DNA from: a virus
DNA length: 64,000 nucleotides
Strand: one strand, 5' to 3'
IMG/VR virus record: IMGVR_UViG_3300047160_036265
Shown: positions 1 to 64,000 of the stretch, one piece after another
Layout: the number at the start of each line of letters is the position of its first letter
Numbering within the stretch: position 1 is the first letter of the stretch
Made by a program: the position numbers and the translations under genes
The notes under the pieces: generated by a model
What the model saw: only the letters and a program-made list of their open reading frames with translations
Database searches by the model: none
Told to the model about the DNA's origin: nothing

Positions 1-461
1 GTACAGGGCTTTAGGCGGGGGCGACCCTGGACCAACAAGCCGACGTTCTGAGGGTTGAACACGTCCACATCCTTATGTGGAGCAATAAGATCGAATATAG
101 AGTATTCGTCCAGGCCCACGGGGAGGGGCAACTGTACCAATATGCCGTGGACAGAAGGGCCATCGTTCATCATGGCGACGATGGCCTCCACCCGTTGCTG
201 AGCATCGGTCGCCAGCGGCCCTGGTTCGCCGCTAGGTTTCATATGGTGGACGGTGGGGCAATAAAACTGACTGGTCATGCCGACCCTGGCGCACGCTTCG
301 CGCTTGCGGGTCACATAAACCAAGCTGGCGGGGTCGTTGCCGGCCATGACCACCCCCAGGCAGGGTGTCACGCCGGTCGAGGTTTTGAAGTCCTCGACTT
401 CGGCGGCAATTTCCGCCTGAATATCCTGGGCGATCCTCGTACCGTTGATAATTCTAGCCAT
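1..461 (-). CDS. folD: Bifunctional methylenetetrahydrofolate dehydrogenase/cyclohydrolase FolD, N-terminal ~150 aa. The 3' end is truncated by the window edge.
   Basis: The minus-strand ORF from ATG 461..459 is not in the ORF track because it runs off the window. Its translation MARIINGTRIAQDIQAEIAAEVEDF...PCLGVVMAGNDPASLVYV..KREAC..GILVQLPLP...DVDVFNPQNVGLLVQGRPRLKPC aligns residue-for-residue with E. coli FolD, including the GILVQLPLP and PRL.PCTP motifs. Confidence 0.8.
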   Translation of the reverse strand, partial: MARIINGTRIAQDIQAEIAAEVEDFKTSTGVTPCLGVVMAGNDPASLVYVTRKREACARVGMTSQFYCPTVHHMKPSGEPGPLATDAQQRVEAIVAMMNDGPSVHGILVQLPLPVGLDEYSIFDLIAPHKDVDVFNPQNVGLLVQGRPRLKPC

Positions 462-756
462 TCTGATTGGCCCAAGTAGGCGACACCGGAAGCTGCAACT
501 TAAAAGCGTTCGGATCGACTGGCTTGCTGTCCCACCCCAGAGCCTTGATGAAGCACGTTTTGCAAAACGCGACTTCATGAATTTGCTCCGGGCGAATTCT
601 GCCCTCGGCATCGGGCAGGGGTAAGTTGTCACCCACCAGGCCCGCCCGTTCGTGCAGACTGGCACGGAAGATGTTGCCCTGAACGATCACCCCGAATTCG
701 GGTTTGAGGATCGGCTGCTCGCAGCCCTCGCAGACCAGGAATTCCGTGGTTTTCAC
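454..756 (-). CDS. hypothetical Zn-ribbon protein with two CxxC motifs
   Basis: A 100-aa ORF with CEGC and CKTC motifs ~50 aa apart. It is tightly packed: it starts directly after the stop of the upstream kinase gene and overlaps the folD start by 8 nt. Confidence 0.4.
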   Translation of the reverse strand: MKTTEFLVCEGCEQPILKPEFGVIVQGNIFRASLHERAGLVGDNLPLPDAEGRIRPEQIHEVAFCKTCFIKALGWDSKPVDPNAFKLQLPVSPTWANQNG

Positions 757-1268
757 AGTATCACCTTGCCTTCCTTGATCTCCTCCCAGCTAACGGCCTT
801 CACCCGGTCAAAGCCTTCCTCCAGCGTCGGCGGTGCGTAGCTGTCGTGATGGGCCTCGGCCACTTCCAGCCAGTAGGCCAGGTCGTGGCCACGGGCGTCA
901 CTGTCTGCCCGCCTCTGGGCATGGACAACAGGCCCTTCGTTCTTAAATAGCAAAGCCTCGCAACGCACATCGAAGCTCTTTGCCAGGGCCAGCCAGCGGC
1001 GGCGACCGGCCACGCTGACGTTCAACCCCCGGTCCACCATGACCGTGCGGCGCATCGCCAGGGCGGTGCCGATAATATGGTTCTCCACCGTTTTATAGAG
1101 GAGTTTCAAGCCCTTGTCATATAAGGTGTAATCGTCGGCGTGCAGCAGGTTGACGATGGCATCATCGTTGAGACAGATGACGCCCTGGCGGGCGGCATTC
1201 CTAGCGTATGTAGACTTTCCTGATGCTATCATGCCGACCAGGACTTGAAGTTTTGCTGGATTCATCAC
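753..1268 (-). CDS. P-loop polynucleotide kinase-like protein (T4 Pnk kinase-domain-like, AAA_33 family)
   Basis: A Walker A motif GMIASGKST sits near the N-terminus. A downstream VMVDRGLNVSVAGRRRW block resembles the T4 Pnk kinase VIISDTNLNPERRLAW block. The protein is ~170 aa with no phosphatase domain. Confidence 0.55.
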   Translation of the reverse strand: MMNPAKLQVLVGMIASGKSTYARNAARQGVICLNDDAIVNLLHADDYTLYDKGLKLLYKTVENHIIGTALAMRRTVMVDRGLNVSVAGRRRWLALAKSFDVRCEALLFKNEGPVVHAQRRADSDARGHDLAYWLEVAEAHHDSYAPPTLEEGFDRVKAVSWEEIKEGKVIL

Positions 1269-1321
1269 CCCTCCGTGCCTCTTATTCTAATGGCGAATAT
1301 AAGGCAACGGAAGAGGGATTT

Positions 1322-1633
1322 TCAGGCGGACGCCTGGGCAAATATTTTCGAGGGGATGCCTAGCTGCCGCAGCGCTTTTTGAAATTCATCGAAGCTGTAG
1401 CAGTTTTCGGCCACGAAGGAATAGACGAGAAGGGCCTCGGCTTCGGCCAGACCGGAGTGGAACTTGAACTTCTCCAGACCAATATTCGGCTCGTGTTTTA
1501 TTGTCCAGAACCCGGAGAGTAATCTGTTGTAAATGCAGCTATCGAAGACGCGATTGCAGTGGCCACAGGCCGTGATGCCATCAACCAGTTCCCGATTCAG
1601 TTGATGACCGCAAAAGGGACAGACGTTAATCAT
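1322..1633 (-). CDS. hypothetical Zn-ribbon protein
   Basis: 103 aa with CPFCGH...CGHCN motifs. Confidence 0.45.
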   Translation of the reverse strand: MINVCPFCGHQLNRELVDGITACGHCNRVFDSCIYNRLLSGFWTIKHEPNIGLEKFKFHSGLAEAEALLVYSFVAENCYSFDEFQKALRQLGIPSKIFAQASA

Positions 1634-1667
1634 TGCCTGTATCTATGCACAGGCTCTCAGAAATTTG

Positions 1668-1696
1668 GGGTTGACGCCCGGCACCAACCCTGTAGA
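1668..1696 (+). promoter_or_regulatory. candidate sigma70-like promoter (TTGACG, 16 nt spacer, TAGACT)
   Basis: Hexamers read directly from the sequence upstream of the 1764 gene. Weak evidence. Confidence 0.2.
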
Positions 1697-1708
1697 CTTC
1701 TCTCCGGT

Positions 1709-1730
1709 TGCAACGTGCGATCACGTTGCA
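1709..1730. promoter_or_regulatory. perfect 9-bp inverted repeat TGCAACGTG-cgat-CACGTTGCA, operator-like
   Basis: Palindrome lying between the candidate promoter and the RBS of the 1764 secreted-protein gene. Confidence 0.3.
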
Positions 1731-1763
1731 TTTTTCATTTCACAGTCTCGGAGGACGTGACTA

Positions 1764-2143
1764 TGCGTAAGTCGATTCTGGTTGGTGCCGTGGCCCTGGT
1801 GGCGCTCCTGACCGTGGCCCTCGACCCGGCGATGGCCTGTGGTCGTCGTGGGGGCCGCTGCGGCGGGGGTGGCGGCGGCTGGGGCTGCGGCGGGGGCTAC
1901 TATGGCGGCTACAGCACCTATTACGGTGGCTGCAATGGCGGCTACAACGGGGGCGTCATCTACAGCAACGGGTACAGCCCCAGCGTGGAGGAAGTCCCCC
2001 AACTGAGCCAGCCCGTTCCGGTAGAACCCGGCACCGGCAGCATCACCACCCCGATCCAGGTCCGTGACCAGTACGGGCGCATCTACTATCTGGTCCCGGA
2101 AGGCCAGTACAAGAAGATGCAGACCCCGCCGGAGAAGAAGTAG
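1764..2143 (+). CDS. secreted Gly/Tyr-rich low-complexity protein
   Basis: RBS GGAGGA precedes the ATG. The N-terminal signal peptide MRKSILVGAVALVALLTVALDPAMA is followed by a GGGGGWGCGGGYYGGY tract. Start trimmed from the 1559 ORF. Confidence 0.6.
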
Positions 2144-2150
2144 CGCATGA

Positions 2151-2178
2151 GAAGACCCCGGCGACTGCCGGGGTCTTC
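2151..2178. terminator. 11-bp GC-rich hairpin between convergent genes (bidirectional terminator candidate)
   Basis: gaagaccccgg-cgactg-ccggggtcttc. No strong T-run on either side. Confidence 0.35.
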
Positions 2179-2179
2179 G

Positions 2180-2422
2180 CTATCTCTTCAGGTCCGCCAG
2201 GACTAGATCGAGTACCAGCAGGGCAACGCGAACGGCATTAGCCCGCTCCAACGCATCCCCAAAACACATGCCCTTCTTGGGCCGGATGGTATTGGAGAGC
2301 GAGGCTGCCGTATCTCGCAGACCGGCCTTGCGGAGAGCGGGCAGAAGGGCTTTGGCCCGTTTGACCAAATCCCCTTCTGCCCACATCTCATCCACCGACA
2401 CGCGCTTGGCCCTGGGCATCAC
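2180..2422 (-). CDS. hypothetical protein
   Basis: 80-aa ORF. Overlaps the ParB-like gene by 4 nt. Confidence 0.4.
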   Translation of the reverse strand: MMPRAKRVSVDEMWAEGDLVKRAKALLPALRKAGLRDTAASLSNTIRPKKGMCFGDALERANAVRVALLVLDLVLADLKR

Positions 2423-3657
2423 TTCTCCTCAACGGCTCCCAGCTTCTTCCCCCACTTGCGGAAAATCTTCATCGGCTCCGTCTCGCCGTCGTGAATGCCC
2501 TTGGCGACGGCCAGGCCGAATTTGAGGACTTCCGGGTGGGCGAGGAACTGGTCTTCGGGGTCGTTGCCGCTGTTCTTGATGGCAGCTTCCAGGGCCTCGA
2601 TGTAGTGCTTCTTGATCTTCGGGGCACGGAGAGCCTGGGTGGACTCGCCGCCGGCCTGGCGCAAACCCTGGCGGGCGTGCTTGGCCTTGACGGTGGGCTT
2701 CACGTCGCCCTTCTGCTGGGTCTTCTCCTCCTTGCGCTTCTGCGCCGCCGCCTGCTCACCCTGGGCTTCCTGCACCCCCTCGGTATCCCCGGTGACGCGA
2801 GCCTCCGTTTCCTTGGCCTTGGCCAATTCCACGTCTTCCTTGGCCTTGATGATGCTGCGTTCGAGCTTCTGGACCTTCTTCTTCGCGTCCTCCTGGGCGA
2901 ATTCGGTCGCCTGCTCCAGCCCGGTGTGGCGGACGGAGAGATCGTCAACCTCAGCGAAAGCCAGAGCCGCCGCCTTGTTGATCTCGCCCTTGAAGAAGGC
3001 GTTGAGCGTCGGCGGGTCGTCCGACAGCTTCTCGATGAGGCGGTCCATGTCCCGGAGCCATTCCGGGCGGTTGCCGGTCACGTCGAGAATATCATCGTCC
3101 GACCAGCCCTTGGTACGCAGTTCCCGGACCAAGTTGATGTCGGCTTCCTCCCCGAAGTCCACCCGGCAGGTGCCGGACTTGTAGGCGAGCTTCAGGGCGT
3201 CCTTGTCGGTAGGGGCGTCGTAGACCTGGCACAAGATGTACTCGTACAACTCGCGCCCGGCCACGAACTTGCCGTTGGAGGGGTCTTTGCACTTCTCGTT
3301 CTTCTTCACCAGCCAGTCGATGTTGCGGAGCCGACGCTCCCCATCCACAAGCTGAACGGTGCGGGTTTCGTCCTTGGTGATCCAGCGGCAGATCAAGGGG
3401 TAGTGCAGCCCCTCGTCCCGGATGGACTCGCGCAGACGCACCATGTTGGGCTTGTCAAAGCCCTTGCCCATTTCGTTGTCGTCGTCCGCCGTCAGGTAGC
3501 GGATGTTGCTCCAGTGGTACTCGTTGTCATCGGTGGCAGGCTTGTCAGCGATGTTGATGACGGTCATTTTGACCTTGAAAAGCGTGCCTTCGATCCCTAC
3601 GATACCATCGGCAAGAGGCTCGCTGTCCTGATGAGGCTTCTCTTTCTCTTCCGCCAT
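2419..3657 (-). CDS. ParB/Sulfiredoxin-like nuclease domain protein with Lys/Glu-rich C-terminal region
   Basis: The VQLVDGERRLRN motif is the ParB N-terminal GERRxR box. RBS AAGGAG precedes the ATG. 412 aa. Confidence 0.65.
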   Translation of the reverse strand: MAEEKEKPHQDSEPLADGIVGIEGTLFKVKMTVINIADKPATDDNEYHWSNIRYLTADDDNEMGKGFDKPNMVRLRESIRDEGLHYPLICRWITKDETRTVQLVDGERRLRNIDWLVKKNEKCKDPSNGKFVAGRELYEYILCQVYDAPTDKDALKLAYKSGTCRVDFGEEADINLVRELRTKGWSDDDILDVTGNRPEWLRDMDRLIEKLSDDPPTLNAFFKGEINKAAALAFAEVDDLSVRHTGLEQATEFAQEDAKKKVQKLERSIIKAKEDVELAKAKETEARVTGDTEGVQEAQGEQAAAQKRKEEKTQQKGDVKPTVKAKHARQGLRQAGGESTQALRAPKIKKHYIEALEAAIKNSGNDPEDQFLAHPEVLKFGLAVAKGIHDGETEPMKIFRKWGKKLGAVEEK

Positions 3658-3764
3658 TGAAATACCGCTCCTTTTTTCTGGGTGAGGCAGGCGAGAAATC
3701 AGGTATCGACACCGGCGACTCTACTGCTGGCGCGTAACTTTTGTCAACCTGGCCGTCCAGCGTG

Positions 3765-4415
3765 TCAGAAGTTGTAGTTCTTGTGGGACTTACGGCAACG
3801 AATCTGCCAGTCGATCTCGTACTCGACCTTGCCGAAGTTGTCCAACACAGAGTCCTTGCGCCGCAGTACCAGGCCCTCGATTAAATCCGTGGCCTCGGCT
3901 TCCTTGAAACGCTCCGCAAAATGGTCGGTGAAGGTCTGGGCCAGCCACAGGTTCGGGCTGATCTTGAGCGCGAGGCCCGCCATCTGGTCGGTGGCGGGAT
4001 CGCCCACTCCGGTGGGATGGCCGCAAATTTCAAAAAGAATATCAAGCCGCTTCATCTGGTCCGGCGAGCAGAAGAAATATCGGCCCGCCTCCAAAATGTC
4101 AAAAAACACGAGACAGTTGGGGCCGTCCTTGGTCTTGTTCATCACCCCACCGTCGATCCAGTAGGTCTTGTTGGGGTCCAGGGCGAGGTTGGCCTTGATC
4201 TCCTCGGCCAAGGCGTTGTTCAGCGAGAAGCGGACGTGCTTGCCACCGTGCCGGTTCCAGACGCTCAGTTCCCGGCCCAGGTCCACGCGCAGCAAGGTCC
4301 GGCTGTCGTTGAACTTGCGCTGAGCGATCCACAGGCCGGACTGCTCGTAGTACGCCAGGTCCGAAGGGTTAATCTTGCCCTTCGGGCGGGGTGGGTAGAT
4401 CGGCTTCTTTATCAT
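3765..4415 (-). CDS. hypothetical protein with covalent nucleotidyltransferase (ATP-dependent ligase/capping enzyme)-like motifs
   Basis: IEGLVLRRKDSVL resembles ligase motif IV (EGxVxK..DS), LVFFDILE resembles motif III, and KTKDG is a possible motif I. The spacing is atypical and there is no OB domain. Confidence 0.3.
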   Translation of the reverse strand: MIKKPIYPPRPKGKINPSDLAYYEQSGLWIAQRKFNDSRTLLRVDLGRELSVWNRHGGKHVRFSLNNALAEEIKANLALDPNKTYWIDGGVMNKTKDGPNCLVFFDILEAGRYFFCSPDQMKRLDILFEICGHPTGVGDPATDQMAGLALKISPNLWLAQTFTDHFAERFKEAEATDLIEGLVLRRKDSVLDNFGKVEYEIDWQIRCRKSHKNYNF

Positions 4416-4674
4416 TGCGTCGTTCCTCCTGCAATGATACTACCGCAGATTGAGCCGGTTGTAAAGTGCTGCCGACCACGATCTCGTTGCGAAGTTCAAA
4501 GGGGTAATTCTTACTTCGCAAAACGCCCATTGCCCGCTCGGTGGCTATCTGCTTCTCGAAATATGTGCGAACCTGGCCCCGGAGAACGATGACGTTGGAC
4601 AGCACGACGACGCTGATGGGTAGTCTACCGACATGGGCATCCTTAGACAAGGCATCCTTGATGCTCTCCTCCAT
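4369..4674 (-). CDS. hypothetical BON-domain-like protein
   Basis: The VVLRGQVRTYFEKQIATERA pattern is BON-like. It overlaps the previous gene by 47 nt, so the boundaries are uncertain. Confidence 0.3.
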   Translation of the reverse strand: MEESIKDALSKDAHVGRLPISVVVLSNVIVLRGQVRTYFEKQIATERAMGVLRSKNYPFELRNEIVVGSTLQPAQSAVVSLQEERRNDKEADLPTPPEGQD

Positions 4675-4685
4675 AAGTCGCTCCT

Positions 4686-5333
4686 TCAGCCGACGAACAC
4701 GAACGGAGAGCCGCAGACCTCACAGCGGATTCGCAACGGGTTCGGCCCGTCCGGGCGGCGACCGCTACGGATAGAGTTGTGGGGCGGCGGGCACTTGCAC
4801 ACATATTTCAAAAAACACGCCTTGGCAGGCCGACCTTTGCCGGCAATATAATTCTTGCCCTCCCGAAATATCTGGCGGTCGATATTGATTTCGTTGAACG
4901 TCTTCACGCGCTTCTGGATCGCAGACTTCTCCGGCACTCGAATCTCTGCCTGGTCGGCCCCACCCTTGGGGATGTTCAGGCCGGTGACACTCCAGCCCTG
5001 GGTCTTGTGTTTCTTCACCACCAGGCCAACCGCCAGTGCCGCCGCCAGGAACTTTTTGTTGTGGTACTGGTTGGCTGTGCAGTCTACCACGCCCTGCTGG
5101 TGGTTGGACACATGGACCATCTCATGAAGAAGAATAAGAAGTAGGTCATGGTAGTCAACCCCTTTGAACTCGGAGCCGACCACAAGATTCTCGGAAAGGT
5201 AGCGGATGGAAACCTTTTTGGTGATGTCGATGACGACGGGCGGCATTTTCAAATTTCCGCCGAAAAGCTTCGCGTTAATGGTGGCAAACGCTCGCTCGAT
5301 CTCCCCTACGAGTGGCAGTTTGGCCTTTTGCAT
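4686..5333 (-). CDS. SprT-like zinc metallopeptidase with C-terminal Zn-ribbon
   Basis: HEMVH zinc-binding motif in the context LLILLHEMVHV, plus C-terminal CKC...CEVC. Confidence 0.6.
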   Translation of the reverse strand: MQKAKLPLVGEIERAFATINAKLFGGNLKMPPVVIDITKKVSIRYLSENLVVGSEFKGVDYHDLLLILLHEMVHVSNHQQGVVDCTANQYHNKKFLAAALAVGLVVKKHKTQGWSVTGLNIPKGGADQAEIRVPEKSAIQKRVKTFNEINIDRQIFREGKNYIAGKGRPAKACFLKYVCKCPPPHNSIRSGRRPDGPNPLRIRCEVCGSPFVFVG

Positions 5334-5335
5334 CG

Positions 5336-5587
5336 TCAGTCTTCCGTGTCCTGCTGCTGATAGGGGGGCTGATGGTAAGTTGGCTGCACTGGTGTGAGAA
5401 GCCCGCCCACCCGGTAATTTTGACGTGAGCGCACCTGGGTGGTAATCTCAGCTTCCGAAGCAGCGTCGGTTGGGTAGACCACCTTACCACAGGAGCCACA
5501 GACGAGGTTCATTTTCCCATCGAAGTAGAACCCCTTCTCCAGCGGAATGGACTGCTGGCAGTGCGGACAGAGACGCGCCCTATTCAT
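5336..5587 (-). CDS. hypothetical Zn-ribbon protein
   Basis: The product MNRARLCPHCQQ...CGSCGK is trimmed from a longer ORF, whose upstream part would overlap the terminator. Confidence 0.4.
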   Translation of the reverse strand: MNRARLCPHCQQSIPLEKGFYFDGKMNLVCGSCGKVVYPTDAASEAEITTQVRSRQNYRVGGLLTPVQPTYHQPPYQQQDTED

Positions 5588-5629
5588 AAAGAAAATACTA
5601 TTGCCCCGACCAAATAAAAGCAAGCCGGA

Positions 5630-5661
5630 AAACAAAAAGGCCCGGAGGTTTTTCCGGGCCT
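5630..5661 (-). terminator. rho-independent terminator (minus strand)
   Basis: The ggcccgg/ccgggcc hairpin is followed on the minus strand by TTTTTGTTTT. It lies just downstream of the NYN gene. Confidence 0.5.
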
Positions 5662-5678
5662 CGGCTCTCATCATTTTC

Positions 5679-6314
5679 TCAGGAACCGCCGTTTGGTCGA
5701 GGGGTATATTCCCTGAACAACTGATCGCGTACTGAGTCCAAGTCAATAAACTTGGTGGCCTCCCGTATCAGCTTGCTTGAGCAACCGGCGGACTGGAAGA
5801 AGGCGATCTCCACCGCCACCCCGGTTTCCTGGCGAATGCGACGAACGGTGCGAGCGTAATCCTCGTCGCCGGCAATCAAGACGAAGGTATTGTAGCGGTT
5901 GGTGCGCGAAAGAATCGCCATGTCGTACACGATCTCGCAGTCCAGCCCCTTCTCCACCGGCACCTGGGTCTGGCTGCCGTCCTCTTCGGTGACAGTTCGT
6001 TCCCGCAAGGGCAACTCGATCATGTGGTAGCCCAGGTTTTCCGCCAGGAAGTCGTAGAATTTGTTCCGTTTGACCTGGCGGGAGCGATAATCCTCACTCG
6101 ACTGGCCGTTGAAATCGTTGGGTGTGCTGTAATAGAAACGGACGCAGGCGGTGCGGCCATCGGCCAAATAATCCCGCAGTTTGATATAATCCAGGCGGAA
6201 GTTGCCCAGCTTCAAGCTGCGCAAGGCGTGGAACAGGTTTGAATTGTCGATAAAGAGACAGACCCGCTCTTGGGAGCGGATCAGGCGGTTCATCTTCTCC
6301 AGGTATTGTTTCAT
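5679..6314 (-). CDS. NYN (LabA-like) domain ribonuclease
   Basis: CLFIDNSNLFHA and LIAGDEDYARTVRRIRQETGVAVEIAFF are typical of the NYN/LabA family. Start trimmed to MKQYLEKM. Confidence 0.6.
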   Translation of the reverse strand: MKQYLEKMNRLIRSQERVCLFIDNSNLFHALRSLKLGNFRLDYIKLRDYLADGRTACVRFYYSTPNDFNGQSSEDYRSRQVKRNKFYDFLAENLGYHMIELPLRERTVTEEDGSQTQVPVEKGLDCEIVYDMAILSRTNRYNTFVLIAGDEDYARTVRRIRQETGVAVEIAFFQSAGCSSKLIREATKFIDLDSVRDQLFREYTPRPNGGS

Positions 6315-6508
6315 GTCCTCCCCGTTATTGCCGACCGGGAGGGTGGGCGAGAACGGGATTGTTCGGGCCGGTTCTGCTGCCATCAGAGCCTCAACAGGTT
6401 GGGTTCCTACCTTCTCCCGCCACTGTCATTCTACTAGCGGAACCCGCTTGTTTGCAACTATCCTTGCGAGTAGAATGCCATTGGGCAGCATTTTTCTGGG
6501 GGAGTGCC

Positions 6509-7648
6509 ATGCGCCACACAGAACTCATCCAAAAAATACACGAGACGCCGGCTGTCGGCGTCCTCGTCCTCACCGGGGGCGGCACTGAGGCCATTGGTGA
6601 GCTTCTGCGCCACGGCAACGGTAGTAAGACCCTGTTGGAAGCTGTGGTTCCATATTCTACCGCCGCCCTCGATGACTTCCTGCACGGGAAGCCAGACAAG
6701 TATTGCAGCGAATTCTGTGCCCGCCAATTAGCTATGGCCGCATTCCAGCGGGCCAGGCTGCTGGCCGCATTCCAGCGGGCCAGGCTGCTGGCGGATGGCG
6801 GTAGCCCGACGTTCGGGATCAGCGCGACTTGTTCGCTGGTCAAGGAGGGAGAGAGGGTTGGTCGTCAGCATCGTGCTTTTATTGGCCTTCAAACGCCCAA
6901 TAAGACGATCTCCCAGGCCCTTGAGCTAGTCAGGTCACACAGTCGGGAGGAGGAAGAGGCTATCGTGGCTGAATCCGTCCTCAATATAACCGCCGAAGCC
7001 TGCGGCCTACATGACCGCCTTGCCAGTACCAACGACCCCAGCGTGAGGCGGGAATGCGAATCAACCCCACAAGAGTGTAACCTCATCAACGGACTTGTCA
7101 AGAGCATTTATGTGCCGTTGCACGGTAATCTGGGGGAAAACGAAGACTTTATAATCTTCCCAGGCAGCTTTAACCCCCTCCACGAAGGACACCGGGCTGT
7201 CACCTTGCACGCCAGCGCCCTGACCGGCAAGCCGGTTGTTGCCGAAATCTCGGTGAAGAACGTAGACAAGCCCATGCTGGATTATCAGGAAATCCATGAC
7301 CGCCAAGACGCCCTTGGGCGGGAATCCTGCTTCCCAGGCTTGCTTTTCACCAACGCCCCGACCTTCCGGCAAAAAGCTGACTTATTTCCGAACCGTACCT
7401 TCGTGGTTGGCCTCGACACCCTGGTGCGGATCGCCAACCCCAAGTATAACGGGGGCGAGGACGGGCTGGACAAGGCGTTGCGGCACATGAAGCTCCGTGG
7501 AACCAAGTTCCTCGCCTACCACCGAAACGGCACCATCTGCAACTTCGAGGAACTGCCGCCGCTGCTCCAGAGCATGACAATGGTGCCTAGCGACTTCCGC
7601 ATGGTCGATGTCTCTTCAACAGAAATTCGTAAAGCCGGATCGCAGTAG
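6509..7648 (+). CDS. Fusion protein with a C-terminal HxGH cytidylyltransferase-like (NMNAT/NadD-like) nucleotidyltransferase domain and an N-terminal domain of unknown function
   Basis: FPGSFNPLHEGH is the (T/H)xGH nucleotidyltransferase motif. The N-terminus carries GVLVLTGGGTEAIGELL. RBS GGGGGAG precedes the ATG at 6509. Confidence 0.55.
   Translation: MRHTELIQKIHETPAVGVLVLTGGGTEAIGELLRHGNGSKTLLEAVVPYSTAALDDFLHGKPDKYCSEFCARQLAMAAFQRARLLAAFQRARLLADGGSPTFGISATCSLVKEGERVGRQHRAFIGLQTPNKTISQALELVRSHSREEEEAIVAESVLNITAEACGLHDRLASTNDPSVRRECESTPQECNLINGLVKSIYVPLHGNLGENEDFIIFPGSFNPLHEGHRAVTLHASALTGKPVVAEISVKNVDKPMLDYQEIHDRQDALGRESCFPGLLFTNAPTFRQKADLFPNRTFVVGLDTLVRIANPKYNGGEDGLDKALRHMKLRGTKFLAYHRNGTICNFEELPPLLQSMTMVPSDFRMVDVSSTEIRKAGSQ
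6737..6790 (+). repeat. perfect 27-bp tandem duplication (gccgcattccagcgggccaggctgctg x2), in frame
   Basis: Read directly from the sequence. It duplicates the nine residues AAFQRARLL inside the 6509 CDS. Confidence 0.9.
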
Positions 7649-7660
7649 AATAGATACAAT

Positions 7661-7861
7661 GTGTCCCTGCTGCAAACCCTGGAATACTGTCCAGGCTGTG
7701 CCCTGAACTTCTACTACACAATCATGATGATGGATGAAGACGGCAGGATACGAGCCATAGGCGAACCCACCGATAAGTGCCCGGCGTGCGGGTGCTGCGA
7801 GGACTGTCACTCCAACGGGCAATGCCCACATTTTCAAAATGCGACCACACGAGACGGATGA
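7661..7861 (+). CDS. small Cys-rich protein (GTG start)
   Basis: The CPGC...CPACGCCEDCHSNGQCPHF pattern suggests metal binding. 66 aa. Confidence 0.4.
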   Translation: MSLLQTLEYCPGCALNFYYTIMMMDEDGRIRAIGEPTDKCPACGCCEDCHSNGQCPHFQNATTRDG

Positions 7862-8324
7862 ACTGGACGAATTGCGAAAGCTGTCCCGCACCAAGGACAG
7901 CAACCTCACCGACCGCCAGCGCGAACGCCTGGCATACCTTTCGCTACGGCATCGCAACGACGAGCGCAACCGCTGGGGACCGCTCTGGGACTGGATGCTG
8001 TTCACCCTCTATAAGTACGACATCGAGGGCCTGTGCGGGCCACGGGGCGCTCCCTACGACGAATACGAGGCCGAAGTCGGCATCATCCTGCCTCGCCTGG
8101 CAAAGCTTCATGAGCAGGGCATGGTGAAGCACCAGGACGTAGCCATCATTCTCAAGGAAGTCTTCGACCAGATGTTCTGCGCCTTCCCCAAAGAGAAAGG
8201 CCACGCCATCGAACGCTTCGATGGCGTGGCCGGGGCTATAACCAAGTTCTTTGCTGGGTGGCCATTTCAATACGGCCTGGATGACGTGAAGGACTTCCTC
8301 AACCCTCCCCTCCAATGTCCGTGA
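7839..8324 (+). CDS. hypothetical protein
   Basis: 161-aa ORF. Confidence 0.5.
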   Translation: MRPHETDELDELRKLSRTKDSNLTDRQRERLAYLSLRHRNDERNRWGPLWDWMLFTLYKYDIEGLCGPRGAPYDEYEAEVGIILPRLAKLHEQGMVKHQDVAIILKEVFDQMFCAFPKEKGHAIERFDGVAGAITKFFAGWPFQYGLDDVKDFLNPPLQCP

Positions 8325-8493
8325 GGTAAACATCGAGGAGGAACCTCCCCTCTTCACGGTCGAGATTTTGCAATTCCTCGTGGGAAGGCTGGGGGAGTGT
8401 CATCAGATGGATGCGCCACTGACGAATCTTTTCGGCTTTCCTTGCGCCGTTCGGAAATACCGCCAGGGCGTCTTCCAGCGCATCTTCGGCCAT
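8299..8493 (-). CDS. hypothetical small protein
   Basis: 64-aa ORF convergent with the 7839 gene. Confidence 0.3.
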   Translation of the reverse strand: MAEDALEDALAVFPNGARKAEKIRQWRIHLMTLPQPSHEELQNLDREEGRFLLDVYLTDIGGEG

Positions 8494-8544
8494 GTTGCCC
8501 CTCCTTGACAGAAAACGGTACTTTACCAGATCGAGCGGCGGCTG

Positions 8545-8585
8545 TCAAAAAGAAAGGCGTGGTCGCCATAAGTACCACGCCTTTC
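8545..8585 (-). terminator. rho-independent terminator (minus strand)
   Basis: A 10-11 bp stem (aaaggcgtggt / accacgccttt) is followed on the minus strand by a TTTTT run. Confidence 0.5.
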
Positions 8586-8600
8586 TTACGTTAGATGCGT

Positions 8601-8768
8601 TTAGAACAAGCGCTGGTTGCACACGGTCACTGCCGCAACGTAAGCGCCCGCAGCCTGGTTGCACAGGTTGTTGACGTTAATCTTCGGGCACATCGGGTAG
8701 AAAACCCGCCAGGTCACATAGGTGTAGTTCTCGATCTGTGCCGCCACGTTGAAATACTTGCACTTCAT
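8601..8768 (-). CDS. small Cys-containing peptide (~55 aa)
   Basis: RBS GGAGGA lies 7 nt before the MKCKYFN start. The peptide has 4 Cys and its own terminator downstream. Confidence 0.4.
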   Translation of the reverse strand: MKCKYFNVAAQIENYTYVTWRVFYPMCPKINVNNLCNQAAGAYVAAVTVCNQRLF

Positions 8769-8806
8769 GTGTTGATCCTCCATAATTGGTTATAACCACA
8801 AGCACC

Positions 8807-9592
8807 TTATTTATCCGACCGGCGGTATTTTTTCATGTCCTCAATACATTTTTCCCGGTTGGCGTCCAGCACGTCCTTTATAGCGGGGTTTTGTTGAAGG
8901 AGAGCGTTGATGGTCACGCCGCCCTCGTGGTACACCCAGCTTTTCCCACAGATCGCCTGCTTGTAACCATAATAACGCATCCGGTTGGCTAGTTCCTGGT
9001 CCTCATACATCGCATACGGGTAATGCTTGAGAAAGCCGCCGACGTGCTTGAACAACTCTCTATGAAACATGACGCAAAAGAGGGGCAGGTAGCCATCGGT
9101 CAATATCACATCGCCGGTAGCCTCCCCTCGCTTTCCTATCAAGCGGTCGTCGCCTGGGTTGTTGGATCGGGCCGAAACCATCCTGACATTCTGGCTTTTG
9201 AGTTCTACCAGGGACTCGCCCAGGCGAAGCATCCAGCCACCCTCATCGGGAACGCAATCCGAGTGCAGGAAAACGACCCACGGTTGCTCGGTGGCGTTGA
9301 AACCGGCTTCCAAGGCCCCGGCAAAACCCACCTGCTGCTCCAGACGGATCGCCCGCACCTGGGGAATGTCCTTAGCCTGCTTCACGAAGTCCTTATTGGG
9401 CGAAGCATCGTCCACCAGGGTAATACGGTAGGGATTGCTGCGAGTCACCTGAAGAACACTCTGGATAAGGCGGGCCACCTTGTCTATATGACCGTGAAAG
9501 GGAACCAGAATGTCCACCGGCGAACGGGCAAATGGACTGTAATTGGTTCCCAGGGGTCTGGGGTTGTAATATTTTTCAAGAAGCGGCACCAA
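8807..9592 (-). CDS. family 2 glycosyltransferase
   Basis: ITLVDDASPN and LHSDCVPDEGGW are typical GT2 motifs. Confidence 0.65.
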   Translation of the reverse strand: MVPLLEKYYNPRPLGTNYSPFARSPVDILVPFHGHIDKVARLIQSVLQVTRSNPYRITLVDDASPNKDFVKQAKDIPQVRAIRLEQQVGFAGALEAGFNATEQPWVVFLHSDCVPDEGGWMLRLGESLVELKSQNVRMVSARSNNPGDDRLIGKRGEATGDVILTDGYLPLFCVMFHRELFKHVGGFLKHYPYAMYEDQELANRMRYYGYKQAICGKSWVYHEGGVTINALLQQNPAIKDVLDANREKCIEDMKKYRRSDK

Positions 9593-10193
9593 ATACCTCC
9601 GTCATCTTTGCCGCAAGCTGGTAAGGATCATCCAGGTGGTGGGCGGTGAGAGGAAGCTCCAGCAGGCTGGGGTTATATTTGTCGCCAATGCCAATCAAAT
9701 ATAAGTCGCAGCGGTAGTCCTTGGTCCTGTTCTGCCCCAAAGCTATTTCCATCCCAATCCAGTGCGCCCCACGGTTTCGGTCGGTAATATAGACAAACTT
9801 CTTCCGGTGCGAATGATTCTCGTGGCCGATCAGGGCCAGGGTACAGTTAATGGCCTCCACATCTGAGAAGATCGGGGGCATCTTGTATTCCATTAGTAAC
9901 GCAATCGCTTTGCCTTGGTAGTCTGGAATATCATAGCGGTTCGGGTTGAAAATGTATACCCGGTCTTCCGTCTCCTCCAAGGGCCTGATGGCCTCTACCA
10001 GTTGGGCCTTGATAATATCAATATAACGCCGGCTGTCGGGGTGGTGTTGCGGGGAAATATCCAAGACCAGACCCGCTAACAGAGGACGATACCCCTGATA
10101 CTCGTCTGGTATTTCCAGGTCGCTGGTGTCAATCTCGATGGATTCGTTTAACGCCCCCGCCGGCAAATGCAAAGGTACAAATGTTTCCTGCAT
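9576..10193 (-). CDS. hypothetical protein
   Basis: 205-aa ORF. Confidence 0.5.
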   Translation of the reverse strand: MQETFVPLHLPAGALNESIEIDTSDLEIPDEYQGYRPLLAGLVLDISPQHHPDSRRYIDIIKAQLVEAIRPLEETEDRVYIFNPNRYDIPDYQGKAIALLMEYKMPPIFSDVEAINCTLALIGHENHSHRKKFVYITDRNRGAHWIGMEIALGQNRTKDYRCDLYLIGIGDKYNPSLLELPLTAHHLDDPYQLAAKMTEVFGAAS

Positions 10194-10231
10194 ATCACTC
10201 CTGAGTTCTATATATTAGAGTAGAGGGTGCC

Positions 10232-11098
10232 ATGATAGACTACAAGCAACTTGAGCAATATATTGACAGTCTGGAAAAACTGCTCCTTTTCCTCCGGGAC
10301 TACCGCAACAAGCTGTACGAGGACAGCCAAGCCGGCGACTACCTCCGGGAGTTTCACTACCTGAAAGAGTTAGTTCGTTCCAGCGCTTGGCCAGAGGCCA
10401 TCGACCCCGGCGAGTTATGCACCCCGGATTCGGAGGACGACAAGAACGAACGTGCCGCTACCATTCTTTCAAATATCGTGCGCCTGGAAAAACTGTCCTT
10501 CCTCGACTTCGGCTGCGGCGAGGGTCATGTCGCCCACCAAGCCGCCCAGATCGCCATGAAGGTCGTCGGCTTCGAGTTCACAGCCCAGGAACGGTGGGGC
10601 CGCTGGGCCAGGGACAATGTTTATTTCACCACCAACCTAAACGACCTCAACCAACACGGCCCTTTCGACGTTATTTTGCTTTACGACGTATTGGACCACA
10701 TCGACAACCCCGTGGAAATACTAAAGCTGGTCAAGTCCCTGCGACGGATCAACGGACCCATCTACATTCATTGCCATCCCTGGGCCAGCCGCCACGCCAC
10801 CCACTTATATCATCAGATCAATAAGGCATTCCTCCACGTCATTTTCAGCGAACAAGAACTGCTCAAGCTGGGTTACAAAGGCAAGAAGACCGCCAAACTG
10901 CTCCACAGCATGGGAACCTACCGAAAGTGGTTCGCTGACGCCGGATTGCAGGTGAAAACGGAGTCACCGAACCGCAGGCCGGTGGAGGACATCTTCCTGC
11001 GTGACCCCACGCTCCAGAAGCGCATGAAGGCACATTGGCCCGACAATCTGCCCATCAATGAATTGAAGCTGGAATCCGTGGATTATATTGTTGCCTAA
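10232..11098 (+). CDS. class I SAM-dependent methyltransferase
   Basis: FLDFGCGEGHVAH is motif I, and ILLYDVLDHIDNP follows it. Confidence 0.65.
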   Translation: MIDYKQLEQYIDSLEKLLLFLRDYRNKLYEDSQAGDYLREFHYLKELVRSSAWPEAIDPGELCTPDSEDDKNERAATILSNIVRLEKLSFLDFGCGEGHVAHQAAQIAMKVVGFEFTAQERWGRWARDNVYFTTNLNDLNQHGPFDVILLYDVLDHIDNPVEILKLVKSLRRINGPIYIHCHPWASRHATHLYHQINKAFLHVIFSEQELLKLGYKGKKTAKLLHSMGTYRKWFADAGLQVKTESPNRRPVEDIFLRDPTLQKRMKAHWPDNLPINELKLESVDYIVA

Positions 11099-11808
11099 CG
11101 GAAGTCGCCCAGGCCCAGCTTATATTTGATCTTGGGCAAAGCCCGCCATAAGTCGTAATCGTCATACTCGTCCACCGTTGGCACCCAATCCACCACGTCT
11201 ACGAAATGGTCGTCGGCGTAAGCCGCAATCTTCTTGGCCTCCTCCTTGGGAGGCAGGTCGGGCCAGTGCAGCCCCAGGATGCGCAGTTTGTTGGTTATTT
11301 CAATGCTTCGGGTCGTCAAATTGTCCACCAGCACCCAGGGACAGCAAGAAAGGTTCAGCAGCTTGGCGACCTCCCCAGGCTCGGTTTCGCCGGTGCTGAA
11401 GACGCCCCGAATGTAAGGCTCCCACTCCATGCCCCGGATCACCTTCATCGCGTAGTCCTTTTCACTGTGGGTGAGGATATACAGATGGGCGAACTGACTG
11501 ACGGCCTTGAGGAACTTGGTGGAACCCGGTCGTGGGAAAATAAACTGGTCCTTGTCCTCGGCGTGTATGCAGAACACATCAGGATAAGGAGATTCACCAG
11601 GAACAACCAATGCCGCATATCCCTTGTTCTCCGGCGAGTCCTTGAGCCAACCAACCTCCATGTTGTGAACCAGGGTTTCATCCATATCACTGAAGACAAA
11701 TCGTTCCGTGCTTTCGAGTTGTTCCAGCCACAATCTGAAGGGGTTATTCATCGCTATATTTAGGAAGTCGGCCCGCAATCCTATGTCCTCCGTACTAAAT
11801 AACTTCAT
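11095..11808 (-). CDS. HAD-superfamily phosphatase, FCP1/NIF (CTD-phosphatase)-like
   Basis: FSDMDETLV carries the DxDx(T) catalytic motif. Start trimmed to MKLFSTEDIG at 11808. Confidence 0.55.
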   Translation of the reverse strand: MKLFSTEDIGLRADFLNIAMNNPFRLWLEQLESTERFVFSDMDETLVHNMEVGWLKDSPENKGYAALVVPGESPYPDVFCIHAEDKDQFIFPRPGSTKFLKAVSQFAHLYILTHSEKDYAMKVIRGMEWEPYIRGVFSTGETEPGEVAKLLNLSCCPWVLVDNLTTRSIEITNKLRILGLHWPDLPPKEEAKKIAAYADDHFVDVVDWVPTVDEYDDYDLWRALPKIKYKLGLGDFR

Positions 11809-12574
11809 GGTCGATGGATTTTCAGAGTTCTTCCGGGAACAATGCCTTCTGGAACACGGCGAAGATGTGAAGGTCCAGGTGCGCGATATTCTCAAGCGCA
11901 GCAAGCCCAAGACAAAACGGGGCCTGCTGATTGTCTTTGAGGGCATCGACGGTGCCGGCAAAACCACCCAGGTCAATCTGCTCAAGAAATGGCTGGAAAA
12001 GGAGCAGAACTACGCCGTGACCTTTAGCAAGTGGAACTCAGCCAAACCCATCAAACCACTCACCAGCGCTCTCAAGGACAAGCGGGAACTCAGTCCCATC
12101 CTCTACAGCCTGATGCACGCCGCCGACATGGTTCACCGCTACGAGAACTGCATCCTGCCGGCATTATCCGCCAACAAGATCGTGCTGTGCGACCGCTACA
12201 TCTACACCAGCATCGTGCGCGACAAGGCCCGTGGGGTGGATGTGGAATGGTTGAACAAGATATACAAGGACATGCGCGAACCGGACGTACTGTTCTACTG
12301 CAACGTGCCCATCCATATCGCCTTCGGGCGGCTCATGAAGGAGAAGGGCCTGACCTACTACGGGACCGGCAGTGATCTCAACCTGGCAGACAGCCGGGAA
12401 GAGAATTATATCAAGTACGAACACCTGCTCGACAAGCTCTATCGCAAGGTACTGCCGGAAGTGAAGTCCTTCCACAAGCTGGACATGCGCAAGAGCATCC
12501 CGGAGATTCAGGAAGACATCCAGGCAATCGTGAAAAGAAAGTTTGGCATCGGGAAATATGCTAAGGAGGAATGA
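11783..12574 (+). CDS. tmk: thymidylate kinase (start uncertain: 11783 or 11807)
   Basis: LIVFEGIDGAGKTTQ is the classic dTMP kinase P-loop. The gene is divergent from the phosphatase gene, and both share a central CATG. Confidence 0.8.
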   Translation: MSSVLNNFMVDGFSEFFREQCLLEHGEDVKVQVRDILKRSKPKTKRGLLIVFEGIDGAGKTTQVNLLKKWLEKEQNYAVTFSKWNSAKPIKPLTSALKDKRELSPILYSLMHAADMVHRYENCILPALSANKIVLCDRYIYTSIVRDKARGVDVEWLNKIYKDMREPDVLFYCNVPIHIAFGRLMKEKGLTYYGTGSDLNLADSREENYIKYEHLLDKLYRKVLPEVKSFHKLDMRKSIPEIQEDIQAIVKRKFGIGKYAKEE

Positions 12575-12762
12575 TGCTCACGTTTTGCGAGTTCCTGGCA
12601 GAAAGCCTCGATCCAATGGCACTTCAAAAGGTCATTTCTGAACTAGAAACCATCCTCATCCAGTACAACTACGAGTTCGGCGCAGATACGCAAAGCCGAC
12701 TCAAGAAAGTGATCTACGAACTGAGGCGGCTCGCCAAGGCATCCTTGTCCGAAACAATGTAA
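12571..12762 (+). CDS. hypothetical small protein
   Basis: An ATGA overlap couples it to the tmk stop. 63 aa. Confidence 0.4.
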   Translation: MMLTFCEFLAESLDPMALQKVISELETILIQYNYEFGADTQSRLKKVIYELRRLAKASLSETM

Positions 12763-13235
12763 TCGCCATCCAGCGGCTCCGGCCATTTGATCCCCAGGGA
12801 GGGGTCTTGGAAATGCACGCTGGACTCCAGGGCGGGGTCGTAGACCCCGCCTTGCGCATACACCAGGGTCGTGTGATCGGTAGCCGCAAAGAACCCGTGG
12901 CCACAATCTGGTGGGACAAAGAGTTGCTTGGGGGTTTCAGGGTTTAACCAGACTCCGTACCACTGCTTATAGGTCGGGGAATCCTTGCGCAGATCAACCA
13001 CCACATCCCACAACTCGCCTGAAACGCAGGTGCAAAGTTTGAAAAACGGAACCTTGTGAATACCCCTGACCACGTTGCGCAAGGAGAAGGACCAGTTTAT
13101 TTGCGTCACCGGACAGGCAACGATTTCCCTATGCCGATCCAGGTTAAAGAGTTCCTGAAAGAAGCCCCGGTGGTCGCAGTAGCGGTCGAGTTCAATAACG
13201 TAGGCCCCCAGCACCGGAGTCTTAATGAAGTCCAT
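12714..13235 (-). CDS. rfbC: dTDP-4-dehydrorhamnose 3,5-epimerase (RmlC, cupin)
   Basis: HRGFFQELF, RGIH and CGHGF motifs. Confidence 0.7.
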   Translation of the reverse strand: MDFIKTPVLGAYVIELDRYCDHRGFFQELFNLDRHREIVACPVTQINWSFSLRNVVRGIHKVPFFKLCTCVSGELWDVVVDLRKDSPTYKQWYGVWLNPETPKQLFVPPDCGHGFFAATDHTTLVYAQGGVYDPALESSVHFQDPSLGIKWPEPLDGDYIVSDKDALASRLSS

Positions 13236-13291
13236 TTCACACCCTCCTGCATATATACCGTGTCATTGTATTCTAGGGAAAGGAGTCTACC

Positions 13292-13489
13292 ATGACGTGG
13301 TTCATTATAATAGTTGTCCTATTCGTGGCGATTGTCCTGGCAGCCATCTATTGGATGCCACCAGAGAAGCCCTGTTGTGAGTGCAAGGAGAAGTGCGGCG
13401 AGGACTGCCCCTGCAAGGGCGAATGCACACCTGCCTGCCGTCTGTGCTTTAAGACGCCTCCTCCGATATACCCACCAGGACGCTACTAA
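13292..13489 (+). CDS. membrane-anchored Cys-rich (metallothionein-like) small protein
   Basis: RBS AAGGAG. An N-terminal transmembrane helix is followed by CCECKEKCGEDCPCKGECTPACRLC. Confidence 0.55.
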   Translation: MTWFIIIVVLFVAIVLAAIYWMPPEKPCCECKEKCGEDCPCKGECTPACRLCFKTPPPIYPPGRY

Positions 13490-13497
13490 GCGCAAAC

Positions 13498-13526
13498 AAA
13501 CGCCCGGAAGGTCATTCCGGGCGTTT
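13498..13526. terminator. bidirectional hairpin terminator
   Basis: aaacgcccgga-aggtcat-tccgggcgttt, with a T-rich tract on the minus side. Confidence 0.5.
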
Positions 13527-13529
13527 GGA

Positions 13530-14429
13530 CTACTGGCTGACCCTGCGAACGATCTCACTGATCTCGTCCAGGGCCGTCTTGTACTTGTCGGGCATTTCAA
13601 CACACTTGGCAAGGCTGCCGTAATGCTCCTCAAGGCAGTCCAGAAGTAGCTGCTTGATCGCTGCCTCATCCGGCCCCCAGGGCAGGGTGGACTTCTCGTA
13701 CAGGGCCTCCAGTTCCTTCTCCTTGGCGGCGAAATAGTCCCGAATCTGCTGTTCGGTCCAGTCGCCCCGCCGGATGGACTTCAGTTGTTCACGGTTGCGC
13801 TGAAGATCAAGGTCGCCCTCGGCCATCAGCATCTCGACTTCATTCAAAAGTCGCACAACATGATATGCGAACTTGAGATCAAAACCGTGTTCTTCGATCA
13901 TGGCCTGACGCTTGCTGGACTCACGTTCCTTCTTGCCCATCTTATTGACCTGTTGATAGGCATAACCCTTGAAGGTGTGCCAGCACTTCTTGTGCAGGAA
14001 CATCTTGCGCTTCTCCCGGACCATCTGCCCGACGCGCGTAATATGCAGCACGCAGTTGTCCGGCGTGAACAAGGAGTCGATCATATTCGGGTTGTTGCCC
14101 ATGACCAACTGGAAATAGTCCACGATGTTATAGCAGTTCAGGTCGTAGTCCCGGCCCTTGCCGCCCATCGCATCGTCGTCCTTGACATGATGCTCCTGGT
14201 AGTTGGAGAAGCGGTGCTTCTGCGTGCCAAAGCCGATGATCTCGCCTCGAAGATGGGGGAATATATCCTCTTTAGGTGGCACACAAAAAGCATAAATATC
14301 CATGTCGGACGTATCGCTGGACACACCATAGGCCACGCTGCCCATGAGGGTTTCGTAGTGGACGTTGTTCGGCAGCCAGGCCGGCGGGTGGGCGAGCTTT
14401 TTCTCGGTCAGTTCTCGAATGTAGCTCAT
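13530..14429 (-). CDS. Pol-beta superfamily nucleotidyltransferase
   Basis: GSVAYGVSSDTSDMDIYAFC carries the GS..[DE].D motif. Confidence 0.55.
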   Translation of the reverse strand: MSYIRELTEKKLAHPPAWLPNNVHYETLMGSVAYGVSSDTSDMDIYAFCVPPKEDIFPHLRGEIIGFGTQKHRFSNYQEHHVKDDDAMGGKGRDYDLNCYNIVDYFQLVMGNNPNMIDSLFTPDNCVLHITRVGQMVREKRKMFLHKKCWHTFKGYAYQQVNKMGKKERESSKRQAMIEEHGFDLKFAYHVVRLLNEVEMLMAEGDLDLQRNREQLKSIRRGDWTEQQIRDYFAAKEKELEALYEKSTLPWGPDEAAIKQLLLDCLEEHYGSLAKCVEMPDKYKTALDEISEIVRRVSQ

Positions 14430-14499
14430 GGTATCTCCTCCCTCAATTATAACACGACGCCCCTAAATAGACACAGCAGAAAGGGGAAGGTTCGCGCTG

Positions 14500-15090
14500 A
14501 TGATTACCTTTGTCGAATTCACCAAAGCCGCCGACGAGAGCCAGATCGACACCCTGTACTCCAAGGCCCACATCGCCGTCGAGATCGTCCGCATGTACCA
14601 GCCCGAACTGCTGGCGGACATTTCGACCATCGCCAACCTGGCGAGCGGTGCCTACGGCGTGTACAACTCCGGCGATAACCGCAAGGTACTGCCGCCGGAA
14701 ATGGAAAAGCAACTCGTCTATTACGGGCCGGTCGGGCGGCACAACCTGGATATGATCCCCAAAAAGACCCTGATGCAATATTATCCTTACCTGCATCCCC
14801 AGCAGATTCAGGACAGCGACACCATCCATGTCAACGTGCGAAGAATCATGCAGGAGAGCGATAATGACCTGGACGCGATTCTCGAAATCGCCTCAACCAT
14901 CGTCCACGAATGCACCCATGAAAAGGAGCGAGAGGCCACCGGGCAGACATCAGAGGCGGGGCCGGTACGCGCTGAGGAAGCATTTATGGGTTGGGCCAAG
15001 CAAAACATGAATAATCTGTTGCAAAGGTTCCCCCAACTTCGGGGCGACGTTGTGGGTCGTAAGGGGCAATTGCCAGCCGGAAAAGTTTGA
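14500..15090 (+). CDS. hypothetical protein with HExxH motif (putative metallopeptidase)
   Basis: IVHECTHEKE. Confidence 0.45.
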   Translation: MITFVEFTKAADESQIDTLYSKAHIAVEIVRMYQPELLADISTIANLASGAYGVYNSGDNRKVLPPEMEKQLVYYGPVGRHNLDMIPKKTLMQYYPYLHPQQIQDSDTIHVNVRRIMQESDNDLDAILEIASTIVHECTHEKEREATGQTSEAGPVRAEEAFMGWAKQNMNNLLQRFPQLRGDVVGRKGQLPAGKV

Positions 15091-15111
15091 AAACGGGCTA
15101 TATATTCCACC

Positions 15112-15453
15112 ATGCTGCACCCTGAGCTACAGCTATTGAATGAGGCGATGGACTACGAGGGTCGCCCAGAGGACGAGCGCACTCTGGTGTTTTACGGGCC
15201 GGCGGTAGCCCACAAAGTCAACTTTGATGTGAACGTATTTCACTCGAAGTTCATGCTATCCGACCTGAATCGCTTCCAGTCTGAGTGGGGCTGGCTTGTT
15301 ATTTTGCAAAACGGCACCCTGGAGGACGTGGTGACAACCCTAGAAAGTTACCGCCCGTTCCTGCCGCTGGATCAGATTGATGCCCTGTGGTCCGAGACGC
15401 TGAAAACGGCACCGCCGGGAGATATGCACCACGGATTTGCAAACTGGCACTGA
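15112..15453 (+). CDS. hypothetical protein
   Basis: 113-aa ORF. Confidence 0.45.
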   Translation: MLHPELQLLNEAMDYEGRPEDERTLVFYGPAVAHKVNFDVNVFHSKFMLSDLNRFQSEWGWLVILQNGTLEDVVTTLESYRPFLPLDQIDALWSETLKTAPPGDMHHGFANWH

Positions 15454-15454
15454 T

Positions 15455-15784
15455 ATGAAGTCGTACAACGAGTGGAAAAAAGAGGATAAGAACAAGGCAG
15501 AGGCCCCGCTGCGGAAGGACCGCTTCGGTGGCTTGCTGCCCGAAAACATGGAACGGGCCAAGCACGTTGACCTCATCACCTTGCCACCCGATGTCCAGGG
15601 AACGAACTGTGGCAACTGCCTTTATATGGTCATGAAAGGCAACGAAGGATGGTGCGAACACAAGGACGTACTGATGCACGTCAACAAACGCATGTGCTGT
15701 GCCCTGTGGGACAACGACGGCGTGGAGCGGGGCTGGGGCGAGATGGAAGGGAGCGGCTTCGCCAATAAAGACAAGAAGAAATAA
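15455..15784 (+). CDS. hypothetical Cys-containing protein
   Basis: CGNC...CEH...CC motifs. Start trimmed to MKSYNEW. Confidence 0.45.
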   Translation: MKSYNEWKKEDKNKAEAPLRKDRFGGLLPENMERAKHVDLITLPPDVQGTNCGNCLYMVMKGNEGWCEHKDVLMHVNKRMCCALWDNDGVERGWGEMEGSGFANKDKKK

Positions 15785-15814
15785 CCGTTTTGACTATATA
15801 AGGAGGAGGAACTT

Positions 15815-16018
15815 ATGTATTTCTTGGTCACATCCGATGAAAGCATCTTCTTCTGGCAACTGAAGAAGAACGACGGCACAGCCATCGCCCAGGCCATGCA
15901 GAACTACGACAGCCTGGCGCACGCGATGACGGACATCAACCTCATCAAGAAGTGGGCACCGACCGCCGAAACGATCATCACGATCATTCCGCCTTTTGGG
16001 GGTCCGCCGCCGGCATAA
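15815..16018 (+). CDS. YegP/DUF1508-like small protein
   Basis: A strong RBS AAGGAGGAGG precedes the ATG. The FFWQLKKNDGTAIAQAMQNYDSLAHAM pattern resembles the DUF1508 repeat. Confidence 0.5.
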   Translation: MYFLVTSDESIFFWQLKKNDGTAIAQAMQNYDSLAHAMTDINLIKKWAPTAETIITIIPPFGGPPPA

Positions 16019-16559
16019 TCCCCAGGTCGTACACACTGAGCAGGGGATAATAATTCCACCGTTCCAGTAGCCGCCCGGCCCCTGCCTCACGATCCACCAG
16101 AGCCACAACGCCAGTGATCGTAGCCCCGTACCATTCAGCCGCCTGCGCTGCCCTGTCCACCTGAGTGCCAGTCGTCACAACGTCCTCGACAATAACAGTA
16201 CGAAACGTCGGCCAGGCATCCAAAGGCTGACCGGGCTTGAGGACTCCTTCCACCGACCCGTCTTTTTTGACAACAAAACCGTTGAGTGACTGACCCCGCA
16301 TCCGGGTCATCAGGAGCATTCCGCCCACAATTGGGTCCGCCCCCACGGACGGCCCGCCGATTTGATGAGGAAGGGGTTGCAGGACTTCCCAGAGGCATTC
16401 CACGACCAGATGCAGGCCCTCGGCGGTCCAGAGCTTGCTGCCGTCGATGAAGTAATGGGAACGACCGCCGCCGGACAGGGGAAAATCCCCGTAGGTCAGG
16501 CAGTTAGCCTTCACCGCCTCCGTCAGCAGCAACTTCTTTTCGGCACTGAGAATATTCAT
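15984..16559 (-). CDS. pyrE: orotate phosphoribosyltransferase-like type I PRTase
   Basis: VIVEDVVTTGTQV is the PRPP-binding loop. The N-terminus EAVKANCLTYGDFPLSGGGRSHYFID aligns with PyrE [21 protein letters not shown]. Confidence 0.65.
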   Translation of the reverse strand: MNILSAEKKLLLTEAVKANCLTYGDFPLSGGGRSHYFIDGSKLWTAEGLHLVVECLWEVLQPLPHQIGGPSVGADPIVGGMLLMTRMRGQSLNGFVVKKDGSVEGVLKPGQPLDAWPTFRTVIVEDVVTTGTQVDRAAQAAEWYGATITGVVALVDREAGAGRLLERWNYYPLLSVYDLGIMPAADPQKAE

Positions 16560-16770
16560 GTGTGGGGTACTTGTCCAGGGAAATAACAGAGGTTTTGCCG
16601 TCGAACATTACCGTGCTACTCACCGTCACGCCATCTACTTGATAGTGGCGATCACGGATGGCCTTGAGAATGTAAGGCAGAGTGGCCCCAATGACGATGG
16701 TGCCGTCCTCCTCACGGAGTTCGGCATAGATGGTGTCTGGGGCCAGGCCCCCGTGTTCATTTCCCAGCAT
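16504..16770 (-). CDS. hypothetical small protein (low confidence; overlaps pyrE start by ~56 nt)
   Basis: MLGNEHGG... ORF. Confidence 0.25.
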   Translation of the reverse strand: MLGNEHGGLAPDTIYAELREEDGTIVIGATLPYILKAIRDRHYQVDGVTVSSTVMFDGKTSVISLDKYPTHEYSQCRKEVAADGGGEG

Positions 16771-17008
16771 ACGCACGTTGGTTAGTTTGTACAACTTTTT
16801 TCCCCTTCCTGTTCTTGGGCAATAGGTACTCAAGGTCTTTGAGCGTTTCTTCCAACTTCTTGGCCTCGTCGCCGTAGCAGAAATGCCGGTCGGCACCACC
16901 GCTCTTGGAGAAATGGATGGTGGCGGTATAACCTTGCGCAGTGGTTGTGAATCCGACACGGGCGATGGCGTCGAGGTTGATGTATTCATTACCGACAAAT
17001 AAAAACAT
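16757..17008 (-). CDS. hypothetical small protein
   Basis: RBS AAGGAG precedes the MFLFVGNEY start. Trimmed from the 16757..17362 ORF. Confidence 0.4.
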   Translation of the reverse strand: MFLFVGNEYINLDAIARVGFTTTAQGYTATIHFSKSGGADRHFCYGDEAKKLEETLKDLEYLLPKNRKGKKVVQTNQRAYAGK

Positions 17009-17032
17009 GGCTGGCTCCTTTCTACATATTAT

Positions 17033-17869
17033 ATGGCCATCCTGAACTTCAAGCAGTACCAAGCCGCCGCTAAATTGCGTCAACTCATCCCCGTGGCGGT
17101 GCGCATGATTCAGGGGGCTTTCAGCCTGCAAATGCCCCAACTCCAGGTCGCCCATCGTATTCACGAAATCCGTGGCCCCCACGATCCGGTGCGGGAAGAG
17201 TGGAACATGCTCTTCGCTGACCCCCATCCCTCGAACCAGAGTTTTCAGGAGTGGACCAAGCGATCCCCTGCTGCAATTTTCAACTTCGGCACAGAAGGGG
17301 ATGATATTCTTACTCAGTACGAGAACGGAGGCAGGAACCGGGTCTATTTCTCGATCAATCAAAAAGTAGTCAAGATTGCCGACGACAAAAACGAGGCTAT
17401 TATCGTCGGCCTGGCGATTGAAGGAGAGCGGATTCCAAATATTGCAGTGTTAGACGTGGTTCAACTGGCAACCTTCGCCAGCGCCATGCGCATTGAAGAC
17501 CTCTACGCCATTAAGCAGGAGTTGGTGAATACGAACATCAGCATGGAGTTGAACCGGGCGTCCATAGCGATCCTGACCTTCCTGGGGATCGCTGGCAAGG
17601 GGGCCTTGGCAAGATTGCGTGACCAGCCCCAGCGGGCAGTGGACAAAACCGCCATGTTCACGGCCCCGGAATCTGAGGCCGCAGTCCGCCCTTACATTAA
17701 GCTGATTCTGGACGTGGTATTCTTGCTACTAGACAAGACAGGCTACCTATGGACGGATATTGCACCAGGCAATATCGGCCAGGATGAAGGGGGGAAGCCG
17801 GTGCTTTTCGATCTGGGCATGATCTACGCCCACGGAAAGCCCCGGCTCCCCCAAATCCCCAGCATTTAG
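17033..17869 (+). CDS. protein-kinase-like fold protein (ePK/APH-like catalytic loop)
   Basis: WTDIAPGNIG...VLFDLG resembles the kinase catalytic loop (D.....N) and the DFG-like element. KVVKIADD may hold the VAIK lysine. Confidence 0.4.
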   Translation: MAILNFKQYQAAAKLRQLIPVAVRMIQGAFSLQMPQLQVAHRIHEIRGPHDPVREEWNMLFADPHPSNQSFQEWTKRSPAAIFNFGTEGDDILTQYENGGRNRVYFSINQKVVKIADDKNEAIIVGLAIEGERIPNIAVLDVVQLATFASAMRIEDLYAIKQELVNTNISMELNRASIAILTFLGIAGKGALARLRDQPQRAVDKTAMFTAPESEAAVRPYIKLILDVVFLLLDKTGYLWTDIAPGNIGQDEGGKPVLFDLGMIYAHGKPRLPQIPSI

Positions 17870-18661
17870 TCGTCCTGACCGACTTCTTCGCACGAGTTGA
17901 AGAGGATGTCGAACTTACCCCGCATCACAGCGTCGATATTGCGGGTCTTCACCCCCAGGCGGTGGTCGGCCACGCGACTCAGGATGAAGTTGTAGGTCCG
18001 AATCTTCGCGCCCCGTCCGCCGTTGCCCAGGGCTTCCTTGCGGGCCGAAGCGTAGGCGTTACTAGCAGCCTGGCGGCGCTTCTCACGCCAGCGGGCGTTG
18101 ACGATCTTGATGGCCTCTTCCTTGTTCTGGCCCTGGTCCCGCCCGTTGATAAAGACCCGGATCGTCGGGTCTTTCTTATAGACGCAGCGGATGGCGCTCG
18201 CCACCTTGTTGACATTTTGCCCGCCAGCCTTCTGGTGCCCCGTCTGGGCGGTGATTTCCAGGTCGCCCAGGGGGATCACATCCTTGGGGTCGGCTGGGGG
18301 CAACGGCAGGACCGCCACGGAAATCATGCTGGTCTGGCGGCGTCCCCTGGTTTCGGTGGGAGGAACGCGCTGGACGCAATGACCCCCGGTTTCGTGCTGG
18401 AACGCCTTGAAGACGCCCCGGCCCCGGAACTGGATGATGACGTGGCCGTTTTCAGAAGTGAGAGTTTCGTGCCGGAAGCCCAGAGACAGGCCGTACTTAC
18501 GGTAGGCTTCCGCCAGGTCTTCCACGAAGAGCTTGGAATCCTGGCCACCCTCACCGAACTGAAGTTCAACGATCAGTTCGGTGGAGTTCTCAAAGACAGT
18601 CGAGGGGTTTGTTCGGGACGACCCGCTCCTGATAGGTGTGGCGCTTGAATTTCTTGCTCAT
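17866..18661 (-). CDS. Class-I peptide chain release factor homolog lacking domain 1, expressed through a +1 frameshift (join 18661..18593 and 18591..17866)
   Basis: ORF0 opens with RBS GAAAGGAG and ATG 18661, encodes MSKKFKRHTYQERVVPNKPLDCL and ends ..CTT TGA G. The +1 frame continues ENSTELIVELQFGEGGQDS...HETGGHCVQRVPPTETRGRRQTS...QTGHQKAGGQNVNKV...KIRTYNFILSRVADHR, i.e. RF domains 2-4 with the GGQ motif. Confidence 0.7.
18590..18595 (-). other. prfB-type programmed +1 frameshift site CUU UGA (G)
   Basis: Identical to the conserved RF2 autoregulatory shift site. No AGGGGG-like stimulator precedes it. Confidence 0.55.
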
Positions 18662-18746
18662 GGCAGTTGCTCCTTTCAAAAGGGTTGCGGTAATCCACTC
18701 TTTCATGATACTGGCCCGATTTCCGTTTGTCAAACCTATATAGGGC

Positions 18747-19022
18747 ATGAAATCATTTACTGAGTGGCTGACGGAAACGGACCCCGATCTTGCTGAAGGC
18801 TTTTGGGGGAAGGCCGGGGCCTTGGGGATGGGCATGGGCGGGGCGGTGCTGGGCGGTGCCGGTGGCCTGGCGGCTGGTGCGGCCCTGGGCGGACCTGCCG
18901 GAGCAATACCAGGCGCATTGGGCGGCTGGCTGGCCGGCAAGAAGGCGGGCGTAGCCGGGGCCGAAAGGCTGTTCCCCAAGGACGTGGTGGAACTGATGAA
19001 GAAGAAGATGAAGAAGAAATAA
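18747..19022 (+). CDS. Gly-rich (glycine-zipper) small protein
   Basis: GALGMGMGGAVLGGAGGLAAGAALGG followed by a KKKMKKK tail. Confidence 0.45.
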   Translation: MKSFTEWLTETDPDLAEGFWGKAGALGMGMGGAVLGGAGGLAAGAALGGPAGAIPGALGGWLAGKKAGVAGAERLFPKDVVELMKKKMKKK

Positions 19023-19025
19023 AAA

Positions 19026-19052
19026 CCCAGGCCACCTTGCGGGTGGCCTGGG
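19026..19052. terminator. bidirectional hairpin terminator
   Basis: cccaggccacc-ttgcg-ggtggcctggg, with AAATAAAAA on the plus side giving a T-run for the minus strand. Confidence 0.45.
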
Positions 19053-19068
19053 TCGTTGACTAGATCAC

Positions 19069-19740
19069 CTAGTCGGCGTTCTGGTTGTCGAGTTCGATGT
19101 TCCAGTAGGCAACATCAAGCCACTGCTTCCAACTCTCGTAGTGGATGTCACCACGGAAGAAGTTGTACTTGGGCTTCTTCGGCTCCTGCACCTGGACCGA
19201 CCACTGCTTCTTGCCGCTCTGGAAGAAGACCGTGAACATATGCCCGGACTTCTTCGGCATACGGTCGGCCTTCGCCTTGTTGCAGCCCACGCAGGCCAGC
19301 AGGCAGTTCTCCCACGTCGTCTTGCCCCCTTCGGAGCGAGGAACGATGTGGTCGATGGTCAGTTCCTCGGACGGGAACCGCTTGTGGCAGTATTGGCACG
19401 TCAGCGCATCGCGCTTGTAGATCGTCCGCCGGCTGAAGTGAATCTTCTGGATCGGCAGCTTGTCGTACCGATTCAGCTTGATGACTTCAGGGATGCGGAA
19501 CAACCCACGGCAAGCGTGAATCGCCGCCTCACCGTCCTTTGGCCGCAGCGCCGCCCACTCCTCCCAGGTGTACGGAGTGATGTTGCCTTCCGAGTGGTCA
19601 ACAATGTGGGCCTTCGGCGCACCCGTGGCGTCCGTGGAGAACAGCATCACGATAGCGCGAGGCAGCGTGACGAGTCCCACAGCCGTCCAGTTCTTGTTGA
19701 GTACCAAACACTTACGTTGCGCAAAAGCCCTCATGTTCAT
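19069..19740 (-). CDS. HNH endonuclease
   Basis: CQYCHKRF...LTIDHIVPRSEGGKTTWENCLLACVGCN is the HNH motif. Confidence 0.75.
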   Translation of the reverse strand: MNMRAFAQRKCLVLNKNWTAVGLVTLPRAIVMLFSTDATGAPKAHIVDHSEGNITPYTWEEWAALRPKDGEAAIHACRGLFRIPEVIKLNRYDKLPIQKIHFSRRTIYKRDALTCQYCHKRFPSEELTIDHIVPRSEGGKTTWENCLLACVGCNKAKADRMPKKSGHMFTVFFQSGKKQWSVQVQEPKKPKYNFFRGDIHYESWKQWLDVAYWNIELDNQNAD

Positions 19741-19837
19741 TTCCCCCTATAACACGGGTTTCCTCCTTTTCACGGCTGTCTTTACAGGTAGACATCGACC
19801 TCGGCAGATAGGTTCACGGGAACAACCCGAAACTTAC

Positions 19838-19909
19838 TGGCTGTAGAAGGGATCGAACCTTCGTTTCTTCCTTATGAGAGAAGCGTCTTGGCCACTAGAC
19901 GATACAGCC
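19838..19909 (-). tRNA. tRNA-Met/Ile2 (anticodon CAT)
   Basis: Manual fold: acceptor GGCTGTA/TACAGCC, D-stem GTCT/AGAC, anticodon loop CTCATAA, T-arm GAAGG-TTCGATC-CCTTC. No CCA encoded. Confidence 0.8.
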
Positions 19910-19937
19910 CTGACTTATCTAGGCAACTCCCCGGCGT

Positions 19938-20372
19938 TTATTCGTCGTCCAGGGAGCGATACTGGCTGGGCGGGTCCACCTTCTTCCTCGGCCCCTTCTT
20001 CGGTCGGGGCGGATTCCGCCTCATCTTTTCATACTGCTGCAAGTAGGCGTTGTCAAGTAGAACCTTGAAATCCGTCATCTGCGTCTTCATCATCTCGTCC
20101 ACCTGGCCCCGGACCAGCCGCACGCCCTCGCCCGCTGACTTGAGCAAATCATCGGCTATTTCCCGCAGCTTCGCTTCCACGTTGCCCTTGAGAACGGCAA
20201 AATCAGCATCCATCTGGCTTTGCAACTCGCCAGCCTTCTGCTCCATGAAGGCGTGGAAGCGATCCCGATGCTCGTCCAGGCGGTCCAGTTTACCCTGGAG
20301 CCGTCTCACCCGAAAGCCCAACCATAGGCACAGGGCAAGCAGCCCCGCAATTGCAATCCATGCCATCATCAT
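19938..20372 (-). CDS. membrane-anchored coiled-coil protein
   Basis: N-terminal transmembrane segment MMMAWIAIAGLLALCLWLGF followed by charged helical sequence. Confidence 0.5.
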   Translation of the reverse strand: MMMAWIAIAGLLALCLWLGFRVRRLQGKLDRLDEHRDRFHAFMEQKAGELQSQMDADFAVLKGNVEAKLREIADDLLKSAGEGVRLVRGQVDEMMKTQMTDFKVLLDNAYLQQYEKMRRNPPRPKKGPRKKVDPPSQYRSLDDE

Positions 20373-20390
20373 TATAAGGGGAGTAAGGGT

Positions 20391-21113
20391 TTATATTACG
20401 TCCTCGGAAAGACGCAGGCTGTCACGGTGTATTTGTTCGGCATTCTCGGCGTACCAGGCGGCGTGCCAGGAGTGTTTGCTGGCAACGTCCTCTGGACTGC
20501 GGCGAGCGTCATTCCGCCCCCAGCGCCACCTGATCCAGTCCACGCCCAGAAAGGCCATGTGCAGCAGTTTCAAATCGGGGTCGTCATCAAAAACTACCTC
20601 CCCTTCGGGCTTTGCCTTGTGACACCCAGGGCTATAGTTCATTTCGACAATTTTCTTCGGGTCGAAGATCGCCGGCTTGCTGAAGTTTTTGAAAAACTTC
20701 CCCCTTCGCACCTGCTTGATAATCGGCTGCCCGCTAATCGGGAAGGCTTCTGATACCATGTCATAGCCTACCGGGCGGGGAATGGTGACGCCCCTGCTTT
20801 TGCAGGCCATCAGATATTCCAGCAACGACGGGTGGAATATAAATTCATCTGCATCGCATACAACCACCCAATCCGCTTGCTGGCTGCGCAACTTCCACGC
20901 ATTATTCTTCAGATGCAAGTTGGCCAATTCCCGGCAGTACCCTCCGGTGGGATGAGGCTCGACAACAGCCCCGCTCCCTTCCGCTATTTCCACCGTTCGG
21001 TCATTACTTTCGTTGTCGTACAGGAATATTTTTTCCGCACAACGGTAATGATCCAGAAAGAATGGAAGGAGGCGTTCCTCGTTATGAACAATGCTGTGAA
21101 CGTGGATTATCAT
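20391..21113 (-). CDS. glycosyltransferase family 2-like protein
   Basis: YDNESNDRT and VVCDADEF (DxD). Confidence 0.55.
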   Translation of the reverse strand: MIIHVHSIVHNEERLLPFFLDHYRCAEKIFLYDNESNDRTVEIAEGSGAVVEPHPTGGYCRELANLHLKNNAWKLRSQQADWVVVCDADEFIFHPSLLEYLMACKSRGVTIPRPVGYDMVSEAFPISGQPIIKQVRRGKFFKNFSKPAIFDPKKIVEMNYSPGCHKAKPEGEVVFDDDPDLKLLHMAFLGVDWIRWRWGRNDARRSPEDVASKHSWHAAWYAENAEQIHRDSLRLSEDVI

Positions 21114-21116
21114 ACC

Positions 21117-21566
21117 TCAATAGAGTTTCAGCGGGTGGATTCCCTGTGGGCCGGTGATGCGGTCAATCGCTTCAGCCTGGGTCGGCCCGATGCCCAGGGC
21201 GGTATAAGTTGGAATGCCCTTCATACCCTCGCCAGTGGCCGTCAGGCCGGCGTCTTGGATTAAGAAGACTTCAAGGCCAGCCTGCTTGCACAGCCGCTCG
21301 ACCTCCAGAAGCTCCTCCTCGTCCTTGGCCTGAAGAACCACCTTGGTGGTCATGCCGCTCTCCATCCATACCCGTTGTTCAGGGTTGATGCGGAGGGCGT
21401 CCCAGATGGTGCCCTTAGTCTGTGAGGAACCGCTGGCAGCCCAGAGAACCCGGTGGATCAGGAACGCCGCTGCTGCGTGGCTCCCCTGGGCTATCTCCTT
21501 GCCCCGGCGCATCCCCAAGTCCCTGCGGATCACCAGCACTTGCTTCACTTCGTCGTGCGTCGGCAT
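21117..21566 (-). CDS. pth2: peptidyl-tRNA hydrolase, PTH2 (archaeal/eukaryotic) family
   Basis: KQVLVIRRDLGMRRGKEIAQGSHAAAAF and KVVLQAKDEEELLEV...LIQDAGLTATGEG...ALGIGP align with the Pth2 consensus. Confidence 0.7.
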   Translation of the reverse strand: MPTHDEVKQVLVIRRDLGMRRGKEIAQGSHAAAAFLIHRVLWAASGSSQTKGTIWDALRINPEQRVWMESGMTTKVVLQAKDEEELLEVERLCKQAGLEVFLIQDAGLTATGEGMKGIPTYTALGIGPTQAEAIDRITGPQGIHPLKLY

Positions 21567-21813
21567 AGCTCATCCCCGTGTGGCCCCGTTTGGCGTGAAG
21601 GTCCGCCTTAGTTTCTTCGCGTACCCAGGCAACAAATTCACAAAGAATCTGCCAGCGGGCCTGGGCGTCCTCATGTTTAGTGTACTGCGTCAACAGCCAG
21701 TGCGACAGCTTGACATCCAAATGTTCCTGAAATTCCTCAAGGAATTCGGCCATATGCGCGAATGATCGCATTATATCCTCGGTAACGGTCTGGGGCTTTT
21801 TCTCGTTGCTCAT
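21415..21813 (-). CDS. hypothetical protein (low confidence; extent uncertain, overlaps pth2 start by ~150 nt)
   Basis: ORF MSNEKKPQTV...; the C-terminal part is low-complexity. Confidence 0.25.
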   Translation of the reverse strand: MSNEKKPQTVTEDIMRSFAHMAEFLEEFQEHLDVKLSHWLLTQYTKHEDAQARWQILCEFVAWVREETKADLHAKRGHTGMSYADARRSEASAGDPQGLGDAPGQGDSPGEPRSSGVPDPPGSLGCQRFLTD

Positions 21814-22003
21814 GGTCGGTAAGGTCGTAAAATATAGGTGGTTCCAGAAGCTTGGCTGGCAACGCCATTTCCTCAAAGAGCTTCCGGTTGAAATATTCGA
21901 GTTCCAGCGAGAACTCGTTGCTGGGCGGTGTCGTGGTCATGGGCAGGGGCAGAAAGTATTCTGCAAAGTGGTAGTTTTCAACCCACTCGTCGTAGGATCG
22001 CAT
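21737..22003 (-). CDS. hypothetical small protein
   Basis: RBS GAGGAGG precedes the MRSYDEWVENYHF start. Trimmed from a longer ORF. Confidence 0.4.
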   Translation of the reverse strand: MRSYDEWVENYHFAEYFLPLPMTTTPPSNEFSLELEYFNRKLFEEMALPAKLLEPPIFYDLTDHEQREKAPDRYRGYNAIIRAYGRIP

Positions 22004-22127
22004 ATCTCGGCCTCCTCTCGCCCTTCTTCCAGGCACTTTCGTGCTTCGGTGACATCCCCACACTTGACGCCGTACAACCAGGCCAACTGTTCCTCCTGAT
22101 ATTGCGTCACCCACTCGACGTAGCTCC

Positions 22128-22694
22128 TCAATATTCCTCCTCGACGGTGGCCCGGAACCACGAGAACTTACTGAAGGTAACGTGCATTTCGGTGCCATCG
22201 CTGAAGAGAATATGATGAATGAACCGGCCCTGGTCATCAATATCGAACTCGTCGTAGAGCCACAGAAAGGCCCAATCCTCCCCGTCCTTGGGGAAACCGG
22301 GGCCGTGGTGCCGTTCACAATGCGGCTCGGCTTCGAGCAGATAAGTGATCGACACCACCATCGACTTCTGCGCATCCTCCTCAGACGGCTCCTTGGGGCC
22401 AAAGTCCAGACGGGTGATGATTTTGAATTCCTCTCCGGCCCGAAAGACCCCGGCAGTGCGGCACCAGGGGTCGGGGGTAGCGTCATGCAGGCAGGTCAGG
22501 TCGAGGAACTTCTGCACCCCCGCCGGCAGACTGCTTTCGTTCTTTTGCAGCCACTTTTCGTATTCCTCGCAGCCCGCTTCCCAAGCCGCCGCCACCTTTT
22601 CCTGGTCCTCGGCCTCGTCGTTCATGCGGTTTACGAGATCGGCGCTCATGTAGTGCATACGATGTCTCCTTATATTTATCTCCGCATTGGTCAC
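22128..22694 (-). CDS. hypothetical protein
   Basis: 188-aa ORF. Confidence 0.45.
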   Translation of the reverse strand: MTNAEINIRRHRMHYMSADLVNRMNDEAEDQEKVAAAWEAGCEEYEKWLQKNESSLPAGVQKFLDLTCLHDATPDPWCRTAGVFRAGEEFKIITRLDFGPKEPSEEDAQKSMVVSITYLLEAEPHCERHHGPGFPKDGEDWAFLWLYDEFDIDDQGRFIHHILFSDGTEMHVTFSKFSWFRATVEEEY

Positions 22695-22857
22695 ACTTAT
22701 AAATCAGCGTGACCACATGATCCCAACTCTCCTTGACGAATTCGGCGTGAACAAAGCCGCCGCAGACGCATTTCTTGGGGTAGCTTAACCAGCATTCCCC
22801 GCACCGCCGATCACCGATTTGGTGTTCGGCCTTCCCTACCAGAATTGTAGTAGCCAT
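22483..22857 (-). CDS. hypothetical Zn-ribbon protein (3' extent uncertain)
   Basis: CGEC...CVCG...CDQCG motifs. The long low-complexity tail overlaps the next gene. Confidence 0.35.
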   Translation of the reverse strand: MATTILVGKAEHQIGDRRCGECWLSYPKKCVCGGFVHAEFVKESWDHVVTLIYKCDQCGDKYKETSYALHERRSRKPHERRGRGPGKGGGGLGSGLRGIRKVAAKERKQSAGGGAEVPRPDLPA

Positions 22858-22877
22858 ATTTCTTCCATCCTTTATTC

Positions 22878-23036
22878 CCCTCAAGGGTTGCGTTTTGAAT
22901 TGTTAGCGATGCACCACCAAAGGATACATCCAACGCCAAAGCCGGCCATCATCGTCGGCATCGCCCCCAACACAGTGACCGAACCGAGAAAGTAACCCAG
23001 ACACCCAAAACCCAGCACAAGCAGTAGACCGCTCAT
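22878..23036 (-). CDS. small hydrophobic membrane protein (~52 aa)
   Basis: MSGLLLVLGFGCLGYFLG... An ATGA overlap couples it to the stop of the 23033 gene. It is below the ORF-track length cutoff. Confidence 0.35.
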
Positions 23037-23743
23037 CGGTCAAACTCCTGTTTGTATTTGAAAAACTCCCTGACGCTTTCATCGTATACTTGCTGGGCCT
23101 TCTTCGTGAAGAAATCATCCAGCTTTTGCGTCGTGTCACTCTTGTGGTCCGACTGCATGAGCGCCTGGACCCGGCGGTTGTACTCCGTATAATCGACCCG
23201 GTATTCGTGGTCGTTTATAAAAGTCACCACAGGCCCTTCCTCATCGAGCGGCGGCAGCACGCCCGGCAGACAGTCCGGGTACGCATCTTCCAAGATCGTT
23301 ACGGTCTTGGGCACCATTGCGAAGAGCCGCCCACAGCATTTGGCGAAGCAGTGGCGGTCATCGGTCGCGTTCATGCCTGGTGGTCCAAGCTGCCACTTCA
23401 AAGGCCGGCGGCAGTACATGCAATGGCCTCGTTCCAGGGCATCACTGTATTCAACCTCCGCTCCAGGCCCAAGAATCAGGGGCAGCGGGTCGGGCGGCGT
23501 CGAGTCCGGTTCTTTGGCCTGGTCTTCCTCCACACGCTTCTTGATGGTCTGAAATTGAAAATCCTCTGCTTCATCCCGTTGCGGCAGGCGAAAATCGGTA
23601 TATGGGTCTACATCGCTGCGCATAATCTCATCCAGTTTCTTATTGACCGCAATATCGTTCTTCAGGCGGTCGGCGTAAAATAAGTAATCGTCGGGCAACT
23701 TGGGCTTCTTCTGGCGTTCCTCGTCACTAATATATTTAGCCAT
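23033..23743 (-). CDS. hypothetical protein
   Basis: 236-aa ORF. Confidence 0.5.
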   Translation of the reverse strand: MAKYISDEERQKKPKLPDDYLFYADRLKNDIAVNKKLDEIMRSDVDPYTDFRLPQRDEAEDFQFQTIKKRVEEDQAKEPDSTPPDPLPLILGPGAEVEYSDALERGHCMYCRRPLKWQLGPPGMNATDDRHCFAKCCGRLFAMVPKTVTILEDAYPDCLPGVLPPLDEEGPVVTFINDHEYRVDYTEYNRRVQALMQSDHKSDTTQKLDDFFTKKAQQVYDESVREFFKYKQEFDR

Positions 23744-23751
23744 GATGCCTC

Positions 23752-24720
23752 CTACACTTCAAGCTCCTTATCGCTGAACGCCGACAGGACATGAACCCGT
23801 CCTTGGCCGGGGTGGACGCCACCGATCAGGCGGGCGGTCGGCAGATGCTCCAGCACCGCCGGCACATTTTCCTGGTTGACGCTCAGAACCAAGCCGATCC
23901 CACAGTTGAAGGTCCGGTACATTTCCTCATCGGGGATGCCCTTGGCGTGGATGTCCCGGAAAATCTGCTGGGGCTGAAGCTGGTGTTGCCGCCCGATGTA
24001 AATGTCCGTATTCTTCAAAAACGGCTTGAACTTGGTGAACGCGCCGCCCGTTATGTGCATTATCCCGTTGACCTTCCCGGCAATCGGGAACACGGCGTCC
24101 CAATATATAGCCGTGGGCATGATAAAGTCATCCGGCCATTCGCCCTTGGCCAAAAACGGGTCCAGGCTGTTGATTTGCCGCAGCAGGGTAAAGCCGTTGG
24201 CGTGCAACCCCGTGCTGGGCAGGCCGATGAGGGCATCGCCTTCGAGGAACTGGTTGACGGCGTAGACCATGACGAACCCGGACATGGTGATGCTAACATC
24301 GGGGCAGTCATTCATGTTATTTATGCTTGTCTCCCCACCCGTAAAGACAATGCTCCGGTCCTTGCACTGCTTGACCAACGCCTCGACAATCTGGATGATG
24401 TCCTCCTCATCATCCCAGGGCAGGGTAATGTGGCTCTGGAGCTTGAAGGGCTGCGCCCGGTAGGCCAGGAGATCGTTCAGGTTCATGGCCAGGGCGTCCA
24501 GGGCAGCGGCTTCCCAAGAGCGGGCCTCGTAGTGGTAGTACGCCTTGGTGCCGATACCGTCCGTGTGGTCAACCTGGCCGCTGGTCTGGCCGAACGCCGT
24601 TTTCAAAAACAAAACAGGATGGTCCCCGTAGTCAGCTACTTCCAGATAGGGACTGGTCCAGGTCGTCTTGATGAGTTCCAGCACCCGGCCCGTATACGGT
24701 TTGCTCGTATTATATGTCAT
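23752..24720 (-). CDS. purM: phosphoribosylformylglycinamidine cyclo-ligase (AIR synthetase, PurM)
   Basis: VDHTDGIGTKA, TGGETS, LPSTGLHANGFTL, ITGGAFT and FNCGIGLVL are all conserved PurM blocks. Start trimmed to MTYNTSKPY. Confidence 0.8.
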   Translation of the reverse strand: MTYNTSKPYTGRVLELIKTTWTSPYLEVADYGDHPVLFLKTAFGQTSGQVDHTDGIGTKAYYHYEARSWEAAALDALAMNLNDLLAYRAQPFKLQSHITLPWDDEEDIIQIVEALVKQCKDRSIVFTGGETSINNMNDCPDVSITMSGFVMVYAVNQFLEGDALIGLPSTGLHANGFTLLRQINSLDPFLAKGEWPDDFIMPTAIYWDAVFPIAGKVNGIMHITGGAFTKFKPFLKNTDIYIGRQHQLQPQQIFRDIHAKGIPDEEMYRTFNCGIGLVLSVNQENVPAVLEHLPTARLIGGVHPGQGRVHVLSAFSDKELEV

Positions 24721-24769
24721 CGTGGTTCCTATATAAGTCGTGAGAAACTTTGTGGAATTCCTCGACCTG

Positions 24770-25183
24770 ATGGAAAGGCAGAAGCGCACCGCCGCCAAAT
24801 CGGAGCTTTACCCACTCAGCTACGGCGGCATTGGCAATTACCCGCCCGCCTACCTGATTACCAACTCTGCCGACGCCATCTTATATTTTGATGAGGACGA
24901 GCGCCTGTTCAAGACCAATGACGCCAAGCCTTTTCAAATCACCAAGATCAACGGCACCATCATCCCGCCCAAGGGGCACGGTATGCCGGGCGAGGAAATA
25001 CCGCTCCACCCGCACGGAATGCCCGGCGTGGAAATCCCGCCCAAGGAAACGACCATGCCAGGCCGTATTGTCCCGTTTTCTTCCTGGGTGGAGTTGGTCA
25101 CGAAGCCAAAGTTGTTGGACCCGTCAAAAGAGCCTTCACAAGTGCTTCGTCCGTGGCCGTCAAGACGCGACCAGAAGCCATGA
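24770..25183 (+). CDS. hypothetical protein with degenerate 9-aa repeats (HGMPGEEIP / HGMPGVEIP / TMPGRIVP)
   Basis: ORF convergent/overlapping with the 25098 ORF. Weak. Confidence 0.3.
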   Translation: MERQKRTAAKSELYPLSYGGIGNYPPAYLITNSADAILYFDEDERLFKTNDAKPFQITKINGTIIPPKGHGMPGEEIPLHPHGMPGVEIPPKETTMPGRIVPFSSWVELVTKPKLLDPSKEPSQVLRPWPSRRDQKP

Positions 25184-25439
25184 CCTCGATGGCAAACCGC
25201 CTGCGGGCCACCCTGCGCATCTGGTCCTCCCGACCCTTGCCAGCCTGAGCCTCATGGTTCACCATCTGGCGCAAAACGTCGGTTAGGCAGGGAGCTTCAG
25301 AGTACATGCGGGCCAGCAAGCAATCCATCGTCTCTCGAAGGGCTGAAAAATCCGCACCGCCCATCCAGCAGGCATCGGTGATGGCACTGACCAGAATCCG
25401 GTTCCGCCAGATGTCAGTCGTCCTTGTCCCGAATGGCAT
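25098..25439 (-). CDS. hypothetical protein
   Basis: 113-aa ORF. Confidence 0.3.
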   Translation of the reverse strand: MPFGTRTTDIWRNRILVSAITDACWMGGADFSALRETMDCLLARMYSEAPCLTDVLRQMVNHEAQAGKGREDQMRRVARRRFAIEVMASGRVLTATDEALVKALLTGPTTLAS

Positions 25440-25710
25440 TTTTCATCCTTGCCATATAGTCCCTTTGCTGCCGACGCTTGAGGTACGCCTCCCGCTCCTC
25501 CTCGGTCAGCCGGTCAATGTCTATATAATAAACCTTTTGTTCGTCCGCCGATAGTGGAGTTTCTTTCTGCTGGTCCAAGAGGTAGAGTCGCGCGTAATCA
25601 GCGGCGACAGCGAGGTTGTACCAGACCATGTTCGACATGGACATATGAAAGTTGGTCTGACAGCGCGCCCGCAATGAAATATCTTCGAGTTCTTTGAGGG
25701 TAAATTGCAT
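25414..25710 (-). CDS. hypothetical protein
   Basis: RBS GGAG precedes the MQFTLKELEDI start. Confidence 0.45.
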   Translation of the reverse strand: MQFTLKELEDISLRARCQTNFHMSMSNMVWYNLAVAADYARLYLLDQQKETPLSADEQKVYYIDIDRLTEEEREAYLKRRQQRDYMARMKNAIRDKDD

Positions 25711-25760
25711 AGTTACTCCAAAAGTGTGACACAAGCATTATATACCAGAAAGGAGGAACT

Positions 25761-26090
25761 ATGGCTTTATTCAACATTACGTTGGGCAACCCCGGAGTAG
25801 GCAATTTTCAAGGTGGCTGGAACGGCCACGGTGGCGGCATGTACCAGAACGAGTTCTACAACCAGGGAGGCGTTATGCTCCAGGGTGTCTGGATCAACGT
25901 CGCCAATGGGGGCCAGTGCGAAATAACCCAACAGGGAAACCAAGGCATGTTCATTAACGAACGTGGAAGCCAAGCTTATGGCATGATCTACCCTGGCCGA
26001 GTTGATATTCCCGCCTGGAACACGTCTGGCATGATCGCAGGGAACCGAATTGTCTGGCCGGATGGGAATTATTGGGAAAGGATTCAGTAG
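25761..26090 (+). CDS. Gly/Asn/Gln-rich small protein
   Basis: A strong RBS AAGGAGG precedes MALFNITLGNPGVGNFQGGWNGHGGG. Confidence 0.5.
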   Translation: MALFNITLGNPGVGNFQGGWNGHGGGMYQNEFYNQGGVMLQGVWINVANGGQCEITQQGNQGMFINERGSQAYGMIYPGRVDIPAWNTSGMIAGNRIVWPDGNYWERIQ

Positions 26091-34513: not shown

Positions 34514-35067
34514 AGGGGTTTAGGTAAGGGCGGCGACTGGCCCAGACGCTCCACACACATCTTCTGCATCCGCTCCACGGGGATGAGGTAGGCGAAGACA
34601 CAGGCCAGATATTGCTCCACGAAACTGCCGATCCCTGGGTTGGTGCTTTCCCGATTGCCGGCGATGTTGAGTACCTTGACCTTGTTGTTGACGATCCAGG
34701 TCACGGCCCCCTCGATGGTCGGTGGCTTTTTCACGTCCACGTCGAAATATGGCTTATCGAACCACTTCAGGGCTTTCAGAGTGCAGCGTTCGCCCGCCGT
34801 GTTAAAGTTGGCGGCAAAGCGCATCGTGCCGTCCGAATCCCGGACGTTAGCTTCCGTGCGAGGAGGGTACTTATCGCTCTCCATCTCCTTCAGGCCGAAC
34901 TGTGCAGCCAGGGCAGGGTTCGGGCCTTCCTCGGTCACACAGCCGAAGGGCACCCAACCTCCTGTGGCAATGCCCATCGTCCGTGCGGCCCGGAGGCCCG
35001 CCTGGTCAGCCCCCGTCTGGCCCCCCGACACCACCTTCTCCAGAGTCCACTCCCGGTCTTGCAGCAT
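34486..35067 (-). CDS. SLOG-superfamily (YpsA / MoCo-carrier-like) protein
   Basis: SGGQTGADQAGLRAARTMGIATGGWVPFG resembles the ISGGQTGVDRAALDAA...GGWCP signature. Confidence 0.45.
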   Translation of the reverse strand: MLQDREWTLEKVVSGGQTGADQAGLRAARTMGIATGGWVPFGCVTEEGPNPALAAQFGLKEMESDKYPPRTEANVRDSDGTMRFAANFNTAGERCTLKALKWFDKPYFDVDVKKPPTIEGAVTWIVNNKVKVLNIAGNRESTNPGIGSFVEQYLACVFAYLIPVERMQKMCVERLGQSPPLPKPLCLMRRAMQ

Positions 35068-35422
35068 CTCGTGTCTCCTTCATGCGCTGCTGATATTGAC
35101 GGGTCAGGTTGGCAACACCGGCCATACCGTGAATCGGCCCGTCAACTTTGCCAACTATCTCTGCACCGAGTTGCTGCGCCAACCAATTATGGTCGATCTT
35201 GGCCGGCTCCAGAGAAACGGCATAGTCGCCGTCCCGGACATGCGCCATCCGAAACTGACTCTCCCCTTTGATGAGTTTGTAGGTCAGATGCCCCGGCTTG
35301 CCAGGGCAGTAAGGTCCACTGTCCACGCTCCAGCCTTCCGGCACGGCAGCGAGCAGCGCCTCATAATACGGCTTCTCCTGGGGGCTTTCGCCCCGGCCAA
35401 ACACCTTGATGTCGTCGCTCAT
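35006..35422 (-). CDS. hypothetical protein
   Basis: 138-aa ORF with a low-complexity C-terminus. Confidence 0.4.
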   Translation of the reverse strand: MSDDIKVFGRGESPQEKPYYEALLAAVPEGWSVDSGPYCPGKPGHLTYKLIKGESQFRMAHVRDGDYAVSLEPAKIDHNWLAQQLGAEIVGKVDGPIHGMAGVANLTRQYQQRMKETRDAARPGVDSGEGGVGGPDGG

Positions 35423-35706
35423 CCCTTTTTCTCCCCCATGAGGATTGCAGACATTTCTCGCTCCGCAGCCTTCACCTTGTCCGGGTGCTGAAGGACGCTG
35501 GCGATAAAGGCGTCCTCACCGCCATCAGCCACGACCACGTTCGCCCAGCGTGCCAGCGGCAACCCCTGAATGGTCACGCCGACAGGATGGAAGTGGTCGA
35601 GGAACACTCTCGCGTCCTCCGGCGTCACTCCCTCCTGAAAGACGACGCACACCTTGCCAGGGATCGGGTGCGACTGTCCCCTGGGATCATTCACGCTCCA
35701 CACCAT
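35419..35706 (-). CDS. hypothetical protein
   Basis: ATGA-coupled. Confidence 0.4.
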   Translation of the reverse strand: MVWSVNDPRGQSHPIPGKVCVVFQEGVTPEDARVFLDHFHPVGVTIQGLPLARWANVVVADGGEDAFIASVLQHPDKVKAAEREMSAILMGEKKG

Positions 35707-35707
35707 G

Positions 35708-36082
35708 TTAATTTACCTCCGCATCGAAGTAGAAGATTTCGTCGCCGTCCCGAATCACTTCCAGCCACTTGGTATGGTGGTCATTGATGATCTGGGGGTT
35801 GAGCATGATACGAAGGCCCAACTCCATGATCGACCGCATGAAATCTTCGGGGTCGGTGACGACCTTGATGGCGTAGCCCCCGAAACCAATTTTCTTTTGC
35901 AACTGCGCCATCACTGCCCGCAAATCCGCCTCGGCACTGAACAGCAGCATGAAGAAGTTTTCGCAGCCTTCTATTTGGATGCAGAAGGCTTCGTTATTGA
36001 CGACAGGTAGGAGCGCTTTATTCAGGTCAACATTGACCTTCTTCCCATTCCATCGAGGCTTACCCCAAGGCTGCGCTGACAT
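35708..36082 (-). CDS. hypothetical protein
   Basis: Trimmed to MSAQPWGK. The longer ORF would overlap the upstream gene. Confidence 0.45.
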   Translation of the reverse strand: MSAQPWGKPRWNGKKVNVDLNKALLPVVNNEAFCIQIEGCENFFMLLFSAEADLRAVMAQLQKKIGFGGYAIKVVTDPEDFMRSIMELGLRIMLNPQIINDHHTKWLEVIRDGDEIFYFDAEVN

Positions 36083-36084
36083 TT

Positions 36085-36471
36085 TCAAATTCCCAGGATG
36101 TATTTGGTGGTCAACAACAGGGCGGTCGCATGAAGAAACTGGTCGAAACCGATGGTTCGGAAAAACGCACTCACCTGCTGACGCTTCCAGTAATTGCTGG
36201 TGATGCGGCTGGTGACGGCATCGGTTCCAAAATGCAGGGCGAAGTTGACCGCCAGCCACAGAAAGAAGAGGCCGGCATAAGCAGGCCCGTTCAGGGACAA
36301 AGCGATCAGCACGAAACCGATATACACGGCCACCACCGTCGTATAGGCCAGGACGTGCATGGTCAGGGCCAGCCAGTCCTTGCTCTTGTTATCCGCCATG
36401 TAGCGGCTTTGACAGACGAAATCTCCAATCCAATGGGCGAACAATAAACCGATAAATACGAACGCTTCCAC
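36085..36471 (-). CDS. hypothetical multi-pass membrane protein (GTG start)
   Basis: Four hydrophobic segments. A TAGTG overlap couples it to the upstream stop. Confidence 0.5.
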   Translation of the reverse strand: MEAFVFIGLLFAHWIGDFVCQSRYMADNKSKDWLALTMHVLAYTTVVAVYIGFVLIALSLNGPAYAGLFFLWLAVNFALHFGTDAVTSRITSNYWKRQQVSAFFRTIGFDQFLHATALLLTTKYILGI

Positions 36472-36776
36472 TATCCCTCCGGCGGCAGTTTGTCCTCCAT
36501 TCTATTATACATCTCGTTGCCGCCGATGATTACCTGGGTGAGAATGTCCTTGTACAGCCCTTTCAGGTCGTTGAGCGCGAAAGCGATTTCCGGCTGGGGG
36601 TGATCCTCAAAGTACGTTAGAACGGCCTTGATGCTCATGGCAACACCGAAGGCATTGTCGCCCCGAACGAACAGACCGGGCCAGTCCTCGCCAATCTGGA
36701 TCGGCCCACTTTCCACCCGGCCCAGGCCATCGTCTGGGGCGGGGAGGCGTCTCACGGTTGGTTGGTCGCCGGCCAT
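36471..36776 (-). CDS. hypothetical protein
   Basis: RBS GGAGAAA precedes the MAGDQPTV start. Confidence 0.35.
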   Translation of the reverse strand: MAGDQPTVRRLPAPDDGLGRVESGPIQIGEDWPGLFVRGDNAFGVAMSIKAVLTYFEDHPQPEIAFALNDLKGLYKDILTQVIIGGNEMYNRMEDKLPPEG

Positions 36777-36985
36777 TGGATTTCTCCGTGTCCTGGCTGG
36801 CCTTTCTTCAGGCAGTCCGAAGAAACGCAGGTGCCGCTGGGGTCTACATAAATGACGCCACAGCCTTCGCAAATCGTGATGCCGGCCCGCCCTTGGTTCC
36901 AGTCCTCCGGGGAAGTCACGCCCTTCAGTTGGCCACGATCATCCCCGAACAGTTCGACTGAGCAGGCTTTGCAGAAATCCGCCAC
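36752..36985 (-). CDS. hypothetical Zn-ribbon protein
   Basis: CKAC...CEGCG...C motifs. Confidence 0.4.
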   Translation of the reverse strand: MADFCKACSVELFGDDRGQLKGVTSPEDWNQGRAGITICEGCGVIYVDPSGTCVSSDCLKKGQPGHGEIQWPATNQP

Positions 36986-36994
36986 GCTAGTCTC

Positions 36995-37474
36995 CTAGAA
37001 TGTGTATCGCCGTCCCATCTCGTCCTTAAATCGGGCGTAGCACTCCAGCATGGTCGGGGCATCCACGATGGTATCACCCAGGAAGATGACCTTCTCGTTG
37101 GGAGTGTGCCGGTTGGGGTCCAAAATCGTGACCGCCTCGGCTGGTTCCATTTTAGAGCAAGCCACGACGTATGCCAAGGCCGCACTGCGGCCCATGCCCG
37201 CCGTACAACACACAACGAGGTTGTCCTTGTCGGCGGCAAAATTGACCGCCTCTCGCACCTGGGACGGTTCCACCATCCGGTGATTGTCCCGGTGAAATTC
37301 GATGTCATCGAACATCAATTCGCAAACTCGGTTGGCCTGCCGCTTAATCTCGCTCAGGTACTCCTCGTTGTCGTACTTCCTGCCAGTGTTGACGATCAAA
37401 ATAACGTCGTATGTTTTGGGATTCTCACCGAGAAATTCGGCAGCCGCTCGGTGGCTGCATATTTTGGGTTTCAT
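36995..37474 (-). CDS. protein tyrosine / dual-specificity phosphatase (CX5R)
   Basis: VVCCTAGMGRSAA is the HCxxGxxRS P-loop. Confidence 0.7.
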   Translation of the reverse strand: MKPKICSHRAAAEFLGENPKTYDVILIVNTGRKYDNEEYLSEIKRQANRVCELMFDDIEFHRDNHRMVEPSQVREAVNFAADKDNLVVCCTAGMGRSAALAYVVACSKMEPAEAVTILDPNRHTPNEKVIFLGDTIVDAPTMLECYARFKDEMGRRYTF

Positions 37475-37773
37475 CGTAGCTCCTTGAGTTTAAGAAACAG
37501 TTCCGCCGCCTCTTCGGGCGAGTCGTAATACTCATCCATTTCCTGCTCCCGCTTGACCCGATTCCGCTGGGCGAGCGTGAGGGCATCCGGGATCGGCTCT
37601 CCCTCGAAGAAGAGGAAGCTGACCATATAGCTGCCATCCGTGGGGTAGACCGCCAGGGGTGTACGCATTTCCAGACCCAGCCCCGCCTTCAGGACCGTGA
37701 CAATGGCCTCCTTCAAGGTGTCCCGGTCCACCGGCGGCTCGGCAGCAGGCACTTCTTGCTTGGTCATGGCCAT
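37471..37773 (-). CDS. hypothetical protein
   Basis: ATGA-coupled. Confidence 0.45.
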   Translation of the reverse strand: MAMTKQEVPAAEPPVDRDTLKEAIVTVLKAGLGLEMRTPLAVYPTDGSYMVSFLFFEGEPIPDALTLAQRNRVKREQEMDEYYDSPEEAAELFLKLKELR

Positions 37774-37774
37774 A

Positions 37775-38278
37775 TTACCCTCCTTGCGTTTCGAGGTCCA
37801 CTTTTATCCCATTCTCCTGAAGCACCTTGGCAGCCTTGGCAAGCTCACGGGTCTTCTTCTTTTCGGCACGCTTTCGCTTGGCCTCGGCCTGCTGGCGCTT
37901 CTGGTTGTCGATGACCTTCTTGGCCTTCTGGTACTGCTTGTATTGGGCTTCGTCCAACGCCGACTGGACGCTAACCTCCTGCACCAGTTTACTCCCGTTG
38001 GCCAAGGATGTTAAGTTGTAGGACTGTAATTTGTCCAGATCAACTGGCAGGACAGTGGGGTAGCCCTGGCCGGAAATCAGATAGAAATTCTTGTTCAGTG
38101 CGAGCCTGGCGTCACGGTCCACGACCTTCTTGACGTTCTTCCAGCCGGCACGCTCCAGGTCGGCCTGAATCTCATAGTCGGGGTTCTCCAGCAGTTCGGC
38201 CAGACTCACTTCCTTCACTTCAATTTGGGCATCATCCTCGTGATACCAAATTTGATTTATCAGCAGTATCTTGAACAT
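37775..38278 (-). CDS. hypothetical protein with Lys-rich C-terminus
   Basis: 167-aa ORF. Confidence 0.45.
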   Translation of the reverse strand: MFKILLINQIWYHEDDAQIEVKEVSLAELLENPDYEIQADLERAGWKNVKKVVDRDARLALNKNFYLISGQGYPTVLPVDLDKLQSYNLTSLANGSKLVQEVSVQSALDEAQYKQYQKAKKVIDNQKRQQAEAKRKRAEKKKTRELAKAAKVLQENGIKVDLETQGG

Positions 38279-38323
38279 TGATATATCCTCGCTAAAATAT
38301 TATAAACCCTTACAGGAGGTAGT

Positions 38324-38887
38324 ATGCTTTCGACCCTTTTGACGACTATTGCCCTCTTTGCCCCCGTTGACATGCCGACACCGCCGGATACGGTGTTCTG
38401 CCAGGAACGGCGGCAAGACACTGCGAACACTGCGAACACCATTCGCCAGACTATCCGCCGGATTGTGGAGCAAACGCCCCCGACCAGGCCGAACCGAGAT
38501 GAGAAACCATCCACCCAACCAACCCCAACAACCCCGCCCGCTATGCCACAGGCGGATGAAGCTCACACTGTCCCGCCACCGGCCCTGCCGCCCCAGGCCA
38601 ATATTTTGCCGGTGAATGGACTGCCGCCCGTGCCGGCTTTGAACGGCTACTGGCGACCGACCCGTTACGGCTGGCGCTGGATTACTCTGCCGCCGGGTGT
38701 GCCGCCTCCTCCACCGGAGCTTGGCTACTTCTACGGATTTGACGGAACGGCACCTTACGGCTACAACTATCCCGCCTACGGCCCCAATTTCGGTCGGCCC
38801 TTTGTTCACCCGTTTACCTTCCGGGACTATCAAGAGTTCCGAGAGTTTCAGCGCCTCTACGAGCGCTTCCGCCACGGTCGCCGCTAA
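38324..38887 (+). CDS. secreted Pro-rich protein
   Basis: RBS AGGAGG precedes the signal-like N-terminus MLSTLLTTIALFAPV. The protein has PTPTTPPAMPQ tracts and is followed by a strong terminator. Confidence 0.55.
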   Translation: MLSTLLTTIALFAPVDMPTPPDTVFCQERRQDTANTANTIRQTIRRIVEQTPPTRPNRDEKPSTQPTPTTPPAMPQADEAHTVPPPALPPQANILPVNGLPPVPALNGYWRPTRYGWRWITLPPGVPPPPPELGYFYGFDGTAPYGYNYPAYGPNFGRPFVHPFTFRDYQEFREFQRLYERFRHGRR

Positions 38888-38893
38888 CTAGAA

Positions 38894-38922
38894 AAGGCCA
38901 GGTCAACCCTGGCCTTTTTTTT
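38894..38922 (+). terminator. rho-independent terminator
   Basis: aaggccagg-tcaac-cctggcctt followed by TTTTTTTT. Confidence 0.65.
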
Positions 38923-39166
38923 CATCGTAGATGCCACCCGGCCCGGTACGACGCATTAAGACGGCCATCACGAAAATGAAGACCGTCATCAAGGGCATGT
39001 AGGGAATGGCCCACCAGGGCCATTCCCAGACATAGAGGCCGTGGCGATTTAAGAAAGGCCCGAAGACAAAAAACCCCAGGGCGACATACCACCAGGGATT
39101 CTTCCAGACCTGGGGGAAGGCCCAGCGACACTCCTGCCAGAACGTCATCTTATTCCTTGCGTCCAT
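38903..39166 (-). CDS. hypothetical membrane protein (Trp-rich)
   Basis: 87-aa ORF. Confidence 0.4.
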   Translation of the reverse strand: MDARNKMTFWQECRWAFPQVWKNPWWYVALGFFVFGPFLNRHGLYVWEWPWWAIPYMPLMTVFIFVMAVLMRRTGPGGIYDEKKGQG

Positions 39167-39695
39167 GCTGCTGCTCCTTCATGTTGCCAATCGTCAGGTG
39201 GAAACACTTCAAGAAGCCTTCAGGCGGCATGGTGTACTGACTTGACACCGGCAACCCAAGCTCCAGTCGAATGTCCTCCAGGCGGGAGCAGAAGGCGTTC
39301 AGCCACCAATAAACCGTGCCGTGGTAAATGTGGTTGCTGTAGAGGAACTTGATCTCCTCCCCCTCATATTTGGACCAGGCATCGAGATTGGTCGGAACCT
39401 CGTTGCGGACCACCGAGATGTGCGGAGCGTACATCTGCTTGTTGGGCTTGCCCTTCCACGGTGGAATCAGCGCTCGGTAGTAGTCTACGATAGCCTTGTC
39501 GATTTCCACCACCAGCCGATAGCCGTAGCCGTCCTTGATACTGTAGCGCAACACCCCCACAGACTCAAACAGTTCGCCCTTATACGGAACTGGAATCTTC
39601 GGAATCGGATTGGTCAGCGGGGAGTCCACTTTTCGCTCTCCAGGCTCGGCACACAACTTCGGCAAACTTGTCGGCCAAGGCGTTGGTGAAAGCAT
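39150..39695 (-). CDS. hypothetical protein (start uncertain)
   Basis: 181-aa ORF overlapping the next gene. Confidence 0.4.
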   Translation of the reverse strand: MLSPTPWPTSLPKLCAEPGERKVDSPLTNPIPKIPVPYKGELFESVGVLRYSIKDGYGYRLVVEIDKAIVDYYRALIPPWKGKPNKQMYAPHISVVRNEVPTNLDAWSKYEGEEIKFLYSNHIYHGTVYWWLNAFCSRLEDIRLELGLPVSSQYTMPPEGFLKCFHLTIGNMKEQQHGRKE

Positions 39696-39966
39696 CGCCC
39701 AGGCGGGTCATCACGTCAATGTGGTCGTCGGCAACGTAAACCTCGAACCAGCGTTCCTCATGGAGCATCGGCCCTTCGATATTGAAGGCCCGACGCAACG
39801 GATGGGTGGGCGTCCCTGGCAGCTTTATGGTCCACCAGGGATGGCCCTCCTTCGTCGGGTCGTTGGTTATCTCCCCGACTCCTCCCAGAAAATCCTCAAG
39901 GACGAACAACAGTTGCTCGTCCGTGGGTTTCTCATCCTGCCAGGTGATGAAACGGTCAAGCGCCAT
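39580..39966 (-). CDS. hypothetical protein
   Basis: Trimmed to MALDRFITW. Confidence 0.4.
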   Translation of the reverse strand: MALDRFITWQDEKPTDEQLLFVLEDFLGGVGEITNDPTKEGHPWWTIKLPGTPTHPLRRAFNIEGPMLHEERWFEVYVADDHIDVMTRLGDAFTNALADKFAEVVCRAWRAKSGLPADQSDSEDSSSV

Positions 39967-40282
39967 GTTTGTAATTTCCAAAACAGGTGAGGGCCATGAC
40001 CCGCACGATGGTGAGGCTACCCTTAGCGTACTTCTGGTACGCCTCCTTGTATACCTCGTTGTAGGAGTTGTCACCTACGAACACCGTTGCCCGTTTGACG
40101 CTCTTGGACCACTTGCCGTCAGCGTAGAACAGGTAGCCTTTGGCAAGCTGGCGGACCACGACGAAGTGGCCGTCCCGGTCCTCCATCTCCTTGAGGCAGT
40201 TGAGGCAGAAACGGGCGTCGTAACCCTCATGAACGTGGGTCCATTTGCCCCACTCGGTATGCGGGCACTCCTCCTCCTGCAA
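39956..40282 (-). CDS. hypothetical protein
   Basis: 108-aa ORF. Confidence 0.4.
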   Translation of the reverse strand: MQEEECPHTEWGKWTHVHEGYDARFCLNCLKEMEDRDGHFVVVRQLAKGYLFYADGKWSKSVKRATVFVGDNSYNEVYKEAYQKYAKGSLTIVRVMALTCFGNYKHGA

Positions 40283-40325
40283 CTTGTGGAGCTTCTGCTG
40301 CCACTCGTTGTAGAGTTTGTTCCAG

Positions 40326-40583
40326 TCAGTCAGCTTTTGCTTCCTTATTTTCAGTCTCCTTCGGGTCGAAGCCCATTGTGTCTTCCAGGTTCTTGCCCTG
40401 CTGATGCAGGCTTATCACCGTGCAGTTCTCCACCGCCCAGGTCAGGTCGGTGAGCATCGAGCGCACGGCCCGCCGGTCCACGTCGTTGTCGAGGTACTGG
40501 CTATAATCCTCCATCATGCCACGGGTTTCGCTGAGGATTTTCGCCAGCGCACCGAACCGTCCGGCCAGTTCCATCTTGTTCAT
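40326..40583 (-). CDS. hypothetical protein
   Basis: Trimmed to MNKMELAGRF. Confidence 0.4.
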   Translation of the reverse strand: MNKMELAGRFGALAKILSETRGMMEDYSQYLDNDVDRRAVRSMLTDLTWAVENCTVISLHQQGKNLEDTMGFDPKETENKEAKAD

Positions 40584-40587
40584 GGCA

Positions 40588-41631
40588 TCACCATACCTCA
40601 ATATCACCATCGTTTTCTATGCCAGTCACCTTCGCACCGTTGTAAAGCACGTCGCCCGGCTTCAATTCGCCCGCACGCCGGGAAGCCCCGCCCGGCACAA
40701 CATAGGGGGTTTCTTCACTGCACCGAACTGGCTCAACCTCCCCCTCCACCGACATTAGGAGCGCCGGCGTGGTTCGCGTTGCCACGCCCCTTCGGGCTTG
40801 CAAGGAGCGGGTAACAAACTTGAAAAACCCGATATTCGCGTTGGCGTCCGGCAGTGATAAAACGCAAGTATACGGGACACCACAGTGGGGATCAATACGC
40901 TCATCAAAGGCCCGCTTGTAGAAAAAGGGCGGGTAGCTGTTCCAGTAATGGATATTGCAAACGTCCGTCAGGAAGCTGGGAACCTTCATGCGATGGTCCA
41001 GGTGCGATTCAAAATTCATGACAACCTCAATAGGCAGGTTGATGGCTGCCAGCCCCATTGCCATGCCCACCATTTCCCGGCAATAATACCCCATCTCCCC
41101 GCCGTGCAGCTTGCCGCTCGCCACCGGATAATTCTCGGCCAGGAACTTGCAATAACCGACCATAACCTCGAAGATGGAATCCGGGGCGGTGTTGAACTGA
41201 TAAAAAGCCCCAACCGGATACCAATTTGCAAACGGGAAGCGGTCGTAACCGTGTCCTTGTTCCAAGATGTCCCGGTGCATCCCCTCGACATACTGGCAGG
41301 CAATGGGTGCAGCACTCTGAGGCGGAACCTGCCTCATCACCACGTCGGCGTCCATGAGAGTTACGGGTTGGCGCACTAACCCCTTCTTGACGGCCACCAG
41401 CAGCGAATAGGGCTTGGTCATGGGGTAGCAATACTGGTCCCAGGAGGCACCAATGTGAGGCACCTGAAAAGCTCGCCGCCAGGACGGGGGAGGGTTGGGC
41501 GGGCCAATCAGCGGATCGGACCACGCCACCACCAAGTTGTTCTCGATGCCCAATAAGGTCATGCTCTCCACCAGCAAATCTAATTGCCAGCGCATGAAAG
41601 GGCGGTTTTCAATGTGAACTAGATAATCCAT
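40588..41631 (-). CDS. hypothetical protein (~347 aa)
   Basis: Trimmed to MDYLVHIENRPF. The N-terminal extension of the 423-aa ORF is Ser/Arg-rich junk that overlaps the upstream gene. Confidence 0.5.
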   Translation of the reverse strand: MDYLVHIENRPFMRWQLDLLVESMTLLGIENNLVVAWSDPLIGPPNPPPSWRRAFQVPHIGASWDQYCYPMTKPYSLLVAVKKGLVRQPVTLMDADVVMRQVPPQSAAPIACQYVEGMHRDILEQGHGYDRFPFANWYPVGAFYQFNTAPDSIFEVMVGYCKFLAENYPVASGKLHGGEMGYYCREMVGMAMGLAAINLPIEVVMNFESHLDHRMKVPSFLTDVCNIHYWNSYPPFFYKRAFDERIDPHCGVPYTCVLSLPDANANIGFFKFVTRSLQARRGVATRTTPALLMSVEGEVEPVRCSEETPYVVPGGASRRAGELKPGDVLYNGAKVTGIENDGDIEVW

Positions 41632-42235
41632 GTTTCGGTGCGGCCTTACGGAACTCCGTGGCCAGGCTATTATAGACCGGCTGATACTTGTCCTTGAAAT
41701 ACTCCCAATTGTATTGTTGGGCATCACGGATTTCAAACCAGAAGCGATTGGCGGCGGCGTAGTTGCTGAGCCGCCCCGTGCTGGCGATCTGGGTTCCGAA
41801 AATGAGAATCCGCAGGCTGTGGAACAGGCTCTTCCAGCCGATGTAATAGTCCTTTTCAACTTCCAGCTTCTTTTTGGCCTTCACGAAACTGTGACTGGCC
41901 TTTTGCGACAACTCGCTGCGCAAGGTGCCAAGGTCGAGGGCAAAGGTGAATTCCTTCGCCACCCGGCCATCGGGCAGATAGTACGCCTCCAAGGCGTGTA
42001 TCTTGTGCCGATTAAGCTGGTCTTGGAAGTCCCGGCGGTTGAAGATGTGTATGTTGACGTTATCGCGCTGATATTCCTCGCCGGTGTCAGCCCGGCGGTT
42101 CGCTGGGACAATCGCCAGATAATCCTCGTCGGAATCCTTACCGGCGGTGCCATAGACCCTGGACCCGTAGGGAACAAACAGCACGTCCTGTTCCCTGAGT
42201 CCGTAGGTAGCCCGGAAGTAGGTCAAGGGGTCCAC
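41609..42235 (-). CDS. Pol-beta superfamily nucleotidyltransferase (second copy type)
   Basis: LFVPYGSRVYGTAGKDSDEDYLAIV. Confidence 0.55.
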   Translation of the reverse strand: MDPLTYFRATYGLREQDVLFVPYGSRVYGTAGKDSDEDYLAIVPANRRADTGEEYQRDNVNIHIFNRRDFQDQLNRHKIHALEAYYLPDGRVAKEFTFALDLGTLRSELSQKASHSFVKAKKKLEVEKDYYIGWKSLFHSLRILIFGTQIASTGRLSNYAAANRFWFEIRDAQQYNWEYFKDKYQPVYNSLATEFRKAAPKHGLSSSH

Positions 42236-42256
42236 GATGCACCGTCACTCTCCAGT

Positions 42257-42580
42257 TTATATGACCTTGCCCAATATGGCGATTAGCCAGGGGCGGTCCT
42301 CCATGTTATGGCAGAAGTTGATGATCTTCTCCAGTTCACCGCTGACTTGCAGGGCCTTCAACTCCTGCACCATTTTGACCAACATCTTGATGTCCGCCTG
42401 AAGTTTGTCCTGCGTCATGCCGGCAATCGAACCTGCCACGAAGGCAGTGACAATATGTACGATAGCAGGGTGGTCGTTCTCCAGACGGTCCAGAACGTCG
42501 ATGAGCTTGTCATCAGGCGTTAAAGTATCCCGTATCTTCTCTAACGCTGCGCCCATCGTAGCGAAATCATTGGTTGTCAT
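42257..42580 (-). CDS. hypothetical protein
   Basis: Trimmed to MTTNDFATMG. The upstream part of the ORF is simply the translation of the tRNA-Gly gene. Confidence 0.5.
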   Translation of the reverse strand: MTTNDFATMGAALEKIRDTLTPDDKLIDVLDRLENDHPAIVHIVTAFVAGSIAGMTQDKLQADIKMLVKMVQELKALQVSGELEKIINFCHNMEDRPWLIAILGKVI

Positions 42581-42600
42581 ATGCCTCCTTGCTAAGACAG

Positions 42601-42673
42601 AGCGGGTGATGGGACTCGAACCCACGACATTCACGTTGGCAACGTGACGCTCTACCAACTGAGCTACACCCGC
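42601..42673 (-). tRNA. tRNA-Gly (anticodon GCC)
   Basis: Manual fold: GCGGGTG acceptor, GCTC-AGTTGGTA-GAGC D-arm, anticodon loop TTGCCAA, T-arm GTGGG-TTCGAGT-CCCAT. Confidence 0.85.
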
Positions 42674-42690
42674 ATTACTTATATAGTGCC

Positions 42691-42906
42691 TCAACCCAAA
42701 TTATAACCCACCCGCCGGAGCGTTCGCACCCCCTCCACCAATTCGACCCGGTGTGTGACGCCAGGAGGCGTCGGCCCATCGCCCTCATATACCTGGCCGT
42801 TGGCAACCAGGGCTTCAATAAACTTCAGGGCAGCCTTTATAGCCCTCTCATCGGTGCCTACCGTTTGCACGTCGATGTCACCCAGAGCCGTGTCCTTCAG
42901 GATCAT
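42691..42906 (-). CDS. hypothetical protein
   Basis: 71-aa ORF. Confidence 0.4.
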   Translation of the reverse strand: MILKDTALGDIDVQTVGTDERAIKAALKFIEALVANGQVYEGDGPTPPGVTHRVELVEGVRTLRRVGYNLG

Positions 42907-43453
42907 TGGTTCCCTCCTTTTTAATTTGCTCCATGAGCCATTGGATGGTGCGCTTGGCCCCAGCGAAGCTCATGACCGCCAGGCTGGGGTAATACTTCTC
43001 GATCTCCGTGCGCCAGCGGTTATCGGCCTTGCGAGCCTCGCAGTTAGACATAACGTAGGCGACAACCGCCCGGTGTCCGCCCTCGGCCATCTGCTTCTCC
43101 AGGGCCTCCTTCTTGAATCCAAAACAGGCCAGTTCGGCAATCCAGCCGTTATCGACCGGGTAGACGAACTCATCCAGGTCGAACGTCACCGGGAGGCCGT
43201 TGTCGGTGTTGACAGCGTAAGTGCCAGTGTCCGACTGGAGCTTGATATATTGCGTGGGCAACCCAGGGCGTTCCACGTTATGGAACTTGGCCCCAGGCTT
43301 CAGCGTTTCAAATTTCACCCACCCCTCCGGCGGGTGATAGTTTCCACTTGGCTTCACCATGTTTGCTATCCCCAATATGTATGGGGTGATGAGTTCAACA
43401 ACGTCGCGCATCTCCTGGTAATGAGCCGCTTCCCAGGAGTGGAAAGTCCTCAT
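42878..43453 (-). CDS. hypothetical protein
   Basis: Trimmed to MRTFHSW. Confidence 0.45.
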   Translation of the reverse strand: MRTFHSWEAAHYQEMRDVVELITPYILGIANMVKPSGNYHPPEGWVKFETLKPGAKFHNVERPGLPTQYIKLQSDTGTYAVNTDNGLPVTFDLDEFVYPVDNGWIAELACFGFKKEALEKQMAEGGHRAVVAYVMSNCEARKADNRWRTEIEKYYPSLAVMSFAGAKRTIQWLMEQIKKEGTNDPEGHGSG

Positions 43454-43722
43454 GTCTGCTGCCCTTGCTGCTGCTCGGCCCACCATTCCGCTAGGGTCTT
43501 GCCGGACTTCTCCAGCATCTCCTTGAACTCCCGGCCCCGACGCTTACGGCACTCACACACGCAGTCAGGGCAGTCACAGAAGGCCACGGCCCCGCATTCG
43601 GTGCAATAATCCTGGTTGAGCCAAGCGATAATCTTGAGTCGATCAGCGTCCTCCAGGCGGGAGATCGCCTCCTGCAACTGGCTGACGGTCAACCGGGTCG
43701 CCACCGTGTTGTATTCCTGCAT
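43450..43722 (-). CDS. hypothetical Cys-rich protein
   Basis: CTECGAVAFCDCPDCVCEC motifs. Start trimmed to MQEYNTVA. Confidence 0.4.
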   Translation of the reverse strand: MQEYNTVATRLTVSQLQEAISRLEDADRLKIIAWLNQDYCTECGAVAFCDCPDCVCECRKRRGREFKEMLEKSGKTLAEWWAEQQQGQQT

Positions 43723-43729
43723 CAAGCCC

Positions 43730-44047
43730 TCAGTTATTATTCGGATCGGGCGGCTTGCTGTCGTACACGGTGCCCGAATCCTCGACCTGGCACACCGCCG
43801 GGGCATTGCCCTTCCAGGTGCCGTCCCCACGAATGAGGATCGCCTTGGGGTTGCCCTTGGCCGCTCGCCAGCAGGCATCGCAGGCCACAACCCAACCAGC
43901 CTCCCCCATCGTCCGATCCGGGCGCATGAAGCGGACCTTTCCATCCTGCATCTTGAAAAAATGATGCTTGTCGGCGTGCAGATGCCCGCAGTGAACAATC
44001 CGCTCGCCATGCTTGGGCTGGATTTCGGTGAATTTCTTGTCGGCCAC
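43730..44047 (-). CDS. hypothetical protein (GTG start)
   Basis: RBS AGGAGG lies 5 nt before the GTG. The product is MADKKFTEIQ... Confidence 0.5.
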   Translation of the reverse strand: MADKKFTEIQPKHGERIVHCGHLHADKHHFFKMQDGKVRFMRPDRTMGEAGWVVACDACWRAAKGNPKAILIRGDGTWKGNAPAVCQVEDSGTVYDSKPPDPNNN

Positions 44048-44056
44048 AGGAGCCTC

Positions 44057-44173
44057 CTATCTGATGATGCCTGCACAAAGCATAATCAGCATCATGACAC
44101 CAAAAACTGCCAGCGTCCACAATAAAAGCCGGCCAAAAAATTCAGGGATTCCGGGAGGGCCTGCGCCATTCAT
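44057..44173 (-). CDS. small membrane peptide (~38 aa)
   Basis: MNGAGPPGIPEFFGRLLLWTLAVFGVMMLIML. It starts 3 nt after the tRNA-Thr 3' end and is below the ORF-track cutoff. Confidence 0.3.
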   Translation of the reverse strand: MNGAGPPGIPEFFGRLLLWTLAVFGVMMLIMLCAGIIR

Positions 44174-44175
44174 AG

Positions 44176-44246
44176 AGCCGGTAGAGAGAATCGAACTCTC
44201 GTCTCCTGTTTACAAGACAGGCATAATACCACTATACGATACCGGC
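44176..44246 (-). tRNA. tRNA-Thr (anticodon TGT)
   Basis: Manual fold: GCCGGTA/TACCGGC acceptor, anticodon stem CCTGT/ACAGG with loop CTTGTAA, T-arm GAGAG-TTCGATT-CTCTC. Confidence 0.8.
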
Positions 44247-44507
44247 TTAGTTGTTATTATGTATCCGCAGCATCGGCAAACTTTGCTGCAAAGAGTCCAG
44301 CAGCCCCTCCATTTCTTTTTTCAAAATCTCCTTCTGCTCAGAATCCAGGCAGGTCTTGTACTGCCGCCCCAGGTCACACAAGCGCACACAACCTTCATAA
44401 TGGGCGCGATAGAAGTCGGCATGAACCTGCCCGGCACGCCCCTCGATCTCCTCCAGAGCCAGCTTCATCACCGCCAGCGACTCTTCCATCTTGGTTAAAT
44501 CGACCAT
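44247..44507 (-). CDS. hypothetical protein
   Basis: 86-aa ORF abutting the tRNA 5' end. Confidence 0.45.
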   Translation of the reverse strand: MVDLTKMEESLAVMKLALEEIEGRAGQVHADFYRAHYEGCVRLCDLGRQYKTCLDSEQKEILKKEMEGLLDSLQQSLPMLRIHNNN

Positions 44508-45028
44508 TACTCCTCCACCGCACTCTGCCAGTAGCGGAACGTGTCGTCCGTTACCAGGGCCTCCCGGTCATGAAGGTTCTTCAGGAAATCGAAGAACGCC
44601 GCACATTCGTCCCTCATGCCTAGAAGCCGAAGGGACGTGAGGCAACGGGTAATCCGCAGCCAGTTGTGATTGGGCCGATTCCACACTTCGGGCCGGCGGG
44701 CGGCGAAGTTATCGGCCTTCTTCACCCTCCACAGGCCCTTCCCAAACTCGTCCTCATGGTACTCTAGGCCCAGGAAGTTCAGGAAGCGATGGAATGCCTT
44801 CAGCAGCCGATATTTCATCACCTTGTCAGCGTTGAACGCCGCAATATCCTCATCCGTCAGGATAGGAGCATCGGCGTTGAAGCGGCTGTGTTCCCGGAGG
44901 GGGAATAGCCACTGGATGTAGTCATGTTCGATCTCCATATCCTCGTCATCCATGCCGAGAACGGCGTCCAGCGTCCTGCCTTCCGTGTCTCTGCCCTCGC
45001 CAGAGTAAAAATCAGTCAGTTGCGACAT
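44507..45028 (-). CDS. OGFr-family (opioid growth factor receptor conserved region-like) protein
   Basis: DYIQWLFPLREHSRFN ... HNWLRITR resemble the OGFr_N conserved region. Confidence 0.4.
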   Translation of the reverse strand: MSQLTDFYSGEGRDTEGRTLDAVLGMDDEDMEIEHDYIQWLFPLREHSRFNADAPILTDEDIAAFNADKVMKYRLLKAFHRFLNFLGLEYHEDEFGKGLWRVKKADNFAARRPEVWNRPNHNWLRITRCLTSLRLLGMRDECAAFFDFLKNLHDREALVTDDTFRYWQSAVEE

Positions 45029-45068
45029 GGATACCCCTTCAGGCGACCACGGATTTCGACGTATTTAG

Positions 45069-45563
45069 TCATTGTACTGGCGATTCGGGCTGTTGTAAAG
45101 CTTCCGGCTCCAGATAGGACTTCCATTCCGTTTCCGGTTCCGCCCCGTACCACTCATCGTCAATGCTACGGTACTTGGCCTGGTTCATGCGATCCTCCTT
45201 GTCCTTGAGCAACCCCAGGTTGGCGAAAATGTACAAAAGGGTCAAACGAATCGCGTTGGCGCTCAGGCGCTTCTGATGGAGCCTGCTGCACAACAACGAG
45301 AACTCGATCTCCCCTTGTTCCCAGAGCCAGCGGTGGAAATCCTCCACCTGGGAATCGGTTATATCCGGGAGGGTAACGGGGTGGCCTATGAAGTGAAACA
45401 TGCCGGCCAGCAGGTCGATAACGGCCACGACCTTATGGACCTTATACCAGGACTGCCGGCCCATGTCCTTGAGGCACTGGTCGGCGGTCTTGAGGTAACG
45501 GTGAAGGGGGCTGGAGTCGGTCAGGCCCGACGTTTCCGCCAGTGTGACTATCTGCCTTGGCAA
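45069..45563 (-). CDS. hypothetical protein
   Basis: 164-aa ORF. Confidence 0.45.
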   Translation of the reverse strand: MPRQIVTLAETSGLTDSSPLHRYLKTADQCLKDMGRQSWYKVHKVVAVIDLLAGMFHFIGHPVTLPDITDSQVEDFHRWLWEQGEIEFSLLCSRLHQKRLSANAIRLTLLYIFANLGLLKDKEDRMNQAKYRSIDDEWYGAEPETEWKSYLEPEALQQPESPVQ

Positions 45564-45793
45564 TGCTTTTCCTCAAGACGTTCCAAAGTGGCAATCGCCC
45601 AACCTAGCCCATAGGTCAGGTCGCTCCTTGGAATAAGCTGGCCATTCTCGGCCCGTTCAACCAGCGGCTCATTTTCAACATCCTCTTCCTTGCCCGCACC
45701 ATACCCAGCCAGCCATTCGGCCATTTTGCCGTTGACTTCGGGGCAGTGTTCCTCATGCCTTTCATCCCTGTGGAGGCAATATCGGCAACTCAT
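45548..45793 (-). CDS. hypothetical Cys/His protein
   Basis: Trimmed to MSCRYCLHRDERHEEHC. ATGA-coupled. Confidence 0.4.
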   Translation of the reverse strand: MSCRYCLHRDERHEEHCPEVNGKMAEWLAGYGAGKEEDVENEPLVERAENGQLIPRSDLTYGLGWAIATLERLEEKHCQGR

Positions 45794-46182
45794 TTTTTCT
45801 TCCGTGGCTTGGTGGCCTTCTTCTTTGGTTTCGGTTCTGGTTTTATCTCTTCCACCACGATCTCTTCGGGTGGCTCCGGCCCCACACGGGTAACAGTCGG
45901 CCACGTCTTGTAAGCCGGACGCTGGGGCTTATTCAAAACCGAGTTGACCACCGCCATATATTCTTCCCCAGCGGGCAGGAAAGGCGGCGCGACATACGGC
46001 CCCTTGAGCATATGTGAGACACCCTTCACCTTCATGACTTGATCCACCTGGCGGGCGTCGATCTGGCCGTTGATGGCGTACTCGCTGGGAATCGTCTCGA
46101 TATTTGTCACCCCCAACTGTTGCAGGAGGACGCAGGTTTCACCCATATCCGCCTGCTTCTCCAGGTATACTTTTACATTCAT
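45790..46182 (-). CDS. hypothetical protein with Lys-rich tail
   Basis: 130-aa ORF. Confidence 0.45.
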   Translation of the reverse strand: MNVKVYLEKQADMGETCVLLQQLGVTNIETIPSEYAINGQIDARQVDQVMKVKGVSHMLKGPYVAPPFLPAGEEYMAVVNSVLNKPQRPAYKTWPTVTRVGPEPPEEIVVEEIKPEPKPKKKATKPRKKK

Positions 46183-46190
46183 TATGCTCC

Positions 46191-46385
46191 TTACTGGAAC
46201 CCTTTTTCTTCGGACTCCATGACCTTTATTTCAATCTCCATAATAGAGCGCCCCAGGTCGGTTTCTTTGTCAACCTCGGACAAAGCGAACTCCTTGCTGA
46301 TGGGGCCTTTCAGGGTATGAATCTTGAAACCCGCCGGCCATCGGCGGATATGATCCATGACCTTTTGTTTCAAAGCTAATTCCAT
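46191..46385 (-). CDS. hypothetical small protein
   Basis: 64-aa ORF. Confidence 0.35.
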   Translation of the reverse strand: MELALKQKVMDHIRRWPAGFKIHTLKGPISKEFALSEVDKETDLGRSIMEIEIKVMESEEKGFQ

Positions 46386-46386
46386 C

Positions 46387-47856
46387 CTACTCCTTCAGTC
46401 GAAGTTCCCTGCGAAGCTGCTCTGGGATGCCGGCAGGGGCTTGCATTACCGCCGTCCGCCCGTGGGCATTCATCGGAAAGGCGATCACTTCCTTCAGGGA
46501 CGTTTCATTGCAAAGTAACATGGCCAGGCGGTCCAGACCAAGGGCAATTCCGCCGTGGGGAGGCGTACCCAGATCGAAAGCGTCCAGCATGTGGCCGACA
46601 CTCTCCTCCGTCTCGCCCTGATTGTACCCCATATTGCGGAAGGTAGCTTCGAGGATGTCCCGCCGGTGGGCGCGAATGCTGCCGCTCCCCACTTCGTAAC
46701 CGTTGCAAACCAGATCGTACTGATACGCCTGAATCTGGTCGAGGTTCTTACCCTCAAGGTGCCACTCCAGGTGTTCCGCAATCGGCATCGAGAAGGGGTT
46801 GTGCATGAACGTATATTCGCCCTTGGTATCGAGTTTTTCCTCGGCGGTCGTCGCCTTTTTGTACATGGGAAAACGAACGACCCAGCAAAAGGCCAGGACG
46901 TTGTTCTGTATCTGGTCGGGAGTGCGGATGTCGGGCTTGTCCGTTTTGTATTTCTCCATCGCCTCCTGGTAGGTGAGGATGGGGAAGGTGGACATGGCGT
47001 TGTCGAGAAGGTCGTAGCGGCGCTCGTCCTTGTACTCGTCGTTGCACTTGCGGCTTAGTTTGTAGCAGCAATAACGAATCACATCACTGACATGGTGGAA
47101 TATACGCCATTCCTCCGGGAAGGCGATTTCCATGTCAAGTTGTGTGAATTCAAAACCACGGTCGAGACGCAGGCTCTCGTCCCGGATGCAGCGGGCGATC
47201 TGGTAATAACCCTCGAAACCCGCCGTCATGAGCAACTGTTTGTACTGCTGGGGACTCTGCGGCAGGGCGTAGAACTTGCCCGGCTGAAGACGCGACGGCA
47301 CCACAAAATCCCGTGCCCCCTCCTTGGTGGACTTGGTAAGCATCGGGGTTTCAATATAGGTGAAGTGCGTCGTGGCGCACTGGCCCAGGATCGTGTGAAT
47401 ATACTGGATGATTTTCGAGCGCACCAGCATGTTACGGTGCAAGCGTTTGCGGCGCAGGTCCAAGTAGCGATACTGAAGGCGCTTCTCCTCATTGATCTCA
47501 TAGCCTGGGCCGTCAATGGGGATGGGAAGCTCCTTGCACTTGTTGAGAACCGTGCATGTATCCACGACCACTTCGACGCTACCCGTCAACATCTCCGGGT
47601 TGACCATGTGTTCGGGGCGCTTGACGATCTTCCCCGTAATTTCCACCACGTCTTCGGCATTCAACCCCTTCATCAAACCACGACCTACGCACTGAACAAT
47701 GCCGGTGAAGTCGCGCAGGTCAATAAACACCAGTTTGCCGTGGCTGCGCACCGTGTCCACCCAGCCCTGGAGACGCCACAGGGTCGCATCAGGCCCGCCG
47801 GTGCTGGCAAGGCGCTGGGTGGATTCGGCGGTGGTTAGTTGTCCTGGCCTTCGCAT
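46387..47856 (-). CDS. aspS: aspartyl-tRNA synthetase, bacterial type but lacking the GAD insertion domain (~490 aa)
   Basis: IETPMLTKSTKEGARDFVVPSRLQPGKFYALPQSPQQYKQLLM, QIARCIRDE, EFTQLD, GSGSIRAHR and PPHGGIALGLDRLAMLL blocks. Start trimmed to MRRPGQLTT, which aligns with E. coli MRTEYCGQL. Confidence 0.8.
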   Translation of the reverse strand: MRRPGQLTTAESTQRLASTGGPDATLWRLQGWVDTVRSHGKLVFIDLRDFTGIVQCVGRGLMKGLNAEDVVEITGKIVKRPEHMVNPEMLTGSVEVVVDTCTVLNKCKELPIPIDGPGYEINEEKRLQYRYLDLRRKRLHRNMLVRSKIIQYIHTILGQCATTHFTYIETPMLTKSTKEGARDFVVPSRLQPGKFYALPQSPQQYKQLLMTAGFEGYYQIARCIRDESLRLDRGFEFTQLDMEIAFPEEWRIFHHVSDVIRYCCYKLSRKCNDEYKDERRYDLLDNAMSTFPILTYQEAMEKYKTDKPDIRTPDQIQNNVLAFCWVVRFPMYKKATTAEEKLDTKGEYTFMHNPFSMPIAEHLEWHLEGKNLDQIQAYQYDLVCNGYEVGSGSIRAHRRDILEATFRNMGYNQGETEESVGHMLDAFDLGTPPHGGIALGLDRLAMLLCNETSLKEVIAFPMNAHGRTAVMQAPAGIPEQLRRELRLKE

Positions 47857-48860
47857 AATGGCTCCAAATAAGCGGCGGCAAAGTCTACCTTCTTCTCGAA
47901 GGGCAGTTGCCGCATATATTCCCCATTCAACCAAAGGAGTTTCGCCGGGTCAAAACTGGCCGGGGAATCGTTCACGCCGTCCAATGAAAAACATTCTACC
48001 AGTTTCGCCAGTGGAATGATTTCCGAAGTTCCGTCCAGCGCCCAACCCAGGCGAGCCAAGTAGTTGACCATCGCCTCCGGCAGATAACCCATCGCCTGAT
48101 AATAGCCCAGGACCGCCGGGTTCAGATCAGTGCGTTCGGTAAAACCAATCGTTGTCAACTTCTCACACACGTCCGGGGTCATGAACTGATCCAGGTCGCG
48201 CTTGCTGAGCTTCTTCTTCGATCCCGGCGCACAAATAAAAGACAGGTGGCCAAACTTCGGTTCGGCCCAGCCCAAACTACGAAACAGGGCCAATTGAATG
48301 GGCGTGTTGCTTAGATGTTCCTCGCCCCGGAGGATGTGGGTCACGCCCAGGTCGTGATCGTCCACCACGGAGGCGAAGTTGTAAAGGAAGGTGCCGTCCG
48401 ACCGCCGGATCACCGGGTCTTTGATGAGCTTGTCATCCCAGGTGAGCTTCTTGCGGATCAGGTCGAAACAGCCGATGCCCACGCCATCATCCCAATGGGG
48501 GATGCTGAAGCGGACAGCGCCCTCCTCCTCGTAGGCCCACCCGGAGGCAAGCAGGCTGGCGCAGACCTCCCGGTAACGGTCCAGGCGCTCGGACTGATAG
48601 AACGGGCCGGCGTCATGCGACAGGCCCAGCCAGGCGAGGCCATCAAGAATAGGCTGCACGGCCTCTTCGATGTTGCGCTCGGTGTCGGTGTCGTCAATAC
48701 GCAGGATGAACCGGCCCTGGTAACGGCGGGCGTAGAGCCAGTTGAAAAGTGCGGTTCGGACGCCGCCGATGTGCAAGTACCCCGTGGGACTAGGTGCGAA
48801 CCGAGTGACTGGTTTGAGCATGAAGTTGAGCCTGTATTTGCTTGTGTACCTCCGGCCCAA
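47835..48860 (-). CDS. glutamyl-tRNA synthetase catalytic core lacking the C-terminal anticodon-binding domain (GluQ-RS-like architecture); probable start at 48821
   Basis: VTRFAPSPTGYLHIGGVRTALFNW is the HIGH motif and KLSKR is the KMSKS motif. Colinear with E. coli GluRS residues ~1-345, then stops. Confidence 0.75.
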   Translation of the reverse strand: MGRRYTSKYRLNFMLKPVTRFAPSPTGYLHIGGVRTALFNWLYARRYQGRFILRIDDTDTERNIEEAVQPILDGLAWLGLSHDAGPFYQSERLDRYREVCASLLASGWAYEEEGAVRFSIPHWDDGVGIGCFDLIRKKLTWDDKLIKDPVIRRSDGTFLYNFASVVDDHDLGVTHILRGEEHLSNTPIQLALFRSLGWAEPKFGHLSFICAPGSKKKLSKRDLDQFMTPDVCEKLTTIGFTERTDLNPAVLGYYQAMGYLPEAMVNYLARLGWALDGTSEIIPLAKLVECFSLDGVNDSPASFDPAKLLWLNGEYMRQLPFEKKVDFAAAYLEPLCEGQDN

Positions 48861-48993
48861 CGACCATCTGATGCGGCTGTTTTGTGCCGTCTGGTTTGGT
48901 CAACAGCACTGTGTAGTAAAAGCGCTTCTGGGCCGGGCTGGCATATTCCAGCAGCCATTGCTTATAGTGCTTCAATAGTAGTAGCCCTTCCAT
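48790..48993 (-). CDS. hypothetical small protein (low confidence, overlaps GluRS-core 5' region)
   Basis: 67-aa ORF. Confidence 0.25.
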   Translation of the reverse strand: MEGLLLLKHYKQWLLEYASPAQKRFYYTVLLTKPDGTKQPHQMVVGPEVHKQIQAQLHAQTSHSVRT

Positions 48994-49214
48994 GAGAAGA
49001 AGACCCGCCAGAAAATGTACAACAGCGCCAGCACTCCCGTGAATTCCCCCAGGAAGTGAAGGACGCCGGATAGTTTCTTATATTTACGAGCGTAGGCGAA
49101 CCAGGAAGCCAGGCACAGCACGGTCACGGTAACAATGAACGTGACCAGCATCACGTTATCGAGCCATTCGAGGTAATGCCAGCGCTGCACAATGGGGTTG
49201 TCCATGCCGTTCAT
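48972..49214 (-). CDS. hypothetical membrane protein
   Basis: Two transmembrane segments. Confidence 0.45.
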   Translation of the reverse strand: MNGMDNPIVQRWHYLEWLDNVMLVTFIVTVTVLCLASWFAYARKYKKLSGVLHFLGEFTGVLALLYIFWRVFFSWKGYYY

Positions 49215-49426
49215 TGCATGATCTCCACGATGCCCTGGGCAACCAGGGTCGGCATGTCCTGAGCCTTCAAGCCGTGCAGGGCGATGTAATGCCGCTGGAC
49301 CTTATATTTCACCCCCGCAACCTCCACCGGGATGTATTCCCCCAACTGCTCAACAAGGCGCGACACCCTCCGCTCTATCGCTGGGTCGGAATAATGCAAG
49401 GGCTGACCGCAGGCGCAGTGTTGCAT
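49211..49426 (-). CDS. hypothetical protein
   Basis: ATGA-coupled. Confidence 0.4.
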   Translation of the reverse strand: MQHCACGQPLHYSDPAIERRVSRLVEQLGEYIPVEVAGVKYKVQRHYIALHGLKAQDMPTLVAQGIVEIMQ

Positions 49427-49429
49427 ATG

Positions 49430-49684
49430 TCACCCTGTCATGCCGTCGTGGATGGACACCACGACGGACTTACTCCTGACGGCGAACTTGAAATAGTGAA
49501 ATTCCGATTGGGTGGGGTCAATACCCGACTCATCCTTTAACGCCTTGAGCGCAGCCCGCTCATATTTGCGGACCAAGGCCAGGGCCTTGCGCAATTCTGC
49601 CGCCTCGGTGGCCGTGGCCGGGAAAGTAACCTCCACGATCCCGGAGGCGGCGCTGTAGTGTTCCTGCACGTCGATGGCTTTCAT
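49430..49684 (-). CDS. hypothetical protein
   Basis: Trimmed to MKAIDVQEHY. Confidence 0.4.
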   Translation of the reverse strand: MKAIDVQEHYSAASGIVEVTFPATATEAAELRKALALVRKYERAALKALKDESGIDPTQSEFHYFKFAVRSKSVVVSIHDGMTG

Positions 49685-50007
49685 TCGGCTGGCTCGATTT
49701 CGCAACTCATGGACCCCTGACACCGGGCAATCATCTTGTCTGGCCCAAAGGCGTGAACCTGCTCCTGTTTCAACTCGGCGTGTTCCTTCGTCGTGGTCAG
49801 CAGGATGGTGCGGCCCGTCTCGTGAACCTCCTTGGCGTGCTGCATCCCCTTCTCCGGCGGGAAGCCGAAAATCTTCTGCAACATCCCGATGACGTACTCG
49901 AACGAGTGGTCGTCGTCGTTCAGGAGGATGACGTTATAAGGCGGCTGTTGCTTGACTTTCTTTTCCTCTTCCGTCCGTGGTTTTGGCCTCTCAATTGTTT
50001 CCGGCAT
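49681..50007 (-). CDS. clpS: ATP-dependent Clp protease adaptor ClpS
   Basis: YNVILLNDDDHSFEYVIGMLQKIF...AKEVHETGRTILLTTTKEHAELK matches the ClpS core. Confidence 0.7.
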   Translation of the reverse strand: MPETIERPKPRTEEEKKVKQQPPYNVILLNDDDHSFEYVIGMLQKIFGFPPEKGMQHAKEVHETGRTILLTTTKEHAELKQEQVHAFGPDKMIARCQGSMSCEIEPAE

Positions 50008-50099
50008 TGTTTCCTCTTTCCGTGTTTGTTGTATTTGCGGGCACCTTACCTTACCTCCGTAGGCCCCGACTGTAAACCCCCTCTTGGGCGGTTATGGAA

Positions 50100-50276
50100 G
50101 TCTACCACCTAAAGCCTTCCCCCACAAGGTCTTTCGGCTCCTGCCCCAGAAGCTCGAAAACCCGGTCCAGGTCTTCCAGCCGCACAGGCGGCTCGCCCAT
50201 CTGGGCGAAGAGCAAGTCGATTGCCCAGGTTTCCGGCACGGGCAGGGCCATCGTGACCCAAATGACTGTCTCATAC
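50100..50276 (-). CDS. hypothetical small protein (low confidence)
   Basis: MYETVIWVTMALPVPETW... It overlaps the upstream stop by 8 nt and is below the ORF-track cutoff. Confidence 0.25.
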
Positions 50277-50495
50277 ATCCGTGTGTTCTTTCACCCACTG
50301 GTCATAAGTCTTCATGCCCGTGTGTTTGGGACGGGAGTGTTTGTATTTGAGATAATAGGGCAAGCACGTCGGGCCAGTCAACGGCTGGACCTTGATGAGC
50401 TTGTCCGCTATGAGTTGGGGGTAAATGCGGCGAACGAGGGGGATGGTGATGCGCTTGAATTGCCCATTGCCCAAATAATCATCGTAGTGTCGCAT
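50271..50495 (-). CDS. hypothetical protein
   Basis: 74-aa ORF. Confidence 0.4.
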   Translation of the reverse strand: MRHYDDYLGNGQFKRITIPLVRRIYPQLIADKLIKVQPLTGPTCLPYYLKYKHSRPKHTGMKTYDQWVKEHTDV

Positions 50496-50542
50496 AATTC
50501 ATCCTTGAATAATAAGGGCGGGCCGAAACCCGCCCTTAACTT

Positions 50543-50764
50543 CTATTCGTCTTCATCTTCGCCCTCGCCCACCTGCATGTAAATCGGGTCGCAGGCATTG
50601 CGAGGTTCCTCGATCTTTGTCACCGACCCTCCCTTTGCCACTATCTCATGGACGATGGCACGCCGGGCCTCTAAATCGCTGCCGGCGTTTTTGACGACGA
50701 TGTTGGCCGTAATCGGCCATCCCTGCGCGTCCGTCAGTGAGACGGAAAATAGCCACTCGATCAT
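50543..50764 (-). CDS. hypothetical protein with acidic tail
   Basis: 73-aa ORF. Confidence 0.4.
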   Translation of the reverse strand: MIEWLFSVSLTDAQGWPITANIVVKNAGSDLEARRAIVHEIVAKGGSVTKIEEPRNACDPIYMQVGEGEDEDE

Positions 50765-50841
50765 GGCGGTGCCCTCTCAAAAATGGTGGTTAGCACATGG
50801 TAAACCTCCGGGGGCGATGGTTCCGGTTTCAAAATAAAAGG

Positions 50842-50912
50842 AGCGGGCTACGAGATTTGAACTCGTGCTTTCAACTTGGAAGGATGACGTGCTGCCACTA
50901 CACCAAGCCCGC
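50842..50912 (-). tRNA. tRNA-Gly (anticodon TCC)
   Basis: Manual fold: GCGGGCT/AGCCCGC acceptor, anticodon loop CTTCCAA, T-arm ACGAG-TTCAAAT-CTCGT. There is one U-U mismatch in the anticodon stem and a 3-bp D-stem. Confidence 0.7.
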
Positions 50913-50946
50913 ACGAATATATTGTATGCTTGCCGTTATTGAAATA

Positions 50947-51207
50947 TCAACGGCAAGCATCTTGTGCGGCTTTGAGCCAGCCCTCGTCTTTGAGGCCCTG
51001 GCACTGGCTACAGAATTGATAGGGTCGGAAGAGGTAGTTTTCCGGCAGAACCTCGGTGGGCATCCCGCACGCCTCGCAGTAGTAGTACATTGGCGAGCCG
51101 GCGTGGAGACTCTGGTTCTCAACCTTGGTGATATGCTTGGCGTAATCCTTGCGCCGGGCAAACTGCCGAATCGCCTCCTCCTTGGCGTATTCGAGATCAG
51201 TTTTCAT
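50947..51207 (-). CDS. hypothetical Zn-ribbon protein
   Basis: CEACGM...CSQC motifs. Confidence 0.45.
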   Translation of the reverse strand: MKTDLEYAKEEAIRQFARRKDYAKHITKVENQSLHAGSPMYYYCEACGMPTEVLPENYLFRPYQFCSQCQGLKDEGWLKAAQDACR

Positions 51208-51422
51208 TTTTCGATTCCCCGAAGAAACTGGTATTCGGTCAACGGGGTGAGGTTACAAGCCTTCACACAGGTCACAGTTACGGTGCCGCAGAGTATCACG
51301 AAAAGCCCGATTGCTGCAAAAGCCATTCCCTCCGACTTTTGTTTAACGGCGGCTGCCGTGATACACATAAAGCAGATGCCGAAAAACATGCTGAGGATGG
51401 CCAGCGAGAAGAACACGATCAT
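51204..51422 (-). CDS. hypothetical membrane protein
   Basis: ATGA-coupled; two transmembrane segments. Confidence 0.45.
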   Translation of the reverse strand: MIVFFSLAILSMFFGICFMCITAAAVKQKSEGMAFAAIGLFVILCGTVTVTCVKACNLTPLTEYQFLRGIEK

Positions 51423-51447
51423 GTTATAATCCAGCCTCTACAAATTG

Positions 51448-52008
51448 TCAAGAGTTCACAAGCTGAATTTTCTTTTCCATGATGGTGTCGATTTGCTTTA
51501 TGAACGACTCAACCAGAGCCAGAAGTTCCTTATCAAGCCGCCGTTCGGCATCTTCGCTCATAAGGGCCTTGGGGTCAAGGCGCTTTTTGGCCTTTTGTTG
51601 ACCCTTCTTCGCATCGTGTCTTATATTACGAATCGTCACCCGTGCGTCTTCGGCCAGGCCACGGATTTGGGCCACCAGCTTTTCCTTCTGGCCGCTGTCC
51701 ATGCGGGGCTGCGAGACATACACCACGTCCTCCTTGCCGGGCTGATAGACACTGTATCCCTGGCCTTCTAACGCCCGCCGCACGTCCGGCAACGCCTCCG
51801 GGTCATGGGGGCGAATCTGCACGTTGTTATGCAGTTGCGGCAGCACCATCGCCACCCGCCCCAACGGCTCTACGGTGCCCTTGAAACGCACGCGCACCGC
51901 CTCAATGACGGAGATCGTATTGCCGCCGTGCAAGCCGGCAAGGTTGTCCTTGAAGTGCAGCAAGCTCTTGTCCATCTTCTGTCGGGAATTTTGAATTACC
52001 TCTTTCAT
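51448..52008 (-). CDS. frr: ribosome recycling factor
   Basis: MKEVIQNSRQKMDKSLLHFKDNLAGLHGGNTISVIEAVRVRFKGTVEPLGRVAMV...VTIRNIRHDAKK...SEDAERRLDKELLALVESFIKQIDTIMEKK is colinear with E. coli RRF. Confidence 0.8.
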   Translation of the reverse strand: MKEVIQNSRQKMDKSLLHFKDNLAGLHGGNTISVIEAVRVRFKGTVEPLGRVAMVLPQLHNNVQIRPHDPEALPDVRRALEGQGYSVYQPGKEDVVYVSQPRMDSGQKEKLVAQIRGLAEDARVTIRNIRHDAKKGQQKAKKRLDPKALMSEDAERRLDKELLALVESFIKQIDTIMEKKIQLVNS

Positions 52009-52067
52009 TTTGGCCTCCAGAATGATATTATATTGTACTGCATCAGGGTTCTATAAGGAGATATATT

Positions 52068-52631
52068 ATGAAGCAACTGTTCGCTGCTGTTCTCATGATC
52101 CTGGCCACAGGTGCTTTTGCCTTCGGGCAGCACCATAAAGGCCCGCCTGGGCATCCAGGCCCCAAGCCTGGCCATATAAAACACGACCCGTCCCATCACA
52201 AACCCGAACACCAACACATCCGCCCCCACCAGCATCGAGTTGGACCCCACCACCGTCCACACGGAGTTCACCCGCTGCATCACGGCCACAAGCGAGTGCG
52301 TGAGCGGGATTACCACAAGCATCACGGCCACCACTTCAAGTACGGCTGGTACTATCGTGGCTATCAGCACTACCACTGGAGCCACTACTTCTGGAGCAAC
52401 AAGCTGGGTTGCTATTGCTACTATGACCCATATTGCTCCCAATACTATTACTGGTGCGCCCCGCACTACTGTTACTACCCGGTCACATACTGCCCGGTCG
52501 GCTATGTCTTTGCCTACGTCGCCGTGCCTGTAGCCCCGGCGACCCCGCCACCCCTGCCGCCGGAGTCTGACGAGGATGACGATGGACCGCCAAGCGGTCC
52601 TCCCGGAAAGGGGCCTCCTCCGGGCAAGTAA
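52068..52631 (+). CDS. secreted His-rich / Tyr-Cys-rich low-complexity protein
   Basis: RBS AAGGAG. Signal peptide MKQLFAAVLMILATGAFAFG, then HHKGPPGHPGPKPGHIKHDPSHHKPEHQH..., a YCYYDPYCSQYYYWC block and a Pro-rich tail. Confidence 0.6.
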   Translation: MKQLFAAVLMILATGAFAFGQHHKGPPGHPGPKPGHIKHDPSHHKPEHQHIRPHQHRVGPHHRPHGVHPLHHGHKRVRERDYHKHHGHHFKYGWYYRGYQHYHWSHYFWSNKLGCYCYYDPYCSQYYYWCAPHYCYYPVTYCPVGYVFAYVAVPVAPATPPPLPPESDEDDDGPPSGPPGKGPPPGK

Positions 52632-52641
52632 CTAAACGACA

Positions 52642-52673
52642 AGAGGCGGGTCGAAAGACCCGCCTCTTTGTTT
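52642..52673 (+). terminator. rho-independent terminator
   Basis: agaggcgggtc-gaaa-gacccgcctct followed by TTGTTT. Confidence 0.55.
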
Positions 52674-52920
52674 ACATATTCACTTGCTTGTAGCACTGAT
52701 CCGACCGGAGTTTCTTGGCCTGGTTGATGCACTCCGTCCAGTCCCCGTTCTCAGACTGGCCCTTGACGAAATATACCGACCCCTCCTTGTTTGTGTGGCC
52801 GACACTGCACTCCGTCACGTTGCCGCTTGCATCCACTTTGTAACGGAACATTCCGTGTTCCGCATAGAGTTCTCGGACCCAACGAAACACGATGTCAATG
52901 GGAACTCGTTTCTTTGGCAT
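52672..52920 (-). CDS. hypothetical protein
   Basis: Trimmed to MPKKRVPIDIVFRW. Confidence 0.4.
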   Translation of the reverse strand: MPKKRVPIDIVFRWVRELYAEHGMFRYKVDASGNVTECSVGHTNKEGSVYFVKGQSENGDWTECINQAKKLRSDQCYKQVNM

Positions 52921-53197
52921 GTTCGAGAGCCTTCTCAAATCGGGAGATGATCTTGGCCGCTCGCTTGGGGCAGTAATCGCCCTTGGCCAGTTTATTCCGG
53001 TAATATTTGATCCATTCCTCGATTTCGTGGACTGTGCCCCGGCGGCGGCGGTTGAGGCGATATTCGTTGTGATTGCCCCGGCTACCCTTGCTGCCTGCGC
53101 CAATGCCACCGTGAATGCCAGCACGCTGGCAGAGGACTTCGCCACGCTTCCAGTCCGCTTGCATGTAGCCATGCAGGTTGTTTTGGGGAAGTGCCAT
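52895..53197 (-). CDS. hypothetical protein
   Basis: 100-aa ORF starting 13 nt downstream of tRNA-Ala(GGC). Confidence 0.4.
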   Translation of the reverse strand: MALPQNNLHGYMQADWKRGEVLCQRAGIHGGIGAGSKGSRGNHNEYRLNRRRRGTVHEIEEWIKYYRNKLAKGDYCPKRAAKIISRFEKALEHAKETSSH

Positions 53198-53209
53198 GTG
53201 TACCTCCAG

Positions 53210-53280
53210 TGGAGCCTAGCGGATTTGAACCGCTAATTCTACAATGCCATTGTAGCGTGATCCCATTTCACTAAGGCCCC
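53210..53280 (-). tRNA. tRNA-Ala (anticodon GGC)
   Basis: Manual fold: GGGGCCT/AGGCTCC acceptor with G3:U70, anticodon stem CTACA/TGTAG with loop ATGGCAT, T-arm AGCGG-TTCAAAT-CCGCT. Confidence 0.75.
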
Positions 53281-53289
53281 TGCAACTAT

Positions 53290-54144
53290 CTAGTGACCAT
53301 ACGGGCATTTGCCCGAAGTGTCAACCCGTTTTTCAACTTCCTGGCAGTCTGGTTCCAGGCCCCCTTTGAGAATGCGGTGCCGCTCCCGGAAGTACGTCGT
53401 GCTGTCCTTCGTTCGCTGGCCATCCCTGGTCAACGCCTGCTTGCCGCCATGACCGAACTTCTTGTCATTATATTGCAACCAATAAGAGAAAACCCGCTCG
53501 GCCTCCGGGGTGTTGCGATTCAGATACTCTTCCTCCAGGGTCCACTCCGCTTCCGCCGCCTCCCGCCGCATCGGAATAATATGAGCCAGCGGGGGCCAGC
53601 CGTTCGTCCTCAACGACACCTTCTCGCCAGGCTTATTGAACACGACGTTGAACCAAATGTCATATTGCATCCAGTCGGTTTCAAGAACCCCCTCCATGAC
53701 GTAAAGAAGCTGCTGCGGGTTGGGGGCATTGATCGGGCTGCGAATGTGCAGGCACCAGCCGGGCGGCGTCTCGAATATCAGCCCGGTCCAGATTTGGACA
53801 ACATTTGGTTCGACCGCCCCCCAGGTGAATTTCGTGCGCCCGGTAGGTTGGCACCACTTTTCTGTGTCGATATTGTCTTCCGGCCTCAACAAGCTGTGCA
53901 GAAGGCGGTAGTCCCAATCGTCATATGGCTGGAGGAGTTCATGCTCGAAACGGTCGCCGTGCCAAGTAATGTCAATGTCCACCGGCGGGAACAGCCACCA
54001 GCCCAAGCGGTTCACCGTGGCGTAAGGACCGCACCATTTGACGGCGGCAGGATTGGCCGCACCGTTCAGGGTCTTTTCAGCACGAATAACCCTGGACGCC
54101 TGCGGGTGCAATCGCCAGACTTTCAACTTAAAACCTTCGGTCAT
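53290..54144 (-). CDS. hypothetical protein
   Basis: 284-aa ORF. Confidence 0.5.
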   Translation of the reverse strand: MTEGFKLKVWRLHPQASRVIRAEKTLNGAANPAAVKWCGPYATVNRLGWWLFPPVDIDITWHGDRFEHELLQPYDDWDYRLLHSLLRPEDNIDTEKWCQPTGRTKFTWGAVEPNVVQIWTGLIFETPPGWCLHIRSPINAPNPQQLLYVMEGVLETDWMQYDIWFNVVFNKPGEKVSLRTNGWPPLAHIIPMRREAAEAEWTLEEEYLNRNTPEAERVFSYWLQYNDKKFGHGGKQALTRDGQRTKDSTTYFRERHRILKGGLEPDCQEVEKRVDTSGKCPYGH

Positions 54145-54904
54145 TTCTCTTCAACAAGGACAGCGCCTTGCGCCAGTGCTGGGAATAAGTATGTGCGATA
54201 ATGGAGTCTTTCATCTTCAACAAATCAATGTCGTTGCCAGGTATGAGTACGTCCTTGGAATCGAGGTAGCTCGTGGTAAAGGGGTCTTGGCCAAGCAACA
54301 ACGCAATGGTGAACTCCTCCCGTGGCCCGCACTCTGGATGGAACTTATACAACCACTTGGTCAGGGCAGGATTGATTGTTCCTTCCCGGATGCCCCGGCT
54401 TAGCTCCGGCAAGGCGGCGCACCACTTCTGAAGCCAACCGTTGCGCCACAGGACCACGCCGCTATTAAAGGGCGTAAACGGCAATTCGTTCGTGAAACCG
54501 TAGGAATATACCCACTGGTTGGCAGAAGCGCTCATATCGTTTTTATATTTGTCGAACAGCTTGGCAACGTCGTCAAATATAAAGGTGTCCGAGTCAATAC
54601 ACAGGGCCTCCTGCTCCGGCACGTCGCCCCACTGGCATTTCTGAATGTAAAAATACCCCTCCTCGCCGGAGAAGACGCGCAAGGGCCGGCGGACTACCTC
54701 GACATTGAACCCCCGGCAAAGCTCGAAAAGATTGTCGGAGGAATAGACGGTCGGAAACGCGCCGGCGGCGGTTTCCTTCGCTCCGTCCTCGACGTAGTAG
54801 AGGCGAATGGGGATGGTTTTATTGTGCTGCCGCAGCATGAATATGCTGTTCGCCGTCATCCGCATGTAGAAGGGATGTTCGTTGACCAAATATAAACAAA
54901 CCAT
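54128..54904 (-). CDS. putative nucleotide-diphospho-sugar (DxD) glycosyltransferase-like protein
   Basis: CIDSDTFIFDD (DxD motif). Trimmed to MVCLYLVNEHPFYM, which starts 3 nt after the tRNA-Ala 3' end. Confidence 0.4.
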   Translation of the reverse strand: MVCLYLVNEHPFYMRMTANSIFMLRQHNKTIPIRLYYVEDGAKETAAGAFPTVYSSDNLFELCRGFNVEVVRRPLRVFSGEEGYFYIQKCQWGDVPEQEALCIDSDTFIFDDVAKLFDKYKNDMSASANQWVYSYGFTNELPFTPFNSGVVLWRNGWLQKWCAALPELSRGIREGTINPALTKWLYKFHPECGPREEFTIALLLGQDPFTTSYLDSKDVLIPGNDIDLLKMKDSIIAHTYSQHWRKALSLLKRNDRRF

Positions 54905-54906
54905 AA

Positions 54907-54977
54907 TGGAGCCGCCGAGAGTCGAACCCGGATTTCTACCGTGCAAAGGTAGCGTGTTCCCATTACACCACGGCCCC
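54907..54977 (-). tRNA. tRNA-Ala (anticodon TGC), second copy
   Basis: Manual fold: GGGGCCG/CGGCTCC acceptor with G3:U70, anticodon stem CTACC/GGTAG with loop TTTGCAC. Confidence 0.75.
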
Positions 54978-55143
54978 GCTCTGACTGGTAATACCCGTCA
55001 GCAGACGAGTCTTTTGCGTACAAGGGCGAATTTCACCGGCGGGCGTCGTCCAGGTCAAGCGCCTATATTCATAATAGAGTCGATAGCGGTAGAAGTAAGT
55101 GCTGTACTGGACGTGGTATTCCTCAACCTCGAACGACCCCTCC

Positions 55144-55434
55144 TCATGTATCCCGACTAGGATGCCGTGGGACAGCACCCAGGATACCGCCAGGAAGTCG
55201 TCCAGATTGAGTGGCATCGCGTTGACGAACGTACTCAGGCGACATGCACATCAGATCGTGATAGGTCCAGCGGGTGCCATCCCGGAACATACCACAGTCG
55301 CAGGCGGGGCAAACATCCGTGCCGCCCATTGAGGCTTCGCCAACCGGCAGGCCGCAAAGGCGACAGGGGGCCTGCTCATCATAGGGTACTTGAACCACCG
55401 TGCCGTCAAGGCTTGTGTAAACAACAATCTTCAT
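55144..55434 (-). CDS. hypothetical Zn-ribbon protein
   Basis: CRLCG...CPACDC motifs. Trimmed to MKIVVYTSL, which starts 4 nt after tRNA-Ala(CGC). Confidence 0.4.
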   Translation of the reverse strand: MKIVVYTSLDGTVVQVPYDEQAPCRLCGLPVGEASMGGTDVCPACDCGMFRDGTRWTYHDLMCMSPEYVRQRDATQSGRLPGGILGAVPRHPSRDT

Positions 55435-56143
55435 GAGTGGAGCGTAGGGGAGTTGCACCCCTATTTCCTGGTTGCGACCCAGGCGGATTCCTGTTATCCG
55501 AACGCCCCTCGTAATCGACCTCGCCCAAGTATCTACGCAGCAAGGCCAAGCGTTTTTCAGGCGGAACGATACCCGGCAGGTGAATTACAAAATCCCCAGG
55601 CTGATACTGTCCCGCCTCCCACAGCTTCACCGGCCAGTCGTAGTGTTCGTACCCATAGGCATTGAACAACTTCTGGTTGACCATCCTGGTTCTCTCCAGG
55701 TACTCACCCCTGAAGATAAGAGTGGCCACCATCGCCGTCTGTTCGGGGTTCTTCCAGCCCACATAACGGGTCTGCTGGTAAGCCAGGTCCAGGTAGTCCA
55801 GCATCAACGGCGTGTTGCGCATGAACAGGTTGCCGACGTTGAGGCCGTTCACATCGTAGCTTATCACAAAGTCATGGTGGTCGTCAAGGAATGTCTCCAG
55901 GCAAATCGCCTGGTTCATGATGATCGCGTCGGTGTCGGTGTAGAAAATCCAGTCAAAGGCAGGAAGATGCTGGCGCAACGCCTTGATCTTGTACCAGTGA
56001 GGCTCCCGGTCACGGTCATGCCCGCTGTCGCATACGATGAATTCGTAGCCGTGCCGGTCGCAGTAGCGCTGCTTGTTAGAACGGGTTAGCTCACCCAGAT
56101 GTCGGCCAGCCTCATCCCATACCGACAGGACGGCGATCCTCAT
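55406..56143 (-). CDS. DxD glycosyltransferase-like protein (GT34/GMA12-like) whose 3' end reads through the tRNA-Ala(CGC) gene
   Basis: WIFYTDTDAIIMN. The first stop in frame lies downstream of the tRNA. Confidence 0.5.
   Translation of the reverse strand: MRIAVLSVWDEAGRHLGELTRSNKQRYCDRHGYEFIVCDSGHDRDREPHWYKIKALRQHLPAFDWIFYTDTDAIIMNQAICLETFLDDHHDFVISYDVNGLNVGNLFMRNTPLMLDYLDLAYQQTRYVGWKNPEQTAMVATLIFRGEYLERTRMVNQKLFNAYGYEHYDWPVKLWEAGQYQPGDFVIHLPGIVPPEKRLALLRRYLGEVDYEGRSDNRNPPGSQPGNRGATPLRSTHEDCCLHKP
55438..55508 (-). tRNA. tRNA-Ala (anticodon CGC)
   Basis: Manual fold: GGGGCGT/ACGCTCC acceptor with G3:U70, anticodon stem CCTGG/CCAGG with loop GTCGCAA, T-arm AGGGG-TGCAACT-CCCCT. Confidence 0.75.
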
Positions 56144-56397
56144 ACGGTCTTCCCCGCAGCCACCTGGCGGTCCCTATATTCAGCCATGCACTTTAGGCAG
56201 ACGGCGATCTCAGCCTCAATCTGCTCGCCCCAACCTCCCTTGTCGTCAAACCACTTGACCGACTTCTTGCCTTTTTCGTAAACAATCTTCTTGTTCACGC
56301 CACGGCGATGGGGGAACTGGTACGGCTTCTTAATTACAATCAACTGGCGGGACACGCCTTTAGGCACCACCGCTCCACACTGCTGACAGCGATACAT
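56140..56397 (-). CDS. hypothetical Zn-ribbon protein
   Basis: CQQCG...CLKC motifs. ATGA-coupled. Confidence 0.45.
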   Translation of the reverse strand: MYRCQQCGAVVPKGVSRQLIVIKKPYQFPHRRGVNKKIVYEKGKKSVKWFDDKGGWGEQIEAEIAVCLKCMAEYRDRQVAAGKTV

Positions 56398-56512
56398 CCA
56401 CCTGTCCTTAATTTATCGCTCCGGGCCGGACATCTCCTCGGAGGGGTTAGAGAAATATGACCGTAAGAAGATACTCGCTTGCGTTACTCGCAAGAGCGTT
56501 GTCGCTTACGGG

Positions 56513-56875
56513 TCAACCTTTATTATAGTCTTCGGGCTTTGGAATGTTTTTCAGCGGCTCGCCGGTGCGGGGGTGGACCCGTTCGTAACCGGCATCCGTG
56601 GGCTTCCGCCGCCCCGAATCCCAGGCTGCCGCCTCAGCAGCCAGTTCCTCGTCCGTGGCCTCGCTGGGGCCGTAGTGGCGGCGCATGTCGCTGCAAATGA
56701 TGCCCCGGTGGGCCGGGAGTTCGCCAATCCAAACGTGCCCCTGGTCACGGGCGACCTGGATGCCATCCCCCATGTATTCCTTGGTGATCGCCCAGGCATC
56801 CTCCTGGTCCTGGGCAAAGACGATGAGGTTGTAGGGCTGGAACAATCCCCGGAATGCGACGACCCAGACCCCCAT
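56513..56875 (-). CDS. hypothetical protein
   Basis: 120-aa ORF. Confidence 0.45.
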   Translation of the reverse strand: MGVWVVAFRGLFQPYNLIVFAQDQEDAWAITKEYMGDGIQVARDQGHVWIGELPAHRGIICSDMRRHYGPSEATDEELAAEAAAWDSGRRKPTDAGYERVHPRTGEPLKNIPKPEDYNKG

Positions 56876-56876
56876 A

Positions 56877-57359
56877 TTAGAACCCTCCGAATTTGTGGTG
56901 CAAGTCCTCCAGAACCATCTCCATTGCTTCGAGGACGGTGGGGACTGGCAGCACTGGCTCCCGGCCCAGCAAGTCCACTATTTCCTGCCGGTTCTCACGC
57001 CACTCCTGAGTAAGCTTAGCACGGTTTTCCATGCAAACTTCACGCTCCGTAGTGTGGTCGTAAAAGCGGCACTCATTCGGCTTGACCGGGTGGATGTCGC
57101 AGAGGCCATTTTTGAAGAAGACGCAGGTGCCGTGGGGGTTGAATGGGTATTCTTGTCCCGGCTGCGCTCTTTCGGTTGCAGGAGCCAATATAAACACGGA
57201 TTCATCACCGTTAGCGTAGTAATCCACGCCCACGAAGGAGTTGAAAAACTCCTCCAGGGTGATGCCCTTATATTCTGCGGCCTTGGCGACCTCGCCGGGA
57301 GCGAACCAGCCGGGGCGTTTCCGACACGCCGACTTGCAGACGTTGCACTGGCAGTCCAT
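56877..57359 (-). CDS. YkgJ/UPF0153-like Cys-cluster (putative Fe-S/Zn-binding) protein
   Basis: MDCQCNVCKSACRKRPGW ... CVFFKNGLCDIH pattern. Confidence 0.35.
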   Translation of the reverse strand: MDCQCNVCKSACRKRPGWFAPGEVAKAAEYKGITLEEFFNSFVGVDYYANGDESVFILAPATERAQPGQEYPFNPHGTCVFFKNGLCDIHPVKPNECRFYDHTTEREVCMENRAKLTQEWRENRQEIVDLLGREPVLPVPTVLEAMEMVLEDLHHKFGGF

Positions 57360-57362
57360 TGC

Positions 57363-57656
57363 CTACTCCTGTGGTTTGCGGGCCTCCTCGAACATGCGCA
57401 GCCGCTCGGCGGCGTGGTCCGTGACCGTCCACTCTCCGGTGTCGTGATTGAAACGCTGGCCGGCGATGAGCCGATCCAGGTCGTTGCGAAGGGCGTGCCA
57501 GTCTTCGGGCAAGGCGTCCCGATAGGCTTTGAGGGCGGGAATGGCGTAGGGGTCGTGGGTCACGTCCAACACGAAATATTGGCTGTCCTCACGGCCTTCC
57601 TTGAAGTCGATCCGCCGTACCTCATACTTCTTGTAGAAACCCCGGTTCTCCGGCAT
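57363..57656 (-). CDS. hypothetical protein
   Basis: Trimmed to MPENRGFYKKYEV. Confidence 0.4.
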   Translation of the reverse strand: MPENRGFYKKYEVRRIDFKEGREDSQYFVLDVTHDPYAIPALKAYRDALPEDWHALRNDLDRLIAGQRFNHDTGEWTVTDHAAERLRMFEEARKPQE

Positions 57657-57939
57657 CGTCACCCTCCTTGTATTGGCGACATTCTTCCGTGCGCCAGTCG
57701 TCCTCAAAGAACCATTGGACGTGGCACCGATTGCAGTAGCGACCGACCACATGCTTGTAGTCGTGCTGCATACACCCCAGAGTACCCCAATTCTTAGGGC
57801 TGTGACGGCAGGGCTTGCCCTTATTGGGATAGACCAGTTCCGACAGGACTTCCTTGCGAATCTCGCCGGTCTTGACCTTCTCCTCCAGGCCGGCGATGAT
57901 CTCGCGTGCCTTCTCCTTGCTGATCCGCTTCTTTACCAA
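57622..57939 (-). CDS. hypothetical Cys/His protein
   Basis: 105-aa ORF. Confidence 0.4.
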   Translation of the reverse strand: MVKKRISKEKAREIIAGLEEKVKTGEIRKEVLSELVYPNKGKPCRHSPKNWGTLGCMQHDYKHVVGRYCNRCHVQWFFEDDWRTEECRQYKEGDDAGEPGFLQEV

Positions 57940-58259
57940 AGTATCTGCCCCTCCAACTCCGGGCGCTCTTCCCGTAACTCGAAGGCCAGGATATTGCGGC
58001 CACGGTCACGGGTGGGCCAGACAATCACTTGGTCGCCGTCGTGACTGGGGATCGTATAGATCGGCAGGATTTCATGGGGGTTCTTCGCCTTGCGCTGTTC
58101 AATGGTGGCAAGATCGACCCACTCGATCTGGTCGGGGCGTAGCCGAGTTAAGAATGACTGGACCAGTCCCTCCACGCCGTCCTGGCCGATCCGCTCGACC
58201 AGGAGAGCGCTCGCCAGGTAGCCGATGTCGTCCAACAAACGCATTGGTCCTTGGAGCAT
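57933..58259 (-). CDS. hypothetical protein
   Basis: 108-aa ORF. Confidence 0.4.
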   Translation of the reverse strand: MLQGPMRLLDDIGYLASALLVERIGQDGVEGLVQSFLTRLRPDQIEWVDLATIEQRKAKNPHEILPIYTIPSHDGDQVIVWPTRDRGRNILAFELREERPELEGQILW

Positions 58260-58263
58260 GTTG

Positions 58264-58368
58264 TCACCAGAACAAAGCCACTACGATGGGCGTACCGATG
58301 CCGAAGACCATTATTAGGGCGAAGATCAGCCAATCCCGCCTGGTCCAATCCAAAGGGCCATCGTTCAT
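58264..58368 (-). CDS. small membrane peptide (~34 aa)
   Basis: MNDGPLDWTRRDWLIFALIMVFGIGTPIVVALFW. It sits between two genes and is below the ORF-track cutoff. Confidence 0.3.
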   Translation of the reverse strand: MNDGPLDWTRRDWLIFALIMVFGIGTPIVVALFW

Positions 58369-58380
58369 GTCAGCCTCACA

Positions 58381-58590
58381 TTAACACAGGCAAGGCAACC
58401 GCCGCCGTTTCCGTCGCTGTTGCTTCCGTTGGTTTTCCAAGGCGTCCAGCACGTCCTCGGCCCGCCGGAGCGTGGCCTCGCTCCAAGTGCTGGCGTCAGG
58501 GTCAATACCCGCATCGAGAAGCGCTTGCTCGACCTCGCGCTTCGTGAACGGGCGATATTCAATCCGATCCCACCAATTTGAATTTGACAT
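58381..58590 (-). CDS. hypothetical protein with Arg/Lys-rich tail
   Basis: RBS GGAGG. Confidence 0.45.
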   Translation of the reverse strand: MSNSNWWDRIEYRPFTKREVEQALLDAGIDPDASTWSEATLRRAEDVLDALENQRKQQRRKRRRLPCLC

Positions 58591-58615
58591 CGGAGCCTCC
58601 TGGGCCTCCGTGCCG

Positions 58616-58942
58616 TTATTTGAGAGCTTCCTTGAGCATATTCGCCACCGCAGCTTCCATTTCCGCTGGGGGCAGGTCGTTGGAACGGATAATGTTGACG
58701 ATGGCCTGACGAACGAGTTCGTTCGGCTTCAGGTCGGGGTGGGTGTCCTGAATGCGTTGCACTTCCTTGTCCAGTTCCAGCACGTCCACATACTGGCCGC
58801 TGATTTTGACATTCGGCGGGAGGTTGTCGAACTGCGCCATCTGGGTGGGCTTGAAGTCGTAGAAGTGGATGGTACAGAAGTTCTTGCGCCGAGACATCAA
58901 GACGTTCGGCTGGGGCAACTCCTTGAGGATTTCCTGGTCCAT
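58616..58942 (-). CDS. hypothetical protein
   Basis: 108-aa ORF. Confidence 0.45.
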   Translation of the reverse strand: MDQEILKELPQPNVLMSRRKNFCTIHFYDFKPTQMAQFDNLPPNVKISGQYVDVLELDKEVQRIQDTHPDLKPNELVRQAIVNIIRSNDLPPAEMEAAVANMLKEALK

Positions 58943-58945
58943 GTA

Positions 58946-59050
58946 TCACCTACCGGGGCGAAGAAGAAGGAAGTAAACCGCAAGGATGATGCAGGCGTAA
59001 ATCAGGATGCGGACGATGCTGTATTTGGGGTTGGTGAACAAGTCCTTCAT
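58946..59050 (-). CDS. small membrane peptide (~34 aa)
   Basis: MKDLFTNPKYSIVRILIYACIILAVYFLLLRPGR. Its ATG overlaps the TGA of the upstream frameshifted gene. Confidence 0.3.
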   Translation of the reverse strand: MKDLFTNPKYSIVRILIYACIILAVYFLLLRPGR

Positions 59051-59435
59051 TTCACCAATATCTCCAGATGCTTCAGGTCACAGACATAATCCAGCGGGCG
59101 GCAGTGCGGCACGTCGCGCAGTCCACCGCACACGCTGCGAATCTTGTTACTACCCTCATGACTCTCGAAACGATAGAAGTATTCAACCTGGCCCGTTTCC
59201 TGCACCACGAAGGCCCGGCCCGGCACCCACGGTCCCCTTCCCCCATCTCGTACAGAGTCATGCCGCCGTCATGTTGGGGGCGCTCCTGAAAGGTAATCAG
59301 GTAACGCTTGCCGCCCTGGGCGACATGCAAGCCCTGGACCTTCCCTTGATAGAACCCAAGCACCTGAACCACGCCGGGGGCGTGCGCCAGGGCATGGTAG
59401 GTGCGATCAATCAGCGGTTCGATGGGAGTAGTCAT
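59047..59435 (-). CDS. hypothetical protein interrupted by a -1 frameshift in a C5/G5 homopolymer tract near 59231-59247
   Basis: The N-terminal frame MTTPIEPLIDRTY...LYEMGEG and the C-terminal frame ...AFVVQETGQVEYFYRFESHEGSNKIRSVCGGLRDVPHCRPLDYVCDLKHLEILVK join across ggtccccttcccccatc. Confidence 0.4.
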
Positions 59436-59626
59436 GATGTCGGTTTATTCACATGGCGATAGACCAGACGAACCAGGCCGATGGCTGCCCATACGCCGGC
59501 TACGATCCACATGGTCAGGATCGTTTGTTTGTCGCTGAGGAGGTAATCTATGAGGGTCACTGTCCCGCAAAACAGGGCCAGCAAGATAACCTCGCAAATC
59601 CAATCAATCACCGTACTCGTTCGCAT
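59432..59626 (-). CDS. hypothetical membrane protein
   Basis: ATGA-coupled; two transmembrane segments. Confidence 0.45.
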   Translation of the reverse strand: MRTSTVIDWICEVILLALFCGTVTLIDYLLSDKQTILTMWIVAGVWAAIGLVRLVYRHVNKPTS

Positions 59627-59635
59627 TGGACCCTC

Positions 59636-59827
59636 CTAGTCACCGCACCAGTGGACCTCCAGGCTGGTGCCATTCCACACAAGACTCGCCACATACCGAC
59701 CATCCTGCCACAGTTCAGCCGGCTTGGATTTGGGCGACTGTTGGAAGCCTTTGGTGGCTTCCTCCAATATCACCGCCAGACTGCTATTCTCCAGCTTTGT
59801 GCCGCCGTCAGCCCGAACCTGATACAT
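59636..59827 (-). CDS. hypothetical protein
   Basis: 63-aa ORF. Confidence 0.4.
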   Translation of the reverse strand: MYQVRADGGTKLENSSLAVILEEATKGFQQSPKSKPAELWQDGRYVASLVWNGTSLEVHWCGD

Positions 59828-59868
59828 CTTTCAACTCCTCCATGAGCGACTGGACTCAGTATACCAGC

Positions 59869-60117
59869 TTATCCCGGTGTTTGTCGAGCGATTCTTACGC
59901 CAAGAAGCATCATGCGGGTCAGGGCACAATCCTTCAGATCGTTGAGGGTGATCGGCCTGCCGAGACGCTTCTCGGCGCAGTCGAAACACAGGATGTCGTG
60001 CGTATCGGTGATGCTGTTCCACAAGTCGTCCTTGAGGTAGAAGGGCAACATCTCGCCCTCCTTCAACCCCGCCGCCAAACCGCAGTCCTTGCAGCGCTGG
60101 TCGTTCCAGTTCTTCAC
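59869..60117 (-). CDS. hypothetical Zn-ribbon protein
   Basis: CKDCG...CFDC motifs. Confidence 0.45.
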   Translation of the reverse strand: MKNWNDQRCKDCGLAAGLKEGEMLPFYLKDDLWNSITDTHDILCFDCAEKRLGRPITLNDLKDCALTRMMLLGVRIARQTPG

Positions 60118-60305
60118 GTCCGCTTGCGCCTCTTCTTATGGGGCGGCTTCCGTCGCCCCAGGTGCCAGGTATGACAATATAAACAGAAGTACGGCTGTCC
60201 GGTGTAGCCAGGGACGTTTTTCTGGAGCATGAAGTACAGACCGTCCTCGGCCTCCTCCTCGGAGGCATACTGCGTCTTGCCAGTATGTGGACACTTCTTG
60301 TTCAT
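60114..60305 (-). CDS. hypothetical Zn-ribbon protein with basic tail
   Basis: CPHTG...CLYCH motifs. ATGA-coupled. Confidence 0.45.
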   Translation of the reverse strand: MNKKCPHTGKTQYASEEEAEDGLYFMLQKNVPGYTGQPYFCLYCHTWHLGRRKPPHKKRRKRT

Positions 60306-60354
60306 AATGGGCGTGGTAGGGAACGATCCTACGGTCCTCCGTTAAGCCGCAGGG

Positions 60355-60762
60355 CTAACTATAACGCTGAGTTGCCCCAGCACCCCCGGCATCACGGACT
60401 CCCTGCCGCACACGCCCCTCGCCGTCGTTGTAGTTATGTGCCTCATCAATGACGCAGTGCAAGCCCTCCTTTAATTGCACCCGGACCAGGCGATATTTAT
60501 TCAGCAAATGCCCCACAATGTCCTTCGCCCAATCCGTCCGACCCTCGCAGTCCTCGCAGCGGGTGAAGTAGCTCTTGCCCAACAGCAGGTCCACGACCAC
60601 CACCATCACCGGGTCGTCGCCATGCTTCCACTTGAGCATTTCGATGGTGTCGGGCGGCAGGTGGATCAGCACGCACAGCTTTTCCTGCTGGCAGAAAAAG
60701 CAACTGCGCAGTTCCGGCGTATTGAGCTTAGTACCCGGAGGCATGGCTGTCATAGTAATCAA
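60355..60762 (-). CDS. hypothetical protein
   Basis: 135-aa ORF. Confidence 0.45.
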   Translation of the reverse strand: MITMTAMPPGTKLNTPELRSCFFCQQEKLCVLIHLPPDTIEMLKWKHGDDPVMVVVVDLLLGKSYFTRCEDCEGRTDWAKDIVGHLLNKYRLVRVQLKEGLHCVIDEAHNYNDGEGRVRQGVRDAGGAGATQRYS

Positions 60763-61738
60763 TCCTCACGTCGTAGACCTTTTGCTCGGCTTGAGCGAAG
60801 TCGGGGTCATTTGAGAAGTCCAGGTGGGCAACCGGAAACCCCTCGTAGGTGCGATTCGTCCACTCGGCCACCTGGCCGTGCTGCTGGAAGAAGGTATGCC
60901 ACCCATTCCAGTCATCGTACTGGCACTGCTGGAAGGACAAACAATAACGCCCCTCTGCCCCCTGGATGTTGACGTAGGGAGGCTTGTGCCCGCCCATGAG
61001 CAGCATCAGCTTCTTGGAAGCCAGGATGGCGTAATATTGCGCCAAAGTGGTCCGCAGCGTTTTCTGGTCCTTCACGAAGTTGTAGGGGTCCGTGGCCTCG
61101 TTAAAAGGGGCCAGGCGGGGCAGCAACTCGTCAATCTGTTGCTTGTACTTGGGGTCGATGGCGAAAGGAAGACGTTCCGGCGGCGGGATGGGCTTCATCT
61201 CAGCCACCCGGCGGATGGCCTCCTTGAGCGGCACCTTGCGGCGGTCCCAGACCTCGTGAAAGGCCGGCTCGTCATTCCAGTTGCCCAGGACATTCCACTC
61301 GTCGTGAAATTCCCCCCAGCCCTCTGGCCACTCCCGGTCGGTGGGCAACGACTTCTGCACCGTATGACAGGGCTGACAGTCAGAATGGAACACGACGAAG
61401 ATTTCATCGTCGGTGGCGGTAAGGAACCGCTCCCGGTCGGCAAACAACTGCTTCACGGCTTCATTGGGCGGGCCGTACTGCTCCTCGAAATCTTCCTCAT
61501 CCTGGGCGTTGCGGAACGCCTCGCGCAGCCCTTCGATTTCCTCGCGTACCTGGGCCTCGGTCCCGCCCCGTGGCACCAGGATGCCCTGGAGGGGCCGCTC
61601 GGCCAGGCCAACTTCACAGGATTCATTATCGCGTTCGATGTAGTCGTAGGTGTCGTCCCGATAAGTGAAAAACGCACCCATCTGCTCCTGCTGGATGGCG
61701 TCGAAGACTGGTTGATATTCGGGGTCATTAGGTGTCAT
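60728..61738 (-). CDS. hypothetical protein (~336 aa)
   Basis: Trimmed to MTPNDPEYQPVF. The upstream part of the ORF is junk that overlaps the next gene. Confidence 0.5.
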   Translation of the reverse strand: MTPNDPEYQPVFDAIQQEQMGAFFTYRDDTYDYIERDNESCEVGLAERPLQGILVPRGGTEAQVREEIEGLREAFRNAQDEEDFEEQYGPPNEAVKQLFADRERFLTATDDEIFVVFHSDCQPCHTVQKSLPTDREWPEGWGEFHDEWNVLGNWNDEPAFHEVWDRRKVPLKEAIRRVAEMKPIPPPERLPFAIDPKYKQQIDELLPRLAPFNEATDPYNFVKDQKTLRTTLAQYYAILASKKLMLLMGGHKPPYVNIQGAEGRYCLSFQQCQYDDWNGWHTFFQQHGQVAEWTNRTYEGFPVAHLDFSNDPDFAQAEQKVYDVRIDYYDSHASGY

Positions 61739-61985
61739 CCGGGGCCTCCTTGGAGCCGGTATCGAGGTTGTAATAGTTCGCCGCCTGGATGCGGCGCAGA
61801 CCGAATTTGCGCAGGGCATCGGCAATGTCGAAAAGATTGTGGCCGACTTCATCCGCCGTCGCATCAACAACAGCGGGGAAATCAACGATGGGGCTTTCGC
61901 TCCCCAACATGATTTCCCCGTGAGCGGTCGCCAGGGTGTAGAAGTGGTTGGGCTTTATGCGCCTTTCTGGATTTTCCGCCGACAT
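61728..61985 (-). CDS. hypothetical protein
   Basis: Start taken as MSAENPERR, 4 nt downstream of the tRNA-Arg 3' end. Confidence 0.4.
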   Translation of the reverse strand: MSAENPERRIKPNHFYTLATAHGEIMLGSESPIVDFPAVVDATADEVGHNLFDIADALRKFGLRRIQAANYYNLDTGSKEAPDDT

Positions 61986-61988
61986 AAG

Positions 61989-62060
61989 CACCCCCGCCAG
62001 GAATCGAACCCGGACCTATTCTTTAGGAAAGAATCGTGCTGTCCGTTACACCACGGGGGC
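61989..62060 (-). tRNA. tRNA-Arg (anticodon CCT)
   Basis: Manual fold: GCCCCCG/CGGGGGT acceptor with G1-U72, anticodon stem ATTCT/AGAAT with loop TTCCTAA, T-arm CCGGG-TTCGATT-CCTGG. Confidence 0.75.
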
Positions 62061-62069
62061 CTAGACACA

Positions 62070-62510
62070 TTATATACCTCGCTGCGTGAAGATCATAGCC
62101 CGATTGATGTCAGGCGAAGCACCCGGATCGTCACGCCCGCAGGGAATGTGAAACTTCATCTTGAAGCCCTTCTCGTCCCGGAGCCGCAGGGCCAGATGGT
62201 GCATCTCCGGGCTGGTGATCGGGTACTCGTCGCCATCAACCAGGATGGCGGTGTAACACCATAATCCCTTCTCCAAGCACACCTTGCACTCGGTCGGATA
62301 CATCAGGCCGATCCAGATGTCCGGCTGGCCGTCCTCGCAGTCGCAGCACATATGCTGATCGCCGCAGACGGAGCAGCGGGCGATGTCACAACCCGGATCG
62401 TGCTTCTCGCCTACCTTCACCTTACAGTCGGGGCAGAGGGGTTGTAAAGTGCTTTCAAACTCCTTGAGCCAAGGATGGGCCTGCAACACCTGCTCGAACG
62501 GGTTCATCAC
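62070..62510 (-). CDS. hypothetical Cys-rich protein
   Basis: CPDC...CSVCGDQHMCCDCEDG...CKVC motifs. Confidence 0.45.
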   Translation of the reverse strand: MMNPFEQVLQAHPWLKEFESTLQPLCPDCKVKVGEKHDPGCDIARCSVCGDQHMCCDCEDGQPDIWIGLMYPTECKVCLEKGLWCYTAILVDGDEYPITSPEMHHLALRLRDEKGFKMKFHIPCGRDDPGASPDINRAMIFTQRGI

Positions 62511-62731
62511 TCGCCTCCGAAGAGCATGGGGAAAAGCAAGTAGCGCATCTGGCTGTCAGCAGCCGCAACCTCCGCATCCCGCCCCTGTTCTGCGATTTTC
62601 TCGTCAAGAAACTTGACGGCCTTGTTCTCTGGACCGCCCAGGGCGGCGCACAAATCACGATACTCCCCCAAGGTTGAGGGGCAAGGGGAACCGCTGTCAT
62701 CACTGGTACGCATGTTCGGCTTCCAATTCAA
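62507..62731 (-). CDS. hypothetical protein
   Basis: ATGA-coupled. Confidence 0.4.
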   Translation of the reverse strand: MNWKPNMRTSDDSGSPCPSTLGEYRDLCAALGGPENKAVKFLDEKIAEQGRDAEVAAADSQMRYLLFPMLFGGE

Positions 62732-62779
62732 AGTTTCCTGTGATAAATATAATTCAAGGGCAGCGCAAAGGAGCTATTT

Positions 62780-63325
62780 ATGCCTTTTCAGGATGAAGCC
62801 TCCAAATTTGTGGCATTAACCAAGAAGTACATTTCGGGCGACGACCACAAGGAGCTTATCATCAAACTCGATGAGGAGTTAGGCCAGAAGACTTCAGACC
62901 CAGCTTTGAAACATTTCTTCAACATGGCCCGCCTCATCGTTGACCCGCCGTTCATCCCGGCACCGTGGTACTGGTGGGCGGCGCTCTACGCCCTCGTCTC
63001 CTCGCACCTGGCCCTTGTCCTCGGCGTCATCCTTTCCTTCTTCCTGCTGCCCTTTTACGCCCCTTGGTATGTTGCGTTGCCCCTTATGGCTTTTATCTGG
63101 TTCTTCTCCACCACCAGCGTCGAGTGCAAGCTGACGCAACTTGAAAATTACATCCGCAAGCGGCTGGGCCTCAAGCGTATCGGAGGTTTTGTAGGACACT
63201 ACCTTGTTCGCCCCAGCCGGCGGCTGGTGCGACGGGCGGCTGGTATGAAAGCGCCGCCCTTGCGATTATGGAGCAAGCCTAGTCGGCCCTCCAAGCCATC
63301 TGAAAGCACCCCCGCCAGGAATTGA
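62780..63325 (+). CDS. hypothetical membrane protein
   Basis: RBS AAGGAG. Multiple transmembrane segments. The 3' end overlaps tRNA-Arg(TCT) on the opposite strand by 19 nt. Confidence 0.45.
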   Translation: MPFQDEASKFVALTKKYISGDDHKELIIKLDEELGQKTSDPALKHFFNMARLIVDPPFIPAPWYWWAALYALVSSHLALVLGVILSFFLLPFYAPWYVALPLMAFIWFFSTTSVECKLTQLENYIRKRLGLKRIGGFVGHYLVRPSRRLVRRAAGMKAPPLRLWSKPSRPSKPSESTPARN

Positions 63326-63378
63326 ACCCGGACCTAGAAGTTAGAAGCATCTCGTGCTGTCCGTTACACCACGGGGGC
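63307..63378 (-). tRNA. tRNA-Arg (anticodon TCT)
   Basis: A paralog of the 61989 tRNA with the same acceptor, D-arm and T-arm. The anticodon stem is AGATG/CTTCT (one mismatch) with loop CTTCTAA. Confidence 0.7.
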
Positions 63379-63387
63379 TTTAGGTTT

Positions 63388-63714
63388 TTATTTAGCGATC
63401 AAATCGGGATATTTCTCCTGATCGAAGTCGTTCATGAAGGCGGCAACCGCCTTGGGCGTCGGCACCGTTACCTCGCCCTTGGCGAAGGTGACGTGGATGA
63501 AGTCGTGGTCCACTTCCATCGACTGGTAACGGCCCCGGAAGACCTTGCCCACGAACTTGGCGATGGGGCAGTCGTTGATGCTGCCTATCTCGCCCTTGAT
63601 CTTCCGCTCCCGCAGGGCATCGGCCACTTTGTTCTTGCCGTTGCCCAACCCCTTGAGGGCTGCCTTCAGTTTGTCTTCCTGGGCCTGAACCGGATTGGTC
63701 GCTTTCTCAGCCAT
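63388..63714 (-). CDS. hypothetical protein
   Basis: RBS AAAGGAGGAG precedes the MAEKATNPVQ start. Confidence 0.45.
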   Translation of the reverse strand: MAEKATNPVQAQEDKLKAALKGLGNGKNKVADALRERKIKGEIGSINDCPIAKFVGKVFRGRYQSMEVDHDFIHVTFAKGEVTVPTPKAVAAFMNDFDQEKYPDLIAK

Positions 63715-63763
63715 GTTCTCCTCCTTTGAGAGCAGGATTATTGTACGAAAAAACACAGGTTCC

Positions 63764-64000
63764 GTCAATCAACTCCGGCGAATTCCTCAGTGGGATAGAG
63801 TTCCACCTGGCAGTCATAATCCCGGTATCCGGGTCCGTAGAAGTAGAAGGAAATCTCCTTTTGCTTGCTGCCCTTATCCACCCGCTCCTCCCAGCGGCCC
63901 CGCCGCCACACGATCTCCCCAACCTCCACCGTGAACGTCTGGTAGGTTCGCCCCTCGTATTCTTGGTCCCGGTAGTGCAGGATCGAGGAGATAAATGTAC
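63764..64000 (-). CDS. hypothetical protein, C-terminal part (the 5' end lies beyond the window)
   Basis: An open frame runs from the window edge to the TGA at 63764: ...ILHYRDQEYEGRTYQTFTVEVGEIVWRRGRWEERVDKGSKQKEISFYFYGPGYRDYDCQVELYPTEEFAGVD. Confidence 0.4.

Follow-up and report, generated by a model that had tools for sequence, protein, structure and literature searches.

A putative naturally split glutamyl-tRNA synthetase in a probable huge phage

The window analysed here, a stretch of viral DNA of 64,000 nucleotides (IMG/VR record IMGVR_UViG_3300047160_036265), encodes the catalytic core of a glutamyl-tRNA synthetase (GluRS), a stand-alone GluRS-type anticodon-binding domain (ABD), an aspartyl-tRNA synthetase (AspRS), the catalytic core of a seryl-tRNA synthetase (SerRS) and a major-vault-protein-like (MVP-like) protein. 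The features are as follows, with positions of the window:

47835..48821, minus strand: GluRS catalytic core (proposed alpha piece), 328 aa, likely starting at the ATG at 48821
47835..47856, minus strand: overlap of the GluRS core gene, at its 3' end, with the start (ATG) of the AspRS gene, 22 nt, read directly from the sequence
46387..47856, minus strand: bacterial-type AspRS without the GAD insertion, 489 aa, likely starting at the ATG at 47856
33731..34513, minus strand: SerRS catalytic core, 260 aa, without the N-terminal coiled-coil tRNA-binding arm
30129..32810, minus strand: MVP-like gene, 893 aa, placed in conserved synteny two genes upstream of the gene for the ABD
28970..29689, minus strand: ABD-DUF2934 protein, 239 aa
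29237..29689, minus strand: ABD portion of this protein (proposed beta piece), residues 1-151, from helix 2 of domain 4 onward
28985..29089, minus strand: DUF2934 tail of the same protein, residues 201-235, a helical hairpin

At maximum extent, the open reading frame (ORF) of the core spans 47835..48860(-), opening with a TTG at 48860, and that of AspRS 46387..47934(-).

The core matches Pfam tRNA-synt_1c alone (E 3.4e-72), and Anticodon_2 is absent from the polypeptide. Its translation carries HIGG in place of HIGH and KLSKR in place of KMSKS, which confirms the sequence-only reading of a GluRS core that ends at the position of the ABD. The piece comprises the Rossmann fold, the acceptor-binding and the stem-contact domains, from which the putative zinc-binding subdomain (pZBD) is deleted, and in addition helix 1 of ABD domain 4. 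Despite the truncation it passes the NCBIfam model TIGR00464 gltX_bact (338.6 bits, cut-off 289.95). The closest solved structure is Methylacidiphilum GluRS (PDB 8jpv, 245.9 bits), and in the AF2 model (pLDDT 91.5) the terminal helix is formed by residues 308-324. For the active site, the core was aligned to T. thermophilus numbering and compared with the consensus of 118 full-length homologues. It equals the consensus at the equivalents of R5, A7, S9, HIGH, E41, Y187, R205, E208, W209 and KMSKS; the equivalent of N191 is Ser, the second commonest residue among the 118 homologues. Judged by this alignment, the active site of the core is intact. The dN/dS of the core is 0.08.

The split cores nest inside a clade of full-length GluRS with a short pZBD that consists of Planctomycete-like sequences, and the named nearest relatives of the window core are Planctomycetes. 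The pZBD is likewise deleted in GluRS of PVC-group bacteria (Methylacidiphilum, Akkermansia, Phycisphaera; PMC4381286); there, however, one chain of about 450-480 aa includes the ABD. The sequence-only reading had likened the core to an enzyme of the Glu-Q-RS (YadB) type. A functional analogue of Glu-Q-RS would glutamylate queuosine 34 of tRNA-Asp and would explain the coupling to AspRS; the core gene overlaps the AspRS gene, a pairing kept in relatives, and Glu-Q-RS (PDB 1nzj, 4a91) is likewise a GluRS-family core, of about 300 aa, to which no ABD is covalently attached. Yet all five GluQRS models of NCBIfam (including TIGR03838 / PRK05710) remained below their cut-offs, the best at 176.9 versus 276.7, whereas gltX_bact was passed; with E. 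coli YadB (1nzj_A) the core scored 114 bits, with GluRS 8jpv 246 bits. Unlike YadB, it falls within the clade of full-length GltX, retains the stem-contact domain and helix 1 of domain 4, by which it reaches regions of the GluRS profile past the 298-aa YadB chain, and has a matching ABD that is encoded elsewhere in the genome and kept under selection. By profile and phylogenetic placement the core is a pZBD-deleted GluRS of the GltX type and not a Glu-Q-RS, and we consider a Glu-Q-RS function highly improbable.

The core terminates at a genuine stop codon, and an identical end point is found in the related assemblies L003/L007, L004, L005 and L006. The sequence-only reading had raised the prospect of a core that clusters with full-length GltX and has lost its C-terminus by truncation of the assembly; the clustering was found, but a real stop and a recurring end point speak against the artefact. 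Assembly truncation, read-through and frameshift were all rejected as causes of the short core, AspRS lying immediately downstream and no ABD-coding sequence being present there. Similarly, the 241-aa sequence P0010 was rejected as a further split of the core, since the core in L004 is intact, read in a single frame from a start other than ATG. A scan of IMG/VR with the core as query gave no relatives, and GluRS and AspRS matches among GenBank phage records were distant (34-42% identity).

The AspRS shows the Pfam domains tRNA_anti-codon (the N-terminal OB fold) and tRNA-synt_2 (E 3.2e-99); a GAD domain was not found in the Pfam scan. Residues 312/313 align to residues 309/428 of PDB 4o2d, hence a gap of about 118 residues in the region between motifs 2 and 3. 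With the strings YKTDKPDIRTP and FPMYKK...FMHNPFSMP present as described, the earlier assignment as a bacterial-type enzyme without the insertion holds. The protein passes TIGR00459 aspS_bact (466 bits, cut-off 373.85) and PRK00476 (536.1 bits, cut-off 443), each in two stretches. Its best matches are nearly all (117 of 120) proteins of 463-509 aa with tRNA_anti-codon and tRNA-synt_2 only. The closest relatives lie on phage-like contigs (60-92% identity), beyond which identity is 54-59%, and there are hundreds of homologues of 463-480 aa with 55-59% identity, the named ones mostly from Patescibacteria. By these similarities the window AspRS is an ordinary member of a large, widespread GAD-less clade. 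The enzymes of Patescibacteria/CPR, which are named aspartate--tRNA ligase or 'amino acid--tRNA ligase-related protein' in databases, share its OB fold and class II core without GAD; in contrast to them, the window copy and P0128-P0133 (489-495 aa) are found on phage-like contigs and are coupled to a GluRS core gene. The overlap of 22 nt in the window is 4 nt in the relatives L003, L005 and L006, and AspRS is probably co-transcribed with and translationally coupled to the GluRS core. Since the GAD-less form is common in Patescibacteria, the AspRS finding alone is minor and of little weight.

The ABD gene begins with a GTG that is preceded by GGAG 7 nt 5' of the start codon. Its product matches Pfam Anticodon_2 (E 2e-13, 51.4 bits, cut-off 23.6), with profile positions 12-140 of 141 corresponding to residues 3-146, and a profile of the ABD family matches the C-termini of seven GluRS in PDB. 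All 43 of the top 43 Foldseek matches in PDB to its AF2 model (pLDDT 86), which was built from an alignment that included GluRS sequences, are bacterial GluRS or class I LysRS. Arg17 is aligned with T. thermophilus Arg358, the mutation of which turns discriminating GluRS into non-discriminating GluRS (PMC2978374), and the LRVAxxG motif is kept. The similarity of the 28970 protein to a GluRS domain, which the sequence-only reading had proposed from the resemblance of a segment to the GluRS C-terminus, was thus found at the level of profiles. The second half of that proposal, a likeness to GatB-YqeY, fell away: GatB_YqeY (PF02637) is not among the Pfam matches at E<=1, and the segment is actually the LRVAxTG motif of GluRS. 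Borne out, on the other hand, was the DUF2934-like tail (E 1.5e-12, 47.4 bits versus a gathering score of 22), the helices of which are modelled at residues 198-216 and 225-238. Low model confidence indicates that the linker between ABD and DUF2934 (residues ~179-193) is probably disordered. On the strength of these profile matches the 28970 protein is a GluRS-type ABD fused to DUF2934. Relative to GluRS homologues it has insertions in addition to the tail, and its dN/dS of 0.20-0.23 lies above that of the core. The tail is kept in P0002-P0006 and P0249 and is missing from P0248. As a common tag DUF2934 was found on no protein besides the ABD protein among those of the window and the loci searched, and no function for DUF2934 was found in the literature searched.

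Members of the stand-alone ABD family were found at only 6 metagenome loci and in none of 185,579 species-representative genomes. A profile search of 1.84 billion representatives returned only three close stand-alone ABD clusters; three weaker short matches proved on inspection to be C-terminal fragments of ordinary GluRS with the ASFDPxKL motif and are therefore not evidence for widespread free ABDs, an idea that we rejected. A scan of IMG/VR with the ABD as query yielded no relatives, and tblastn against GenBank phages detected no ABD homologue, the sole match being the DUF2934-like tail in LR756511.

Alignment to full-length homologues and to T. thermophilus GluRS (reference sequence identical to 1J09_A) reveals that the core and the ABD protein tile a full-length GluRS with zero gap and zero overlap. 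The core ends at about residue 340 of the T. thermophilus enzyme, past the helix LSLEEVAERVKPFLREAGL, and the ABD starts at about residue 344, with GDRLKVFSD aligned to RPRFDTLKE. The break point lies after helix 1 of ABD domain 4. Both genes are colinear on one strand, the core 5' and the ABD 3', and sit in different gene clusters, the ABD start being 19.1 kb from the core start and 18.1 kb from the core stop. A second, diverged contig (JGI Ga0126369_10000006, 122.5 kb), the proteins of which are 63-77% identical to those of the window, contains all three genes on one strand, about 17 kb apart and with the same break: ClpS, a 348-aa core and a 495-aa AspRS at locus L005, and ABD-DUF2934 at locus L001. 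Core and ABD are found together in both genomes with enough sequence. For the distant ABDs P0005, P0006, P0248 and P0249 no core-only partner was detected in the database, their contigs not being long enough to decide the matter. Across lineages with dS >1, purifying selection acts on both halves. A crude co-phylogeny test, the correlation of ABD and core scores over 117 homologues, was uninformative (rho -0.08).

As the split cores nest in the clade of short-pZBD full-length GluRS, and as an unsplit relative of 475 aa exists in a similar phage-like context (P0014, 55% identity), the two-gene state would have arisen by fission of a full-length GluRS. We propose, with a probability of roughly 55%, that core and ABD form a naturally split, trans-assembling GluRS of two polypeptides derived from this gene fission. 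The earlier suggestion of such an enzyme stands at the level of sequence, by the Anticodon_2 identity, by an ABD that begins where the core stops and by the pair in the second genome; assembly itself is predicted. We infer the physical association of the halves, their enzyme activity and specificity for tRNA-Glu, any role of DUF2934 and the benefit for the phage.

The AlaRS of Nanoarchaeum equitans is naturally split. Aquifex aeolicus has a naturally split LeuRS, a heterodimeric alpha/beta enzyme (PMC2377443). In both, as proposed for the window, a single synthetase derives from two genes whose products must associate, but the enzymes and break points are different and the genomes are cellular. 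A natural split of GluRS was found in no report in the literature searched. An engineered split of E. coli GluRS is attributed to Dubois, Blais, Huot and Lapointe (2009, Biochemistry 48:6012; via PMC3927822 and PMC2777447), by the title of which the truncated enzyme stays specific for tRNA-Glu and is stimulated by the free distal domain. That construct, as far as title and citing papers describe it, resembles the window pair in having an N-terminal catalytic piece without the distal ABD and the complementary domain in trans. It was made in the laboratory, whereas the split in the window is genomic, conserved and located in a phage-like element, with a break past helix 1 of domain 4 and DUF2934 on the free piece, features that are compared here with a construct known by its title only.

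Alternatively, the halves may no longer cooperate, the core being a lone minimal GluRS that recognises the acceptor stem and the D-arm, and ABD-DUF2934 an independent tRNA-binding factor, e.g. a chaperone of tRNA-Glu/Gln, a protein that shields against anticodon nucleases or one tethered by DUF2934 to a phage structure. [quoted passage not shown] The halves lie 18 kb apart in separate clusters, with the ABD behind the MVP-like gene in conserved synteny, whereas most split enzymes have adjacent genes; nevertheless, core and ABD co-occur in both genomes with sufficient sequence. The ABD is fast-evolving, with a higher dN/dS, additional insertions and a new domain that could mean a new role, yet the anticodon-reading Arg and the LRVAxxG motif are kept. 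Further core-only synthetases without a detected partner occur in the same phage lineage, so that cores may act alone, the ABD of P0248 is tail-less, and distant ABDs come without a detected split core. The window core, on the contrary, keeps the complementary helix, precisely that required to rebuild domain 4. Taken together, independent halves appear possible, though rather unlikely.

The colinear order of the halves on the same strand, core 5' and ABD 3', would also be expected of the remains of a GluRS gene interrupted by the insertion of about 18 kb of DNA, and accessory genes whose use is uncertain are numerous in huge phages. That the halves are functionless, decaying remnants is nevertheless very hard to reconcile with two intact ORFs under purifying selection across lineages with dS >1, with conserved active-site residues, with an ABD that starts at a codon of its own, preceded by GGAG, and bears an additional domain that is conserved, and with confident AF2 models for both halves.

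A huge phage with a genome of about 670 kb is the probable setting, a context that the sequence-only reading had not recognised. This setting is deduced from homologues of the MVP-like protein in the uncultured phages LR756500 (462 kb) and LR756501/LR756503 (735 kb), with 38-39% identity over 96-97% of the length, from 12 tRNA genes in the window, all on one strand, and from a cluster-mate contig of 669,797 bp. The MVP-like protein matches Pfam MVP_shoulder (90.9 bits) and Vault_3, and the gene for this vault-protein-like shell keeps its place two genes upstream of the ABD gene. The window yielded no hallmark gene of phages (capsid, terminase, portal). Among ten proteins compared with PHROGs, matches were obtained for two, one to HNH endonuclease families and the other to a glycosyltransferase family, with none for the remaining eight. 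A tRNA-Glu gene was not found within the 64-kb window, a point against the split-GluRS proposal, and Rfam revealed tRNAs only, with no T-box or other regulatory RNA, near the synthetase genes. Huge phages are described to encode as many as 15 tRNA synthetases and 67 tRNAs, and a phage GluRS is documented (Al-Shayeb et al. 2020, PMC7162821); the genomes of 462 kb and 735 kb described there share the MVP-like protein with the window. Among the passages that a term search of PMC7162821 returned, none mentions split or domain-minimal synthetases.

The SerRS core matches NCBIfam serS (264.5 bits, profile positions 147-400 of 418) and Pfam tRNA-synt_2b, and is conserved in L001, L002 and L005. In a search for a free SerRS N-terminal arm, ten small ORFs, of which six flank the SerRS core, gave no Pfam match at all. 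A 425-aa class Ia synthetase core without a partner found is encoded in L008.

For the split GluRS we propose the following mechanism. The alpha piece would have kept the entire catalytic body together with helix 1 of the ABD as a C-terminal handle, and the beta piece the remaining alpha-helical ABD, including the arginine that would read anticodon base C36, to which a flexible linker and the DUF2934 helical hairpin would have been added. Docking of the alpha terminal helix in the helical bundle of beta would re-form domain 4. The resulting non-covalent alpha/beta enzyme would contact tRNA-Glu at the acceptor end and at the anticodon and then glutamylate it. In infection, the split GluRS may boost the charging capacity of the host, beside the GAD-less AspRS, the SerRS core and many phage tRNAs. 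Going further, the split might be adaptive and not neutral, the DUF2934-tailed ABD being a separable, regulatable specificity module and the phage running a modular, trans-assembled aminoacylation, a reading to which we give a slim chance. The GluRS core, and perhaps further core-only synthetases of the phage such as SerRS without its arm, would then be recruited by the ABD module to tRNAs of the phage or to a structure that the phage builds.

GluRS is a textbook case for the view that aminoacyl-tRNA synthetases began as catalytic cores and later captured anticodon-binding domains. If true, the adaptive reading would amount to a present-day instance of the ancestral condition that has been proposed, with separate proteins for the catalytic core and for tRNA recognition. 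Earlier support for cooperation between a GluRS core and a detached distal domain came from the engineered E. coli construct; the natural split looks new, GluRS having until now been split only in the laboratory. A conserved and selected natural split, if true, would offer a native system for studying communication from the anticodon to the active site across a non-covalent interface. It would also address the minimal interface and the exchange of specificity modules, which matters for orthogonal translation systems. The lineage unites several domain-minimal synthetases, namely the split GluRS, the arm-less SerRS, the GAD-less AspRS and, in a relative of 614 kb, a class Ia core, which suggests that tRNA charging has been streamlined or re-wired in this phage lineage, as opposed to a mere capture of host genes.

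The window carries a glutamyl-tRNA synthetase (GluRS) catalytic core, overlapping an AspRS gene, and, in a distant gene, a protein with the GluRS anticodon-binding domain (ABD):

46387..48860, minus strand: two overlapping genes, GluRS core and AspRS
47835..48821, minus strand: GluRS catalytic core, 328 aa, likely ATG start 48821, upstream gene of the pair
likely ATG start 47856, minus strand: AspRS, 489 aa, downstream gene of the pair
49681..50007, minus strand: ClpS, immediately upstream of the core gene
28970..29689, minus strand: ABD-DUF2934 protein, 239 aa, Pfam Anticodon_2 and DUF2934

The maximal ORF of the GluRS core opens at TTG 48860. Its product contains HIGG and KLSKR motifs and has tRNA-synt_1c as its sole Pfam match (E 3.4e-72); Anticodon_2 is absent, as the sequence-only reading had held. 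The same reading had considered Glu-Q-RS (YadB) on account of this architecture, an identity that is now very improbable. The core scores 338.6 bits against the gltX_bact equivalog (cut-off 289.95) despite the absence of a third of the profile, and none of five GluQRS models reaches its cut-off (best 176.9 versus 276.7). Among solved structures it matches GluRS 8jpv of Methylacidiphilum with 246 bits and E. coli YadB with 114 bits. Clade placement also speaks against a Glu-Q-RS-like enzyme, since a neighbour-joining tree built on the catalytic columns nests the split cores in a small clade of full-length enzymes with a short putative zinc-binding subdomain (pZBD). Judged by its sequence, the core is GltX and not Glu-Q-RS. 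The closest database relatives are three core-only proteins, followed by full-length GluRS of 472-525 aa (47-55% identity), the named ones being Gemmataceae or Gemmatales. We compared Tth (T. thermophilus) numbered positions, namely the HIGH and KMSKS motifs and a further set which we take to be substrate-binding. At all but one of them the residue is the consensus of 118 full-length homologues; the exception is the N191-equivalent, a Ser, which is the second most common residue there.

The core lacks the pZBD of about 42 residues, a state already on record for GluRS of the PVC group (PMC4381286). An unsplit pZBD-less GluRS, P0014 (475 aa; 55% identity with the core of the window), occurs at:

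L010 10001..11428, and L011 (ENA k141_1252110, 70 kb; JGI Ga0187846_10000212): P0014 GluRS

Its surroundings are gene-dense, one-stranded, tRNA-rich and phage-like, with ClpS, peptide deformylase, Dam, N4 and N6 methylases and tRNA-Asp, -Pro, -Cys and -Arg. The probable source of the locus is a related large phage which has retained an intact GluRS gene. In the simplest history, a pZBD-less GluRS was acquired and then split within the phage lineage.

The likeness of the 239-aa protein to the GluRS C-terminus, proposed from the sequence, is borne out by Anticodon_2 on residues 3-146 (E 2e-13, 51.4 bits, cut-off 23.6, profile positions 12-140 of 141), and that of its tail by DUF2934 on residues 201-235 (E 1.5e-12). 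A likeness to GatB-YqeY had also been proposed; the Pfam scan gave no GatB_YqeY match in this protein. Its AF2 model (pLDDT 86) has four regions: a helical domain (1-151), a short helix (167-178), a low-confidence linker (179-193) and the DUF2934 helical hairpin. Foldseek, run on this model against the PDB, gives only bacterial GluRS and class I LysRS among its top 43 matches; the alignment behind the model contained GluRS sequences. The motif LRVAxxG...G...LG...R is invariant in 50 aligned sequences. Arg17 aligns as the counterpart of Tth Arg358, mutation of which renders a discriminating GluRS non-discriminating (PMC2978374). The ABD and every aligned homologue have Gly at the position aligned to Thr444 (Tth numbering), and therefore we claim no particular Glu/Gln discrimination state.

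Six database relatives (54-100% identity) each combine Anticodon_2 and DUF2934; P0001, which is 100% identical, is on record from a 669,797-bp JGI contig, of which the window is probably a part. When 1.84 billion representatives were searched with a profile, two clusters of greater distance were added: P0249, which has the tail, and P0248, which lacks it. P0248 (154 aa) also begins at the split point (MDRNKVAMLVKAMGDRIKVFAD), and as it has no DUF2934 the tail is not universal in the stand-alone ABD family. A search of 185,579 bacterial and archaeal species (one genome each) found no member of the family; only six metagenome loci were found, soil in those traceable to a sample.

Using the full-length homologues and Tth GluRS (468/468 identical to 1J09_A) as reference, the two proteins tile GluRS with zero gap and zero overlap in the alignment. 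The core ends in an FDPxKLxWLNGEY motif, the helix LPFEKKVDFAAAYLE (Tth 322-340) and a stop. The ABD protein opens at the next helix, MAERKRLALVIKALGDRLKVFSD aligning to Tth 344-362 with GDRLK over RPRFD. The break point lies one helix into domain 4, and thus the core is left with a C-terminal helix, which the AF2 model (pLDDT 91.5, pTM 0.90) places at 308-324. In GluRS this helix normally packs into the bundle which is now on the ABD protein.

The arrangement recurs in Ga0126369_10000006, a JGI soil contig of 122.5 kb. Here ClpS, GluRS core (348 aa) and AspRS (495 aa) form one group, and SerRS core, MVP-like gene, small ORF, ABD-DUF2934 and pyruvyl-transferase-like gene a second; some 17 kb separates the two, and both are on one strand. 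The layout is that of the window, and the proteins are 63-77% identical. The terminal residue of the core is identical in position across the relative loci L003/L007, L004, L005 and L006. By the Nei-Gojobori method the core has a dN/dS of 0.08 and the ABD one of 0.20-0.23; dS exceeds 1 in the deeper comparisons. The split arrangement is conserved and selected; this selection is what makes it very doubtful that the pieces are pseudogene remnants.

A naturally split GluRS is the best-supported model, and we assign it a probability of about 0.55. The possibility raised by the sequence-only reading is thereby upheld at sequence level, by exact tiling, a layout conserved in a second contig and selection on both pieces. 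The terminal helix of the core (alpha) would dock in the bundle of the ABD protein (beta), and the reconstituted alpha/beta enzyme would read the tRNA-Glu anticodon through beta and charge at alpha. The main rival, clearly the less probable, holds that the pieces are now independent, the core acting alone and the DUF2934-tailed ABD having another tRNA-related job. The 18 kb between the core and ABD genes, the faster evolution of the ABD, further cores without a partner in the lineage and the failure to find a split core for distant ABDs all favour it. Against these stand the tiling and the shared layout on which the split-enzyme model draws.

The AspRS consists of an OB-fold tRNA_anti-codon domain and a class II core (tRNA-synt_2, E 3.2e-99) and exceeds the bacterial aspS cut-offs, its matches falling into two separate stretches. 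Its residues 312/313 pair with 309/428 of the solved AspRS 4o2d, and therefore about 118 residues of the GAD insertion are replaced by a short linker, in agreement with its initial description as GAD-less. Every element of the observation made from the sequence alone, on all three genes, is real and far above chance. Among the best 120 database matches, 117 (463-509 aa) share these two domains and lack GAD; identity is 60-92% for the closest relatives (on phage-like contigs) and 54-59% for the rest. Most of those with a name are Patescibacteria (Saccharimonadales, Nomurabacteria), and one is named Candidatus Acidoferrales. The other three (P0172, P0210, P0214; 622-625 aa) have an OB fold, a class II core and a third Pfam domain, YbaK/ProX-type tRNA_edit (PF04073), with no GAD domain listed. 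The window AspRS is thus a new member of a known, not rare, GAD-less form, and its interest is limited to the tight coupling with the GluRS core gene, the AspRS ATG lying 22 nt within the 3' end of the latter.

Trimmed synthetases seem to be a theme of these elements:

33731..34513 of the window, minus strand: SerRS reduced to its catalytic core, 260 aa (264.5 bits to NCBIfam serS, covering profile positions 147-400 of 418)
L001 4575..5336; L002 5208..5966; L005 20482..21243: SerRS core in relatives
L008 7162..8439 (JGI contig Ga0480561_0000004, 614,480 bp): class Ia core (Ile/Leu/Met/Val-type), 425 aa

The SerRS core lacks the N-terminal coiled-coil arm, which binds the variable arm of tRNA-Ser; no free arm was found among its neighbouring ORFs. 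The core is conserved beside a cpYpsA-like gene. The class Ia core has no Pfam match to an anticodon-binding domain and is too short for the editing domain of Ile/Leu/ValRS. Close to it lie genes for a 493-aa GAD-less AspRS, which shares 58% identity with that of the window, and for a 116-aa DUF2934 protein.

Further genes bear on the nature of the element:

30129..32810, minus strand: major-vault-protein (MVP)-like gene, 893 aa (MVP_shoulder 90.9 bits, Vault_3)
19838..63378, all minus strand: 12 tRNA genes
26087..26180, minus strand: interrupted tRNA, ortholog of tRNA-Ile(UAU) in L001 and L002
23752..24798, minus strand: PurM-like AIR synthase
13530..14429, minus strand: RlaP-type nucleotidyltransferase
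44507..45028, minus strand: ORF in the place of the relatives' OGFr_N-like gene, alike by position alone

The MVP-like protein has no PHROG match; its homologues (38-39% identity over 96-97% of length) are encoded by uncultured huge phages, namely LR756500 (462 kb) and LR756501/LR756503 (735 kb). Al-Shayeb et al. 2020 reported genomes of this kind, with up to 15 synthetases and 67 tRNAs (PMC7162821). The synteny that places the MVP-like gene two genes upstream of ABD-DUF2934 is conserved. Most window ORFs are short and match no family. The element is a probable huge phage, and only probable because the window holds no capsid or terminase gene. Its tRNAs are Met, Ile(UAU, interrupted), Val, four Ala, two Gly, Thr and two Arg; no tRNA-Glu, tRNA-Asp or tRNA-Ser lies next to the matching synthetase gene in the window. 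The interrupted tRNA (Rfam tRNA score 62 bits, unnamed by ARAGORN) carries in its anticodon loop, between U33 and U34, a 21-nt insert, TTTGGGTCAGACAACCCATGA, which forms its own hairpin and could be a mini-intron or have inactivated the tRNA. ClpS, the PurM-like AIR synthase and the RlaP-type nucleotidyltransferase of the window are host-like accessory genes. Relatives (L001, L004, L005) encode host-like RRF, RF-1, PTH2, response-regulator receiver and OGFr_N-like proteins, as well as a 72-aa product matching Pfam Gp23.

Huge-phage synthetases, pZBD-less GluRS, GAD-less AspRS and core-only GluRS paralogues (YadB) are already known. A split GluRS reportedly has a laboratory precedent in Dubois et al. 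(cited in PMC3927822 and PMC2777447); no report of a naturally split GluRS was found in the literature. Natural splits occur in other synthetases, e.g. the Aquifex LeuRS alpha/beta enzyme (PMC2377443), which is split in nature as proposed here but is a different synthetase. A naturally split GluRS would allow the modular-origin model of GluRS to be tested on a native enzyme.
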